Of a stretch of 64,000 nucleotides of DNA, positions 1 through 64,000 are shown piece after piece. Made by a program: the position numbers and the translations under genes. Below the pieces are notes generated by a model. It saw only the letters and a list, made by a program, of their open reading frames with translations, made no database searches and was not told the DNA's origin. This stretch comes from Macrostomum hystrix (taxonomy: Eukaryota > Animalia > Platyhelminthes). Position 1 is the stretch's first letter, and the number at the start of each line of letters is the position of its first letter. The stretch is from assembly GCA_950097015.1 (NCBI GenBank), contig CATNEN010000002.1:2170001-2234000 (forward strand), in the 5' to 3' direction.

Positions 1-733
1 TAATTTGCTTTTCTCAAGCGTCTGTTAAATCCGCTCTCTTCCCAGCTACAATGTCCATAACTGCATTCGCAGAGCCAATTCTGTGTGTTTAAAATCCCAG
101 TTGATCCCCAGTTTCATGGTGGATAAAGCCTTTCTTTGAAGTCGGCAGCGAGACAGCAGCGTTAAAAAATATCAGCGGTCAGAGCAAGGCTACCAAGCAA
201 CCAAATAGAGGTCGGGTTGGGTTCAAGCAGGTCTATTGTGGGACCAATCCAAGATACGTACAGTTGTTCAGTCCATGGACTGTGGGCCGCCACACAACAC
301 ACTCAGATTTCTACTCCAGCAGATTTTTAGACATTTTACAGCAGGTCAAAATAAATCTGGATCGGCTATAAACCTCTTGTACCAGATTTCGTTTGAATCG
401 TTCAGTTCTCGATTCTCATCTTCGTTTTCAGTTGTAAGCAAACAAAACTCAAAGGCCTAAGTCAAATTTCTAACGTCAAAATATAAGATTATACATTTTG
501 AAGACAAAATCAAAACTGAACTGTATCGTTTTACAGCGCTTTGAATTCTGCGTATGGAATCCATATCTGTTTAGTTGATCAACATTTGTTAAGCATAGAA
601 TCAGATATCGCCCAGGGCGAGGTAAACAACAGTTTGTCGTGTGGTTTAACTGTTGGATATGATAGTACAGATTCTGGTACTAAAAGGGGCAACTAAATGT
701 CTTGTCATTCCTGCAGTTGGTGAGCATCTAACA

Positions 734-1194
734 CAGGGGTCGGCAAACTCCGGCCCGCGGGCCAGATGCGGCCCTCGAAGCCCCTAAATCTGGCCCGTTG
801 CCCCTTCCACCACCTATAGTATCCTATCTCATCTCTCCAGTGTCTTATCTGTCCTGTGTCTAATTATCTCTCCCCTGTCTCATCTCTGCCATGTCTCCCG
901 TCTCTCTCCAGTCTTATCTATTCTCATCTCTGGCTCATCCCTCCCCTGTCTCGTCTATCCGGTGTCTCATCTCTCCCATTTCTCATCTATCCTGTGTCCA
1001 ATCTCTCCCATTTCTCATCTCTCCCATTTCTCATCTCTCCCATTTCTCATCTCTCCCATTTCTCATCTCTCCCATTTCTCATCTATCCTGTGTCTCATCT
1101 CTACCCTTTCTCATATTCCTACAGTTAATACGGCCCGCTGTCGTCCTATAGGTTCTCTCCGTGGCCCGCTCGCTAAAAAGTTTGCCGACCCCTG
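734..1194. mobile_element. hAT (Charlie/MER-type) non-autonomous element/MITE with internal TC-rich minisatellite
   Basis: Perfect 16-bp TIRs CAGGGGTCGGCAAACT (734-749) / AGTTTGCCGACCCCTG (1179-1194); subterminal GGCCCGCGGGCC typical of hAT MITEs; TCTAACA duplicated on both flanks (727-733, 1195-1201); interior ~825-1100 is a degenerate TCTCATCTCTCCC repeat. Confidence 0.85.
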
Positions 1195-1320
1195 TCTAAC
1201 ACATCAATAGCGGTGGGCTTTGCTACGCTGCGTCGCTAAAAAATCGTCAAATAAACAGTGTGGGTTGCTACTAAAGCCAAGTGCAGCGTCAGTAAGTTCT
1301 GCAATCATTCCGATTGAATC

Positions 1321-2964
1321 TCAGAGACGATTCTGTGAGCTGGACAGCTCGGCCAAGGGCTGAGAATGCTGGACGCTGGCGGTCATACCGGAGCCCTTGT
1401 GGCCGCTTCGAAACATTGAGACGAACCGCAGGCGGTAGCTTGGACTCTTCCAAAGCAGCAGCAGCCAGTTGCCGCTCTGATTGAAGAGTATCAGGGCCTG
1501 ACTGACTTGCGAGATATTCAGCAGGGCGCGCAGCAGCTGGATTTCGGCCTCGGTCTGGTAGTTGCCGAGGAACTGGGCCGCCAGGATTGTCAGGGCGCTG
1601 GGCAGCGAGCACACAGCCAGCAAGGCAGACATTGCCACGCAGAGGATCGTGTTGGCCATTTTGTCGCGCTCGTCAGCGTTGGAAAATGACGAAGTCAGCT
1701 CGCGCCTACGACGCAGGATGAGAACCAGCTTGTAGACTAGGTAGCAGTTGGAGGCCAGCACACAGAAGATCGGCACGCTGGGCGGGTGCAGGAACAACAG
1801 CATGTACACGCTGAGAAGGGCCTCAGTGGTGCCGCTGAAGCTCGAGTACACCGTGCAGGCGATCATTCGTGGTGAGCGGGGCGAGAACTGTAGCTCCTCC
1901 CAGCCGTAGATAGCCAGGCAGACGGAGCTCATGACCAGCGAGACGACGACAACGGCGCCGCAGACGCGCCAGGCTGTGCGCTGAGTAAGCGACTGGAACC
2001 GAAACGGCATGGCCAGGCAGAGAGCTCGGTCAAGGACCATCGCCAGGAAAATTCCCATTGACTGCAGGCCCAGCCATTTGTTGGCAAACCTGCCAGATGG
2101 TCGTTAGGGTATCGCGAAGCTTAACAGTAGAAAGACCAAATGAAAGCTTCGTCATTAACAGTAGATAGACCACGGGGTATTTCGAATACCCGAATTTTTC
2201 TGCTCACAAAATTTCATCGTGCAATCATGCCATGTAACCCATTTTGAATTGATTAAATTGTCACTTTTTTCAGTTTTTAATTAATATGGATTCTTTATCG
2301 AAGTTTATACAAAGCAATGTTATTTGTTCTTGTCACCAGGGTCTTCAACAAGAATTGCTGAATATCTTGACGATGCTGAAGTCGGACGGCTTTGAAAGTT
2401 ACGAGGTAGTTCATCGTAAAGGGTGGAATCAGATGGTGGATTTTCACGAAAATCGGTCTTTCGGTTTGGGAGCAATCATGAAGTAGGCAGTGGGTATTTG
2501 AAATAGCCCCCGAGTTCTTTCTACAGTTAAACGACTCATTGGAGTATTTCTAAATAATTAAACTCTTCCGCTTACTTGTACAGCTTGCACATGACATCGG
2601 AGGTGTTGTACAGGATGAACCCGACTCGGCCCTGGCTGAGCCACGGCAGGCCGCGAACCAGGAAGAGGCCGAGAAAGCCCGCCACGAGCATGTAGACATT
2701 GTCGGCGATAGCCATAGCTCCCAGATAGGCGTTGAGTCGCGAGCGCTCGGCACCGCGACCCAGCGTGATCCAGGCGGTGACGCAGTTGCCGAACAGACCC
2801 GACGCCATCACCAGCGGCAGCAGAAGGCCCGTCAGCACACCGTAGGCAGTGCTGATTGGGCAGAAGATGCTGCGATTCGGAGCATCCGGCAGGCAGTCAA
2901 CAATGGCGCTCTCAAAGCTGGCGTAGAATCTGTTCGCTTCATTTCCGGCGGATGTGACGTTCAT
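1321..2964 (-). CDS. Class A (rhodopsin-like) GPCR, peptide-receptor-like, 2 exons, ~385 aa
   Basis: Exons 2964-2576 and 2089-1321 joined by a GT-AG phase-2 intron give ...DVMCKLYK|FANKWLGLQSMGIFLAMVLDRALCLAMPFR; TM1 GLFGN, TM2 AMAIAD, C3.25, DR motif, TM6 CSLP, TM7 NQSGNWLLL, helix-8 SPSYR; N-terminal NVT sequon. Confidence 0.88.
2169..2512. mobile_element. Non-autonomous inverted-repeat element in GPCR intron (family also at ~37090-37215 and ~60960-61103)
   Basis: Imperfect terminal inverted repeats GGGGTATTTCGAATACC ... GGTATTTGAAATAGCCCC; internal GCTGAATATCTTGACGATGCTGA recurs at ~37092 and ~60997; AAATACCCCGTGG end recurs at ~61090. Confidence 0.55.
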
Positions 2965-3055
2965 GGCGGTGACGAACTGGTTGCAAAGATTTGAGTTTCA
3001 GGATCGGCGCGTTTCAGATCCCAGCTTTCGCTCCTCTGCTACAAGTCGACGGGTT

Positions 3056-3064
3056 TTTATAGAC
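3056..3064 (-). promoter_or_regulatory. TATA box (GTCTATAAA) of GPCR gene
   Basis: Minus-strand GTCTATAAAA ~100 bp upstream of the ATG at 2964; same context and spacing as at the peptide genes. Confidence 0.5.
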
Positions 3065-3913
3065 CGATTTCAATTGTTTATTTCAAACGCATTGAAGCAA
3101 GAAATTAGCAAAACTCTTTGAGGTGTCCATGCTCACAATTCTCAAACAGCAGTTTTTGAGCAATCGTTTGATGAAATCGTTTGATGCACTGATTGTTTTG
3201 CCACGAATCCTAAAGTGTTGATGCTGCTACTTTGAGTTGGAAAGCGAAGTCATTGTAGCGAAAGGCAGTCAGCGATGATGATTGGGTCAAGTCTCCGCCT
3301 ATTGGTGAGAAAGAGCGAGCTCTTAAGAATTTTAATTTAGTTTTCCGTGCGTCATCAAACCTTTCTGAGGTGCTGAACAAACTTGCAAGTTTTGTATCCA
3401 GCTCGTAAATTAATTTTTCTGATAACTGTTTCTCAGTTCGAGGCACTCTTCCATTTGCATCACTTTTTCCAAGAACCACTAGAAGCATAAGTTCGGGGAA
3501 ACTATGCTTCTTATGCTTCTTAAAGTTTAGGAGGCTGGTTTTCGCTATTGAGATTGGAATTTTCAACTTTTCTGCATAGATTAAGTAAGTTAATTTATCT
3601 GATGAAATAGTTAAAGAATAAAAATCTTGTCTATTTTTCATCGACTATCTCACGAGTGACTCCACCAATTTACTACGCACCTTAACCAACAGATAGGTAC
3701 GGAGTAAATTTTCCTAATTTTCGAGAATCAATATCTGCACGATTTTTTAAGGTCTTTGTAGCGCGGTTTTCTTCAGCAAGTGTGAAAATTAGATCACAAT
3801 AAAAATAATAAAAGGAGGAAGTCTGCGGGCAATGGTACATCATTTTTGCGACACTAGACCTGCAGCCAGCGATTCTGCCGATTTCGCTGACTCCAAATGA
3901 CACACACACACAC

Positions 3914-4142
3914 AAATACTGTACGCAGGCACACGCTCACACAGGGTGTGTACATCTGCCCTGACATTCGCATCCTCAGTCAGTGTACACTGCCATTGAG
4001 CCTTGGAGGTCGGCTCTCAAGGGCGTAAATTGCAAGACAAGACCCCCCCAGGTCTTCTCTTCGCGGCTGCGCCCGAAGCCACACATCTGTGGCCTCGCCA
4101 TGGTGCTCAGGGACCTTGGTGCAGGTGGCATTAAGCGCTCTC
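3914..4142 (-). mobile_element. tRNA-derived SINE family A, degenerate copy
   Basis: Reverse complement of the 25133-25420 element (GTACGCAGGCACACGCTCACACAGG..GTACATCTGCC, CCTTGGAGGT..GGCGTAAATTGCA, GGCCTCGCC). Confidence 0.7.
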
Positions 4143-5177
4143 AGAAAAACTAGTTACTTCACTTGTTAATTCTAAAATTTACATTCACATTTATTTCTCT
4201 AAATGGGCCTTTCCGAGTTGCCACTGGGAATATTTAAGGAATTGAGCTTCGTTGGAGCAACATTTTAGGCCCAGCTCGTTCAGCATCTCGAGGCGAAATC
4301 AGCCAGGCATTTCACGAAATATTTTTGCTTGTTCGAAATTCCTGGATTGAGTATCAACACTGTCTGACGGCAGCAAAATGTTTTTGAGGTTTTTGAGACT
4401 GGCAATCAAGACTTTGGTTGAGCACACGGCTGTGTTACTTAAGTGTGACCCCGGACACTGCCGGCGGTGCGGCCTTTGTTCGCGCCCAGGCTCTGAAGCG
4501 TGCACTGTGACGCTGCCTTTTCCACCTGACAGCGTACTTTGTTGTTGTTGTTGTTGTTGTTATCAAAACGGATTGTAAAAATTTTCACTTTGCTCAGGCG
4601 CTTTTTGTTTTACCAGGTGTCATGCGAATTGACGTAACTGTTGTAGGTAACTCGTGCACTCGTAAAATGGCACTCAAGTCACGCTTTGCCTCCCCTTTTT
4701 CAGGTTTGATCGATATCTTTCGTTCCCTTTTGCTAATTGGAGTTTCGTGCACGTTTGGTACCTCTTCTGTGTACGAGTAAATGCGAGTTTTGACAGGATC
4801 TTCTCAATGTGGTCCGCGCTAATTTCTAAGTTGATGATCTCCAGCTTGAACGCTTGTAGACTTTTTATTGCTATTTCCGGAAATCACTTCTTAAATTCGT
4901 CTGGAGCTGATGCCGCCCTCCTTATAGTCACGGTTAATGAACCGCGTTCTGCTTTTATTAAAAAACTGTCATTATTTTAATGAGAAACAAAACTTGACCT
5001 ATCTTCGTGAAGCATTTTTTAGCCTCACAAACTTTGTCAAAGAAACAAAGTTTCCAGTTTTTTTACTCCTATCGGTCCCTGGTGCCGTTAAATGCGTCGT
5101 TATGGACACTTAATCAGTCACTAGCTATTTTGAAGTTTTCATATGATCGTTACGAGATTTTATTCAAATTACACTAA

Positions 5178-5207
5178 TACGAGGGGTGTACAAAAAGTAG
5201 TGATACT
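5178..5207 (+). mobile_element. Solo Tc1/mariner left TIR remnant
   Basis: TACGAGGGGTGTACAAAAAGTAGTGATA resembles the reverse complement of the mariner right TIR at 36970-36997. Confidence 0.45.
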
Positions 5208-5555
5208 TCACTGCATGCTTGAAGTTCAATGAGTTTGGTGTCATTGGAAAACGTCAGTTCACTTGAAGAATAAACTTATTTTAATCATTTCCGTTTAAGT
5301 TTTTCTTTGACTGGACAATTAATGAGTTAGTTATCTCCTATTATTCAAAAAAATTGACAGTTGCATTGTGTACTTTCTAACAAACTGCACGCATTGTTGT
5401 GCCAGAAAGAGGGTATAAAAAAGTTTATATTTTGTCTCCATGATTAATATACTCGATGCACGTGGTTGACTTTTGGTACGTGACTCACGCCAGTGACTTA
5501 AAATTTTACTGCGACGCTCCCAAATTTTTAAAGGTGGTCCTTGACTATCGGTGCG

Positions 5556-6360
5556 TAGCTTGATACGTTTGTTTCTTAGCTCGATACTTTTGGTTCGTAG
5601 CTTGATACTTTTGGTTCGTAGCTTGATACTTTTGTTTCTTAGCTTGATACTTTTGGTTCGTAGCTCGATACTTTTGGTTCGTAGCTTGATACTTTTGGTT
5701 CGTAGCTTGATACTTTTGGTTCGTAGCTTGATACTTTTGGTTCGTAGCTTGATACTTTTGGTTCGTAGCTTGATACTTTTGGTTCGTAGCTTGATACTTT
5801 TGGTTCGTAGCTTGATACTTTTGGTTCGTAGCTTGATACTTTTGGTTCGTAGCTCGATACTTTTGGTTCGTAGCTTGATACTTTTGGTTCGTAGCTTGAT
5901 ACTTTTGGTTCGTAGCTTGATACTTTTGGTTCGTAGCTTGATACTTTTGGTTCGTAGCTCGATACTTTTGGTTCGTAGCTTGATACTTTTGGTTCGTAGC
6001 TTGATACTTTTGTTTCTTAGCTTGATACTTTTGGTTCGTAGCTTGATACTTTTGGTTCGTAGCTCGATACTTTTGTTTCGTAGCTTGATACTTTTGGTTC
6101 GTAGCTTGATACTTTTGGTTCGTAGCTTGATACTTTTGGTTCGTAGCTTGATACTTTTGGTTCGTAGCTCGATAATTTTGTTTCGTAGCTTGATACTTTT
6201 GGTTCGTAGCTTGATACTTTTGGTTCGTAGCTCGATACTTTTGGTTCATAGCTCGATACTTTTGGTTCGTAGCTTGATACTTTTGGTTCGTAGCTCGATA
6301 CTTTTGGTTCGTAGCTCGGTACTTTTGGTATTTAGCTCGGTAAGTTTTTTACTTAGCTCA
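5556..6360. repeat. 21-nt minisatellite (GTAGCTTGATACTTTTGGTTC)n
   Basis: ~38 near-identical units; explains ORFs 5545-6249 and 5551-6528. Confidence 0.95.
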
Positions 6361-6384
6361 GTACTTTTAGCTCTGACGATGAGA

Positions 6385-6480
6385 AAATCAGGCAGATGTA
6401 CAAATCTGTTTGAGCGTATGTCTGCGTACAGTATCTGTGTGCTTGTGTGCTCAGGAGTAAGCGCAATGGGCGGAATTGCA
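6385..6480 (+). mobile_element. SINE family A 3' fragment
   Basis: GGCAGATGTACAAATCTGTTTGAGCGTATGTCTGCGTAC..ATGGGCGGAATTGC matches 25334-25388; another short + fragment at ~15395-15440. Confidence 0.55.
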
Positions 6481-7177
6481 GTTATTAAAAATTGTTATTG
6501 TAAAGTAATAGCAAATTATTGGCTATAAAAGTTGAAGTTCTAGATTAAAGCCAAAAGTAACTTTACACTCCTCTCCTGTCCTGTGCTCTCAAATCGTGAG
6601 CTGAAATCGTTGGCGTGACTCTCCAAGGACGGGACAGTCTCGGCTATAAAAATTTGAAGAATGAGTAACCGGGGAAGGGGAAGGAGATCATTTTTGAGGT
6701 TGCTGAACTCCCAGGTGCGTGCGATGAAGTTGCAGTTTGAATGGATGGTGCAAATTTGTGCCTCGCAGCAGCTCAGTCTCTGCCATTCAGGCCGTAGCCA
6801 TAAGCAACGACTCAAACCGCCCCTCCGTTACTGGCAGCCTCCACTCGCGCAGCCATTCAACCTGCTCCCTTTGTGTGCCCTGCTCTGAGCCCGTTGAGTT
6901 TCCTGTGCTCAGCTTCGTCCTCTCCCCGTTCTTCTCGTCCAGCCCCTCGTCTATTGCCGATCCTCTCCCTTCTCTACTGCCGCCCATTATTGGTTGTGCT
7001 AGTCACCCTTTGTACCTGAATTTATGCAGGCACATGGTGGCCTCTACACCACGGACTTCGCCAACGTCTGCAAACTGAGCATCTGTGCTTCCTTGGAGAC
7101 TCTAGCATCCAGACATTCCAGCTCGAGAATTTCTCGGCCTCTGCGGGGACGTCGGGGTCCCTAAACAGCTCTGAACA

Positions 7178-10100
7178 ATGGATAAGGAGAAGCAGGACTT
7201 CAAGTATCAGAAGCTGAAGGACAGTCGAGCGACAAGCGCCAAGCAGCGCGCAACATCGGCGGCTAGTAGCAGCTCCAGACCTGCGGCAGCAGCGGCGCCG
7301 GTGTCCGCGGCATCCAGCGACTCGGCCAGCACCGGCAGCCAGATTAATCTGCTGCAGCAGCCGGCAGTGACGATTTCCACGGAGAGCCAGCCAGAACCTG
7401 TGGTTGAACAGGATCCGCAGCCGCAGCCACTCGGTCCACCCCCGATTCCAACTGTTCGCATCGAGGAGACTGTCTCGCTGAAGTCGGCGACTGGCTCACT
7501 GACCAGCCTGCGAAATCCGCCACCATCCACAGCCAGTCCGGCTGGGGCTATTGCTGAAGGTGCCGAGGAGAATTTGATGACACTTTCAACTACAGGCGAT
7601 GCCGAGCGCAAAGCATCTATAGAATCGCCGTCCAGATCGATAGCGACGTCGGAAGAGGCTGCGGCTGCATCTCAACAGACGGCATCATCGACAGGTGGCA
7701 GCTTAGCTAGCGGCGGTAGAATTCTGCACTTCGCCAAGCGAGGCGAATGGGCCAGCGTGGAGAGCCTGCTAAGAAAGGGCGAATTCCGACCCGCCGATGT
7801 GGCCGAGTCTGATGAGGTTCGTCAAATTTCAAAACATTTTTTCACAAATTTAGGAGTCGTTTGATTTACTCGTAAATGTTATCAATTGTAGATAATGACG
7901 TCATTAATAATACACAATCTCATTGTTGATTGGTAAAGCAAGAACACAATCTCATTGCTAATTAGTAACGTAAGATCTTGTATTGCTTGTAATTATGTTA
8001 ACCCTAAACTCACAGGTATCCGGTGAGACGCCACTAATGATGGCCTGCAAAGACAACAAACTGGTGATTGTTGATCGTCTACTAGAGAATGGAGCCAGTG
8101 TTTTCGAGAAGTGTTCGGTGAGGATTGTTTGGTTACGAGACCTTATTCATTTGGAGCACAGATTATCCGATTAAGGGCCAACCAGCAAAGTAAGACATAT
8201 ACATTTACAAAAGTACACCCTGTATATGGATTCGGGAAATGGCCTAATTGCTGGATAGGGGTCGGCTGTTGCTGAAAATATTAAAAATATTTACTATCTT
8301 GCACTTCTTAATACTCCAGGACAAAGGATAACTGCATGTGATATTATAATTCAAGAAAATGTACGTCTAACTAACTGGGACTAATTTGGGACTATTTAGG
8401 TAAACCAGACTCATGTCGTTTGAAAAGTGGAGTGCAAGTGCACCAGGAAATTGCGTCATACATAAATTGCAACTGCAGTTGGTTTTGGCACTCATCAGCT
8501 TTTGCAGCTTGTAAGGCAGCCAATGTTGATGGATGAACTTCCGTATCTGTGTCGTTATTGGGAGGGAGGTTTACTTTTTTTCACCAAGGCCCAACACTGC
8601 AAGCCCAAGCTGCTCAAGTCAGTCTTGAGCACACTTTTTTGCCTTCAAAAGTCTAGCTGCAGGGAGCTACCATCCATTCCCCATTTCACCAATCACTTCC
8701 TGTCTTGATCAAATCCTGGCCCACACAGTGTCAGCTGGTAGTTGGTCCTGGCGTCTTCTTGTAAGGCCGCAGTGGGTGGCTGCTATGGCAACGCTTTTCT
8801 CTATTCCCCTAGGCCCTATCCGCCTCTATGTCGCTTGTGATTCTTGAACATTGGCTCCAGACTTTTATGAGCTGCAATCGGTACACAATCGTAATATCAA
8901 CGCACAGGAGTGCCATTCCAACCCGGCCTCACCAACTGGGAAACATTCCGGATGTGCTGCCGCCGCCGACCTTCCTTTCTTCTTCCTATTCCCCTAGTTG
9001 CCTAGAATTTCTCCCCGTCTTAGAATCGACAGCGTACTCAGGAATCCCAGCACATAGCTGCCTTTTCAGAGAAAAATGAGTTAGAAATTGCGTGCTGCTC
9101 TGAAGCCTCCTGCTGTTTGAGCAGTCAATAAACTCTACTAGATAGTGGGGCACGTTGTGGTTAAGGAGGTTGGTTGGTTGGTTGGTTGGTTGGTTGGTTG
9201 GTTGGTTGGTTGGTTGGTTGGTTGGTTGGTTGGTTGGTTGGTTGGTTGGTTGGTTGGTTGGTTGGTTGGTTGGTTGGTTGGTTGGTTGGTTGGTTGGTTG
9301 GTTGGTTGGTTGGTTGGTTGGTTGGTTGGTTGGTTGGTTGGTTGGTTGGTTGGTTGGTTGGTTGGTTGGTTGGTTGGTTGGTTGGTTGGTTGGTTGGTTG
9401 GTTGGTTGGTTGGTTGGTTGGTTGGTTGGTTGGTTGGTTGGTTGGTTGGTTGGTTGGTTGGTTGGTTGGTTGGTTGGTTGGTTGGTTGGTTGGTTGGTTG
9501 GTTGGTTGGTTGGTTGGTTGGTTGGTTGGTTGGTTGGTTGGTTGGTTGGTTGGTTGGTTGGTTGGTTGGTTGGTTGGTTGGTTGGTTGGTTGGTTGGTTG
9601 GTTGGTTGGTTGGTTGGTTGGTTGGTTGGTTGGTTGGTTGGTTGGTTGGTTGGTTGGTTGGTTGGTTGGTTGGTTGGTTGGTTGGTTGGTTGGTTGGTTG
9701 GTTGGTTGGTTGGTTGGTTGGTTGGTTGGTTGGTTGGTTGGTTGGTTGGTTGGTTGGTTGGTTGGTTGGTTGGTTGGTTGGTTGGTTGGTTGGTTGGTTG
9801 GTTGGTTGGTTGGTTGGTTGGTTGGTTGGTTGGTTGGTTGGTTGGTTGGTTGGTTGGTTGGTTGGTTGGTTGGTTGGTTGGTTGGTTGGTTGGTTGGTTG
9901 GTTGGTTGGTTGGTTGGTTGGTTGGTTGGTTGGTTGGTTGGTTGGTTGGTTGGTTGGTTGGTTGGTTGGTTGGTTGGTTGGTTGGTTGGTTGGTTGGTTG
10001 GTTGGTTGGTTGGTTGGTTGGTTGGTTGGTTGGTTGGTTGGTTGGTTGGTTGGTTGGTTGGTTGGTTGGTTGGTTGGTTGGTTGGTTGGTTGGTTGGTTG

Positions 10101-13100
10101 GTTGGTTGGTTGGTTGGTTGGTTGGTTGGTTGGTTGGTTGGTTGGTTGGTTGGTTGGTTGGTTGGTTGGTTGGTTGGTTGGTTGGTCGGTCGGTTGGTTG
10201 GTTGGTTGGTTGGTTGGTTGGTTGGTTGGTTGGTTGGTTGGTTGGTTAACAACTGCAAACAGTTTACTGAAATCCCAATCTGCAGGACGGTCGCACTGCT
10301 TTGCACTTCGCCAGCCAGTTTGCTAAGGATGACGTCATCAAGCTATTGCTGGGTCGCAAGGCAGACCCGGCACAGCCAGGAGGGGTGGGTGACTTAAGCT
10401 ATGGTTGAATGCAGTTGCTCGGCCTAATAATCCTCATACGCGTAAATATCAAATGCAAAATAAGCGTGGGTTGCACAACAGGTGAAAAACCAGACGCCGT
10501 TGCACTACGCCTGCCAAAGAACGCAAGCGGCCCTGCCGGCTGTGCAGATGCTCCTCAAGGCAACCAGAAATGGCCGGCTGCTGCCTGATAAGGTGAGCAA
10601 CGGGTGCTGGAATCTGCGACGGAGTCATGGTTGAGGAGTGCTCAATTTTGCTCAGTGCTCAGAGATTGTCTCTTACACCACGTGACCCACAGGTGGACAA
10701 CATTCCCCTGTTCTACGCGGTGGAGCAGGGTAACGCTGTGGTCATCAAGGAGCTGCTGGAACGTGACACTGAGGCACAGGTGAAGTGGAAGAAGAGTTTC
10801 AACGGCGAGACCGCGCTGCACCTCGCTGCGGCACGCAAGGACATGGAGGCCGTCAAGATTCTCTGCGATGCTGGGGCCGAAGTTAACGCGCAGAATGTGA
10901 GTGGGAGGCTTGATACCCTACAATCCCTTCATTCCCTACAATCCCCTCATTCCCTACAATCCATTCATTCCCTACAATCCATTCATTCCCTACAATCCCC
11001 TCATTCCCTACAATCCCCTCATTCCCTACAATCCATTCATTCCCTACAATCCATTCATTCCCCACAAGCCCTTCATTCCCTACAGTCCCTCCATTCCCCA
11101 CAAACCCTTCATTCCCTACAGTCCCTCCATTCCATACAGTCCCTTCATTCCCTATAGTCCCTTCGTTCCCTACAATCCCTTCATTCCCTATAGTCCCTCC
11201 ATTCCCAACAGTCCCTTCATTCCCAACAGTCCCTTCATTCCCTACAGTCCTTTCATTCCCTACAGTTCCATCGCTCCCTACAATCCCTTTATTCCCTACA
11301 ATCCCTTCATTCCCTACAATCCCTTCATTCCCTACAATCCCTTCACTTCATGCAATACCTTTTTTCTTCTAAGTGGCAAGTGGGAAATCTTCCCTAACTG
11401 AACATTATTGATCAAACTCTGGACTCTCATTCCCGGGCAAAAAAAGCACCAAATATGTTTTTTATAATCCTCAGAATGACGGCCTCACACCGTTGCACAT
11501 CAGCGCTCACGAGGGTGACGAGACAGTAATTAAATTCTTTCACACCTGCAAGGCGGACGCTTCAATCCTAGACAAGGTTTGTCCTCCTGAAACTGTTTTT
11601 AGGTTGCCGATTGAAATCCCATCGTTAGCTCTTTGTAAATTGATATTTGCGCAAAGCATTTGAGCATCCCAAGCTAATTTCACTGTCGCTTATTCATCCG
11701 CGGCTGCAGCTTGGGTTGCCATGGTAACCACACTGGACGAAGCGGCTGGATTCAGTGAAGCAATTTTTTAGCGGTTAATTTATGAACATTTTGGGAAGCT
11801 GCCACACACAAACACAAGCGATGATTAGTTAACTATTGATGAATCGATCTGTTCCTGATTCTTCTAAACTGGCTCTCAATTATCGTAATAATATGTAGCT
11901 TAATACTGATGAATTGACTGCTGCGTTACTGCATATTAGATTAGACTCAGTTGATTCAGTGAGAATCTGACCGATAAAAAGAATGAGTGCAAATGAACTG
12001 ATGGAACTGCGATGGAGCGAATGCTGCGTCTGAGTAGGACAGGAAAGGAAGGGAGTGCAGGGAATGAAGGGAATAAAGGGAATGAAGGGAGTGCATGGAA
12101 TGAAGGGAATATAGGGAATAAAGAGAGTGCAGGGGATGAAGGGAGTGCAGGGAATGAAGGGAGTGCAGGGGATGAAGGGAATAAAGGGAATGAAGGGAGT
12201 GCAGGGAATGAAGGGAGTGCAGGGAATGAAGGGAGTGCAGGGAATGGATCGATGGATTGGATCGATTGATGGATTGGATGGATTAAAGTATTCGATGGAT
12301 TGATGGATTGGATGGGTTGAAGGATTGGATCGATCGATGGATTGGATGGGTTGATGGAATGGATGGATTAAAGTATTGGATGGATTGATGGATTGGATGG
12401 GTTGATGGAATGGATGGATTAAAGTATTGGATGGATTTATGGATTGGATGGGTTGATGGAATGGATGGATTAAAGTATTGGATGGATTGATGGATTGTAC
12501 GGGTTGAAGGATTGGATGGATTAAAGGATTGGATGGATTGATGGATTGGATGGGTTGATGGATTGGATGGGTTGATGGATTGGATGGGTTGATGGATTGG
12601 ATGGGTTGAAGGATTGGATGGGTTGATGGATAGGATGGGTTGATGGATTGGATGGGTTGATGGATTGGATGGGTTGATGGATTGGATGGGTTGAATGGGT
12701 TGATGGATAGGATGGGTTGATGGATAGGATGGGTTGATGGATTGGATGGGTTGATGGATTGGATGGATTGATGGATAGGATGGGTTGAAGGATCCGACGC
12801 TCCTCACCTTTCAGTTCGATCGCAGTCCTCTCCACATGGCAGCGGAACGCGGCCAAACTCGAGTTGTGGAGCTGCTGATCGACAAGTTCAAGTGCAACGT
12901 GCTGGCCCGCACGAAGGACGGCAGCACGCTGATGCACGTGACCTCACAGTTCGGCTACCCGGACACGACTTTGGCCTTCCTGCGTCGCGGAGTCCCCCTG
13001 CACATGCCGAACAAAGGCGGCGGCGTCTGCCTCCACGCGGCGGCCAAAAGCGGGCACGCCAGCGTTGTTCGCAGCCTGCTGGACAAGGGCGCCAGCGTTA

Positions 13101-16100
13101 ACGCTCGCACCAAGGACAAGCTGACGGCCCTTCACGCGGCCGTCGCTTGCGGCCATCCGCACGTTGTCGAAACCCTGCTCGGCTTCGGCGCCAGCGTCGA
13201 TGTGAAGGGTGGCGAAGACGAGGACACCCCGCTTCACCTGGCAGCCAGGACTCGTGGCGGCGAGCGTTGCGCCGAGATGCTGCTGAAGAGCGGCGCCGAC
13301 GTCAACCGCACAAACCGGTTCGGGCAGACGCCGCTGCACACGGCTGCCAAGGGCGGCAATTTGAACATGCTGCGTGCCCTGCTGGATGAGGGCGGTGATC
13401 CCACCCGAGTGTGCCAGCAGGGCAACAGCCCCCTGCACATGGCTGCCAGGCACTGTCGCCAAGCTGTTGCTGGGGCCATCATTGAGCACGTGACTCAGAC
13501 CCGGTCGCGTCACGACGCCGTGAATCTGGTCAACCTGGGCAACAAGGAGGGCGAGACGCCACTTCACTACGCTGCCGAGCTCACCAAGGAGAAGGCGCGC
13601 ACGGATTTCGAGGACACGGACCTGATCAAGCTGCTGCTGCGATACGACGGCGATGTCAGCATTCAAACTAAATATGTGAGCCACACTTGTGAAGCCATTG
13701 TAGTGACTCTTTCTGTAAAACTGGCATTGTGTTTGCCCTCCGCAGACAAGCGAGACCGCCCTGCACTATTGCGCAAGATCTGGCAATGAGGACATCCTGC
13801 TGGAGATTGTCAAATTTCTAGACCACAAGATTCAGCTGGTTGTCAACAAGCAGACTACGGTTTGTGCAGCGCCGCGAAAATCCTATTTTTGTACTTTAAA
13901 AAGTGAAGTTATTTGTTTTCCTGTTAAATCCTTGTTTCAGAGTGGCTGGTCGCCATTGTTGATCGCCAGCGACTGCGGTCGAGACGGCATTGTGGAGATC
14001 CTGCTCAGGAAGCACGCTCGAGTTGATGTGTTCGACACAGTGAGTTTACTCAAAATATATTGAGGTGACTACACTGAGTCTCGCCAGGTGTTTACACTGA
14101 GTCTCTTCAGGTGCTTACACTGAGTCTCTTCAGGTGTTTACACTGAGTCTCTTCGGGTGCTTACACTGAGTCTCTTCAGGTGTTTACACTGAGTCTCTTC
14201 AGGTGCTTACACTGAGTCTCTTCGGGTGTTTACACTGAGTCTCTTCGGGTGCTTACACTGAGTCTCTTCGGGTGCTTACACTGAGTCTCTTCAGGTGCTT
14301 ACACTGAGTCTCTTCAGGTGCTTACACTGAGTCTCTTCAGGTGTTTACACTGAGTCTCTTCAGGTGCTTACACTGAGTCTCTTCAGGTGTTTACACTGAG
14401 TCTCTTCGGGTGCTTACACTGAGTCTCTTCAGGTGCTTACACTGAGTCTCTTCAGGTGCTTACACTGAGTCTCTTCGGGTGCTTACACTGAGTCTCTTCA
14501 GGTGCTTACACTGAGTCTCTTCAGGTGCTTACACTGAGTCTCTTCAGGTGCTTACACAGAGTCTCTTCAGGTGCTTACACTGAGTCTCTTCAGGTGTTTA
14601 CACTGAGTCTCTTCAGGTGCTTACACTGAGTCTCTTCAGGTGCTTACACTGAGTCTCTTCGGGTGTTTACACTGAGTCTCTTCAGGTGCTTACACTGAGT
14701 CTCTTCAGGTGCTTACACTGAGTCTCTTCGGGTGATTACACAGAATATGTTTAAGTTTTACCTGAATCTGTTCAGTTGTTTGCTGAATCTGTTCAGTTAT
14801 TTACTGAATCTATTCAGGTGTTTACTAATCTGTTCAGGTGTTTACTGAATCTGTTCAGGTGAATCCCAATTTCACCAATCCACTCAACAGAAAGGTTTCG
14901 CAGCTCTTCACCTAGCCGCCAAGAACAATCACGTCAACGTAGTTCGGGCTCTGCTTCGCATGAACGCATTCGTTAACGCCAAGAGCAAAGAGTGCTACAC
15001 GCCACTGCACCTAGCAGCCCAGGAAGGTCACAACGAGGTCGTGATGATCCTGCTGAAACAGGACGGCGTTGAGGTCGACGCCAGGACTCTGGTGAGTTTG
15101 CTCAAGCCAAATGAATTAGTGAGAATCCTACAGCTTTGAAGCCAAACCTAGCTGAAGCCTTTGTTTGAACTGTACTCTCCCAGCACTCGAAGACGCCGCT
15201 GCATTTGGCGGCTCAACGCGGTCACAAGGAGGTCTGCGAGACGCTGGTGGATCATAACGCCGACTGCAAGGCCACCGACAATGTGAGATGCTCATTTAGA
15301 AAGACTCAACGGGTCTAACGGGTCTAACGGGTCATTTGGAATTGAGGGCCAGTCGCCAAGGTACAGTTGAGAAAGGTAAAGATGAGAAAGTCAGGATAGA
15401 TGTACAAACCTGTGTGAGTGTGTGCCTGCGTACGGTATCTATTACTTGCGTCCCTGAGGAATCACGCATTAATCAACAAAAGTACCTTCCTTCTCGCTGG
15501 TACCCTATAGTATCGTCCAAGGATTCGCCAAAGCCCTCCAGGAAAAAACAATCAATATAAGGATTCGTAGGTCTATATAGTCTATGGCCCAGACCCTAAT
15601 GGCACATCATTGGTGACACTAGACTTGCAGCCATCGAGGAACTAATTCTTGGAAGCACACACGCGCACCTGTGCCTTGGAGGTTGGCCCTCAATGGCGTA
15701 AATTGCATGAAAAGTCCCCAAGCCAATTTAATGCGGCCTCGCCGCGGAATCGAGCGCAGGGACTTTGGCGAGAGGCAAGCCCCTTTGACCGCTCCTAAAC
15801 CCAAGAGAGCTCCCAACAAATGCAACGTGAAACCAATGTTTCAAAACAATAATTTTCTTCAGAATGGCCAGACACCCCTACACCTGGCGGCTGAGCATGA
15901 CAGATCTCACGTGGTGAAAATGTTCCTTCGCAAGAAGGACATTGTCACACTGGCTAGTGCTGTAAGTGCACACGCACTTATTTATTTTATATCTTTACCT
16001 GTGATTATGTAATAAAAAGGACATTGATCCCAACCGTAACTGTTACTGCCTCTTTTCAGGATGACGTACGTATTAACTATCAGAATTCATACCGATTTTG

Positions 16101-19100
16101 ATACTTTTTGTAATTATTTTTCTTTATTTACAAGCAAGTTTGAAAAAATTCTAGCTATCTCAATATAATCAGCATGGTTTTCATAATTGGCTTTGTTAAT
16201 ATGACACTGCTTGTTGGCCACTATTACGTTTTTAAACCAATTCTTTTGTTACTCTTCTGCTAAATTCTTCAAATTTAATTTGCGTCTCAGTTTTATATTC
16301 TCTTCTCTCTGCCCTAATCAGTTTCATGCACTTTCTTCCGTTATCTATAGTACATTGCGCCCACTGGCTGTCAGTTTTCATACGAAATATGAATTCTTAA
16401 ACGTTTCTTAAGGACACCTGTGTCATTAAAAGTACATTGAGAAAAAATATTAGAATCTTGAATCACAGAATCGCTAAAATTAGATTCGCCGGTTAGAGCT
16501 GGAATCTAAAAAAACCTGAAATCCTTGAAATGGAATCCCCATAACTTAAAGTCCCATAAATTAGGATCCCATACAATAAAATCCCATACAATAAAAAGAA
16601 TCGGAAATCCTGAAAACCCTAGAACTATAATCCCTATCTTTGAAATCCCTTGAGAAAGACTCTCAAATCCCAAAATACTTTAAACTAGAATCTAAAGTCG
16701 CAAACTCCCCTGCATTCGGATACCATGCCGTGAAATCCCCGGCAAAAAATCACAAACCCCAAAATCCTTTATAAAATAATCTCAAATCCCGAAATAATTT
16801 AACTAAGAATCCCCAAATCCCAAACACGCTTGAACTAAAATCCAAAATTCTAAAAGTCTAATATCTCTAAAGCTATAATCCCCAAATCCCAAACTACCTC
16901 CAACTGGAATCCGCATCGCTGGTCCGCCACTGCAGAAAGGCATGACCTGCGCCCACATCGCGGCCAGCAAGGGCAGCATCTCCGTGATCATGGAGCTTCT
17001 CCGCTCGAATCGCAACCTGCTCTGCACTGGCAAGATCAAAACCAACGGCTGCACGGCGCTCCATCTGGCGGCTCAGGAGGGGCACGAGAGAGTCGTGAAA
17101 CTGCTGGTGGAGGCCGGCGCCTCGCCTTCGGATGAGAACATCGACGGAATGACGCCGCTGCACCTGGCTGCTCAGAACGGCCACTCGAAGGTGCTGCAGG
17201 CTCTGAAAGAGAAGGTTGACCTGCGCATTGCCTCGCGCAAGTCCGGACTGACTCCGCTGCACATCGCTGCTCACGCGGGCAAGCAGGACTTTGTGCAGGA
17301 AATCCTCAACAAGGTGCCGGCCAATCTCGCCTCCATCAAGCCAAAGGATTACAACCTGTTAAAGGAGATGATCTCCGATGTGAGCGGCGATCTGCTTGCT
17401 GATGTTTCTGAGTAGCTTTCTAAATATATGACGCCGCCCTGGTAGTGACGCCACCGTGGGTAGGTAGTGACGCCACCGTGGTAGGTAGTGACGCCACCGT
17501 GGTAGGTAGTGACGCCACCGTGGTAGATAGTGACGCCACCGTGATAGGTAGTGACGCCACCGTGGTAGATAGTGGCGCCAGCGTGGAAGGTAGTGACGCA
17601 ACCGTGGGTAGGTACTGGCGCTACCGTGGGTTGGTACTGGCGCTACCGTGGGTAGGTACTGGCGCTACCGCGGTTGGTGGTTGGTAGTAACGCCCACCAG
17701 AGGTGTTGGCCCTCCTTAGAAAAAATTCTGGCAATGTCACGGACTGGAAGCACAAAAACTTCTACCCTCTCAAGTGAGGATTATTTTATTATCCAAACGA
17801 GCTGTTTTCTGAAAGGCCTCTAAAACCTAGCTCGCAACATGATTTCAACCGAATTTGCAGTACGGCTTCACGCCTCTGCACTTGGCCAGTCAGAGCGGCC
17901 ACGAGAGCCTGGTTCGCTATCTGCTAAACAGCACCGGCGTCAAGGTGGACTCGGCCACCATCAAGCATGTGAGTTGCATGCCTGACTGATAAAATACGAT
18001 TCTGCCGGTTGTAAAATCACTGACAAACACACTAAATGCTTCACCGACTATCCAGGGCATGATTCCGCTACACCTGGCTGCACAGAATGGCGAAACTAAT
18101 GTTGCCAGCCTGTTGCTAAGCCGAGACACGAATCAGATCAGACTGGCTGACAGTCACGGTAGAACAGCGCTGCACTGGGCGGCTAACAAGGGTCACTACG
18201 ACATGACAGCCCTGCTTGTTGGTCAGGGAGCCGATGTGAATGGCAGAGACCAGGTAAGCTGAGATTGGATGACTCACTTTAAACAATTTTTATTGTGGTA
18301 AGATTCCTATTTAGTTTGGTACGATTACTGTTGAGTTTGGTCAGATTCCTATTGAGTTTGGTCAGATTCCTATTGAGTTTGGTCAGATTCCTATTGAGTT
18401 TGGTCAGATTCCTGTTGAGTTTGGTCAACTCATTGAGGCTACTTTGCTCAGCCATGAGCTAGAACATTACTAATTTCTTAAAAGTCCAAAGCGAGCTTTC
18501 TCGAGCGATTCTGGCCATCGAATTTCTTCGCAGGGCAACTGGACGCCGTTGCACTTCGCCGCCAAGATGGGCCACCTCCGCGTCATGCAGCTGCTGGTGG
18601 ACTCCAAGGCCAACTGCGAGGCCGAGACCAAGGAGGGCAAACTGCCCGTGGCCTACGCTGCCGAGAACAACCACGTTGAGGTGGTCAGTTTCCTGCTCAA
18701 GGAGCGCCACAATACTTACGCCCTAATGGAGGACTGGAAGGTGCGTTTCGCGACTTTTTGAATTCCAAATCGCATTTTTACTAATTCAAGGAAAATCTTC
18801 GATGAACAAAAACGTTTTCCTCCCGCAGTTTCTCTACAACATCATGCTGTGCAGCAAGATCAGCGGCAACAAGACCCTGGAGGAGTTCATCCTCGTGTCA
18901 CCCGCACCCGCCGAGACGGCGGCTAAGCTTTCAAAGAAGTTCGTCATCCTATCCGAACGGGAGAAGGAGCGCGCCAAGGAGCTCATCCAGATGGGCAAGT
19001 ACTGCGAGAACATGTGCACGGAGCTGGTCGCTGTGGCCGCAGCGGAGAGCGGCGGCGACGGAGCGGCGAAGCTTCTGAAGTCGGTGGACAATGCCGGTGT

Positions 19101-22100
19101 GCAGTTCCTGGACATCCTGCTCGAGACCGAGCAGAAGGAGGTCATCGCTCATCCGGCTGTTCAGCGCTACCTGACGGACGTCTGGAAAGGCAACTTGGAC
19201 TGGCCGACGTGGAAGTTTCTGCTTCTGTTCACCATCTTTCTAGCTATTCCACCAGTGATGATGGCCTTCAGTTTGCCGCTGTCCTGCAACCGTTATCACC
19301 GAAAGCCCGTCATTAAGTTCATCGCCTACCTGATCGCTCACATTCACCTGATCTTCCTGTTTGTCTTCGTGGCCGTGGAACCCGAATGGTTGGGCCCGCC
19401 TTACTACACAAGGCGCGACCTGACACCCACATGGTTGGAGTGCCTCCTGCTGCTCTGGCTTAGCGGTCAGCTGGTCTCGGAGCTGACTAACCCAGCTGAC
19501 AGGTGAGACTTGGGGCTTGCAGCTTCCCATTCGCATTTATAGAGACGATACTTGAGCATCCAACGAATCTGAAAGCTTCCTCACCAAAATTACACGCAAC
19601 GCAGATCCGGTTTGGGCATATTCAAGGTGATCATCATCGCGGTCGCTGCCATCGGTGTCATCACCCATCTGGCCGCCTTCGCCCTGCCCTACGACACCAA
19701 CGCTCGTCTAGACGCTCTCTTCGCCAGAAACCAGCTGTTCGCCTTCGCAACGCTGCTCTGTTTCGTCGTGTTTCTGGAGTTTCTCACCTTCCATCACTTG
19801 TTCGGACCATGGTCAATCATCATTCGCGACCTCATGCGCGACCTTATGAGGTTCTTGGTGATCCTGGCGATCTTCATGGCCGGATTCACCGTGCACTTGC
19901 GATCGCTCTACGTTCCAGTCTACAGACCGGACACGTACGAGACACCGGTGGCCATGAGCAAGAGCCTGCTCACCGCTTTCGAGTTGCTCTTCTTTGCCCT
20001 ATTCGGCTACATTGAGCCCGATAACCTGCCGAACATGAGCCAGTCCCCAGCCTGGACAATGACACTAGTGAAAGTTCTCTTTGGCTGCTATCTGATCATA
20101 ACGCTCATCGTGCTAATCAACCTGCTCATCGCCATGATGAGCGACACCTATGAGCGAATTCGGGCCGAGTCGGACACGGAGTGGAAATTCGGTCGAGCCA
20201 AGCTGATCAGCAACATGAACAAGACCAGCTCAACGCCAACCCCACTCATTCTGGTCACCCAGCTCGTGACGGTGATCAGAAATTTCCGCCGGAAGCACCG
20301 AGTTCAGCACCAGTCAGGTCGGCTATTTTTTCGATTGATAGGCCTATATTTCGATACAGTGTTCAAAATCATTCTAATTTAACTCGTCCACTGTACAGGT
20401 TTCGAAGAGGACGAAGTGGACACGAGCAGAGGTGACGTGACGCAATCGCAGAGCGCAGTCAACCGCAATACTCACTCGACTGGTAAGCGGCTCACAATTG
20501 TTATTTCCTAGAAAGGCATAAAACTTAAAATCGAAAAGCATGTTCGATTTTAGCTATTGGTTTCATGCGTAAAAACAGCAATTTAGTTTTATTTTAGATT
20601 TACTTTTGTTATTATTTTGGCTGACAATCGTTTGCGCTGCACCCGAACGGAGCAACGCAAGCACACGGAACTCAAGAACACGGACCAACTTTTGTTGCGC
20701 ATCTTCTGAAATAATAATTAAGTCGCCAGCTCTTTAAACCGTCGAGATATTCAATGGTTCTGGCCGAAGGTCAGATTTTTCCTATAAGCGCTAGTGTATT
20801 TCATACACCCCCTATACACTGAATTAGCACTGCGCCTCAGTGCGGCCTTGCCAGGCCTTCAAAATGTATCAACATGTCACCCGAATGTGCCTGCATCATC
20901 TCCGTATTCGGTGGTCACCTACCTTTATCTAGCGGACTGCTGGACCTTCAAGGGCTACAAAAGGTGGAAATAACTGGTCGCTATGGACACCCTGACGCGA
21001 ATTTCTCCAATTTTACTGATCAAGCCTAAATATTAGGCGCAGCTCAACCACAGGACACAATCGTCTAGTCTGTCGACCAATCAGTCACCACCCAACGCTG
21101 TTAGCATTCAGGCCTTGCCAAAAATATTTAAGGGGGATTTCGTTTAAAAACACTCGTATAAAACGGGCGGAAAAGTTTCTTGGTAGTCCTACTGGTAATA
21201 AAGGTGTTTTTTTCCTTTTTCTCACTTAAAACATCAAAACATTAAAATCGAATGAATGACGCCCTCTGTTTAGCGGCCTTATCGCGACGTCGACCAACGA
21301 TTCACATGAGAGGTTTGAAAACAAACATAAAATTCACAGTCTAATATTGCACGCACGTTTGAAAATTATTTTTACACGTTTGCAGCAGTCAACAATCCCA
21401 TCACATGAAGTTTTAGCTCATATGCCTAGTATCATTAACATACCCTCAAGTACTAAAAATCAACATCCACTACCCAACACCCAGGCTGTCGGGCATTGTA
21501 CAGGCAGATTTCCTTTCTCTCATTTTCAATCGAATTGGACCGCTCGAGAAGTGACTTAAGCTTCCGAAACGACTATAGACCCCGGGTATCGATTGTTTTC
21601 GGGTAGTTATTCCCGACGTTTTCGTCAGTGAAATTCAACCAAAAATCTCTTACTGAGCAAACTTTTAGGAAGAGTCATGGGTCCCACTTGAAGCTGAATT
21701 TCAACCCCAGTCTTTCAGAAGTGCCGCGCTTCAGATAGTAGAAAATAACTTCAAATTTAATAATAAAATCGTTCATTTTTCGATAAACGGATCTCGTCTC
21801 AGATTCAGTTCGCGTAAACGCGGAGGATGTCGAGAACGCGCAGTCGTTGACTTCAAACCGAGCTGGTGTGTGTTGGCTTTTGTGCTAACTTGCCTAGCAG
21901 GGGTTGAGCTACATACCTATTGTTGTCTGTCAACTCGTCAATATTAATATTATGCAACAGTGGCACTAGTTGCTTTTTGCGACTTTCGTCATGTGCTTAT
22001 AACAATGTTTTCTTAGCAAACCGCTTGTCGATAACAGCTGCGCTTCATAGCAATCGCCTTCAAAACAATATTAACATGCCTAGCCTGGCCAAATCTCAGT

Positions 22101-22778
22101 GTTGTAACTCCGAGCCGTATTTCCAAGTAGCTTAAAATTATACATCATTTTGCTATTCATCAATCTTTTAGCCCTCAGTTTATGATTACAATTTACTTAC
22201 GGATTTGTAATAGTCAAAGCTTTGTAATCCACCTTGGGGGTAAGAACTTCTGAAACTTTTTAGGTTAAACGTCAGGAGTTTGAATCTCAGCCCGTGGGAA
22301 GCAATTAGTATATTTGAGCAAGACCATTTCCTGGCGCTTCAGTTCATCAAGCTTTAAAATAGGTGCCAGCATCCGCTGAGGTTGATCGGGTAGTTGTGGT
22401 GGCCTCCAGAGTCCACGGACAACCAGCTGTTCACAGCCTTTATAAGCACCGGCTTTGCCACCATCAGTACTGGGCTAGGGGGGATATCTATACTCTACCA
22501 ACTTATCTTACCTGAAAGACCTACCTGGAATTTTAAAATATCCCGCAGGCCAGGAGAACGCCGCAGAGCAGAGGGGCGGACCGTCGAAGATCGAAGACGT
22601 CGTCGACTGGGAGAGCGTCATCAAGAAGTACTCGAGCATCCACAGTGGAGATTCGGCCACAGCGGCGGCAGCCAGCGAAGCTCTCGAATTGACGCCCGAA
22701 CCATCGCGTCAACGACGACGTGGTTCTTTGTTCGTCGACGGCGAGTCTCGGCGAGGATCGCGCATGCTGGAGGATTAG
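7178..22778 (+). CDS. nompC: TRPN/NOMPC mechanosensitive TRP channel, 20 exons, ~1795 aa, ~29-30 ankyrin repeats + 6TM
   Basis: In-frame GT-AG exons: 7178-7816, 8016-8117, 10286-10384, 10482-10592, 10693-10896, 11475-11576, 12815-13675, 13746-13859, 13941-14039, 14891-15091, 15184-15282, 15863-15961, 16936-17379, 17861-17968, 18056-18253, 18534-18740, 18829-19502, 19605-20317, 20399-20482, 22549-22778 (5388 nt). TPLH ankyrin array, S4-S5 FHHLFGPW, pore [13 protein letters not shown] region [25 protein letters not shown]-terminal [14 protein letters not shown], all matching NOMPC/TRP-4 as recalled. Confidence 0.95.
9168..10247. repeat. (GGTT)n tetranucleotide microsatellite, ~270 units, TRPN intron 2
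   Basis: Nearly perfect, one GGTCGGTC interruption near 10185; explains the LVGW/NQPT ORFs. Confidence 0.98.
10910..11345. repeat. 18-nt minisatellite (CCCTTCATTCCCTACAAT-like), TRPN intron 5
   Basis: Tandem degenerate units directly after the exon 5 donor. Confidence 0.92.
11715..11728. promoter_or_regulatory. RFX X-box motif GTTGCCATGGTAAC in TRPN intron 6
   Basis: Exact fit to X-box consensus GTYNCC-AT-RGNAAC; a weaker one, GCTGCTATGGCAAC, at 8779-8792 in intron 2. Confidence 0.5.
12045..12245. repeat. 18-nt minisatellite (GGGAGTGCAGGGAATGAA), inverted relative to the intron 5 array
   Basis: Reverse complement CCCTTCATTCCCTGCACT is close to the intron 5 unit CCCTTCATTCCCTACAGT. Confidence 0.88.
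12245..12790. repeat. GGAT-rich minisatellite (GGATTGGATGGGTTGAT)n, TRPN intron 6
   Basis: 17-nt tandem units ending ~25 nt before the exon 7 acceptor. Confidence 0.92.
14065..14745. repeat. 23-nt minisatellite (ACACTGAGTCTCTTCAGGTGCTT)n, TRPN intron 9
   Basis: ~29 near-identical units. Confidence 0.95.
15600..15800 (-). mobile_element. SINE family A copy, internally deleted, TRPN intron 11
   Basis: Reverse complement of head (GCGGTCAAAGGGGCTTGCCTCTCGCC..GCTCGATTCCGCGGCGAGGCC) and tail (GTCTAGTGTCAC..ATGATGTGCC) of the 25133 element. Confidence 0.7.
17430..17690. repeat. 21-nt minisatellite (GTAGTGACGCCACCGTGGTAG)n, TRPN intron 13
   Basis: Tandem units decaying toward the 3' end. Confidence 0.9.
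18325..18430. repeat. 21-nt minisatellite (ATTGAGTTTGGTCAGATTCCT)n, TRPN intron 15
   Basis: ~5 units. Confidence 0.85.
22345..22440 (+). mobile_element. SINE family B 3' fragment
   Basis: TAAAATAGGTGCCAGCATC..GAGTCCACGGACAACCAGCTGTTCACAGCC is the opposite-orientation match to 62026-62110; related fragments at ~255-290, ~45820-45950 and ~55995-56030. Confidence 0.5.
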
Positions 22779-23737
22779 TCGCCATCACGCACCGACTTTT
22801 TAATAAGACGTTTTTCTCTGCGCCCATTTTGTTTAACCGAGTGATTTATAAAATTTTTCGATGATAAAAAGCGCATCTAGGGCCTGGGGCCGCATCTGGG
22901 GCTTTATAGGGCCTATCTGTCGGCCTAAAAGTACATGTTGATTAAGCAACAGTGGCTGTTACTAACTACGCAATTAATATTACAGCGTAGTTAGTATACG
23001 TAGTAGTTAGTATCTTAGTAGTTAGTATTAGTAAAGCGGAAAATTCCTGTCTTAATTAACCAACCAGAGAATTAAGCCAGCCAGAGAATAAAAAAGCTAG
23101 CTTGAAATTCTGAACAAAAAAACTGTTTCAAAGACAAATAATCAAACACCTATTTTGAATTATTTTAATGCATTCGATATCATTTCACAAAATGAAGCGA
23201 TTCAACTTAAAGCGCCTACTGAAAAAGTTTCAATTAAAACTCTATTTTTATTCTTGCATACTTTACGTGCCCAGTTATAGCACTGCCTTTTCATTTGCAT
23301 AATGCACGTTGAATTAAAACACATTTTTATGTAAATATCATGTAATTTAATCTTATGTGAAGTGTGAAACGTAAGAACGTTTTAAAGTTACTGTTATTTA
23401 AGCTACGAAAAAGGAACTATTATTTAAACTGGAATATTTATTGCATGATATAAATGAAATATACTACAGTATTCAGCCCTCCGCTTCGATTTATTTTCAC
23501 TACAATATATTTTTACGAGGTAAATCTCCTAGCTAAGGTACCCTGCCCCTGTATCTGTACATTCAATTCTGAGGAAGAAATGATTTATTGTAGAGAATGA
23601 ATGTTACTTTTATAAAACTATTAACCTATTAGATTAAACAAAATTAAAGCGCTTATAGAAATCTGTTTAGGACTTTTTCTTTTTTATTTATAGCTTGACA
23701 ACAGCGAAGTATATCAATAATTTATTTGCTACGTAAA

Positions 23738-24083
23738 CACCCGACGGCAGAGGTCTAGACGGGGAAAAATATCTCTTGTCTAGCCTGGAAAAAGCTCGTC
23801 TTCAAAGCAGCAAGGCTAGAAATTAAGAGATTTTAAAATGATTAATAAAAACTGAAATAAAAACTGATAAAAACTGCATAGTTATAACATTTTGTTATTA
23901 TTAATGCTAGCTAGTTTATATATATAAGTGCCAGCTGTCCAGTCCTCTTAGCTACCCAGCCCTCTAAGTATTTGATCTATATCTAATAATATCAACATGG
24001 GAAAACTTAACAGACGAGCTTTTTCCAGGCTAGACGAGAGATATTTTAAGCTTTTTCCCCGTCTAGACCTCTGCCGTCGGGTG
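23738..24083. mobile_element. MITE with long TIRs and 7-bp target-site duplication
   Basis: TIR CACCCGACGGCAGAGGTCTAGACGGGGAAAAA..TATCTCTYGTCTAGCCTGGAAAAAGCTCGTC (63/71 bp, one 8-nt indel, one substitution); ACGTAAA duplicated at 23731-23737 and 24084-24090; AT-rich non-coding interior. Confidence 0.9.
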
Positions 24084-24664
24084 ACGTAAAATAATATGAT
24101 TTGCGGATTTATTTAAAAGAAAAAAATTAATTAATTGCCGATTTACAACCGTTTAAAACTTTCGCTGCCGTCTAACTAACTAATTAGACACGTATTTTTT
24201 TATTTACCAAGAATTTTGTCAAAAAATTATCATTAGACATTAAACTAATTTTAACAAAGAAAATAAATTCAAAGGAAGCACGATATTGAAATCAGTTTAA
24301 TATTCTGCAGGGATCTGAAATATTAACAATATCCAATTGACGCATGTGCAAAACAAAATCTTCTAAACCTTAAATAAAAACAAAAATACTAATTATTCAC
24401 TTTATACCTGATGCTACTGACCAACACAGTTACTAAGATAGCTTGTGTTTGAGCAATTGTAATTTTCATTATTTTGTGCTGACCAGCAGCTTCTAATATA
24501 TTGAGTGAAAGTACATAAAATATCCGAAAAAGTAGGTCGCGGTTTAAAAATAATTTCTCTTTTTGCACTTTATAAGTTTCAAAGCAACCACTTCACCTGT
24601 TTTCGGATTTTTTTGCGTTTAGCTTTAATCCACTCTTCCCGTTTATTATTTCATCGCCATTTAA

Positions 24665-27600
24665 TCAGGCCGAAGTTTGGCCCATCTGTTGGCTGCGGCT
24701 GACCGACAGGTTTAGCTTGCGTTGCGTCAGTTCAGATTTCATTGTTCTCAGCTCGGATTCGGCTTGCGTTCTCAACTGGTTAATTGTGACAGGGTTTTCA
24801 GGTTAAAAGTATTTGAAAAGGTCTTTGTGAGGCCCTCCGATTGGCTGGTGTGTTATGAGATCCATTGATTGTTGTCTTTGTGAGTCCCTCTCGCTAACAT
24901 TAGATGATTGCTTAACACCTTGCACTCACCTTGACCTCAGCAGTGAGCTTCATCTTGGAGTCATCCACTCTGCGCTGTAGCTCTTCGATTTCGTGCTGCA
25001 TCCTCGTGGCCTGAATACGTAGGGTCAACTGAAAACCAACGAAAGTTCGGATGTGATGAAACTAAAAAAAGTTCAGAGCTTAAAAATACAACCTCACACG
25101 ATCAGAACCAAAAAAACACAACCTAAAACGCTAATGGCGGTCGGTGGCAGAGCGGTTATCGCGTTTGCCTCTCGCACCAGGGTCCCTAAGTTCGATTCCA
25201 CGGCGAGGCCACATTGATTTGGATTGCAGCCGCGGAGAGAAGGCCTGAGGGCTTGTCGTGCAATTTACGCCCTTGTGACCCAACCTCCAAGGCACAGTTA
25301 AGTATACACTGCCTGACGATGAGAAAGTCTGGGCAGATGTACACACCTGTGTGAGCGTATGCCTGCGTACGAAATGGGCAGAATTGCCTCCTCGCTAGTC
25401 TAGTGTCACTAAATGATGTGCCACTTCCCGCAGCCCTCCTGCAATTGTGACATTATTATTATTAACCTAAAACGCTCAGAACCATAAAAACACAACCTGC
25501 TGAGTAGCGTCGGGCGCGTCTATATTCCGACCCTCCTTGACTCGCGAAGTCATGGTGCCCACCATGCGCTTGTGGTAGGACTCCAGCTCCTCGCGAAGCC
25601 GGTTGGCTTGCTCCTCTAGCGGGGTGGTCTGCTTCTTCTCTTCGAAGTATCGCTTCTTCCACATATCGCGAGCTTGGGGCGGGAAGTTCATGTGTCTGGT
25701 AGGTTCATGTCTCTGGTAAGTTTCTGTGTCTGGTAGGTTTCTGTGTATGGTAGTTTCCGTGTCTGGAAGTTTCCTGTGTCTGCTAGGTGGTAAGTTCAGT
25801 GCCTGGTAGGTTCGGTGTCTGGTAGTTTCATGTGTCTTGTAGTTGGTAGGTTCGGTGTCTGGTAGTTTCGTGTGTCTGGTAGTTGGTAGGTTCAGTGTCT
25901 GGTAGTTTCGTGTGTCTTGTAGTTGGTAGGTTCGGTGTCTGGTAGTTACGTGTGTCTGGTAGTTGGTAGGTTCAGTGTCTGGTAGTTTCGTGTGTCTGGT
26001 AGTTGGTAGGTTCAGTGCCTGGTAGTTTCGTGTGTCTGGTAGCTGGTAGGTTCAGTGCCTGGTAGTTTCGTGTGTCTGGTAGTTGGTAGGTTCAGTGTCT
26101 GGTAGTTTCGTATGTCTGGTAGGTCACATAGGGAGACTGATCCTCACCCTGATTTCGCATATTCTGCATCCGCGACTGCAGCTGCTTCGCTCGCCGCATC
26201 AGGTCCTCACGCCTGCGCTCAATTTCCAGGCGTTCGTCCCGAATTCGCTGCAGCAACTGAAGCAGCTCTTCCCCTTTAAAATACCATTGTATGAGACATT
26301 GTTGTAGAAAAGTTTGTAACTTTTACTACTTTCGACGGGGTGGTTTTTAAAGCAAACGTTTCTAAGGAAAAGCCTTAAGTATCTCCCTGCCTCGTATTAC
26401 CTGTCTCATCTCTTCCCTGTCTCGTCTCTTATTTGTCTCATCTCTCCCGTGTCTCTTCTCTCCCCTGTCTCATCTCTCACTTGTCTCACTTGTCTCATCT
26501 CTCCCGTGTCTCTTCTCTCCCCTGTCTCATCTCTTCCATGTCTCATCTCTCCCGTGTCTCTTCTCTCCCCTGTCTCATCTCTCACTTGTCTCACTTGTCT
26601 CATCTCTCCCGTGTCTCTTCTCTCCCCTGTCTCATCTCTTCCATGTCCCATCTCTCCCGTGTCTCTTCTCTCCCCTGTCTCATCTCTTCCATGTCTCATC
26701 TCTCCCGTGTCTCTTCTCTCCCCTGTCTCATCTCTCACTTGTCTCACTTGTCTCATCTCTCCCGTGTCTCTTCTCTCCCCTGTCTCATCTCTTCCATGTC
26801 TCATCTCTCCCGTGTCTCTTCTCTCCCATGTCTCATCTCTTCCGTGTCTCTTCTCTCCCCTGTCTCATCTCTCACTTGTCTCACTTGTCTCATCTCTCCC
26901 GTGTCTCTTCTCTCCCCTGTCTCATCTCTTCCATGTCTCATCTCTCCCGTGTCTCTTCTCTCCCATGTCTCATCTCTCCCGTGTCTCTTCTCTCCCCTGT
27001 CTCATCTCTTCCATGTCTCATCTCTCCCGTGTCTCTTCTCTCACTTGTCTCATCTCTCCCGTGTCTCTTCTCTCCCCTGTCTCATCTCTTCCATGTCTCT
27101 TCTCTCCCCTGTCTCATCTCTTCCATGTCTCATCTCTCCCCTGTCTCATCTCTCACTTGTCTCACTTGTCTCATCTCTCCCGTGTCTCTCTCTCCCCTGT
27201 CTCATCTCTCCCATGTCTCATCTCTCCCGTGTCTCTTCTCTCCCCTGTCTCATCTCTCACTTGTCTCACTTGTCTCATCTCTCCCGTGTCTCTTCTCTCC
27301 CCTGTCTCATCTCTTCCATGTCCCATCTCTCCCGTGTCTCTTCTCTCCCCTGTCTCATCTCTTCCATGTCTCATCTCTCCCGTGTCTCTTCTCTCCCCTG
27401 TCTCATCTCTCACTTGTCTCACTTGTCTCATCTCTCCCGTGTCTCTTCTCTCCCCTGTCTCATCTCTTCCATGTCTCATCTCTCCCGTGTCTCTTCTCTC
27501 CCATGTCTCATCTCTTCCGTGTCTCTTCTCTCCCCTGTCTCATCTCTCACTTGTCTCACTTGTCTCATCTCTCCCGTGTCTCTTCTCTCCCCTGTCTCAT

Positions 27601-30600
27601 CTCTTCCATGTCTCATCTCTCCCGTGTCTCTTCTCTCCCATGTCTCATCTCTCCCGTGTCTCTTCTCTCCCCTGTCTCATCTCTTCCATGTCTCATCTCT
27701 CCCGTGTCTCTTCTCTCACTCGTCTCATCTCTCCCGTGTCTCTTCTCTCCCCTGTCTCATCTCTTCCATGTCTCTTCTCTCCCCTGTCTCATCTCTTCCA
27801 TGTCTCATCTCTCCCGTGTCTCTTCTCTCCCCTGTCTCATCTCTCACTTGTCTCACTTGTCTCATCTCTCCCGTGTCTCTCTCTCCCCTGTCTCATCTCT
27901 CCCATGTCTCATCTCTCCCGTGTCTCTTCTCTCCCATGTCTCATCTCTTCCATGTCTCATCTATCCACTATCTCATCTCTCCCCTGTCTCCTCTCTTCCC
28001 CGTCTTATCTCTCCCCTGTCTCATCTCTTCCCCGTCTCATCTCTCCCCTGCCTCCTCTCTCCCCTGCCTCCTCTCTACCCTGCCTCCTCTCTTCCCTAGC
28101 TGTCTCATCTATCCACTATCTCCTCTCTCCCCTGTCTCATCTGTTCCGCGTCTCATCTTTCAGATGTCAATTTGGCCCTCTGTCCTATTTTCGATTCTCT
28201 CTACGCATATTATACGCGCTAATGTTACGGACCCCCGGTCTAACGGTTTATGCCCTGGGAAACAGCACGTATGTACACAAGAGTCAAGGCGCTCACTTTC
28301 TCGTCGCAGCTTCTCCTGTGGATCTTCGTTGTCCTGATCGTGCACCATTGTGGCCTCCTCGATTAGTAGATTCGGGATCAGCTGAACGGGATCAGGAATT
28401 TATCGGAAGACTCAAATGTAAATAATTTTGCGCGCAAAAGTACAGATAAAAAACTAACTAATCTATGAGCGTTAAAGTACATTATAAATAAAAGTACATG
28501 CCTTGAAGTACTCAGCTAAAAGTGCATGTTAAACGAATAGTACACGGCTAAATACTTTTGAACATGGAAACTCCAAAAATATCGTCAGAAAAAGATTTTT
28601 GCCATGTTTTTAACTTTGGTAGATAGCTCGTACATTGTGAGGCACAATGCAATAAAAGTACGCCAAGCTTGATTGACAAGCAGCAAACAAACTCACGCTG
28701 TCATTCGCATCGTCAGCCTCTCGACGTCGTCTAGCTTCTTCTTCGGCCAGTCTGTGCGAGTGTGAAGTGGATTTTTCTAGCGATCCAGTAGTAAAGGAAG
28801 AAAATTGTCCTCATTATCCTACTTCCCAGTAGCACATGAAGAGACTTTTGTTTAAGAACAGGTTGTTAATTACATTCGTCTTTTTAGTTGGTCAACTTAA
28901 TAAGTTAGAAAACTAGCTTTCAGATTTTTATATTGAGCGGAGAAAGTCAACAATTTAGGCAGGAGCTGAGACCGCCCACACAGGCCAGAGATTGAGATGA
29001 GCGGGGCAGGTCATAGTCCTTTGTGTGAGTGAGTGTGCGTGTACAATTTAAACAATCACTGCCATTCCGCGCCATGATAGAGGCTTGCTTGGGCACTTGT
29101 GGGACATTAGCAGTGAGTTTTTAAGAAAGAGAAATAAATATAATATGCAGAAAGAAATGAGACCAAGTGCAGATAGACATGCAGAGGCGTACAAATTGTG
29201 TCGCCATGACAATTTGGGTTGTCAAGTGGCGCTGTTTGCAGTTGAGCTGTTCTTGACGATTTTCTTCTTTTAATAGCTTCGAAATTTAGCTACAGAAAGA
29301 AAATATGCATCAATATCAATATTTGGTTATTCGAATCAATAATAATAGTTGATTACTATTTACAGACGGCTGCGTACAGCTGACTGGGGACTGGGGAAAG
29401 TCATACCCACATTTAATAATTTACCCAGCTAATGATGGCACCAATTTAACAGATGGGTGAACTTAATAAATGCAAGGGTAAATTGTCTTGCTAAATGAAA
29501 AATATTGTTTTGGTGAAAGTCAGGAATCGAACCTCCGACCTTCAAGCCGTAAGTCCGACGCTCTAACCACTAGGCTACGACGAATAGAAATAAATTTATC
29601 CAAGGTAGACAAACCTTCGTCGCCTCTCCTCCTCCTCTCGCCGTAACCTCTCTTCCTCCTCTCGTCGTCGCCTCTCCTCCTCCTCTCGCCGTCGCCTCTC
29701 GGCCTCCTCTTCAGCTCTCCTAAAAGAAGTCGGATTTATGGGTAATTAAAATCCGTAAGCATCGAATGTAACCGCAGAGCAAAATAATCAACTGTGTTAT
29801 CAAGCAGCTATAGGAGGTTAAAGATTAAAGATGTACACACAGGTGTGTACATCGTTAGACCGCTCTGCCACTCAATTATTCTGGTCCCTTTGTCAGGAAA
29901 AATAGTTCCATAAGGCGAAAATGTATTGTGTTATTCGGTGTTAGTGCGAAATAAGAAAAAGCGTGATTATTTAAGTATCAGAATAAAAAATTCCGGAAAA
30001 TATTTTGATCAATTCGAATCGGTTGCCTTCGCTCCAGTTCGGCCAATCGTCGAGCCTCTTCCGCTAGGCGCCTCAGCCGCTCTCTGCGAAATTTCGACGC
30101 GCATTTTCAAATTCGAATAGATTGAGCAAATCATAACAAAACTTCGCGCATTTTCAAATTCGAATAGATTGTGCAAATCATAACAAAACTTTTTTTTTCG
30201 AACACAAAAAGCAGGACAACAGGAACAAGTCTAGATGAAATAGAGCGGTCATAGTCTCACCACCAGTTGCTTATTTTGGTGTCGGGCCTAGCCACAAGCC
30301 GTCCCTGACCAGCAGGGCGATAGGAACTGTCTGTTAACAAGCCACTACGTCGCCGTATGTTAGCTGGGTCATTGTGACGAATGAGTCGAGTCGGATCGGA
30401 GTGAGATCCTGATCCTCTTAGCAACTGTCTGTGTTTGTTTTGTTTTATATTTCTTGTTCAGCAAGCTTAGATGAGTGAGTGAGGCTAGTTTACTTTGATT
30501 ACTTAGTTTGTTAATTATAAGTTAATTTTTCTGTCCATTTTCCAAATAAAAAGTGCTTTTTAACAGTCTTTGTTTGACACTCACCTCTCAGATTCTTCAT

Positions 30601-33600
30601 CTTCCAAGTCTAAGCCGGAGTCGTGTAGACCTTGGCCTTTAAGCAATTGAATTGGGAAAATTATTATTTCAGGGAAATTAACATTCTCTGTTAGTGAGTG
30701 CAGGCTGGGAGATGAGGTAAATATGAAGGGAATAGATGAAGGGAGAGATCCAGAGAGAGATCAAGATAGAGATGAAGGGAAAGATGAAGGGACAGATTAA
30801 TGGAAAGATGAAGGGGGAGATCAAGAGAGAGATCAAGATAGAGATGAAGGGAGAGATGAAGGGAGAGATCAAGAGAGAAATGAAGAGAGAGATCAAGAGA
30901 AAGATCAAGAGAGAGATCAAGAGAGAGATCAAGAGAGAGATCATGACAGAGATCAAGATAGAGATGAAGGGAGAGATGAAGGGAGAGATCAAGAGAGAAA
31001 TGAAGAGAGAGATGAAGAGAGAGATCAAGAGAGAGATCAAGATAGAGATGAAGGGAAAGATGAAGGGAGAGATTAATGGAGAGATTAAGGAAAAGAAGAA
31101 GAGAGATGAAGGGAGAGATTAATGGAGAGATGAAGGGAAAGAAGAAGATAGATTAAGGGAGAGATTAAGGGAGAAAGGAAATGAGAGATGAAGGTAAAGA
31201 TGAAGGGAAAGATGAAGACAGATGAACGGAGAGAGGAAGGGAGAGTTGAATCGAAAGAGGAAGGGAGAGAGTAGGGGAGAGATGAAGGTAGAGATGAAGG
31301 GAGGGAGGGATGAATGAAGAGGATGTTAGATAGATAAGCAGTAAAGTTATCTCAGGTAAGCAGCAGCGGTGAAACTCACTGCCAGCCGTGCCGGGCCTGG
31401 AACTGAGGCCCGGGTAGCTCTGCATCGGGTAGGGACCGATGTACACACCTGTGCCGCCCTTCTGTGTCACCTGTGGCGCTTTGCCGTGGTACACGGCTGG
31501 AAAATTGCATTAGAATAGTTCAATAGTGAGTACAATTAAATACAATTAAATTGATGTATTTATAAAGCCGATAAAATATCATTTTCTGTTCTGTAATTGC
31601 ACGTACAAAAGTTAATAAGCAGTACTAAAATGACAAATAGTTTAAAAGCTTAAAGTACATAATAGACTTGTTCCATTAAATTAACAACAAAACTAGCTAA
31701 ATAGTTAGCTAAATTGTGCTTAATAATCAATTCTCACTTGTCTGATTCAATCGCTTATGAAAGCTGGATCGATTGGCTGAAATTAAATCACATTTGCATC
31801 GGCGTGAGTACAAAAATTATATGCACCATCGAGAGATACAGTGAAAGTAGATGGGTCAGACAGTAAGAGTAGTGGGACTCTGAGAGTCGATGGGTGAGAC
31901 ACTGAGAGTGGGTGGGTGAGACTCTGAGAGTAGATGGGTGAGACTCTGATAGTGGGTGGGTGAGACTCTGAGAGTCGATGGGTGAGACACTGAGAGTGGG
32001 TGGGTGAGACTCTGAGAGTAGATGGGTGAGACTCTGATAGTGGGTGGGTGAGACTCTGAGAGTCAATGGGTGAGACACTGAGAGTGGGTGGGTGAGACTC
32101 TGAGAGTAGATGGGTGAGACACTGAGAGTGGGTGGGTGAGACTCTAAAAGTCGATGGGTGAGACTCTGAGAGTGGATGGGTGAGACAGAGAGAGTAGATG
32201 GGTGAGACACTGAGAGTGGATGGGTGAGACAGAGAGAGTAGATGGGTGAGACACTGAGAGTGTATGGGTGAGACAGTGAGATTATCAAATAACCTTACTC
32301 ACAATGAGGCATATCGGCTGTGTTGCTAGTGCGGTTGGAGGCCATTGAGCCGTTTGAGCTGGCCTGAGAACGTCGCGCTATGTCATAGTCCAGCACGAAG
32401 ATCTCCGGGCAGTAGGCCTTCAAAAGTGCGATTTTAATTGATTATAATATTTATGATAAGAACAGTTTGAGCTGGCTACTCACGTGGGGTGGTAAAAAGT
32501 GCTTCACTTTCATTTCCTGCTCTTGGTGACTTCGGACCTGAAAAATCAAGAGCAGGATAAGTGTTCTCAACTGTCGGATCTTAGACTGTACTTTAGCAAC
32601 AGCGATTGTCACTTTCACAGCCGAGTGTCACTACCACAGTTAAGTGTCACTCAAGGACCACTAGGAGTAGAAGGACGGGAAACTATACGTTTCTTAGAAA
32701 AAACGTAAGGAGGCTGGTTTTCGCGAAAAAATATACCTTACGAAGATTATCATAAAAATTAACGACTTCACAAGGGCTTATTAAGAATTAATAGCTATAA
32801 AATATCAAAAGAACAGCTTTGCGTCTACTTTCAATCGAAAGAAAATTTTCTTTCTTCGTAGTGTCTTTTTTTCGCAAAATCTAGCCTTTATTTTTTTCTA
32901 AGAAACATAGTTTCCCGTCCTTCTACACCTAGTGGTCCGTGCCACTACCACAATGCGTGCGTCGCTGCCTCAGTCGACTGTTAGTATATACCATAGACCA
33001 TAGTCCTAATGCAGCAGGTGAAAATTAAAAAAAACTTCCTCACCTGGGTGAGACACCGGCCGACGCTTTTGCAGAAGACGAAACTTCTGGGCACCACTTC
33101 GAAGCCGAGTTGCTTCTCGATTTCATGTCGCAACTGCTGCAGCTGAGTTTCCGGCGGTACTCTGAAGTTATTATAATAGTAACAAGAAACTTAGGGATCG
33201 CTCAAGCCCAGTTGTTCAGCACTGTACTTTTAACTGAGAGGTTTGAGGTTCGAATCTTTGCGAAAAATAATACTATCTGCACAACTCAATTCAGTCATCA
33301 GAAAAAAATCGAAGCACGATGGCCCTGAATTCATGTATTAATAATACGTGTAAACAATACCTACCTGACAAACCCGGCAGATACAGTCTCGCCAATTACT
33401 TGGTTAAACGCGCTGCGCAGCCGGTCATGCCACAGAAATGGCGGTACAACGTAGATGTGCAAATCCACCAACTGGAAAGGTTTTCTCAAAACATTCGAAA
33501 TGTTTCTTACATTTTTTTGAAAATTAATTATTTATTCCTAATCCTTCAAAACTACTAAATGAATCGTACACTAATATTGTAAATATTGTAAATTAAAATA

Positions 33601-34020
33601 TTTAATGGACCATGAAAAAATTCTGCATGAAATATGTGAAAGTATTTTCCTAAATACTTTCAGTAAAAAATATTCTTCTTAAAGATCTCAAAAAAGTATG
33701 GGCTGCTTTGTATGCACAAGTCAACTTCAATGCAGTTATAAACGATATTTAAAAAATACGAAAAATGTAAAACCTTTTTTCAGTACGCGAATAGCAAGTC
33801 CTAATGTTGTGTAACAAAAATATTTAAACAGTAAAAACTGGATTTCTTTTTCTTAAAAGAAACGTTTAATCTTATTAAAACGTTTCATTGATAATTCTAG
33901 AATCTTTTCTGACAATAACTTTATGCTAATTTAATCAAAAAACATATTTTGAAACTAAGAACAACATAAACTACTCACTTGTTCAGATGGCGGTCGGTAT
34001 GTTGGCCTGTCATAACTCAT
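24665..34020 (-). CDS. SPATA1: Spermatogenesis-associated protein 1 homolog, 15 exons, 472 aa
   Basis: In-frame exons: 34020-33979, 33471-33365, 33161-33044, 32537-32484, 32417-32303, 31496-31380, 30636-30585, 30083-30027 (GC donor), 29719-29615, 28751-28697, 28381-28297, 26273-26148, 25672-25497, 25028-24930, 24775-24665 (1419 nt). N-terminal LVDLHIYVVP..SAGFVRV..SFVFCKSVG..KHFLPPH..PEIFVL and C-terminal WKKRYFEEKK..DSKMKLTAEVK..ELRTMKSEL match SPATA1 as recalled. Confidence 0.85.
25133..25420 (+). mobile_element. tRNA-derived SINE family A, best-preserved copy (SPATA1 intron, antisense)
   Basis: Pol III A box TGGCAGAGCGG (25145-25155) and B box AGTTCGATTCC (25189-25199) followed by a non-tRNA body found in several other copies in the window. 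Confidence 0.75.
25690..26120. repeat. ~40-nt minisatellite (GGTAGGTTCAGTGTCTGGTAGTTTCGTGTGTCTGGTAGTT)n
   Basis: Tandem units in a SPATA1 intron. Confidence 0.9.
26400..28150. repeat. TC-rich compound minisatellite (TGTCTCATCTCTCCC family) with ~675-bp higher-order duplication
   Basis: Marker CCATGTCCCA at 26641 and 27316; explains the long SHLS/PCLI ORFs. Confidence 0.95.
29368..29578 (-). mobile_element. tRNA-derived SINE family B with CORE-like body
   Basis: Minus strand A box TAGCCTAGTGG and B box GGTTCGATTCC (29523-29533), then AGCAAGACAATTTACCC..GTTCACCCATCTGTTAAATTGG resembling the CORE/MIR domain; second copy at 62026-62230. Confidence 0.7.
30720..31320. repeat. Purine-rich repeat (GAGAGATCAA/GATGAAGG units)
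   Basis: Degenerate ~12-nt units in a SPATA1 intron; explains the EIKR/ISL ORFs. Confidence 0.88.
31850..32280. repeat. 22-nt minisatellite (GGGTGAGACTCTGAGAGTAGAT)n
   Basis: ~19 units in a SPATA1 intron. Confidence 0.92.
32655..32938. mobile_element. MITE with GGACCACTAGG termini (relatives at 34523-34598 and ~3474-3545)
   Basis: GGACCACTAGGAGTAGAAGGACGGGAAACTAT..TTTCTTAGAAAAAA / TTTTTTCTAAGAAACATAGTTTCCCGTCCTTCTACACCTAGTGGTCC inverted ends; no clear TSD. Confidence 0.8.
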
Positions 34021-36046
34021 ATTTATACTTATTTATTAAATAAACTTTGCTTAATCTGAGAGACGATTGTGGACATTCAGTCGCGTTAATTTTAAAATGA
34101 TTAATAATTAATCTATCGCTTCTCTAATATAGAAACTATGTACCTGACTTAATTGACATATTTAAAGACTGAAAAAAGTTTCGAAAACATTTATTCGACT
34201 GAAAGTAAAAATAACAAGCAACATTATCAGGTAAGTTTTGTTTTAATACTTAACTAGTTTTACGGAGTTTGATTTTCAAAGTTTTAACTAAGGACCAACT
34301 CATCTAGAAGAGGAATAACGGGACACCTCGTTTCTTGGAAATTTTATCAAAAAAATGATTTTCACAAAGAAATCACCGGTTTTCCATAAACATTGACCGC
34401 ATTTCTTTATACACGCGTCACTATCGACTAATATATTTGCACATGTACAGTTGTACAATCACACGCGGAACATCAGTTCCTAGAAAGACTTCCTAGAAAG
34501 CCAGACAACCATCTTTTGTAACAGGACCAATAGGAGTAGACACTAGTGTCATAGTAGTGTCTACTCCTAAATTAATAGTCTCGACTCCTAGTGGTCCTTG
34601 CTTTTGTAATTTGCATACTGTAGGTAGTTTTTTTAATTCTTCAAATATAAAACTGAAACTTTAATATTTTAGCGTTTCTTTCTAAAGCTTAGTTCATGAA
34701 TAGATTTAACATGGCTTAAATAAAAATAATGAAATTAAATAATGAAACAAACCTAAATTTATGTAATTTTGTTCAGGGTCATCTGACCAAATTTTTCGAA
34801 GTAACGTGATAAATAAAAATTAAATAAATAAAAATTTATATTAGAGTGCATAATAATAGATTTCATGCTGTATTGGTTCAGAAGTTGGTGTGCTTTTAAA
34901 ATTAAGAAAGTCTAATTTTAAAAAGACTAAAAAGACTTCTTCCTAAAAAGACTAATAGCAAAACTTAGGCGATGCGATCGTTCTTAATTTACGATAATTT
35001 GTATATAAAACTCAAGAGCAAATTTTAACCATCATTCATATATTTTATTATTATTTTTGTTAGTAATAAGTGGTCTGCCAGACAAGTGAGTACTATAGAG
35101 CAGGGAAAATATAGATGTAACTGACAATTGTGAACAAGCGCTGACATGTTGTTACTGAACTAAGCGAATTGTAACTTTATAGATTTGCTAAGTTTAAAAA
35201 TGATTCACAGCATTTAGTATTTTTACGCCTAAAATAAAACAAGCACCGATAGCACACAATAACGAATGCGAAATTTTCTCGGACTGCATGCCCGTGTCCG
35301 CTATTATCGGTCCACAATGCCCCTATACGCTCCGAAATTCTGAGTGTAATATGCTCATAAATTACTGGCAGTTTACTGCCTACATTCTCTAATATTTAGT
35401 AGACATGTGGGGACATAAAAATAAGAACAAGGAACGAAGAGGTTCTGTTATTAGTGGCCAAATGACGAAGGAAAACAAATAAAACTGGACTAAACTGCTC
35501 CCTTTAGAACAGGAAAGCCAAATAAGTTAAAACCAAAGAGAATAATTTCTTAAATAAGGAACGTTTTCAGGAACCGGCGCATGTCTTTGTATATATATAT
35601 CTATAAAGGGTTTGTTTCGCAATCTATACTACTGAAATCTTCTTGCGTTAGTAGCATTGTGAGCGTGTAAAAATAGCATATTCGGATGAGATTTAAAATA
35701 AGAATGAAATTAGATAACTGTAAATTTCATTTTCAAAGTTTAGCCGACGATCACTGAATATTTGAAAATAAATTAAGGTGTTAAAATAGTTTCACATTAA
35801 ATATACTTCACCAGCAGTAGTACATTATGCGCAAATAGTTGAACACACACAGAAGCTATAATTCAGAATTAATTTAAAAGTGGTTAGCAACAAAAACTCT
35901 ACAAGCAATGCGAGCCGTCAGTCAAGAAGCAGTTTCTGTTGCAGCAAAACCTCGATAAGCAATTTTAAAGGTCTCCAATTTACAATTGACAACGAGAATT
36001 TTCTGGCCAGCTAAATTTAATTAATAAAATGGACAGCATCGATTCA

Positions 36047-38114
36047 TCACTGATTGAGCAGGTGCTCAGTGGCTCGCTCCAGATTCCATAGGTTGGACGA
36101 TAACGCGACTCGACATTCGTGCTGAAATTAAATCGATATTCTTAGAAATAAACATGTTCATAGAACTAGAAATAGGATCAGAAGTCTAGTCTCAGTTAAA
36201 TCAATTGATTGATTCTAAGAAAACAGCGGAAAGTTTCTTGGAAAGTCTGCAGTCTCCCAAATTATTCAACCAATCGACATGAAATGTAGAACACGGGCCA
36301 GTATCACAAAACATCGGCGTCGTCCAGATATTCAACGAATCTCGTCGGGGTGTCTGGTGAAACGTGGATATATCAGTACGATCCCGAGTCCAAAGTCCAG
36401 TCTAAGGAGTGGCTGCCACGTGGTTCAGCGGGTCCCAAGAAGTTCCGTGCCGAGCGGTCAGCAGCGAAGGTCTTGGCGACTGTGTTCTGGGATGCTGAGG
36501 GAGTTGTGATGGTTGACTTCCTAGAAAGCAAGACAACCATCAATGCCATCTACTACGAGTCGCTTTTGCGAAAGCTCCGCACCGAACTGGCCAAAAAGCG
36601 ACCTGGCAAGCTGCACCGTGGAGTGCTCTTCCACCACGACAATGCACCAGCCCACACTTCTCGACTGTGCCGGGAGGCTCTGCGAGATTTCCGCTGGGAA
36701 ATACTTCTGTATCCTCCGTACAGCCCTGATTTGGCTCCTTCAGACTTTTTTGTTTCCAAAGCTGAAGGAGGCGATCAAGGGAGTTTGACATGACAGCAAG
36801 GAGGCTGCCAAGAAGGCTACCGTACAGTGGCTTGCTGCGCAGCCTCCTGCCTTCTACACGAATGGCCTGGAGAGATGGCGACACCGCATGGAGAAGTGTC
36901 TAACCCTGGAGGGGGATTATGTAGAAAAGTAGATTTGTGCGTGAAGCTTGAAGCTCGTGACAATAATATTATCATTACTTTTTGACTGAGCGTCGTAGCA
37001 TTTGATTATTTTACTAAACCAATATCGATTCGCCATAGAGCGAACGGAGCAATGTCAGTTGTCCTTGTCACCAGTGTCTTGGACCTTGAATCGCTGAATA
37101 TCTCGATGATGCTGATGTCGAAAAGCTTTAAAATCGTTTAAAATCGTAAACGACGGAAAACTTTGATCCATAAAGTCCATGTGGACTTTCCGTCGGTCAT
37201 TCGGTTTGGGAATTGGGAGCCATGGTGAAGTAGGCAGCATTTACGAAAAACTATGATAATTTCTCATCCCCAAGCCTCACCTCAGCAAATCCCATCTGTT
37301 TAAGCGACTCAACCTTGGCCTTGAGCTCTGATTCTCTATCGGGAGCGCCGGCGTAGGCGTGGGTCCAGTGCCTGGCTGTCTGCAGGAACACCTGATGATG
37401 CTCCCTGTACTGCTTGGCAACCACTGCATCCTGCGGATCGTCCGGCTCAGGAGAGGCCAGCAGGGCCTGGAGGGACAGCAGGACTGTTCGCAGTGTCATT
37501 GCGGCGGCCCATTGGTCTTTGAGAATGTCCAAGCAGATGGCGCCGGTCACGGAGCTGATGTTCGGATGCCAGATCCTGGTGATGAACTTCACTTTCGGCG
37601 GCGTGAACGGATACGAGTCCGGGATCACAACCTCCAGCTGGCGGGATTGAGGCAAATATCGGGGATTATTGTTGATTGATTGCTCGCGGCGAGGCTTCGG
37701 TTGTGCAACAGTTTCGATTGGCCAGACACGATTTGTACGCAGTCATTTGATGAAAAAAGTCACGTGACCGCTTTTCCCACCAATAGTGACAATACAACCA
37801 ATGGGAATGGCTGGGTGAATGTCCATCATCTAATTCTGAATCTAATGGACCTATATTAATATTACAAGACTCGGCCTTTTACCACTTAGCATTCCAGGAA
37901 AAATATCCTTTGATTGGGAAATTAAATAGAATAATTTTCACACCTGAAATTTGCCATTCTCGTATGGCGTATCAGGCGGGCCGCATATCTCTCCGCGCAA
38001 TCGACGCAGATTGTCTGATATTGGCTCCACCTTGATGTGATGACTGGCAATCTCGTTACTCTTCATCACCTCTTTGAATTCGCGCCTTATTCTTTGGTCG
38101 GCAATGTTGCTCAT
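36047..38114 (-). CDS. UBE2K: Ubiquitin-conjugating enzyme E2 K (E2-25K/Ubc1-type, UBC + UBA), 3 exons, 200 aa
   Basis: Exons 38114-37944, 37637-37281, 36121-36047, all phase 0; MSNIADQRIRREFKEV, HPNISSVTGAICLDILKDQW active site, PEPDDPQDAVVA, UBA end VALSSNLWNLERATEHLL. Confidence 0.95.
36340..36997 (+). pseudogene. 5'-truncated mariner (DD34D) transposase remnant in UBE2K intron 2
   Basis: GETWIYQYDPESK, VFWD, FHHDNAPAH, PYSPDLAPSDF, ..EGDYVEK* motifs; first catalytic Asp missing (SGETW), frameshift in poly-T ~36746, in-frame TGA ~36788; right TIR ending CGTCGTA at 36997. Confidence 0.9.
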
Positions 38115-39479
38115 GGTTTCTGCTTATTAAGTGGCAGCTGGAAGGAATTATTTTTGTGCAAATATTTATTTCACAGTTGATGTAAGATTAAATCATAGCA
38201 AATATTTAATATAGTGATAGTAAAATTGGCTGCATATATAGTTAATGATTTATGAAATCACTGTCCTTAGAGTTTAGAGTTAGGAGTTTAATAATATCAC
38301 TTTATCCAGTAAAATTAGATTCAATTAAAATTAGTCAGGCTAGTTTCGTGCTTGGTGTAATTAACATAAGGAAAACTTTTATAAATAGCACAAATTTAAT
38401 ATTAATTATTTTTATATAGTTAGTGCCTGTCATTGAAAATTAGAAAAATTCAAATTAAAATTAGGCTCATTAAAACAAAACAGATAAAAAGTACATTAGC
38501 TACATATGACATTTAACTGCGTGGTAAAATTTCACAAATGTCAAAAAGTGGTACTAAGTTCAAACAAATCAAATTTTATGCTGTGAACATACACTCTATC
38601 TATTTGCAGGGGGGCCTGGGGCACTAGTCGCACAAGCGACGGAGCGGCATGCCCCCAGACCAGCGAACTAGGCACTTAGCACCCATTGCGCCGCCTCCAC
38701 TGAGCAAGCACCACACACAGCAGCACAGACCAGCCAGAGAGGGCAGGAGGCACCCAGAATAGGCAGTAGTGCCCCCCACCCCAGTCCCACACGCACTGAG
38801 CATACCAAGCCAGGGGGGAAGTCTGATAAGAAATCAGTCCTCAGGGGAGGCCGGGTGATGAGTGTACACTTATCTAATCGTGCTGATGGAAATCCAGAAA
38901 GGGTGCAGTGGTGTACACCTGCCCCCAACCATCCCCCCGCAAGGCCTCACGCCCCAGCACCAATGCACACAACTCACACAACGCAGAACAGGCACACAGA
39001 AGGTAGGAGCAAAGCTATTATTTCAAGCTTTGATTGCACAAAATATGGTGCACCTAAGCCAGTTGCTACTGTCCAAACCCACCAACAAGTCCCGAAATAA
39101 ATTGTGACTTGAAGGGAGAATTGAACTAATGTCCATTGGAGTGCGAGGCAGCAACACTAGCCGCTGACCCACTCACCCCTTGTGAACATACAGTACATTG
39201 GTGCCAGTTATTTTGGTGACAAAACATTTTGTATAAGACATTTCTATGACAAGTCTTTTATGGTTTAGTTGAAAAATAATAAACTTCAAAGTATGACTAT
39301 CAGAGCTTGCGATTTATTTTTAAATTATGAGTTATAAGGCAAACTCCTAGTTTGCTACATTAAATTATTTTACAACATATCTTCAGACTTTACATTTCAG
39401 CCTAACTGGTGACTCTACTATGACTGGGCGACCTAGGGCACCCACGACAATTGTACCCGATGAGAATTTAAGGCCTACT

Positions 39480-39629
39480 GATGAACAAGTGAAGGACAAG
39501 TTCTGGAGAATGCGTGGCACAAGTGACGATGCACTATTCAAGACTCACCTGAAATAGTATCTTTGGCGCCACCTCTTCCCAGAGAAGATGTTTGACAACT
39601 TCCTCTACTGGGTAGCCCATTACTATTGA
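39480..39629 (+). pseudogene. Possible Merlin/IS1595-like transposase C-terminal fragment
   Basis: QVKDKFWRMRGTSDDALFKTHLK*YLWRHLFPEKMFDNFLYWVAHYY resembles the recalled Merlin tail RMRGT...SYL.EFMWR...F..IA..Y; internal stop. Confidence 0.4.
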
Positions 39630-40519
39630 TTGTTGACTACATCCTTTAAAAACTTTTAACTCATCATTTCAACTTATATGCGTGGCATATTAACTTTTAA
39701 AAGGTTTTAAGAGTAAAAATAATTAACAAGCAAACTAGGAGTTTGCAAGTTATAAATATATTTTATTAACTTTTAATTTAATGTTAAAATTAATCACACA
39801 GCACAAGCCCTGACAATGTCTGTAGAAGATAAATGCAACAGCATTAAAAACTAGTATGTTGAGTTTAGTTCTTTATTTAGTTATTATTCTTTATAATCAA
39901 TAGGTGTAGCTTGTTGTTTTATCACTTTACATATTTTAAAAATAAGCTAAATCAAATCAACTAGAACCAGTAATACCTTCAACTTTCAATTTAGTTACTT
40001 TAAATATATATTTTTTAACTTAAGTTTCATTTAATAATTTTACGAAATACAAATTATATTTGTATGGTCAATAGATGGATTGTTTGCAATAAATTAAGTT
40101 TTGCAGAGTAGGCTATTATGCCAAGGAGAAAACAGGTGCATCGCAATTTATCGTCTTGCAAAAGTGGCTTCCGGTATAATAACGAGGGGTTAAAAATACC
40201 CCACATAAAATACAATTTTAATTAAATTTAACATAATCATAAGTAATGCTATAAGTTATCAGCTGATGTAGTACGCGTACGAAGAGGACGGACGACAATA
40301 AAAAGTACCTTGGAGGTGGATTTCTCAGAGTTTCCTCGAAAGTGTGAATATTTTTCCAACTGTAGTTAAAAGAGTTTTTTAAATAGAAAATCTAATTATA
40401 AATTTGGTTAGACTTGCTTAGATAATTTATGATTGCGTGCATCTGTATAGATTTGTTTTTCTTACCTAACTAGTTTCTCGTTCAAATCATTACGGAAGTT
40501 TTATTCGAAAGCAACCGAT

Positions 40520-40605
40520 GAAAGCAAAAGCAAAAGCAAAAGCAAAAGCAAAAGTGACAGCGATAGCAATAGCAAAAGCAAAAGCGAAAGCAAAAGCAAA
40601 ACAGG
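40520..40605. repeat. (GCAAAA)n short repeat
   Basis: Hexamer tandem units. Confidence 0.8.
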
Positions 40606-41349
40606 AATAAAAAAATTGTTGAAATAGAAGCTACATATGTCGCGTCTTCGCAGCCGCCGTGGCGGATTCTGAGTTTCTGATTTTCATTTTCTCTGATAGT
40701 TGAAACAGCAAATTTATCCCCCCCATTATAAAATCCTAGATACGCCACTGGTCGGGGCGAGCGAACTAGGGCGCTATAAGAGAGTTGTGTTTACTCGTTT
40801 TAATTTTGCTTTTGTGTATTAGTTCTTCGCACAGTCACAGAACACTTGCTGCACACGATGAATTAAAAATCGCGGAATATTATAAATCTGCCAGCTTTTT
40901 ACTCGGTTAACTTAAAGGCTATATTAAAAAAAGAAGCAGTGTACAAAGCGTTTTGAATTTTTAGGACTCCACATCTCTATTAAAAGAAGCAATCCTCTGA
41001 CGTGTACCAAAATTCATGCAACGTGAACATAAACATTTGACAAAGAGGCTTCTCTTTGCCTCTCGCTAACTTCTGAGGTCAGAAGGGACATTGTTTTTCT
41101 CATGCCTATCATGAACAACTTTATAATATGGACTTAGCGATCCGTCTGATTCATCAGCCTTTGAAATCAGAATTTACTGTAGCTGCACTCAGCCCTTCGC
41201 TGTGAAATCTGACGCTGATATCTTTCATCTGCTCCATCGAAAAAACAGTACTTTTATGACGTTCTGTGCGTTTGCAGACTTACAAATGTGGGTAGACAAT
41301 GTACAAGTAAAAATGTTTATTTATTATGTACAAGTAAAAATGTACAACA

Positions 41350-42660
41350 AGGATAGACACCCATCATGCAGGACAGACAACAAGGACAGACACCCAGGAC
41401 AGACACCCAGGACAGACACCCAGGACAGACAACAAGGACAGACACCCAGGACAGACACCCAGGACAGAAACCCAGGACAGACAACAAGGACAGACACCCA
41501 GGACAGACACCCAGGACAGACACCCAGGACAGACACCCAGGACAGACAAAAAGGACAGAAAACAAGGACAGACACCCATGCAGGACAGACAACAAGGACA
41601 GACACCCAGGACAGACACCCAGGACAGACACCCAGGACAGACAAAAAGGACAGAAAACAAGGACAGACACCCATGCAGGACAGACAACAAGGACAGACAC
41701 CCAGGACAGACACCCAGGACAGACACCCAGGACAGACACCCAGGACAGACAACAAGGACAGACAACAAGGACAGACACCCATGCAGGACAGACAACAAGG
41801 ACAGACACCCAGGACAGACACCCAGGACAGACACCCAGGACAGACAACAAGGACAGACAACAAGGACAGACAACAAGGAGAGACAACAAGGACAGACACC
41901 CAGGACAGACACCCAGGACAGACACCCCGGACAGACAACAAGGACAGACAACAAGGACAGACAACAAGGACAGACACCCATGCAGGACAGACAACAACGA
42001 CAGACAACAAGGACAGACAACAAGGACAGACAACAAGGACAGACAACAAGGACAGACAACCATGCAGGACAGACAACAACGACAGACAACAAGGACAGAC
42101 AACAAGGACAGACAACAAGGACAGACAACAAGGACAGACACCCAGGACAGACATCCAGGACAGACACCCAGGACAGACAACAAGGACAGACACCCATGCA
42201 GGACAGACAACAAGGACAGACACCCATGCAGGACAGACAACAAGGACAGACACCCATGCAGGACAGACAACAAGGACAGACACCCATGCAGGACAGACAA
42301 CAAGGACAGACAACAAGGACAGACACCCAGGACAGACACCCAGGACAGCCACCCAGGACAGACAACAAGGACAGACACCCATGCAGGACAGACAACAAGG
42401 ACAGACACCCATGCAGGACAGACAACAAGGACAGACACCCAGGACAAAAAACAAGGAAAGACAACAAGGACAGACACCCAGGACAGACACCCAGGACAGC
42501 GCCCAGGACAGACACCCAGGACAAAAAACATGGAAAGACAACAAGGACAGACACCCAGGACAGACACCCAGGACAGCGCCCAGGACAGACACCCAGGACA
42601 GCGCCCAGGACAGACACCCAGGACAGCGCCCAGGACAGACACCCAGGACAGACACCCTGT
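41350..42660. repeat. 13-nt minisatellite (CAGGACAGACACC / AAGGACAGACAAC)n
   Basis: Mixed 13-nt variants; explains the QTPRTD/CPGCLS ORFs on both strands. Confidence 0.95.
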
Positions 42661-43789
42661 CAAAAACAAGCCTCATGAAACAATGTCTCAAAAAAAGGCA
42701 ATATGAAATCGCCTTGAATGTAAGATTATTAAAGTGCAATCTCGAGTTTTCTGAGCAGGGCCGCTAAATCAAGAAAAAGACATCGACTGTTCAATTTATT
42801 CAACTGTCTCATCTGAAGTCTAATTAAGTGAGTGCCCGCATATTTGGCCTGGTTGTGGCACATTGTCTTGGACAGTTCAGATCACAGATTGACAAATCGA
42901 ACTGACAGTGCAGTGCTGAAATCCTTCAAGATGCGTGGCACTTTTCTCCAAAGTCACCTGGGAGCTGCGCATGGTTTGCTCTGCAATTTTTTTATCCAAT
43001 TCCTCTATGCAAAGTCGAGGCATCACGAATTGAAGAAATGTTTTATGACGAGGTCATTGGCCCTAGGCCTCGGTTTGATCCATGTAGGAATAATATTTTA
43101 ACGAGCTCGCGGGGAGCAGTATAACTGCTCATTGAGTGCAGCTGTGTGTAGCTAGTCTTGAAGACTTGATAATCCTTAAATCTAAGTGAATAAAGGGATT
43201 AATTATTATTAATTATTAGTCTCTTTGATGGTCACCTTGATGAAATTTATATATACTAAATTTTAATTGTCCAATACTGCGATTATTCAGAATTTTGTAC
43301 TTTAGCTTTTCTGAGCAAAATGAAAACCTAATCGATTTGTGTTTAGCCAAAACTGTAAAAAAACATGAAATCATGTAATCATGACAATACTTTAGAAAAA
43401 AATATGGATCTGAACATGGGCTCCAAACAGACCTATTGTAAAGTATGTCTTTTTATCTAGGTCAGCTGATTACGCAGTTCTCACAAGCATCGCGTCGAAT
43501 TGTGAATGCACAGGTGTAGAATAATGGATGCTAACAAGCAAATGCTGTGTTGTCAGGTAAGGACAAACTTTTAATTGTAGGCTTTGAGTTCACCTGGAGC
43601 TCTGGATATTCAATCACCTGTCTGTCTGCAAAAATTGTACACATAAAAAATGATACTATGCATCTGTGGAGTGCAATAACATGTTATCACCTAATCGAGG
43701 GGATTGAAAAGTTCAGGAGCTTAGTTGATAGCCCTATCATTTTAAGTTGTTCAGGTGTTAAAAGAATGTTTTTCATCGGAGAATTGCGT

Positions 43790-45270
43790 AGCTCTCAGTA
43801 GCTCTGAGTAGCTCTGAGTAGCTCTGAGTAGCTCTGAGTAGCTCTGAGTAGCTCTGAGTAGCTCTGAGTAGCACCGAGTAGCTCTGAGTAGCTCTAAGTA
43901 GCTCTAAGTAGCGCCGAGTAGCTCTGAGTAGCTCTGAGTAGCGCCGAGCAGTTCTGAGTAGCTCTGAGTAGCGTCGAGCAGTTCTGAGTAGCTTTGAGTA
44001 GCGCCGAGCAGTTCTGAGTAGCTCTGAGTAGCGTCGAGCAGTTCTGAGTAGCTCTGAGTAGCTCTGAGTAGCTCTGAGTAGCTCTGACTAGCACCGAGTA
44101 GCTCTGAGTAGCTCTGAGTAGCTCTGAGTAGTTCTGAGTAGCTCTGAGTAGTTCTGAGTAGCTCTGAGTAGTTCTGAGTAGCTCTGAGTAGTTCTGAGTA
44201 GCTCTGAGTAGTTCTGAGTAGCTATTTTTGTTCTGAGTAGCTCTGAGTAGCTCCGAGTAGCTCTGAGTAGCTCTGAGTAGCGCCGAGTAGCTCTGAGTAG
44301 CTCTGAGTAGCGCCGAGTAGCTCTGAGTAGCTCTAAGTAGCTCTGAGTAGCTCTGAGTAGCTCTGAGTAGTTCTGAGTAGCTCTGAGTAGCTCTGAGTAG
44401 TTCTGAGTAGCTCTGAGTAGTTCTGAGTAGCTCTGAGTAGTTCTGAGTAGCTCTGAGTAGTTCTGAGTAGCTATTTGTGTTCTGAGTAGCTCTGAGTAGC
44501 TCCGAGTAGCTCTGAGTAGCTCTGAGTAGCGCCGAGTAGCTCTGAGTAGCTCTGAGTAGCGCCGAGTAGCTCTGAGTAGCTCTGAGTAGCGCCGAGTAGC
44601 TCTGAGTAGCTCTGAGTAGCTCTGAGTAGCGCCAAGTAGCTCTGAGTAGCTCTGAGTAGCTCTGAGTAGCTCTGAGTAGCGCCGAGTAGCTCTGAGTAGC
44701 GCCGAGTAGCTCTGAGTAGCGCCGAGTAGCTCTGAGTAGCTATTTTGTTCTGAGTAGCTTTTTTTGTTCTGAGTAGCTCTTGTAGTTCTGAGTAGCTCTG
44801 AGTAGCGCCGAGCAGTTCTGAGTAGCTCTGAGTAGCGCCGAGCAGTTCTGAGTAGCTCTGAGTAGCGCCGAGCAGTTCTGAGTTGCTCTGAGTAGCGCCG
44901 AGCAGTTCTGAGTAGCTCTGAGTAGCGCCGAGCAGTTCTGAGTAGCTCTGAGTAGTTCTGAGTAGCTCTGAGTAGTTCTGAGTAGCTATTTTGTTCTGAG
45001 TAGCTTTTTTTGTTCTGAGTAGCTCTTGTAGTTCTGAGTAGCTCTGAGTAGTTCTGAGTAGCTCTTGTAGTTCTGAGTAGCTCTGAGTAGTTCTGAGTAG
45101 CTCTTGTAGTTCTGAGTAGCTCTGAGTAGTTCTGAGTAGCTCTTGTAGTTCTGAGTAGCTCTGAGTAGTTCTGAGTAGCTCTTGTTGTTCTGAGTAGCTC
45201 TGAGTAGCGCCGAGTAGCTTTGGGTAGTTTTATGCAGCTCTGAGTAGCTCTGAGTAGCTCTAAGTAGATA
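43790..45270. repeat. 10-nt minisatellite (GAGTAGCTCT)n
   Basis: ~145 units with GCGCC/GTTCT variants. Confidence 0.95.
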
Positions 45271-46014
45271 TGACATATGAGTAGTATTTTATTGCTCCGA
45301 ACAGTTTTGGGGACTTCTACGTATAGCTCTAAGTAGCTCTGAGCAGCTCTGTGCAGTTCAGTAGAATGCAGACTTGTGTCGCACAGAACGCTTCCTTGTT
45401 TTAAAAAATTTCCGATTCTCGCTACAGGGTCAACAGTTTGCACTGCTCTTCTGTCTGGTTTGCTGAGCAGCAGAGCCAAGCCCATTTATTATCTTCCATG
45501 GCTGATTTCCACATTGGATATAGAGTGCATTCTTTAGTGTGCTTTGACCAGTGATGTGTTCAACCAGCTACAGCCGTGGCCTTATTACAGTCTTTAGAGT
45601 TGGACGAAATTTTGCAGCTGAATATCTGTTTGACGAGTAGGCACATCTCGCATTTTCAATTACCTGTTTGGTAATTGCCTGTTTACCTGTTTACCTGTTT
45701 ACCTGTTTGGAGAAAGTGTGGTTGCAGCATCGGTTTTTTATACGAAAGTCAGGAGTTCGAATTTCAGCTAAATAAAAACTATTTGTGTCGTTAGGCAATA
45801 CACTTCAGTCCCCCTTGCTTCAGTTCAACCAGCTGTGATTTTAGTTTCAACTGGACAGACTAGCTGAGGTAACAATTCGGTTGACTTTTGGCAGCAATCC
45901 CCAGTCCATGGACTGGGCAGCTGTACACAGCCTTTTAGCTGCGACCAAGCCTTCGGCTGTAAATCTGTACATCTATGGTGTATGGTGAATAGTATTTTGC
46001 TTGAAGACATTCTG

Positions 46015-46015
<1 letters not shown>

Positions 46016-46102
<87 letters not shown>

Positions 46103-46106
46103 CTAT

Positions 46107-46178
<72 letters not shown>

Positions 46179-46182
46179 CTAT

Positions 46183-46242
<60 letters not shown>

Positions 46243-46285
46243 CTATGACAGACAGACAGACAGACAGTAGACAGACAGACAGACA
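46016..46285. repeat. (GACA)n microsatellite
   Basis: Interrupted three times by CTAT. Confidence 0.95.
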
Positions 46286-47141
46286 ATCAGGAAAGCAGCT
46301 GCTTCTGCAGTCAAACGCAGTGCAATGAAATGGAAAATGCCATGTATTCTCAATCATTGACTGGACTCGCCGGCATTGCTGGAAAACAAGAGATTTCATA
46401 TCCGGAGAGCTAAAAATTTTAGACCGCTTTTCGGCTGTTGAAAGGAGGCCACGAGAGTCAAAGCGGTGCATGGGTCAGAAAATGCGCGGATTTGTTTTCG
46501 CTTGTTTGTCACGAGCGTAATTAAAATATTTATTGGAAAAATTACTGGATTCTGGATTCTGACAGTGGAAATTTCCTGGTCTAAATCAAGCATTGTGAAA
46601 ATTCTTACCTTGCCTCTGAATACACAATGCTTTAATCTTATCAATAAAAACTGGCTTTACTACTACTAACCAGATTAAGTTCAGAAAAATAGCTGCTTTC
46701 GTAGAAACTCGTTGCACTTTTAATTAAAATGCTGTGATTGTTTAACGCCTCGTTTTTGCTTAGTTACAATGACGATGGTACTTGATACGCCGTACGTCTC
46801 TACGCTCGCTCATTGATGAGCATCATGTTCTAATTATTTTAACTTAAAGCACATGCCAGATGTCACAAGAGTTCCTGAACAGCGACCAGCCTACTTCAAG
46901 TAGTTTAAGTTTGTGGCCGTATTTCCACTGGTTCTGAGCCGTATATACTCGCGCTATCCGTTTCCTAGCAGAATCAGCCAATCCAAGTACGATCTCAGTG
47001 TCCAATTGCTTCTGCACAAGGCCCTCGACAACCCTCACGTTCGCCCTTAAAACGGGGGGCATCAGCCCATGAACTCCTTCCCGCTTTTGTCTGGAACGTA
47101 AGTGTGTCTATATTAAAGCCCTTCAAAGTAAAAAGGACAAA

Positions 47142-48347
47142 ATGTCACGAAATATCGAGCTGCCGGACATCGCCGACACCTCGCTGGTCGACAACTCGAC
47201 TGGCCTTCGCCTGACGTCTCCGCCAGCTTCTGCGCACGTTTTCGACAGCGTCGCTTGGAGTGCAACCCTCGCCTTCTCGATATTCGCCGTGCTGCTCAAC
47301 GCGTACCTGCTGAGGGCCCTGACTCAGAGGCGTCAGACGGCTCGACATGGCAAGACCAACAGCCTGCTGGTGCTGACTGGCTCTGAGATTGCCCTGACGC
47401 TGTTCCTGTCCTGCTATCTCGTGGTCTATCGGGCGTCCGGTCGACTGCACCTCGAATCCGGCTTCCACACGCTGCACATAGTTCGCAACTACTGGATACT
47501 GGCCATCACCGCCTGCCGCCTCGTGGTCATTGTGCAGCCGTTCCGAGCCACCCAGGCGGGAGGCTTCTTCGGAGCGCGTCGTCAAGCGCAGACTCTCACA
47601 GGGATTGTTGTCCTGGCCACGGCTGTGGTTTGGATCAGCGCCGCGGCCACGGCCTCCGGTCAGATTCCTGTCCAGCTGATCAACCAGAGCGACGTCCGCC
47701 TCACCTTCGATGCGGCCGGCCTCATCGCCGCCAATTTCAGTCGGGTTTTCCACAACGCGAACCTGGTGGACCGAGGTCTCGCGATTCGGGACGCAGTCAG
47801 GCCGGGTCTGATTCGCTACGCTCTCGTGGTCTCATTTGGAAGCATCCTTCCCGGCAGCTGCATCACCGTGATGGGCGCCAAGATGGCTAAGGAGTTGCGT
47901 CGCAGCGTGTTCAACCGCGCCTCGTCCCGGCGGTCCTGCAAGCTGGTGCTGCTGCTCTCTCTCGGCTTCGTCGTCTGCGAGTTTCCGTTCGCCGTGGCGC
48001 ACATCGTGACAGTGGCGTACGTCCTGTGCACCAGCGGCCCAATTAGCGAGCTCGACATTGTCATGGAGCGAATGGAGCGAGTGGCTAGCTGGGGCCTCGC
48101 CTTCGTGCCGGTGGACTCCTGCCTGAACTTTGTCATCCTGATGCGTTACAGCAAGAGCTTCCGGCGGGCGCTTCGCGGCAGCTGCAAGAAGGCGACATTA
48201 GGCGGCGATGGCACCAACGGAGGTGGCATCGGTGGCGGCAGCGGTGGTGGACAGTCGCGCGGAGCGGCTAACAACGGTGAACAGGTGGCGCTGCAGATGC
48301 ACAGCTGGAACTGCAGCAGGAGTGAACTGCAACTGCAGCAGGAGTGA
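47142..48347 (+). CDS. Divergent single-exon class A GPCR-like 7TM protein, 401 aa
   Basis: Seven hydrophobic segments; TM1 LLN, TM3 TACRLVVIVQPF, TM5 ILP, TM6 VCEFPF, TM7 DSCLNFVIL, helix-8 SKSFRRAL; GC-rich codon usage like the other exons. Confidence 0.8.
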   Translation: MSRNIELPDIADTSLVDNSTGLRLTSPPASAHVFDSVAWSATLAFSIFAVLLNAYLLRALTQRRQTARHGKTNSLLVLTGSEIALTLFLSCYLVVYRASGRLHLESGFHTLHIVRNYWILAITACRLVVIVQPFRATQAGGFFGARRQAQTLTGIVVLATAVVWISAAATASGQIPVQLINQSDVRLTFDAAGLIAANFSRVFHNANLVDRGLAIRDAVRPGLIRYALVVSFGSILPGSCITVMGAKMAKELRRSVFNRASSRRSCKLVLLLSLGFVVCEFPFAVAHIVTVAYVLCTSGPISELDIVMERMERVASWGLAFVPVDSCLNFVILMRYSKSFRRALRGSCKKATLGGDGTNGGGIGGGSGGGQSRGAANNGEQVALQMHSWNCSRSELQLQQE

Positions 48348-48680
48348 ACTGCAGCTGCAGCGGGAGTGAACTGCAACTGCAGCGGGAGTGAACTGCAAAT
48401 GCAGCGGGAGTGAATTGCAACTGCAGCGGGAGTGACCTGCAACTGCAGCGGGAGTGACCTGCAACTGCAGCGGGAGTGAACTGCAAATGCAGCGGGAGTG
48501 AACTGCAAATGCAGCGGGAGTGAACTGCAGCTGCAGCGGGAGTGACCTGCAACTGCAGCGGGAGTGAACTGCAGCTGCAGCGGGAGTGAACTGCAGCTGC
48601 AGCAGGAGTGAACTGCAGCTGCAGCGGGAGTGAACTGCAACTGCAGCGGGAGTGAACTGCAACTGCAGCGGGAGTGAAGT
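48310..48680. repeat. 22-nt minisatellite (GGGAGTGAACTGCAACTGCAGC)n overlapping the GPCR stop codon
   Basis: ~17 units; GPCR TGA at 48345-48347 lies inside the array. Confidence 0.92.
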
Positions 48681-48823
48681 GCAACGTAACTTTATACTCG
48701 TAGTTTAGCTTTCAATGCTTATTAAAATATATCAAATAAATGTTTCGTGTGTGCTTTTGTGCTTCGTTTGCAGCTGCTGCTTTAGCTCAAAATAGCTAAA
48801 GCTTTTCAGAGAAACCGCTTTCA

Positions 48824-51800
48824 ATGGAACTAGAAGCAGACACAATGGAACTAGAAGCAGACACAATGGAACTAGAAGCAGACACAATGGAACTAGAAGC
48901 AGACACCATGGAACTAGAAGCAGACACAGTGGAACTAGAAGCAGACACAGTGGAACTAGAAGCAGACACAGTGGAACTAGAATCAGACACAGTGGAACTA
49001 GAATCAGACACAGTGGAACTAGAAGCAGACACAGTAGAACTAGAAGCAGACACAGTGGAACTAGAAGCATACACAGTAGAACTAGAATCAGACACAGTGG
49101 AACTAGAAGCAGACACAGTGGAACTAGAATCAGACACAGTGGAACTAGAAGCAGACACAGTAGAACTAGAAGCAGACACAGTGGAACTAGAATCAGACAC
49201 AGTGGAACTAGAAGCAGACACAGTGGAACTAGAAGCAGACACAGTGGAACTAGAAGCAGACACAGTAGAACTAGAAGCAGACACAGTAGAACTAGAATCA
49301 GACACAGTGGAACTAGAAGCAGACACAGTGGAACTAGAAGCAGACACAGTGGAACTAGAATCAGACACAGTGGAACTAGAAGCAGACACAGTGGAACTAG
49401 AAGCAGACACAGTGGAACTAGAAGCAGACACAGTGGAACTAGAATCAGACACAGTGGAACTAGAAGCAGACACAGTGGAACTAGAAGCAGACACAGTGGA
49501 ACTAGAAGCAGACACAGTGGAACTAGAAGCAGACACAGTGGAACTAGAAGCAGACACAGTGGAACTAGAAGCAGACACAGTGGAACTAGAAGCAGACACA
49601 GTGGAACTAGAAGCAGACACAGTGGAACTAGAAGCAGACACAGTGGAACTGGAAGCAGACACAGTAGAACTAGAATCAGACACAGTGGAACTAGAAGCAG
49701 ACACAGTAGAACTAGAATCAGACACAGTGGAACTGGAAGCAGACACAGTGGAACTAGAAGCGGACACAGTGGAACTAGAATCAGACACAGTGGAACTAGA
49801 ATCAGACACAGTGGAACCAGAATCAGACACAGTGGAACTAGAAGCAGACACAGTAGAACTAGAAGCAGACACAGTGGAACTAGAAGCAGACACAGTGGAA
49901 CTAGAATCAGACACAGTGGAACTAGAATCAGACACAGTGGAACTAGAATCAGACACAGTGGAACTAGAAGCAGACACAGTAGAACTAGAAGCAGACACAG
50001 TGGAACTAGAAGCATACACAGTAGAACTAGAAGCAGACACAGTGGAACTAGAAGCAGACACAGTGGAACTAGAATCAGACACAGTGGAACTAGAAGCAGA
50101 CACAGTAGAACTAGAAGCAGACACAGTGGAACTAGAATCAGACACAGTGGAACTAGAATCAGACACAGTGGAACTAGAAGCAGACACAGTAGAACTAGAA
50201 GCAGACACAGTGGAACTAGAAGCATACACAGTAGAACTAGAAGCAGACACAGTGGAACTAGAAGCAGACACAGTGGAACTAGAATCAGACACAGTGGAAC
50301 TAGAAGCAGACACAGTGGAACTAGAAGCAGACACAGTGGAACTAAAAGCAGACACAGTGGAACTAGAAGCAGACACAGTGGAACTAGAATCAGACACAGT
50401 GGAACTAGAATCAGACACAGTGGAACTAGAATCAGACACAGTGGAACTAGAAGCAGACACAGTGGAACTAGAATCAGACACAGTGGAACTAGAAGCAGAC
50501 ACAGTGGAACTAGAAGCAGACACAGTGGAACTAGAAGCAGACACAGTGGAACTAGAAGCAGACACAGTGGAACTAGAAGCAGACACAGTGGAACTAGAAT
50601 CAGACACAGTGGAACTAGAAGCAGACACAGTAGAACTAGAAGCAGACACAGTGGAACTAGAATCAGACACAGTGGAACTAGAATCAGACACAGTGGAACT
50701 AGAAGCAGACACAGTAGAACTAGAAGCAGACACAGTGGAACTAGAAGCATACACAGTAGAACTAGAAGCAGACACAGTGGAACTAGAAGCAGACACAGTG
50801 GAACTAGAATCAGACACAGTGGAACTAGAAGCAGACACAGTGGAACTAGAAGCAGACACAGTGGAACTAAAAGCAGACACAGTGGAACTAGAATCAGACA
50901 CAGTGGAACTAGAATCAGACACAGTGGAACTAGAAGCAGACACAGTGGAACTAGAATCAGACACAGTGGAACTAGAAGCAGACACAGTGGAACTAGAAGC
51001 AGACACAGTGGAACTAGAAGCAGACACAGTGGAACTAGAAGCAGACACAGTGGAACTAGAAGCAGACACAGTGGAACTAAAAGCAGACACAGTGGAACTA
51101 GAAGCAGACACAGTGGAACTAGAAGCAGACACAGTGGAACTAGAAGCAGACACAGTGGAACTAGAAGCAGACACAGTGGAACTAAAAGCAGACACAGTGG
51201 AACTAGAAGCAGACACAGTGGAACTAGAATCAGACACAGTGGAACTAGAAGCAGACACAGTGGAACTAGAAGCAGACACAGTGGAACTAGAAGCAGACAC
51301 AGTGGAACTGGAAGCAGACACAGTGGAACTAGAATCAGACACAGTGGAACTAGAATCAGACACAGTGGAACTAGAATCAGACACAGTGGAACTAGAAGCA
51401 GACACAGTGGAACTAGAATCAGACACAGTGGAACTAGAATCAGACACAGTGGAACTAGAATCAGACACAGTGGAACTAGAAGCAGACACAGTGGAACTAG
51501 AATCAGACACAGTGGAACTAGAAGCAGACACAGTGGAACTAGAAGCAGACACAGTGGAACTAGAAGCAGACACAGTGGAACTAGAAGCAGACACAGTGGA
51601 ACTAGAAGCAGACACAGTGGAACTAAAAGCAGACACAGTGGAACTAGAAGCAGACACAGTGGAACTAGAATCAGACACAGTAGAACTAGAAGTAGACACA
51701 GTGGAACTAGAAGCAGACACAGTGGAACTAAAAGCAGACACAGTGGAACTAGAAGCAGACACAGTGGAACTAGAAGCAGACACAGTGGAACTAGAAGCAG

Positions 51801-52365
51801 ACACAGTGGAACTAGAAGCAGACACAGTGGAACTAGAAGCAGACACAGTGGAACTAGAAGCAGACACAGTGGAACTAGAAGCAGACACAGTGGAACTAGA
51901 AGCAGACACAGTGGAACTAGAAGCAGACACAGTGGAACTAGAATCAGACACAGTGGAACTGGAAGCAGACACAGTGGAACTAAAAGCAGACACAGTGGAA
52001 CTAGAATCAGACACAGTGGAACTAGAAGCAGACACAGTGGAACTAAAAGCAGACACAGTGGAACTAGAAGCAGACACAGTGGAACTAGAATCAGACACAG
52101 TGGAACTAGAATCAGACACAGTGGAACTAGAATCAGACACAGTGGAACTAGAAGCAGACACAGTGGAACTAGAAGCAGACACAGTGGAACTAGAAGCAGA
52201 CACAGTGGAATTAGAAGCAGACACAGTGGAACTAGAATCAGACACAGTGGAACTAGAAGCAGACACAGTGGAACTAGAAGCAGACACAGTAGAACTAGAA
52301 GCAGACACAGTGGAACTAGAAGCAGACACAGTGGAACTAGAAGCAGACACAGTGGAACTAGAAGT
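48824..52365. repeat. 21-nt satellite (GTGGAACTAGAAGCAGACACA)n, ~168 units, with higher-order blocks
   Basis: GCATAC variant recurs at 210- and 525-bp spacing (50012, 50222, 50747). Confidence 0.97.
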
Positions 52366-54119
52366 ACATGTTAACGAGAAACATGTTGAGACTGCTCTCA
52401 TTTTTTACAACGTGTGGTTTTTCAACACAAGTGTAAAATATTTGGAAGTGCAACGTCCGGATTTAATAAAAACATATTTTGACAGGTCTTGTCATGATTC
52501 TATTCGTTCCTGAAAGACGAAGACTTAGCTTCACAATGCTTGCATGGATAAATAATTTTATTAAAGATCTTATTGATCAAAAAACTTTGTCCTAACCAGG
52601 TGCACTTTTAGTAAAGAAATGCAAAAGCAACCACTTTTGGTGGCCGTTGAAAATGTAACTACAAAAAAGTTAAATATGTGTTTGAAGAAATATGAACAAG
52701 CTTTTTTATGTCAAGAAATGCCTCTGAAATGTCAGGACAGATTTCAAAGAATTTTAGACAGGTTTCAAAGAAATAGAGACCGATTTCTAAGAAACCAAGA
52801 CACATTTCTTCGAAATCGAGACATTTACGACAGTCAATATGTAATTTTACCTCGATACTTGAAAAGCAGTATCGATTTCTGAACTCATACTAGCTTCCCA
52901 GATGGAACCAGATTTAGAAGAAAACGATAGAAATTTCTAAGAAATTTAGACATACTTCTAGGAAAGGGAGGCATCGGTGAGGAATCGACACATTAGTTTT
53001 TTTAAGGCAGGACTATTTAAATTTTAGAAATGCTTAGACATATCGGGGTATGTCAAAAAGTTAAGAGACATTTCTAAGAAATCTAGAGAAGTTTCTAAGA
53101 AATGTAAAATCAAAAGTAATTTTTTTAAATCAAGTTCTGAAGAACATAATGCTTGTGTCGTTAGAATAGAGCCGTATATAACTATATATTAATTTTGAAA
53201 CTGTAAAGTTCACTGCTATGAAAAAGCCTGTAATAATTGCGACCTTGAAAACAGAATTCCTTTGTGTAGGAAATATCACTTTGAATGATAATTAAAATTA
53301 TTAAGCTTGCAGTTTAATCAGGAAGCTTGCGAGAACTCAAAATAATGCCTGTGTGCAAGCTACAAGCAGTCACAATGCCGCCGCTCTTGTTTGCTGGCTT
53401 GTCCAGTTTCTTTAGCGAAAGAAATCTTCATTAACAAAGCAAAGCATGTTGACGTGTACTAATTAGGGCTCGTTACCATGACAACCGTATGACTCTTTTG
53501 TCTTCAAAGACTATTTTTTCAAATTCGAAATTAATTCCAATCAGGACACATTGTGCTGAAGTATTTATAGACGCGTCGAGAAATTCAGCAATTTGGAAAG
53601 AATGCCCACTTTTCCATCAGCTCTTGTAGCAGTGGAAATGACCTGGGGGGGCTATTTCCCCCTGGGGAAGGCCATGGAGTTCAAATATTTTTTCCGTGTT
53701 CTGGAACTTCATGACGATTGGTTGAATAATTTGGTAGATAAAGGAAAAGAAAATTGTTGGGATTTTGAAATACTTACTGTGAACTGCAACTTCAAAATCA
53801 ATTTTTAGATTCAAAACCCAAGACTTGTCCTTCTACGGGGATTTGCATCCAGAATTTCTAAAGGGATCACTGCTGAAATCAGTATTTCGCCATAGGTTTT
53901 CATAATCGTATTAAATTATTGTCAATTTATTCTCTATAATCGTAGAATCTAATAACTTATTCTCTTTTTTATTCCTTAAATCTCATGCGTCTATATTTTA
54001 AGCTGGATTAGCAGCATTGCCAAATATGCTGCATAACAAGGTCATTTTCTAGGAAACGCGACTTCATACAGTCTTACAATAGCTATTCAGGGGCTATTGC
54101 AGTACACGAGAAATAAGAT

Positions 54120-54900
54120 GTTAGTTTGTGTAGTATGTAAAATTCATGTGTAGTATGTGAAAGTCATGTGTAGTATGTGAAAATCATGTATAGTATGTGA
54201 ACATCATGTGTAGTATGTGAAAATAATGTGTAGTATGTGAACATCATGTGTAGTATGAGAAAGTCATTTGTAGTATGTGAAAATCATCTGTAGTATGTGA
54301 AAGTCATTTGTAGTATGTGAACATCATGTATAGTATGTGAAAATCATGTGTAGTATGTGAAAATCATGTGTAGTATGTGAAAATCATGTGTAGTATGTGA
54401 AAATCATGTGTAGTATGTGAAAATCATGTGTAGTATGTGAAAATCATGTGTAGTATGTGAAAATCATCTGTAGCCTGTGATATTCACGGGTTGTTAAGTG
54501 AAAATCATGTGTAGTATGTGAACATCATGTGTAGTATGTGAAAATAATGTGTAGTATGTGAACATCATGTGTAGTATGAGAAAGTCATTTGTAGTATGTG
54601 AAAATCATCTGTAGTATGTGAAAGTCATTTGTAGTATGTGAACATCATGTATAGTATGTGAAAATCATGTGTAGTATGTGAAAATCATGTGTAGTATGTG
54701 AAAATCATGTGTAGTATGTGAAAATCATGTGTAGTATGTGAAAATCATGTGTAGTATGTGAAAATCATGTGTAGTATGTGAAAATCATCTGTAGCCTGTG
54801 ATATTCACGGGTTGTTAAGTGAAAATCATGTGTAGTATGTGAAAATCATGTGTAGTATGTGAAAATAATGTGTAGCCTGTGATATTCACGGGTTGTTAAG
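54120..54900. repeat. 20-nt minisatellite (TGTAGTATGTGAAAATCATG)n with ~320-bp higher-order duplication
   Basis: Insert TAGCCTGTGATATTCACGGGTTGTTAAG repeated at ~54471, 54792, 54873. Confidence 0.95.
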
Positions 54901-56134
54901 TGAAAATCACATGTCATATGTGAAATTTAGGCTTAGCATCTGAGGTGTGAATGGACATCAGAAGCGTTTAATTAAGTTTGTTAAAATGCATGAGAACAAT
55001 AGCGGTGCAAAACACAGGTGCTTTAATTATGGCTTCAAACTGACAACAATAATAACAAGATTTCGTACTAGAATTTGAGGAAGGTGAAGAAAAATAAAAG
55101 GAAAAAAGTTTTTCAAAAGCCGGTGGAAAAAACGAGCATCTGCCCCCCAAAGCTCAAACCTCTAACACCTTTCTTTAGCAGCAAGCAACAACAAACCCAA
55201 GGTCGATTTTGACTAGCAAAGAAAAAATTTCCACTCCTAAAGAGGCTGGAACTGCAACGAAGCCCTGCCCCCCAGTCTGAGGTATCCAAATCGTTGTTTC
55301 AATTTATTTTTCCATGCAGCGTTGCCAGAATCAAATCAAAGACTGACCAGACGCAAGGATACAAAGCTACAGCCTTTGCGCGATTAGAAAACTAAAATGT
55401 AGTACGTAAGATAACAAACAAGAGTGCAAAAATCTTCAACTTACTACTTACTGATAAGTAGTAATAATGAACGGATTTTCCTGAGAGTATTTTTTCATCA
55501 TCAACTGATTTCAAAGGCCTCGATTAATTTAGAAATTAACTTCTAGACAATTGGTCGATTCGCTGATTTACCAGGAACTGTGCTAGAAACCACAATGTGG
55601 TAATTATTTACCTATTGTTCTAATCACTAATTGTTACTTACTGATACTTACTTATTAACGTTGAAAGTTCACGGGGGCATTAAAAAACGCACATTTTCTA
55701 TTTTTGTACCTCTTAAAAATTTCATCGCCATAAAAATCAAGAACACGAGCGAAAATCTTACGCTCTAACAGAAAAAAAGCTACTTCCAGAATCACAAATT
55801 ACAAATATCGGCAAACTCGAGATGTACAACAATTGTCTGGTGGGTTGCCTGGTGGCAAAACAAAAAAGGCATTATTGTTTCTGCTCAGAAAACTTCATTA
55901 TGTGAGTATGTCAGTTATTATTGTTGATTGATAATAAATTATTACAACCAATTGTTATTATAACCATGTATTATAACCATTGTTATTATAATTGTCCATG
56001 GACTGAACAGCTCTACACAACCTTTGAAAGGGCCACTAAATAGCAGGTCGTTGTGAGAAAATAGATTGTTTTTAAATAAAAATAAATTTCTTAGATCATC
56101 TCAAACTACTTACTGCTGCTTTTCTCTCTAAAGG

Positions 56135-58680
56135 TCTCAATCCGAAACTAAATCCCAATCCGAATCCGAAACTAAACCCCAATCCGAATCCAAAACTTAA
56201 CCCCAATCCGAATCCGAAATAAAACACCAATTCGAATCCGAAACTAAATCCCAATCCGAATCCGAAACTAATCCCCAATTCGAATCCGAAACTAAACCCC
56301 AATCCGAATCCGAAACTTAACCCCAATCCGAATCCGAAACTAAACCCCAATCTAAATCCGAAACTAATCCCCAATTCGAATCCGAAACTAAACCCCAATC
56401 CGAATCCGAAACTAAACCCCAATCCGAATCCGAAACTAAACCCCAATCCGAATCCGAAAATAAACCCCAATCCGAATCCGAATCCGAAACTAAACCCCAA
56501 TCCGAATCCGAAACTAAACCCCAATTCGAATCCGAAACTAAACCCCAATCCGAATCCGAAACTAAACCCCAATTCGAATCCGAAACTAATCCCCAATCCG
56601 AATCCGAAACTAAACCCCAATCCGAATCCGAAACTAAACCCCAATCCGAATCCGAAACTAAACCCCAATCCGAATCCGAAACTTAACCCCAATCCGAATC
56701 CGAAACTAAACCCCAATCTAAATCCGAAACTAAACCCCAATCCGAATCCGAAACTAAACCCCAATCCGAATCCGAAACTAAACCCCAATCCGAATCCGAA
56801 ACTAAATCCCAATTCGAATCCGAAACTAAATCCCAATTCGAATCCGAAACTAATCCCCAATCCGAATCCGAAACTAAACCCCAATCCGAATCCGAAACTA
56901 ATCCCCAATCCGAATCCGAAACTAATCCCCAATCCGAATCCGAAACTAAACCCCAATCCGAATCCGAAACTAAACCCCAATCCGAATCCGAAACTAAACC
57001 CCAATTCGAATCCGAAACTTAACCCCAATCCGAATCCGAAACTAAACCCCAATCTAAATCCGAAACCAAACCCCAATCCGAATCCGAAACTAAACCCCAA
57101 TCCGAATCCGAAACTAAACCCCAATCCGAATCCGAAACTAAATCCCAATTCGAATCCGAAACTAAATCCCGATTCGAATCCGAAACTAAATCCCAATTCG
57201 AATCCGAAACTAATCCCCAATTCGAATCCGAAACTAATCCCCAATTCGAATCCGAAACTAAATCCCAATTCGAATCCGAAACTAAACCCCAATTCGAATC
57301 CGAAACTAAATCCCAATTCGAATCCGAAACTAAACCCCAATTCGAATCCGAAACTAAATCCCAATTCGAATCCGAAACTAAATCCCAATCCGAATCCGAA
57401 ACTAAATCCCAATCCGAATCCGAAACTAAACCCCAATTCGAATCCGAAACTAAATCCCAATTCGAATCCGAAACTAAACCCCAATTCGAATCCGAAACTA
57501 AATCCCAATTCGAATCCGAAACTAAACCCCAATTCGAATCCGAAACTAAACCCCAATTCGAATCCGAAACTAAATCCCAATTCGAATCCGAAACTAAATC
57601 CCAATTCGAATCCGAAACTAAATCCCAATTCGAATCCGAAACTAAATCCCAATTCGAATCCGAAACTAAATCCCAATTCGAATCCGAACCTAATCCTAAT
57701 TCGAATCCGAAACTAATCCCCAATTCGAATCCGAAACTTAACCCCAATCCGAATCCGAAACTAAACCCCAATTCGAATCCGAAACTAAACCCCAATCCGA
57801 ATCCGAAACTAAACCCCAATCCGAATCCGAAACTTAACCCCAATCCGAATCCGAAACTAATCCCCAATTCGAATCCGAAACTAAATCCCAATTCGAATCC
57901 GAAACTAATCCCCAATTCGAATCCGAAACTAAATCCCAATTCGAATCCGAAACTAATCCCCAATTCGAATCCGAAACTAAACCCCAATCCGAATCCGAAA
58001 CTAAACCCCAATCCGAATCCGAAACTAAACCCCAATCCGAATCCGAAACTAAACCCCAATCCGAATCCGAAAATAAACCCCAATCCGAATCCGAATCCGA
58101 AACTAAACCCCAATCCGAATCCGAAACTTAACCCCAATCCGAATCCGAAACTAAACCCCAATCCGAATCCGAAACTAAACCCCAATCCGAATCCGAAACT
58201 AAACCCCAATCCGAATCCGAAACTTAACCCCAATCCGAATCCGAAACTAAACCCCAATCCGAATCCGAAACTAAACCCCAATCCGAATCCGAATCCGAAA
58301 CTAAACCCCAATCCGAATCCGAATCCGAAACTAAACCCCAATCCGAATCCGAAACTAAACCCCAATCCGAATCCGAAACTTAACCCCAATCCGAATCCGA
58401 AACTAAACCCCAATCCGAATCCGAAACTAAACCCCAATCCGAATCCGAAACTAAACCCCAATCCGAATCCGAAACTAAACCCCAATCCGAATCCGAAACT
58501 AAACCCCAATCCGAATCCGAATCCGAAACTAAACCCCAATCCGAATCCGAAACTTAACCCCAATCCGAATCCGAAACTAAACCCCAATCCGAATCCGAAA
58601 CTAAACCCCAATCCGAATCCGAAACTAAACCCCAATCCGAATCCGAAACTAAACCCCAATCCGAATCCGAAACTAAACTA
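56135..58680. repeat. 24-nt satellite (AATCCGAAACTAAACCCCAATCCG)n
   Basis: ~105 units; same unit restarts at 63913; explains the GFSFGFGL ORFs. Confidence 0.97.
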
Positions 58681-60147
58681 CTTAAATCCGTTGAGACCCA
58701 ACTTCAACGCCAGCTTGGATTGTCAAAGTTTAAATTTTCAAGTAGACTATCGTTAAATTTAAGCGTTAACTGAATTCAATCTCTAAATTTAGTTTGCATC
58801 GCGAAATCAAAGCATGAAGAGTTTTTTAAATTTTGTCTGTCGTAAGTTGTCTTGCAAAAAGTGTTTTTTACGCTTACAAAAATTTTCTTTGAGATTCAAA
58901 ATGAAAAAGCGCAACCTTTAAATGATAATTATTGAGAAAAAAATGCATATCAAGTCCACAATGTCTGCTTTATTGCTTTGTTAGTCACGCCATCTTAAGC
59001 CAATAAACCTACACCCTTGCAAGCCCCCTCCCCCTACAGCTCACATTGCTTCGAAAACAACTCAGAAAACGTGCTTCAATATGAACGGCATTAGAGAATT
59101 TTCTGTCCTTTAATTAGCATTTGAGCACGCTCCTGCCATTATCTACGGTGGAGCGTCTTCTGGAAGATGTGGCTCCGGACAATGACCCTATGCAATCTAA
59201 GCGAGCTTAAACGTAAGCTTTGAATAGCTTTTCATACTATCATTTGAGCAGTTTCTTTTCATTGCAATGTGAGTTACGATGACAGTCCTGAGAGTTCTCA
59301 ACTTGGCTAGGCAGCAAGCCTAGGCATTGAAGTTTTTCAATTCTAGAAAATGGCCAAGAATTTATTTGTTTTGCTGCTTCATTTCGTCTCACCGACGGTG
59401 CACGTGTTTTCTACGCTTCTTGGATGGTTTAGCATTATTAATTGAGGTTTCAAATTCTGTCTTTGTCACTGACATTTAATGACGTTGAAAAGGACTGCAA
59501 TTTTAAACTTACTATAACCCGCCATAGTGGCGCCCCCTCATAGTGGCGCCCCCTCATAGTGGCTCAGGGACCTTGGTGCATACCGCTCTACCATTCACTC
59601 AGATTAATTCGGATGTAGAAGAAAAGATATAAAAAACGTGTTCCGTGTCTTTAAACAGGAAAATGCAGTCATTGCTCTCCGTATCTATCCATGCATTTTC
59701 TTCCAGTGACACAAGCATTGAACTGATTTGTAATTGGACTCGTGGTCGATTGTCTTCGCAAAAAGTCATGACTCATTTCGAATTCCTGTTGGCATCTTTG
59801 CTTTTAGACCGAAGCCAGAATTTTCCAGAACCAGATGGCAAACAAACCAAGCAGCTTTTGCTGTTTTCCAATGCATGTCAAGCCATTCCGTTTGGTTTGT
59901 AATAGAGATAATAGAAAAAAAGATTCGCAAAGTTTTCAATGTCATTGGCCGCCCAAAGTGCACAATGCAGTTTGAGTCCAACTCAGTCATGTGCGAGCAA
60001 AGCTTCTCACTCGAAGAAAGTTTTTCAGGAGTGAATTGCCTGCAAGCGGTCGCACTCATTAACACCCGACCCAGAAGCACATGCCGCCACCCACAACGAG
60101 CAAAGTATGCAGCGACATTCGGGTTGACGAAAAACGTGCTAAAAATG

Positions 60148-60157
60148 GTCTATAAAT
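60148..60157 (+). promoter_or_regulatory. TATA box GTCTATAAAT of peptide gene 1
   Basis: 110 bp upstream of the ATG at 60258; identical decamer at 63011. Confidence 0.6.
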
Positions 60158-60257
60158 TAAAGTGAGCTTTGAGCACTCCAGATCTTCTTCAACCAAGGGA
60201 GTAAACAGCAACTCGAAAGCCTTCTGCAAGCTCACAGTCTCTCTGCAACCAAGCACA

Positions 60258-60497
60258 ATGAAGTGGCAAGTCGCCGCCTTCCTGTTCGTCTGTGTGGCCG
60301 TCGCCGTGATGGCCGGACCGGCTGCCCCCGAGTCCGACGAGGAGCTGCTGTCGGACCTGGCCGAGCTGCAGCAGGCCAGCGAGATCGAGGACACCCCGCT
60401 GGGACTGGAGGCCAAGAGCCGCCTGAAGCGCAAGGTCAAGCGCTACCTGAAGAGGGCCGGATTCCGCAGGCGCTTCATCAGGAAGGTCGTCGGTTGA
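60258..60497 (+). CDS. Secreted prepropeptide 1 (signal + acidic pro + cationic peptide), putative antimicrobial peptide, 79 aa
   Basis: MKWQVAAFLFVCVAVAVMAG-PAAPESDEELLSDLAELQQASEIEDTPLGLEAK-SRLKRKVKRYLKRAGFRRRFIRKVVG*; GC3-rich codons; TATA upstream. Confidence 0.85.
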   Translation: MKWQVAAFLFVCVAVAVMAGPAAPESDEELLSDLAELQQASEIEDTPLGLEAKSRLKRKVKRYLKRAGFRRRFIRKVVG

Positions 60498-61770
60498 ACA
60501 GCACGATCTGGCGATTCGGACACTTTTACCTGTACACGCCACTTCCAAAGAACTACCGCAGTCACTAAAGAGAGTTTGTAAAACAACACGATTGGTGGAA
60601 TTTATTTATGCCGAAGACAGAAAAATGTCTGATGGAAATATAACTGTAGCTATACTTCAACACATAATGTAATGAAAACACAAATCATGTTCATTTATTG
60701 CTACAACAATTTATTATTATTAAAAAATTCTGTTTATATGCTGAATTTACATAGATATGAGTTCATAAGCTTAGGAACTGCAAAGCTGTACTACGAGTTG
60801 AGAACCTTACTTCAAATTCTCCTCCAAATTGCTCTGTATTCTCGTAACTTCTGTAGCGAATCCATATTGCTTCAATAATACAAAAGTTAACAATATAATG
60901 AACAATAAGAGCCGACATGGTTACATGATGAAATTGTGTGAGCAGAAAAATGATGCCTATAGCGTGGTGGTTTTTTCTAGAGACACCTCAACGAGAATCG
61001 TTGAATATCTCGACGATGTTAATGCTTTAGATTTTCATGGCGATTAATTGACTATTTTGAGAAATACAGAAGAAGAAAATGCGCTACTTGAAATACCCCG
61101 TGGTGTTTCTACTGCTAAAAGGTTGTTTTATTCACCAGAAAGATAGTACAACCTACAAGGATTCCGAAGAAGCCTGTCAACCTACGGACTCGGAAATCAC
61201 TTACGTTATATCGCTCGCGAGACTTGAATGTAAGAATAAAGTCAAAATACTTAATTATTTATTGACACTAAGTAAAGCATTCATGCTTTCAAACTAATTA
61301 AAAGTTAAATCAAGAACTTCCTCGCCCGGGACCATCATTCTATTGGTGCAGGGCGTTGGCAGCAGGCTTCAGACTGAAGCACGTAATTTAGAAGCTTTGC
61401 TTAACCTTCTAAAATGCTCGAAGGTGAACTCATGCTGTAGACATCCTCCTAACTACATGTACCCTTGCTGAACTCCTCAGGTACTGTAAAGCGAGATGCC
61501 AGGACAGTCCACCGGCTTGCACTGCGATTGGTTGGTAAATGTGCTTTGGATTCTGCTAAAGATACTTTCAAGGGCATTGGAACATTGTCAGCAGGGAACT
61601 GGCAGAAACTGGAAGCATCGGCCTGCCATCTTTCTGGAACACATTGACTCACCGATACATGGAAGGTCATTGTTGAGAAACATGTCGATAAATTTGAGGC
61701 AGCTTAGCTGGTATCCTAGAGCATCTCTGATCGACAATTCAGCTTAGTCGAGTCCAGGACAGCAAGCGTC

Positions 61771-62121
61771 ATGAAGTGGCAGGTCGCAACTCTGTTGCTC
61801 GCCTGCCTGGCGGTGGCCACGAAGGCAAAGCCGAGCGCCGCTGATCGCAAAGAATCCGATGGACTCAGAGGATCCGGAGACACTCCAGCAGCAGGCCTAT
61901 TTGAGGTGTCCGAGAAGCCGAGACCGACAGGACATGACGTATCGAAGAAGCCCCGACAGCCGGAACCAACGCGCGAGCCCCGACATCCGACAGCAAAGCT
62001 GCAGCTATCGCGCTGCTCATATGAAGGCTGCGTACGGCTGTTCAGTCCATGGACTGGGGGGACGCCACACCCACCCTCAATTACCCCAGCTGATGCTGGT
62101 TCCCATTTAACAGCTTGGTGA
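61771..62121 (+). CDS. Secreted prepropeptide 2 (MKWQ paralog) with SINE-derived C-terminus; possibly pseudogenizing
   Basis: MKWQVATLLLACLAVATKA signal; pro-region ESD..GDTPAAGLFEVSEK aligns with EDTPLGLEAK of gene 1; codons from 62026 onward come from SINE B. Confidence 0.65.
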   Translation: MKWQVATLLLACLAVATKAKPSAADRKESDGLRGSGDTPAAGLFEVSEKPRPTGHDVSKKPRQPEPTREPRHPTAKLQLSRCSYEGCVRLFSPWTGGTPHPPSITPADAGSHLTAW

Positions 62122-62230
62122 ACTGAAGAAATGCAGACCTACGTGTCTTACTAAAGGAAGAAAAAATTCAGTTGATTCCGGAATCGAACCTCCGACGTTC
62201 GAGTCATGAGTTCTACACTCTAAGCACTTG
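62026..62230 (-). mobile_element. tRNA-derived SINE family B copy inserted antisense at the 3' end of peptide gene 2
   Basis: B box GGTTCGATTCC (62180-62190, minus); body matches 29368-29578, starting GGCTGCGTAC at both. Confidence 0.7.
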
Positions 62231-63010
62231 CTTCAACCCAGCTTAATTAGTGTCTCATTAGGAGCTTCATTGCAAAAATCGGCAGTGAGGCTCGTACATC
62301 GTACGAAATTTTCTTCTTCGTAAATAACGGAATAGCTAATCGATGTTGTACCCACAATGGGTACATGGTATTGAATTGCAATATACATTTTTGTTCTATA
62401 TAACCTGATACATTGTCAGAAAAACTTTCTGAAATACCACAAGTGATTTGTTATCGATAACTCTTGTGATTGTGAGAATAACAATCCATGCTGTATATTT
62501 TACAGTATTTTTATCGAGTGGATTAGCGGATGCTAAGCAATGGTAATATTCGAGTTTTCAAGTTCTTTTTCTGTCAAGAAAAGAGTTAATACCCGTAATT
62601 ATACCTGTTTGGAAATTTCCAGTCTGGTAAGAAAGCTTAAAGCGTGGAAAAACACTAGAAATGGTCTGCAAAAAAGAAGTGACTGCTGCGCAAGAAATAC
62701 ATTTCTGAGCAATACGATGACAGCCAATGGCATCGCCAGTGTGGCGCCACTGCAGTATGAGATAGCCCAGACACTGGCGAGCAGACTCGCTTGTTGAGAC
62801 CAGGACAATATGGGCATACTTCCGCGGTCACAAAAAGAGGCTATTTTTCAAACTCTAACTTAATTCTATTGTATTTGTTACTTTTTTGAAGGTGAATCAA
62901 GACGGCTTTTTAGTTGGTCCTTCAAAGTATGCAGCTTTCTGAGCACGTTTTCTGGGGTTTTCGCCTCACGTTGCCGCTCCAGTCGCAGCTAGCCCACCCG
63001 GGACTTTCGA

Positions 63011-63020
63011 GTCTATAAAT
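63011..63020 (+). promoter_or_regulatory. TATA box GTCTATAAAT of peptide gene 3
   Basis: 100 bp upstream of the ATG at 63111; AATAAA at 63450-63455 downstream of the stop. Confidence 0.6.
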
Positions 63021-63110
63021 GGTGACAGTAAGAAGCAGCCCAAAATGTTCTCAAGCCGAGTTTAATAAAGCCCCCTCGAGTCGATCTTCTTCAAAGAAAC
63101 GAAAACGACA

Positions 63111-63332
63111 ATGAAGTGGCAGTTTGCTCTTGGCCTCCTGCTGTGCGTGGCCCTAGCTGTCTACGCCAGCCCAGCTGATCAGAACGACGAAGATGAAGAG
63201 GTCGCCGCCGCCCTCGCCGACATGGCCGAGCCGGCCCAGGCCGATGAGAACGAGGCGCCCGAAGCCAAGTTCCGGTTCCGAGTCCGCAGGCGTCGCCGCT
63301 TCTACCGGGGATACTACTTCTATGGCAAGTAA
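63111..63332 (+). CDS. Secreted prepropeptide 3 (signal + acidic pro + Arg/aromatic peptide), putative antimicrobial peptide, 73 aa
   Basis: MKWQFALGLLLCVALAVYAS-PADQNDEDEEVAAALADMAEPAQADENEAPEAK-FRFRVRRRRRFYRGYYFYGK*; TATA and polyA signal flank it. Confidence 0.88.
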   Translation: MKWQFALGLLLCVALAVYASPADQNDEDEEVAAALADMAEPAQADENEAPEAKFRFRVRRRRRFYRGYYFYGK

Positions 63333-63849
63333 GCATCTCGGACAGCACTATGGACCGACACTGCGACACCTGATCGAACTAACCCAAACAGTGCACAGTA
63401 AACTTAAAAACACTCAGCTACTTCCATTTCTAGGAGTCATATGGCTACTAATAAAGTTCTGAATCAGTCAGATGGTTTACGACCTTTGTACTCGCAGATA
63501 ACATCCTACATTGCTGAGACATTGCATGTGAAACTTACCGATGTAATAAAAAATTGATAAGAAAAATAGCTGGCTTTTAGTCAATAAAATAATTACATAG
63601 TAAATCTGCACTTTCTAATTGATTTTAAGTTCTTTCAGAGTCATATTAAATCTTTGTGACTTGTCGAGCCTTAACTGTAGTAATCCATGATTTGACCTTC
63701 ACCAGCCTAAAAGACGTTGAAGGAGCATCCATGCTATGAAAGAGCATTCTGTTGCTTACGAACAAAAATTATACTCTTATGAAAAAGCATAGAAACTGTA
63801 ACATCCTTTCAAAAATGGAACAAACTGTTTTGTAGGAGAAAACAATAAT

Positions 63850-63912
63850 CAAGACGGTCCCGCTGATGCGCTGTCAGGGGTGCTACAGGGCGACACACTT
63901 GCGCCGTTTCTA
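63850..63912 (+). mobile_element. Non-LTR retrotransposon reverse-transcriptase fragment
   Basis: Translates QDGPADALSGVLQGDTLAPFL, the RT motif GVLQGDTLAP typical of RTE-like LINEs; cut off by the satellite. Confidence 0.6.
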
Positions 63913-64000
63913 TCCGAAACTAAACCCCAATCCGAATCCGAAACTTAACCCCAATCCGAATCCGAAACTTAACCCCTATCTGAATCCGAAACTTAACCCC
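63913..64000. repeat. 24-nt satellite, same family as 56135-58680 (runs off window)
   Basis: TCCGAAACTAAACCCCAATCCGAA units. Confidence 0.9.

Follow-up and report, generated by a model that had tools for sequence, protein, structure and literature searches.

The three open reading frames of Table 1 probably, though only just, make up a Macrostomum-specific tandem of two intact genes (g1 and g3) and one decayed copy (g2) that would encode secreted prepropeptide precursors, referred to here as the MKWQ family. They lie in a window of 64 kb, the whole stretch of DNA that was analysed, which is not human but comes from a Macrostomum flatworm congeneric with M. lignano. As an earlier note on this DNA had described, they are small, co-oriented and spaced at 1.3–1.5 kb (start-to-start distances of 1513 and 1340 nt). 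All three open with exactly the same 11-mer, ATGAAGTGGCA, of which there is no other exact copy in the 64 kb; with up to one mismatch it is found at five sites, against 1.5 expected in the window. A 64-nt direct repeat spans the start and signal region of the cluster, a Cys at residue 12 and a Pro at residue 21 are invariant in g1, g2, g3 and the M. lignano protein P0121, and the family HMM scores g3 at 89.6 bits, g1 at 78.3 bits and g2 at 68.2 bits. The pro-pieces also end as had been noted, with EVSEK in g2 and EAK in the other two. A search of the whole window, translated in all six frames, with tblastn and with the family HMM found no further family copies.

Table 1. Positions of the cluster and of neighbouring elements in the 64-kb window.
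Feature	Position	Strand	Remarks
TATA box GTCTATAAAT, g1	60148–60157	+	110 nt before ATG
g1 coding sequence	60258–60497	+	79 aa, uninterrupted
g1 signal	about 60258–60317	+	
g1 pro-piece	60318–60416	+	charge -9, ends Glu-Ala-Lys
g1 tail	60417–60494	+	26 aa, Lys/Arg, charge +13, ends Gly
Poly(A)-like ATTAAA, g1	60719–60724	+	only such hexamer within 700 nt past the stop; sequence match only
Variant TATA box GTCGATAAAT, g2	61684–61693	+	87 nt before ATG; one-base variant
g2 open reading frame	61771–62121	+	116 aa, decayed family copy
SINE-like repeat, dispersed	61984–62237		about 250 bp, tRNA-like T-arm on minus strand
TATA box GTCTATAAAT, g3	63011–63020	+	100 nt before ATG
g3 coding sequence	63111–63332	+	73 aa, uninterrupted
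g3 signal	about 63111–63170	+	
g3 pro-piece	63171–63269	+	charge -11, ends Glu-Ala-Lys
g3 tail	63270–63329	+	20 aa, Arg/aromatic, charge +9, ends Gly-Lys
AATAAA, g3	63450–63455	+	118 nt past the stop
24-nt satellite array	56139–58678		upstream of cluster
Second array of the same satellite	63912–64000		downstream of cluster; runs off the window

It can be seen from Table 1 that g1 and g3 have the same layout, an acidic pro-piece followed by a cationic tail with a terminal Gly or Gly-Lys, in agreement with the earlier note, and that the charges of the two parts roughly cancel. Across the family the pro-piece is a stretch of 33–38 residues (33 in g1 and g3) of Cys-free, acidic, low-complexity sequence. 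The two proteins are clearly similar over their whole length (z 16) and when the signal is left out (z 6.8); their tails, which had been described as unrelated, are indeed so (z -0.4). The description of the g1 tail as amphipathic was not borne out, as its helical hydrophobic moment was not above that of shuffled sequences (p 0.12), and in the tails in general the amphipathic moment was not significant. In the AF2 model of g1 (pLDDT 69) the protein is all-helical, with helices at residues 5–18, 24–42, 47–67 and 71–78, such that a pro-piece helix is followed by the tail helices, and the g3 tail is predicted to be unstructured.

Both g1 and g3 look like real, intact genes. GC at third codon positions is 0.91 in g1 and 0.77 in g3, it is low at second positions, and this pattern is found in one frame only. 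Each has a polyadenylation-like hexamer downstream (Table 1), and in the M. lignano relatives AATAAA likewise lies close behind the stop codon. A TATA box of the form GTC[T/G]ATAAAT is common to g1, g2 and g3 some 100 bp upstream; the 10-mer GTCTATAAAT occurs three times in the window, where 0.16 would be expected, and it is also found 99–106 nt upstream of the M. lignano family genes. The third copy in the window (53563–53572, minus strand) has no plausible small gene beside it, and a CACGT-containing motif upstream of several of the family promoters was statistically too weak to claim. That g1 and g3 are no genes at all, but frames left open by chance where the DNA is GC-rich, is extremely improbable. 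Long open reading frames do occur in several frames within the GC-rich stretches of the window, and in g2 two frames that are each free of stops over more than 110 codons overlap, as might be expected of chance frames; however, the single-frame codon signature of g1 and g3 argues against such an origin, as do the changes that separate the g3 signal from those of M. lignano (0–1 nonsynonymous against 7–9 synonymous), the conservation of the TATA box in two species, and the M. lignano gene models, which were built from RNA-seq only (PMC5730564), so that the relatives in that species are transcribed. We reject this explanation for g1 and g3; over the 3′-most two thirds of g2 it may apply.

The earlier note had counted g2 as the third gene of the family, intact and with a peptide rich in Pro and Arg, and this did not stand up. 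Past the signal, coding periodicity is absent in all frames, with GC of.65/.64/.50 at codon positions 1/2/3, and the genes of the window have third-position GC of.72–.80. Resemblance to the family is limited to about 28 residues, and only over the signal region is third-position GC high and the likeness to the family retained. The pro-piece has lost its acidity (charge -2), the tail has a charge of +4 over 67 residues, there is no terminal Gly, and neither AATAAA nor ATTAAA occurs within 700 nt downstream. The last third of the frame (about 45 codons) is covered by the SINE-like repeat, other copies of which lie at 29365–29571, 22337–22444 and 257–324 of the window and in M. lignano loci L004–L007; the g2 copy was called neither by Rfam (E up to 1) nor by ARAGORN, and Rfam at gathering threshold gave no match in the whole window. 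The pieces of g2 were compared separately, with the repeat left in place, and an ancestral pro-piece in another frame was rejected when the pieces in alternative frames did not outscore shuffled sequences (z below 1). We conclude that g2 is evidently not a third peptide type but a decayed copy whose frame extends into a SINE-like repeat.

The family had been proposed to be lineage-specific, and relatives were found only in M. lignano. When 1.84 billion representatives were searched exhaustively with a profile, P0121 was the single match, and a profile word search returned P0121 along with P0122, of which P0123 and P0124 are cluster mates; P0122–P0124 carry the MKWQ signal too. The relatives share one layout, with an MKWQ signal, an acidic pro-piece that runs to E-x-K or Q-A-K and an Arg/aromatic tail, in most cases with Gly as its last residue, and their coding sequences are uninterrupted. 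They were deposited as hypothetical proteins. The helminth screen of Irvine et al. (2023) lists some of them as AMP-like: its group fAMP-LP 71 consists of BOX15_Mlig026130g1-3 and its group fAMP-LP 116 of BOX15_Mlig008283g1 and Mlig025063g1 (PMC10414684, S5 file). The same file records positive SignalP calls for the M. lignano members and, for their tails, positive calls by 73–91% of AMP predictors, and both groups were discarded at the ‘Same genome’ step because each came from a single genome (PMC10414684). Further M. lignano homologues are BOX15_Mlig027113g1/Mlig019489g1 and Mlig022283g1. The group 116 signal is identical to that of g3, and the counterpart of g1, as judged by eye, is fAMP-LP 71 (BOX15_Mlig026130). 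We conclude that fAMP-LP 71 and 116, which the paper split as unrelated, are best read as one family with a common signal, pro-piece and promoter. The statement that this is not a described family thus holds in that it had not been recognised as one family, although members were already listed in those two groups.

The arrangement of the genes differs between the two species. Exons of neighbouring genes are 81–88% identical between M. lignano and the species of the window; within 10 kb flanks, each M. lignano family gene stands alone or beside a fragmented copy, unlike the three copies inside 3.1 kb seen here. One split M. lignano copy has its two pieces in loci L004 and L006.

Constraint falls unevenly along the precursor. 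The g3 signal is identical to those of P0121 and P0124 at 19–20 of 20 residues, with a synonymous proportion (pS) of 0.47–0.61 and a nonsynonymous proportion (pN) of 0–0.02 against M. lignano; pN is 0.25–0.31 in the pro-piece and about 0.3, with many gaps, in the tail. These comparisons indicate that purifying selection is very strong on the signal and weaker on the acidic pro-piece, and that the basic tail turns over fast while a high positive charge and the terminal Gly are retained. Tails differ between species by substitutions, by repeat gain or loss and by earlier stops, and near-identical M. lignano copies likewise differ in their tails, where repeats have been gained or lost and a stop comes earlier. 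The proposal of a conserved signal and pro-piece with a divergent cationic tail is upheld, and the layout recurs in the M. lignano relatives. Its stronger form, hypervariable tails, is true of the paralogues, which differ greatly, but a g1-type tail core is recognisable by eye across the two species. Rapid tail turnover and restriction to the genus would also be expected of reproductive secreted peptides (seminal-fluid or otherwise sexually selected), in which the tails change through sexual conflict and not in response to microbes, and Macrostomum reproductive genes are reported to be fast-evolving (PMC7336406). We nevertheless regard a reproductive role as doubtful, since the g1-type tail core appears conserved and six family gene IDs were all absent from 17 supplementary files of that study (PMC7336406); the latter is weak evidence, because those files may be incomplete and ID formats can differ.

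Searches revealed no homologue of the family among cathelicidins, frog precursors and conotoxins, or in Pfam or PDB. A Pfam scan of the g1, g2 and g3 proteins (E up to 10) gave sub-threshold noise only, neither g1 nor the family profile had a meaningful sequence match in PDB, and a word-based protein search with g1 alone as query gave no match. Neither g1, g3 nor the receptor gene near 47 kb of the window had an exact entry in the protein collection, which indicates that the proteins of the source genome are not in that collection. Family gene IDs, accessions and signal sequences went unmentioned in the main texts searched, and family gene IDs were absent from the supplements of M. lignano expression studies.

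The gene architecture is nevertheless of a familiar type. Cathelicidins likewise have a conserved pro-region before a variable cationic C-terminal peptide; however, theirs is a cathelin-like domain of about 100 residues with four conserved Cys, which is absent here (no Pfam match), whereas the pro-piece of the MKWQ family is short and Cys-free and the coding sequence uninterrupted. In frog-skin precursors of the preprodermaseptin type, an acidic spacer separates a highly conserved signal from a very variable cationic peptide, frequently with a C-terminal Gly that allows amidation, and the genes form multigene clusters. That layout is common to both, but sequence homology is absent (the Pfam frog signal/propeptide models were unmatched), and the frog spacer ends in Lys-Arg where that of the MKWQ family ends in E-A-K or E-x-K, the frog genes have two coding exons where the coding sequence here is uninterrupted, and the frog tails are amphipathic Lys helices where the tails here are Arg/aromatic. 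A conotoxin-type Cys framework is also absent, the tails of g1, g3, P0121 and P0122–P0124 being without Cys. In spider precursors of the latarcin type, as in the MKWQ family, a signal and an acidic pro-piece lead into a linear cationic peptide that lacks Cys and is frequently Gly-terminated, and Glu precedes the basic cut site. According to Kozlov and Grishin, the spider processing quadruplet motif reportedly requires Arg at -1 and Glu at -2 to -4; the MKWQ family has Glu at -2 or -3 yet departs from this motif, as every member has Lys at -1. This resemblance would be one of mechanism only, homology being absent, and to our knowledge Macrostomum has no venom apparatus. The myticalins of mussels are a lophotrochozoan multigene family of linear, Arg/Pro/Tyr-rich cationic peptides with an anionic pro-region, but that region follows the peptide, whereas in the MKWQ family it precedes it, and flatworms are reported to be without myticalin homologues (PMC10414684).

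Flatworm FMRFamide-like and NPF precursors carry a conserved amidated motif, often in multiple copies between dibasic sites; in the MKWQ family, the residues before the terminal Gly differ from paralogue to paralogue and no motif copies are repeated. Neuropeptide or peptide-hormone precursors, in which convertases would cut at dibasic sites and the Gly would give a short amidated signalling peptide, might be expected to show the signal peptide, the dibasic and multibasic runs and the C-terminal G or GK that we observe. The window also contains G protein-coupled receptor genes (1321–2964 and 47142–48347), which for this purpose amounts to co-location only. We consider such precursors quite unlikely, as the conservation is the reverse of what they would show, with signal and pro-piece conserved and the would-be active end different in each paralogue, as repeated copies of a conserved motif are absent, and as the residues before the Gly are neither conserved nor of the RF-amide type. 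C-termini of that type are known from flatworms.

We favour a host-defence role for the MKWQ family, which is plausible on the sequences compared here. The signal peptide would send the precursor into the secretory pathway, where the charge of the polycationic tail (+8 to +19) would be balanced by that of the acidic pro-piece (-9 to -15) while the precursor is moved and stored. Proteolytic cleavage would then follow, either behind the conserved Glu-x-Lys or at the multibasic runs, an amide would be formed from the terminal Gly, and the freed peptide, rich in Arg/Lys and aromatic residues, would act on polyanionic targets, most likely microbial membranes. Two points count against the proposed processing: Glu-x-Lys is not a canonical convertase site, and convertase cuts at every dibasic pair would leave very short tail pieces. 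The lack of a significant amphipathic moment in the tails and the predicted disorder of the g3 tail also weigh against the host-defence reading. AMP predictors favour any short cationic peptide, a caveat on the 73–91% votes for the M. lignano tails. We only infer an antimicrobial, toxic or seminal-fluid function.

The composition of the tails would also suit polycations with a structural or packaging role, in which peptides rich in Arg and Tyr would condense polyanionic secretions (eggshell material, mucus, or rhabdite or adhesive granules) through charge and cation-pi contacts without killing microbes. Arg is abundant in the g3-type and M. lignano tails, together with Tyr, Phe or His; these tails lack an amphipathic pattern and are predicted to be disordered, their repeat-length variation resembles that of low-complexity structural peptides, and their composition recalls small mussel foot proteins. 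A packaging function seems rather improbable all the same, given that the tail of the g1 type is helical, rich in Lys/Arg and poor in aromatic residues and that a removable acidic pro-piece is more typical of bioactive peptides. Returning to host defence, we tentatively suggest that the MKWQ family may be the first genuine flatworm host-defence peptide family, with an origin independent of all known AMP families; on that reading, new tails could arise largely through slippage of Arg/Tyr codon repeats together with shifts of the stop codon.

The AMP repertoire of flatworms has been stated to be undescribed, with the usual lophotrochozoan AMP groups lacking (PMC10414684). New here are the presence of the MKWQ family in a second species, the union of two survey groups, fAMP-LP 71 and 116, as what appears to be one family, the evidence for strong purifying selection on the signal alongside turnover of the tail, and the observation that family genes can stand in tandem. 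The MKWQ family remains a candidate. An overlooked table entry has thus become a concrete candidate AMP family in a laboratory model genus, Macrostomum, for which transgenesis and good imaging are established.

Three co-oriented small ORFs (genes 1, 2 and 3) open with ATGAAGTGGCA, an exact 11-mer with no other exact copy in the window, at a unit spacing of 1513 and 1340 nt. Translation gave the prepropeptide layout described in the earlier note, namely a hydrophobic signal some 20 aa long, a pro-piece (the spacer between signal and tail) ending in EAK, EVSEK and EAK, and a C-terminal tail. The acidic pro-pieces (charge -9 in gene 1, -11 in gene 3) and the tail charges (+13 and +9) were likewise as claimed; the tails had no significant amphipathic moment, so the term 'amphipathic' for that of gene 1 is not retained. 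GTC[T/G]ATAAAT stands 87-110 nt before the ATG of each gene, and the window contains the exact TATA-box 10-mer GTCTATAAAT three times, where 0.16 would be expected. Apart from 64 nt over the start codon and signal region, no DNA is repeated between the units, so the duplications are old. A CACGT-containing motif (CACGTTTTC or similar) precedes several family promoters, inverted before gene 1 and, in the Macrostomum lignano loci L001 and L004, located some 50-60 nt ahead of the TATA box; as a promoter element it was rejected, its statistics being unconvincing (three window copies against 0.67 expected).

In the coding exons of the window, third-position GC lies at 0.72-0.80 and second-position GC is low. 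It can be seen that genes 1 and 3 reach 0.91 and 0.77 in the annotated frame only, between flanks of 0.35-0.45 GC. Gene 2 has a value of 0.85 over its first 20 codons, after which GC at the three codon positions is.65/.64/.50 and coding periodicity was found in no frame. Its likeness to the family is confined to about 28 residues, its pro-piece is not acidic, and no poly(A) hexamer lies within 700 nt after it. Approximately its last 45 codons lie inside a copy of a dispersed, SINE-like repeat. This repeat measures about 250 bp, bears a tRNA-like T-arm on the opposite strand, occurs in at least four other places in the window and at four M. lignano loci, is common to the two species at 70-79% identity, and was recognised by neither ARAGORN nor Rfam. 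We interpret gene 2 as a family copy in decay, its long ORF owing part of its length to the repeat. Genes 1 and 3 stand as intact members of one peptide family; gene 2 does not.

A search of 1.84 billion representative proteins with a profile of the signal and pro-piece found a single protein, P0121, a 'hypothetical' M. lignano protein of 85 aa; P0122 and its cluster mates P0123 and P0124 (96, 75 and 105 aa) came from a word-based profile search. All four have signals identical to that of gene 3 at 19-20 of 20 residues, an acidic 38-aa pro-piece (charge -14 to -15) ending in E-x-K, and Arg/aromatic tails of +8 to +19, with Gly as the last residue in all but the shortest variant; their coding sequences are uninterrupted, with GTCTATAAAT 99-106 nt upstream. 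Two of them form flatworm AMP-like peptide group 116 of a published helminth AMP screen, in which a further trio, BOX15_Mlig026130g1-3 (81 aa), forms group 71; both groups were SignalP positive and 73-91% positive by AMP predictors, and were discarded at the step 'Same genome' as groups seen in a single genome (PMC10414684). Group 71 appears by eye to be the counterpart of gene 1, with the same signal type, a pro-piece ending in Q-A-K and a common tail core, KRYLKR-x-G-x-RRR-x-I. The family seen in the window belongs with P0121-P0124 and groups 71 and 116. Since M. lignano GenBank gene models come purely from RNA-seq assemblies (PMC5730564), the M. lignano relatives are transcribed. The P0124 gene is followed, 2 kb further downstream in two M. 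lignano contigs, by a second family copy in pieces: a 5' fragment of seven codons is parted by about 1.6 kb of other DNA from an ORF of pro-piece and Arg/Phe tail. Locus L005 has no such copy. All three M. lignano contigs with the P0121 gene have PARP-domain genes on both sides of it.

The window itself is eukaryotic DNA with abundant minisatellites; it is not of human origin, and no part of it resembles a known toxin or an animal virus. Its ubiquitin-conjugating enzyme exon has an M. lignano protein as top match (93% identity), and the stretch 30000-38200, with UBE2K and a SPATA1_C-domain gene, is colinear with M. lignano contig NIVC01000112.1 (cf. L007), exons having 81-88% nucleotide identity and introns and non-coding DNA not being alignable; the source is therefore a Macrostomum flatworm, a congener of M. 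lignano. Tandem repeat makes up about a quarter of the window; spurious ORFs, the longest reaching 1229 codons, arise on both strands from its very long minisatellite arrays, one of them with 169 copies of a 21-nt unit. The peptide gene cluster lies between two arrays of one 24-nt satellite unit, the second of which continues past the window edge. The uninterrupted 401-aa receptor ORF had no record in the protein collection searched.

Coordinates of features in the window and at M. lignano loci
Feature	Sequence	Coordinates	Strand	Remark
Gene 1 ORF	window	60258-60497	+	79 aa
Gene 2 ORF	window	61771-62121	+	116 aa
Gene 3 ORF	window	63111-63332	+	73 aa
CACGT-containing motif	window	62942-62952, 60131-60142
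SINE-like repeat	window	61984-62237, 29365-29571, 22337-22444, 257-324, 45899-45934, 55994-56024		first copy overlaps last third of gene 2 ORF
SINE-like repeat	L004	16455-16718
SINE-like repeat	L005	19791-19981, 12829-12935
SINE-like repeat	L006	18962-19225
SINE-like repeat	L007	9390-9551
Split second family copy	L004	12108-13922		downstream of P0124 gene
Split second family copy	L006	12072-13918		downstream of P0124 gene
PARP-domain genes	L001-L003	about 1552-4065 and 14124-15148
Ubiquitin-conjugating enzyme gene	window	37251-38114	-	mariner remnant adjoins
Ubiquitin-conjugating enzyme exon	window	37251-37655	-
Mariner-type transposase remnant	window	36350-36793	+	partial DDE domain; adjoins ubiquitin-conjugating enzyme gene
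Rhodopsin-type/Srw-like G protein-coupled receptor gene	window	1321-2964	-
Rhodopsin-type/Srw-like G protein-coupled receptor gene	window	47142-48347	+	uninterrupted 401-aa ORF
TRPA-like channel gene, large	window	~7000-20400	+	multiple ankyrin-repeat exons, ion-transport domain; several intronic minisatellites
GGTT x270	window	9168-10247		TRPA-like gene intron
18-nt and 17-nt arrays	window	10916-12793		TRPA-like gene introns
Very long minisatellite arrays	window	48825-52364, 41370-42657, 43788-45267, 26400-28158
24-nt satellite	window	56139-58678, 63912-64000

The contrast drawn earlier between a conserved signal and pro-region and a variable tail was borne out most fully for the signal, where gene 3 and its M. 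lignano relatives differ by 7-9 synonymous and 0-1 nonsynonymous changes (proportions of such differences, pS 0.47-0.61 and pN 0-0.02). Conservation of the pro-piece is weaker (pN 0.25-0.31), and in the tail, where pN is about 0.3, only 19-20 of 28-47 columns are alignable; the tails of genes 1 and 3 are unrelated (z -0.4). Over their 58 prepro codons P0124 and P0123 are separated by a single synonymous change, while their tails differ by indels in Arg-codon runs and by a stop that comes earlier, the former tail end still being recognisable downstream of it; P0122 differs from P0124 by a nine-residue repeat unit. Thus the prepro part, positive charge and terminal Gly are retained as tail sequence and length change.

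The charges of pro-piece and tail nearly cancel within each precursor (net +4, -2, -7, 0, -6, +5). In the mechanism we propose, the precursor would be secreted with its tail neutralised by the acidic pro-piece and cut after Glu-x-Lys or at Arg runs; the terminal Gly would be amidated, and the freed peptide would act on polyanionic targets. AF2 models predict helices for both pro-piece and tail of gene 1 (one in the pro-piece, then several in the tail; moderate confidence, pLDDT 69) and an unstructured tail for gene 3. A host-defence role, proposed from the architecture and the predictor votes, fits best; its rivals are a reproductive secreted peptide and a structural or condensing polycation. 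A neuropeptide precursor fits worst, because conservation is lowest at what would be its active end.

Such an architecture is of a familiar kind. No Pfam family matched the three proteins, and sequence searches with gene 1 and the family profile matched no solved structure. Unlike cathelicidins the MKWQ family has no cathelin domain, unlike frog precursors no Lys-Arg cleavage site (and no homology to them), and unlike conotoxins no Cys framework; it has Lys where the spider latarcin-type motif has Arg, and in myticalins the order of pro-region and peptide is reversed. By this comparison it appears to work like these systems and to be a member of none. The family, not recognised in the earlier note as a described one, is sequence-novel as a family, although its M. 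lignano proteins had been deposited before and flagged by computation. We conclude that the family is real, restricted to the genus and made up of predicted secreted cationic prepropeptides. Two of its genes in the window are intact and one is decayed, and the window adds to it a second species, the joining of two published groups into one, a tandem arrangement and a clear gradient of constraint.
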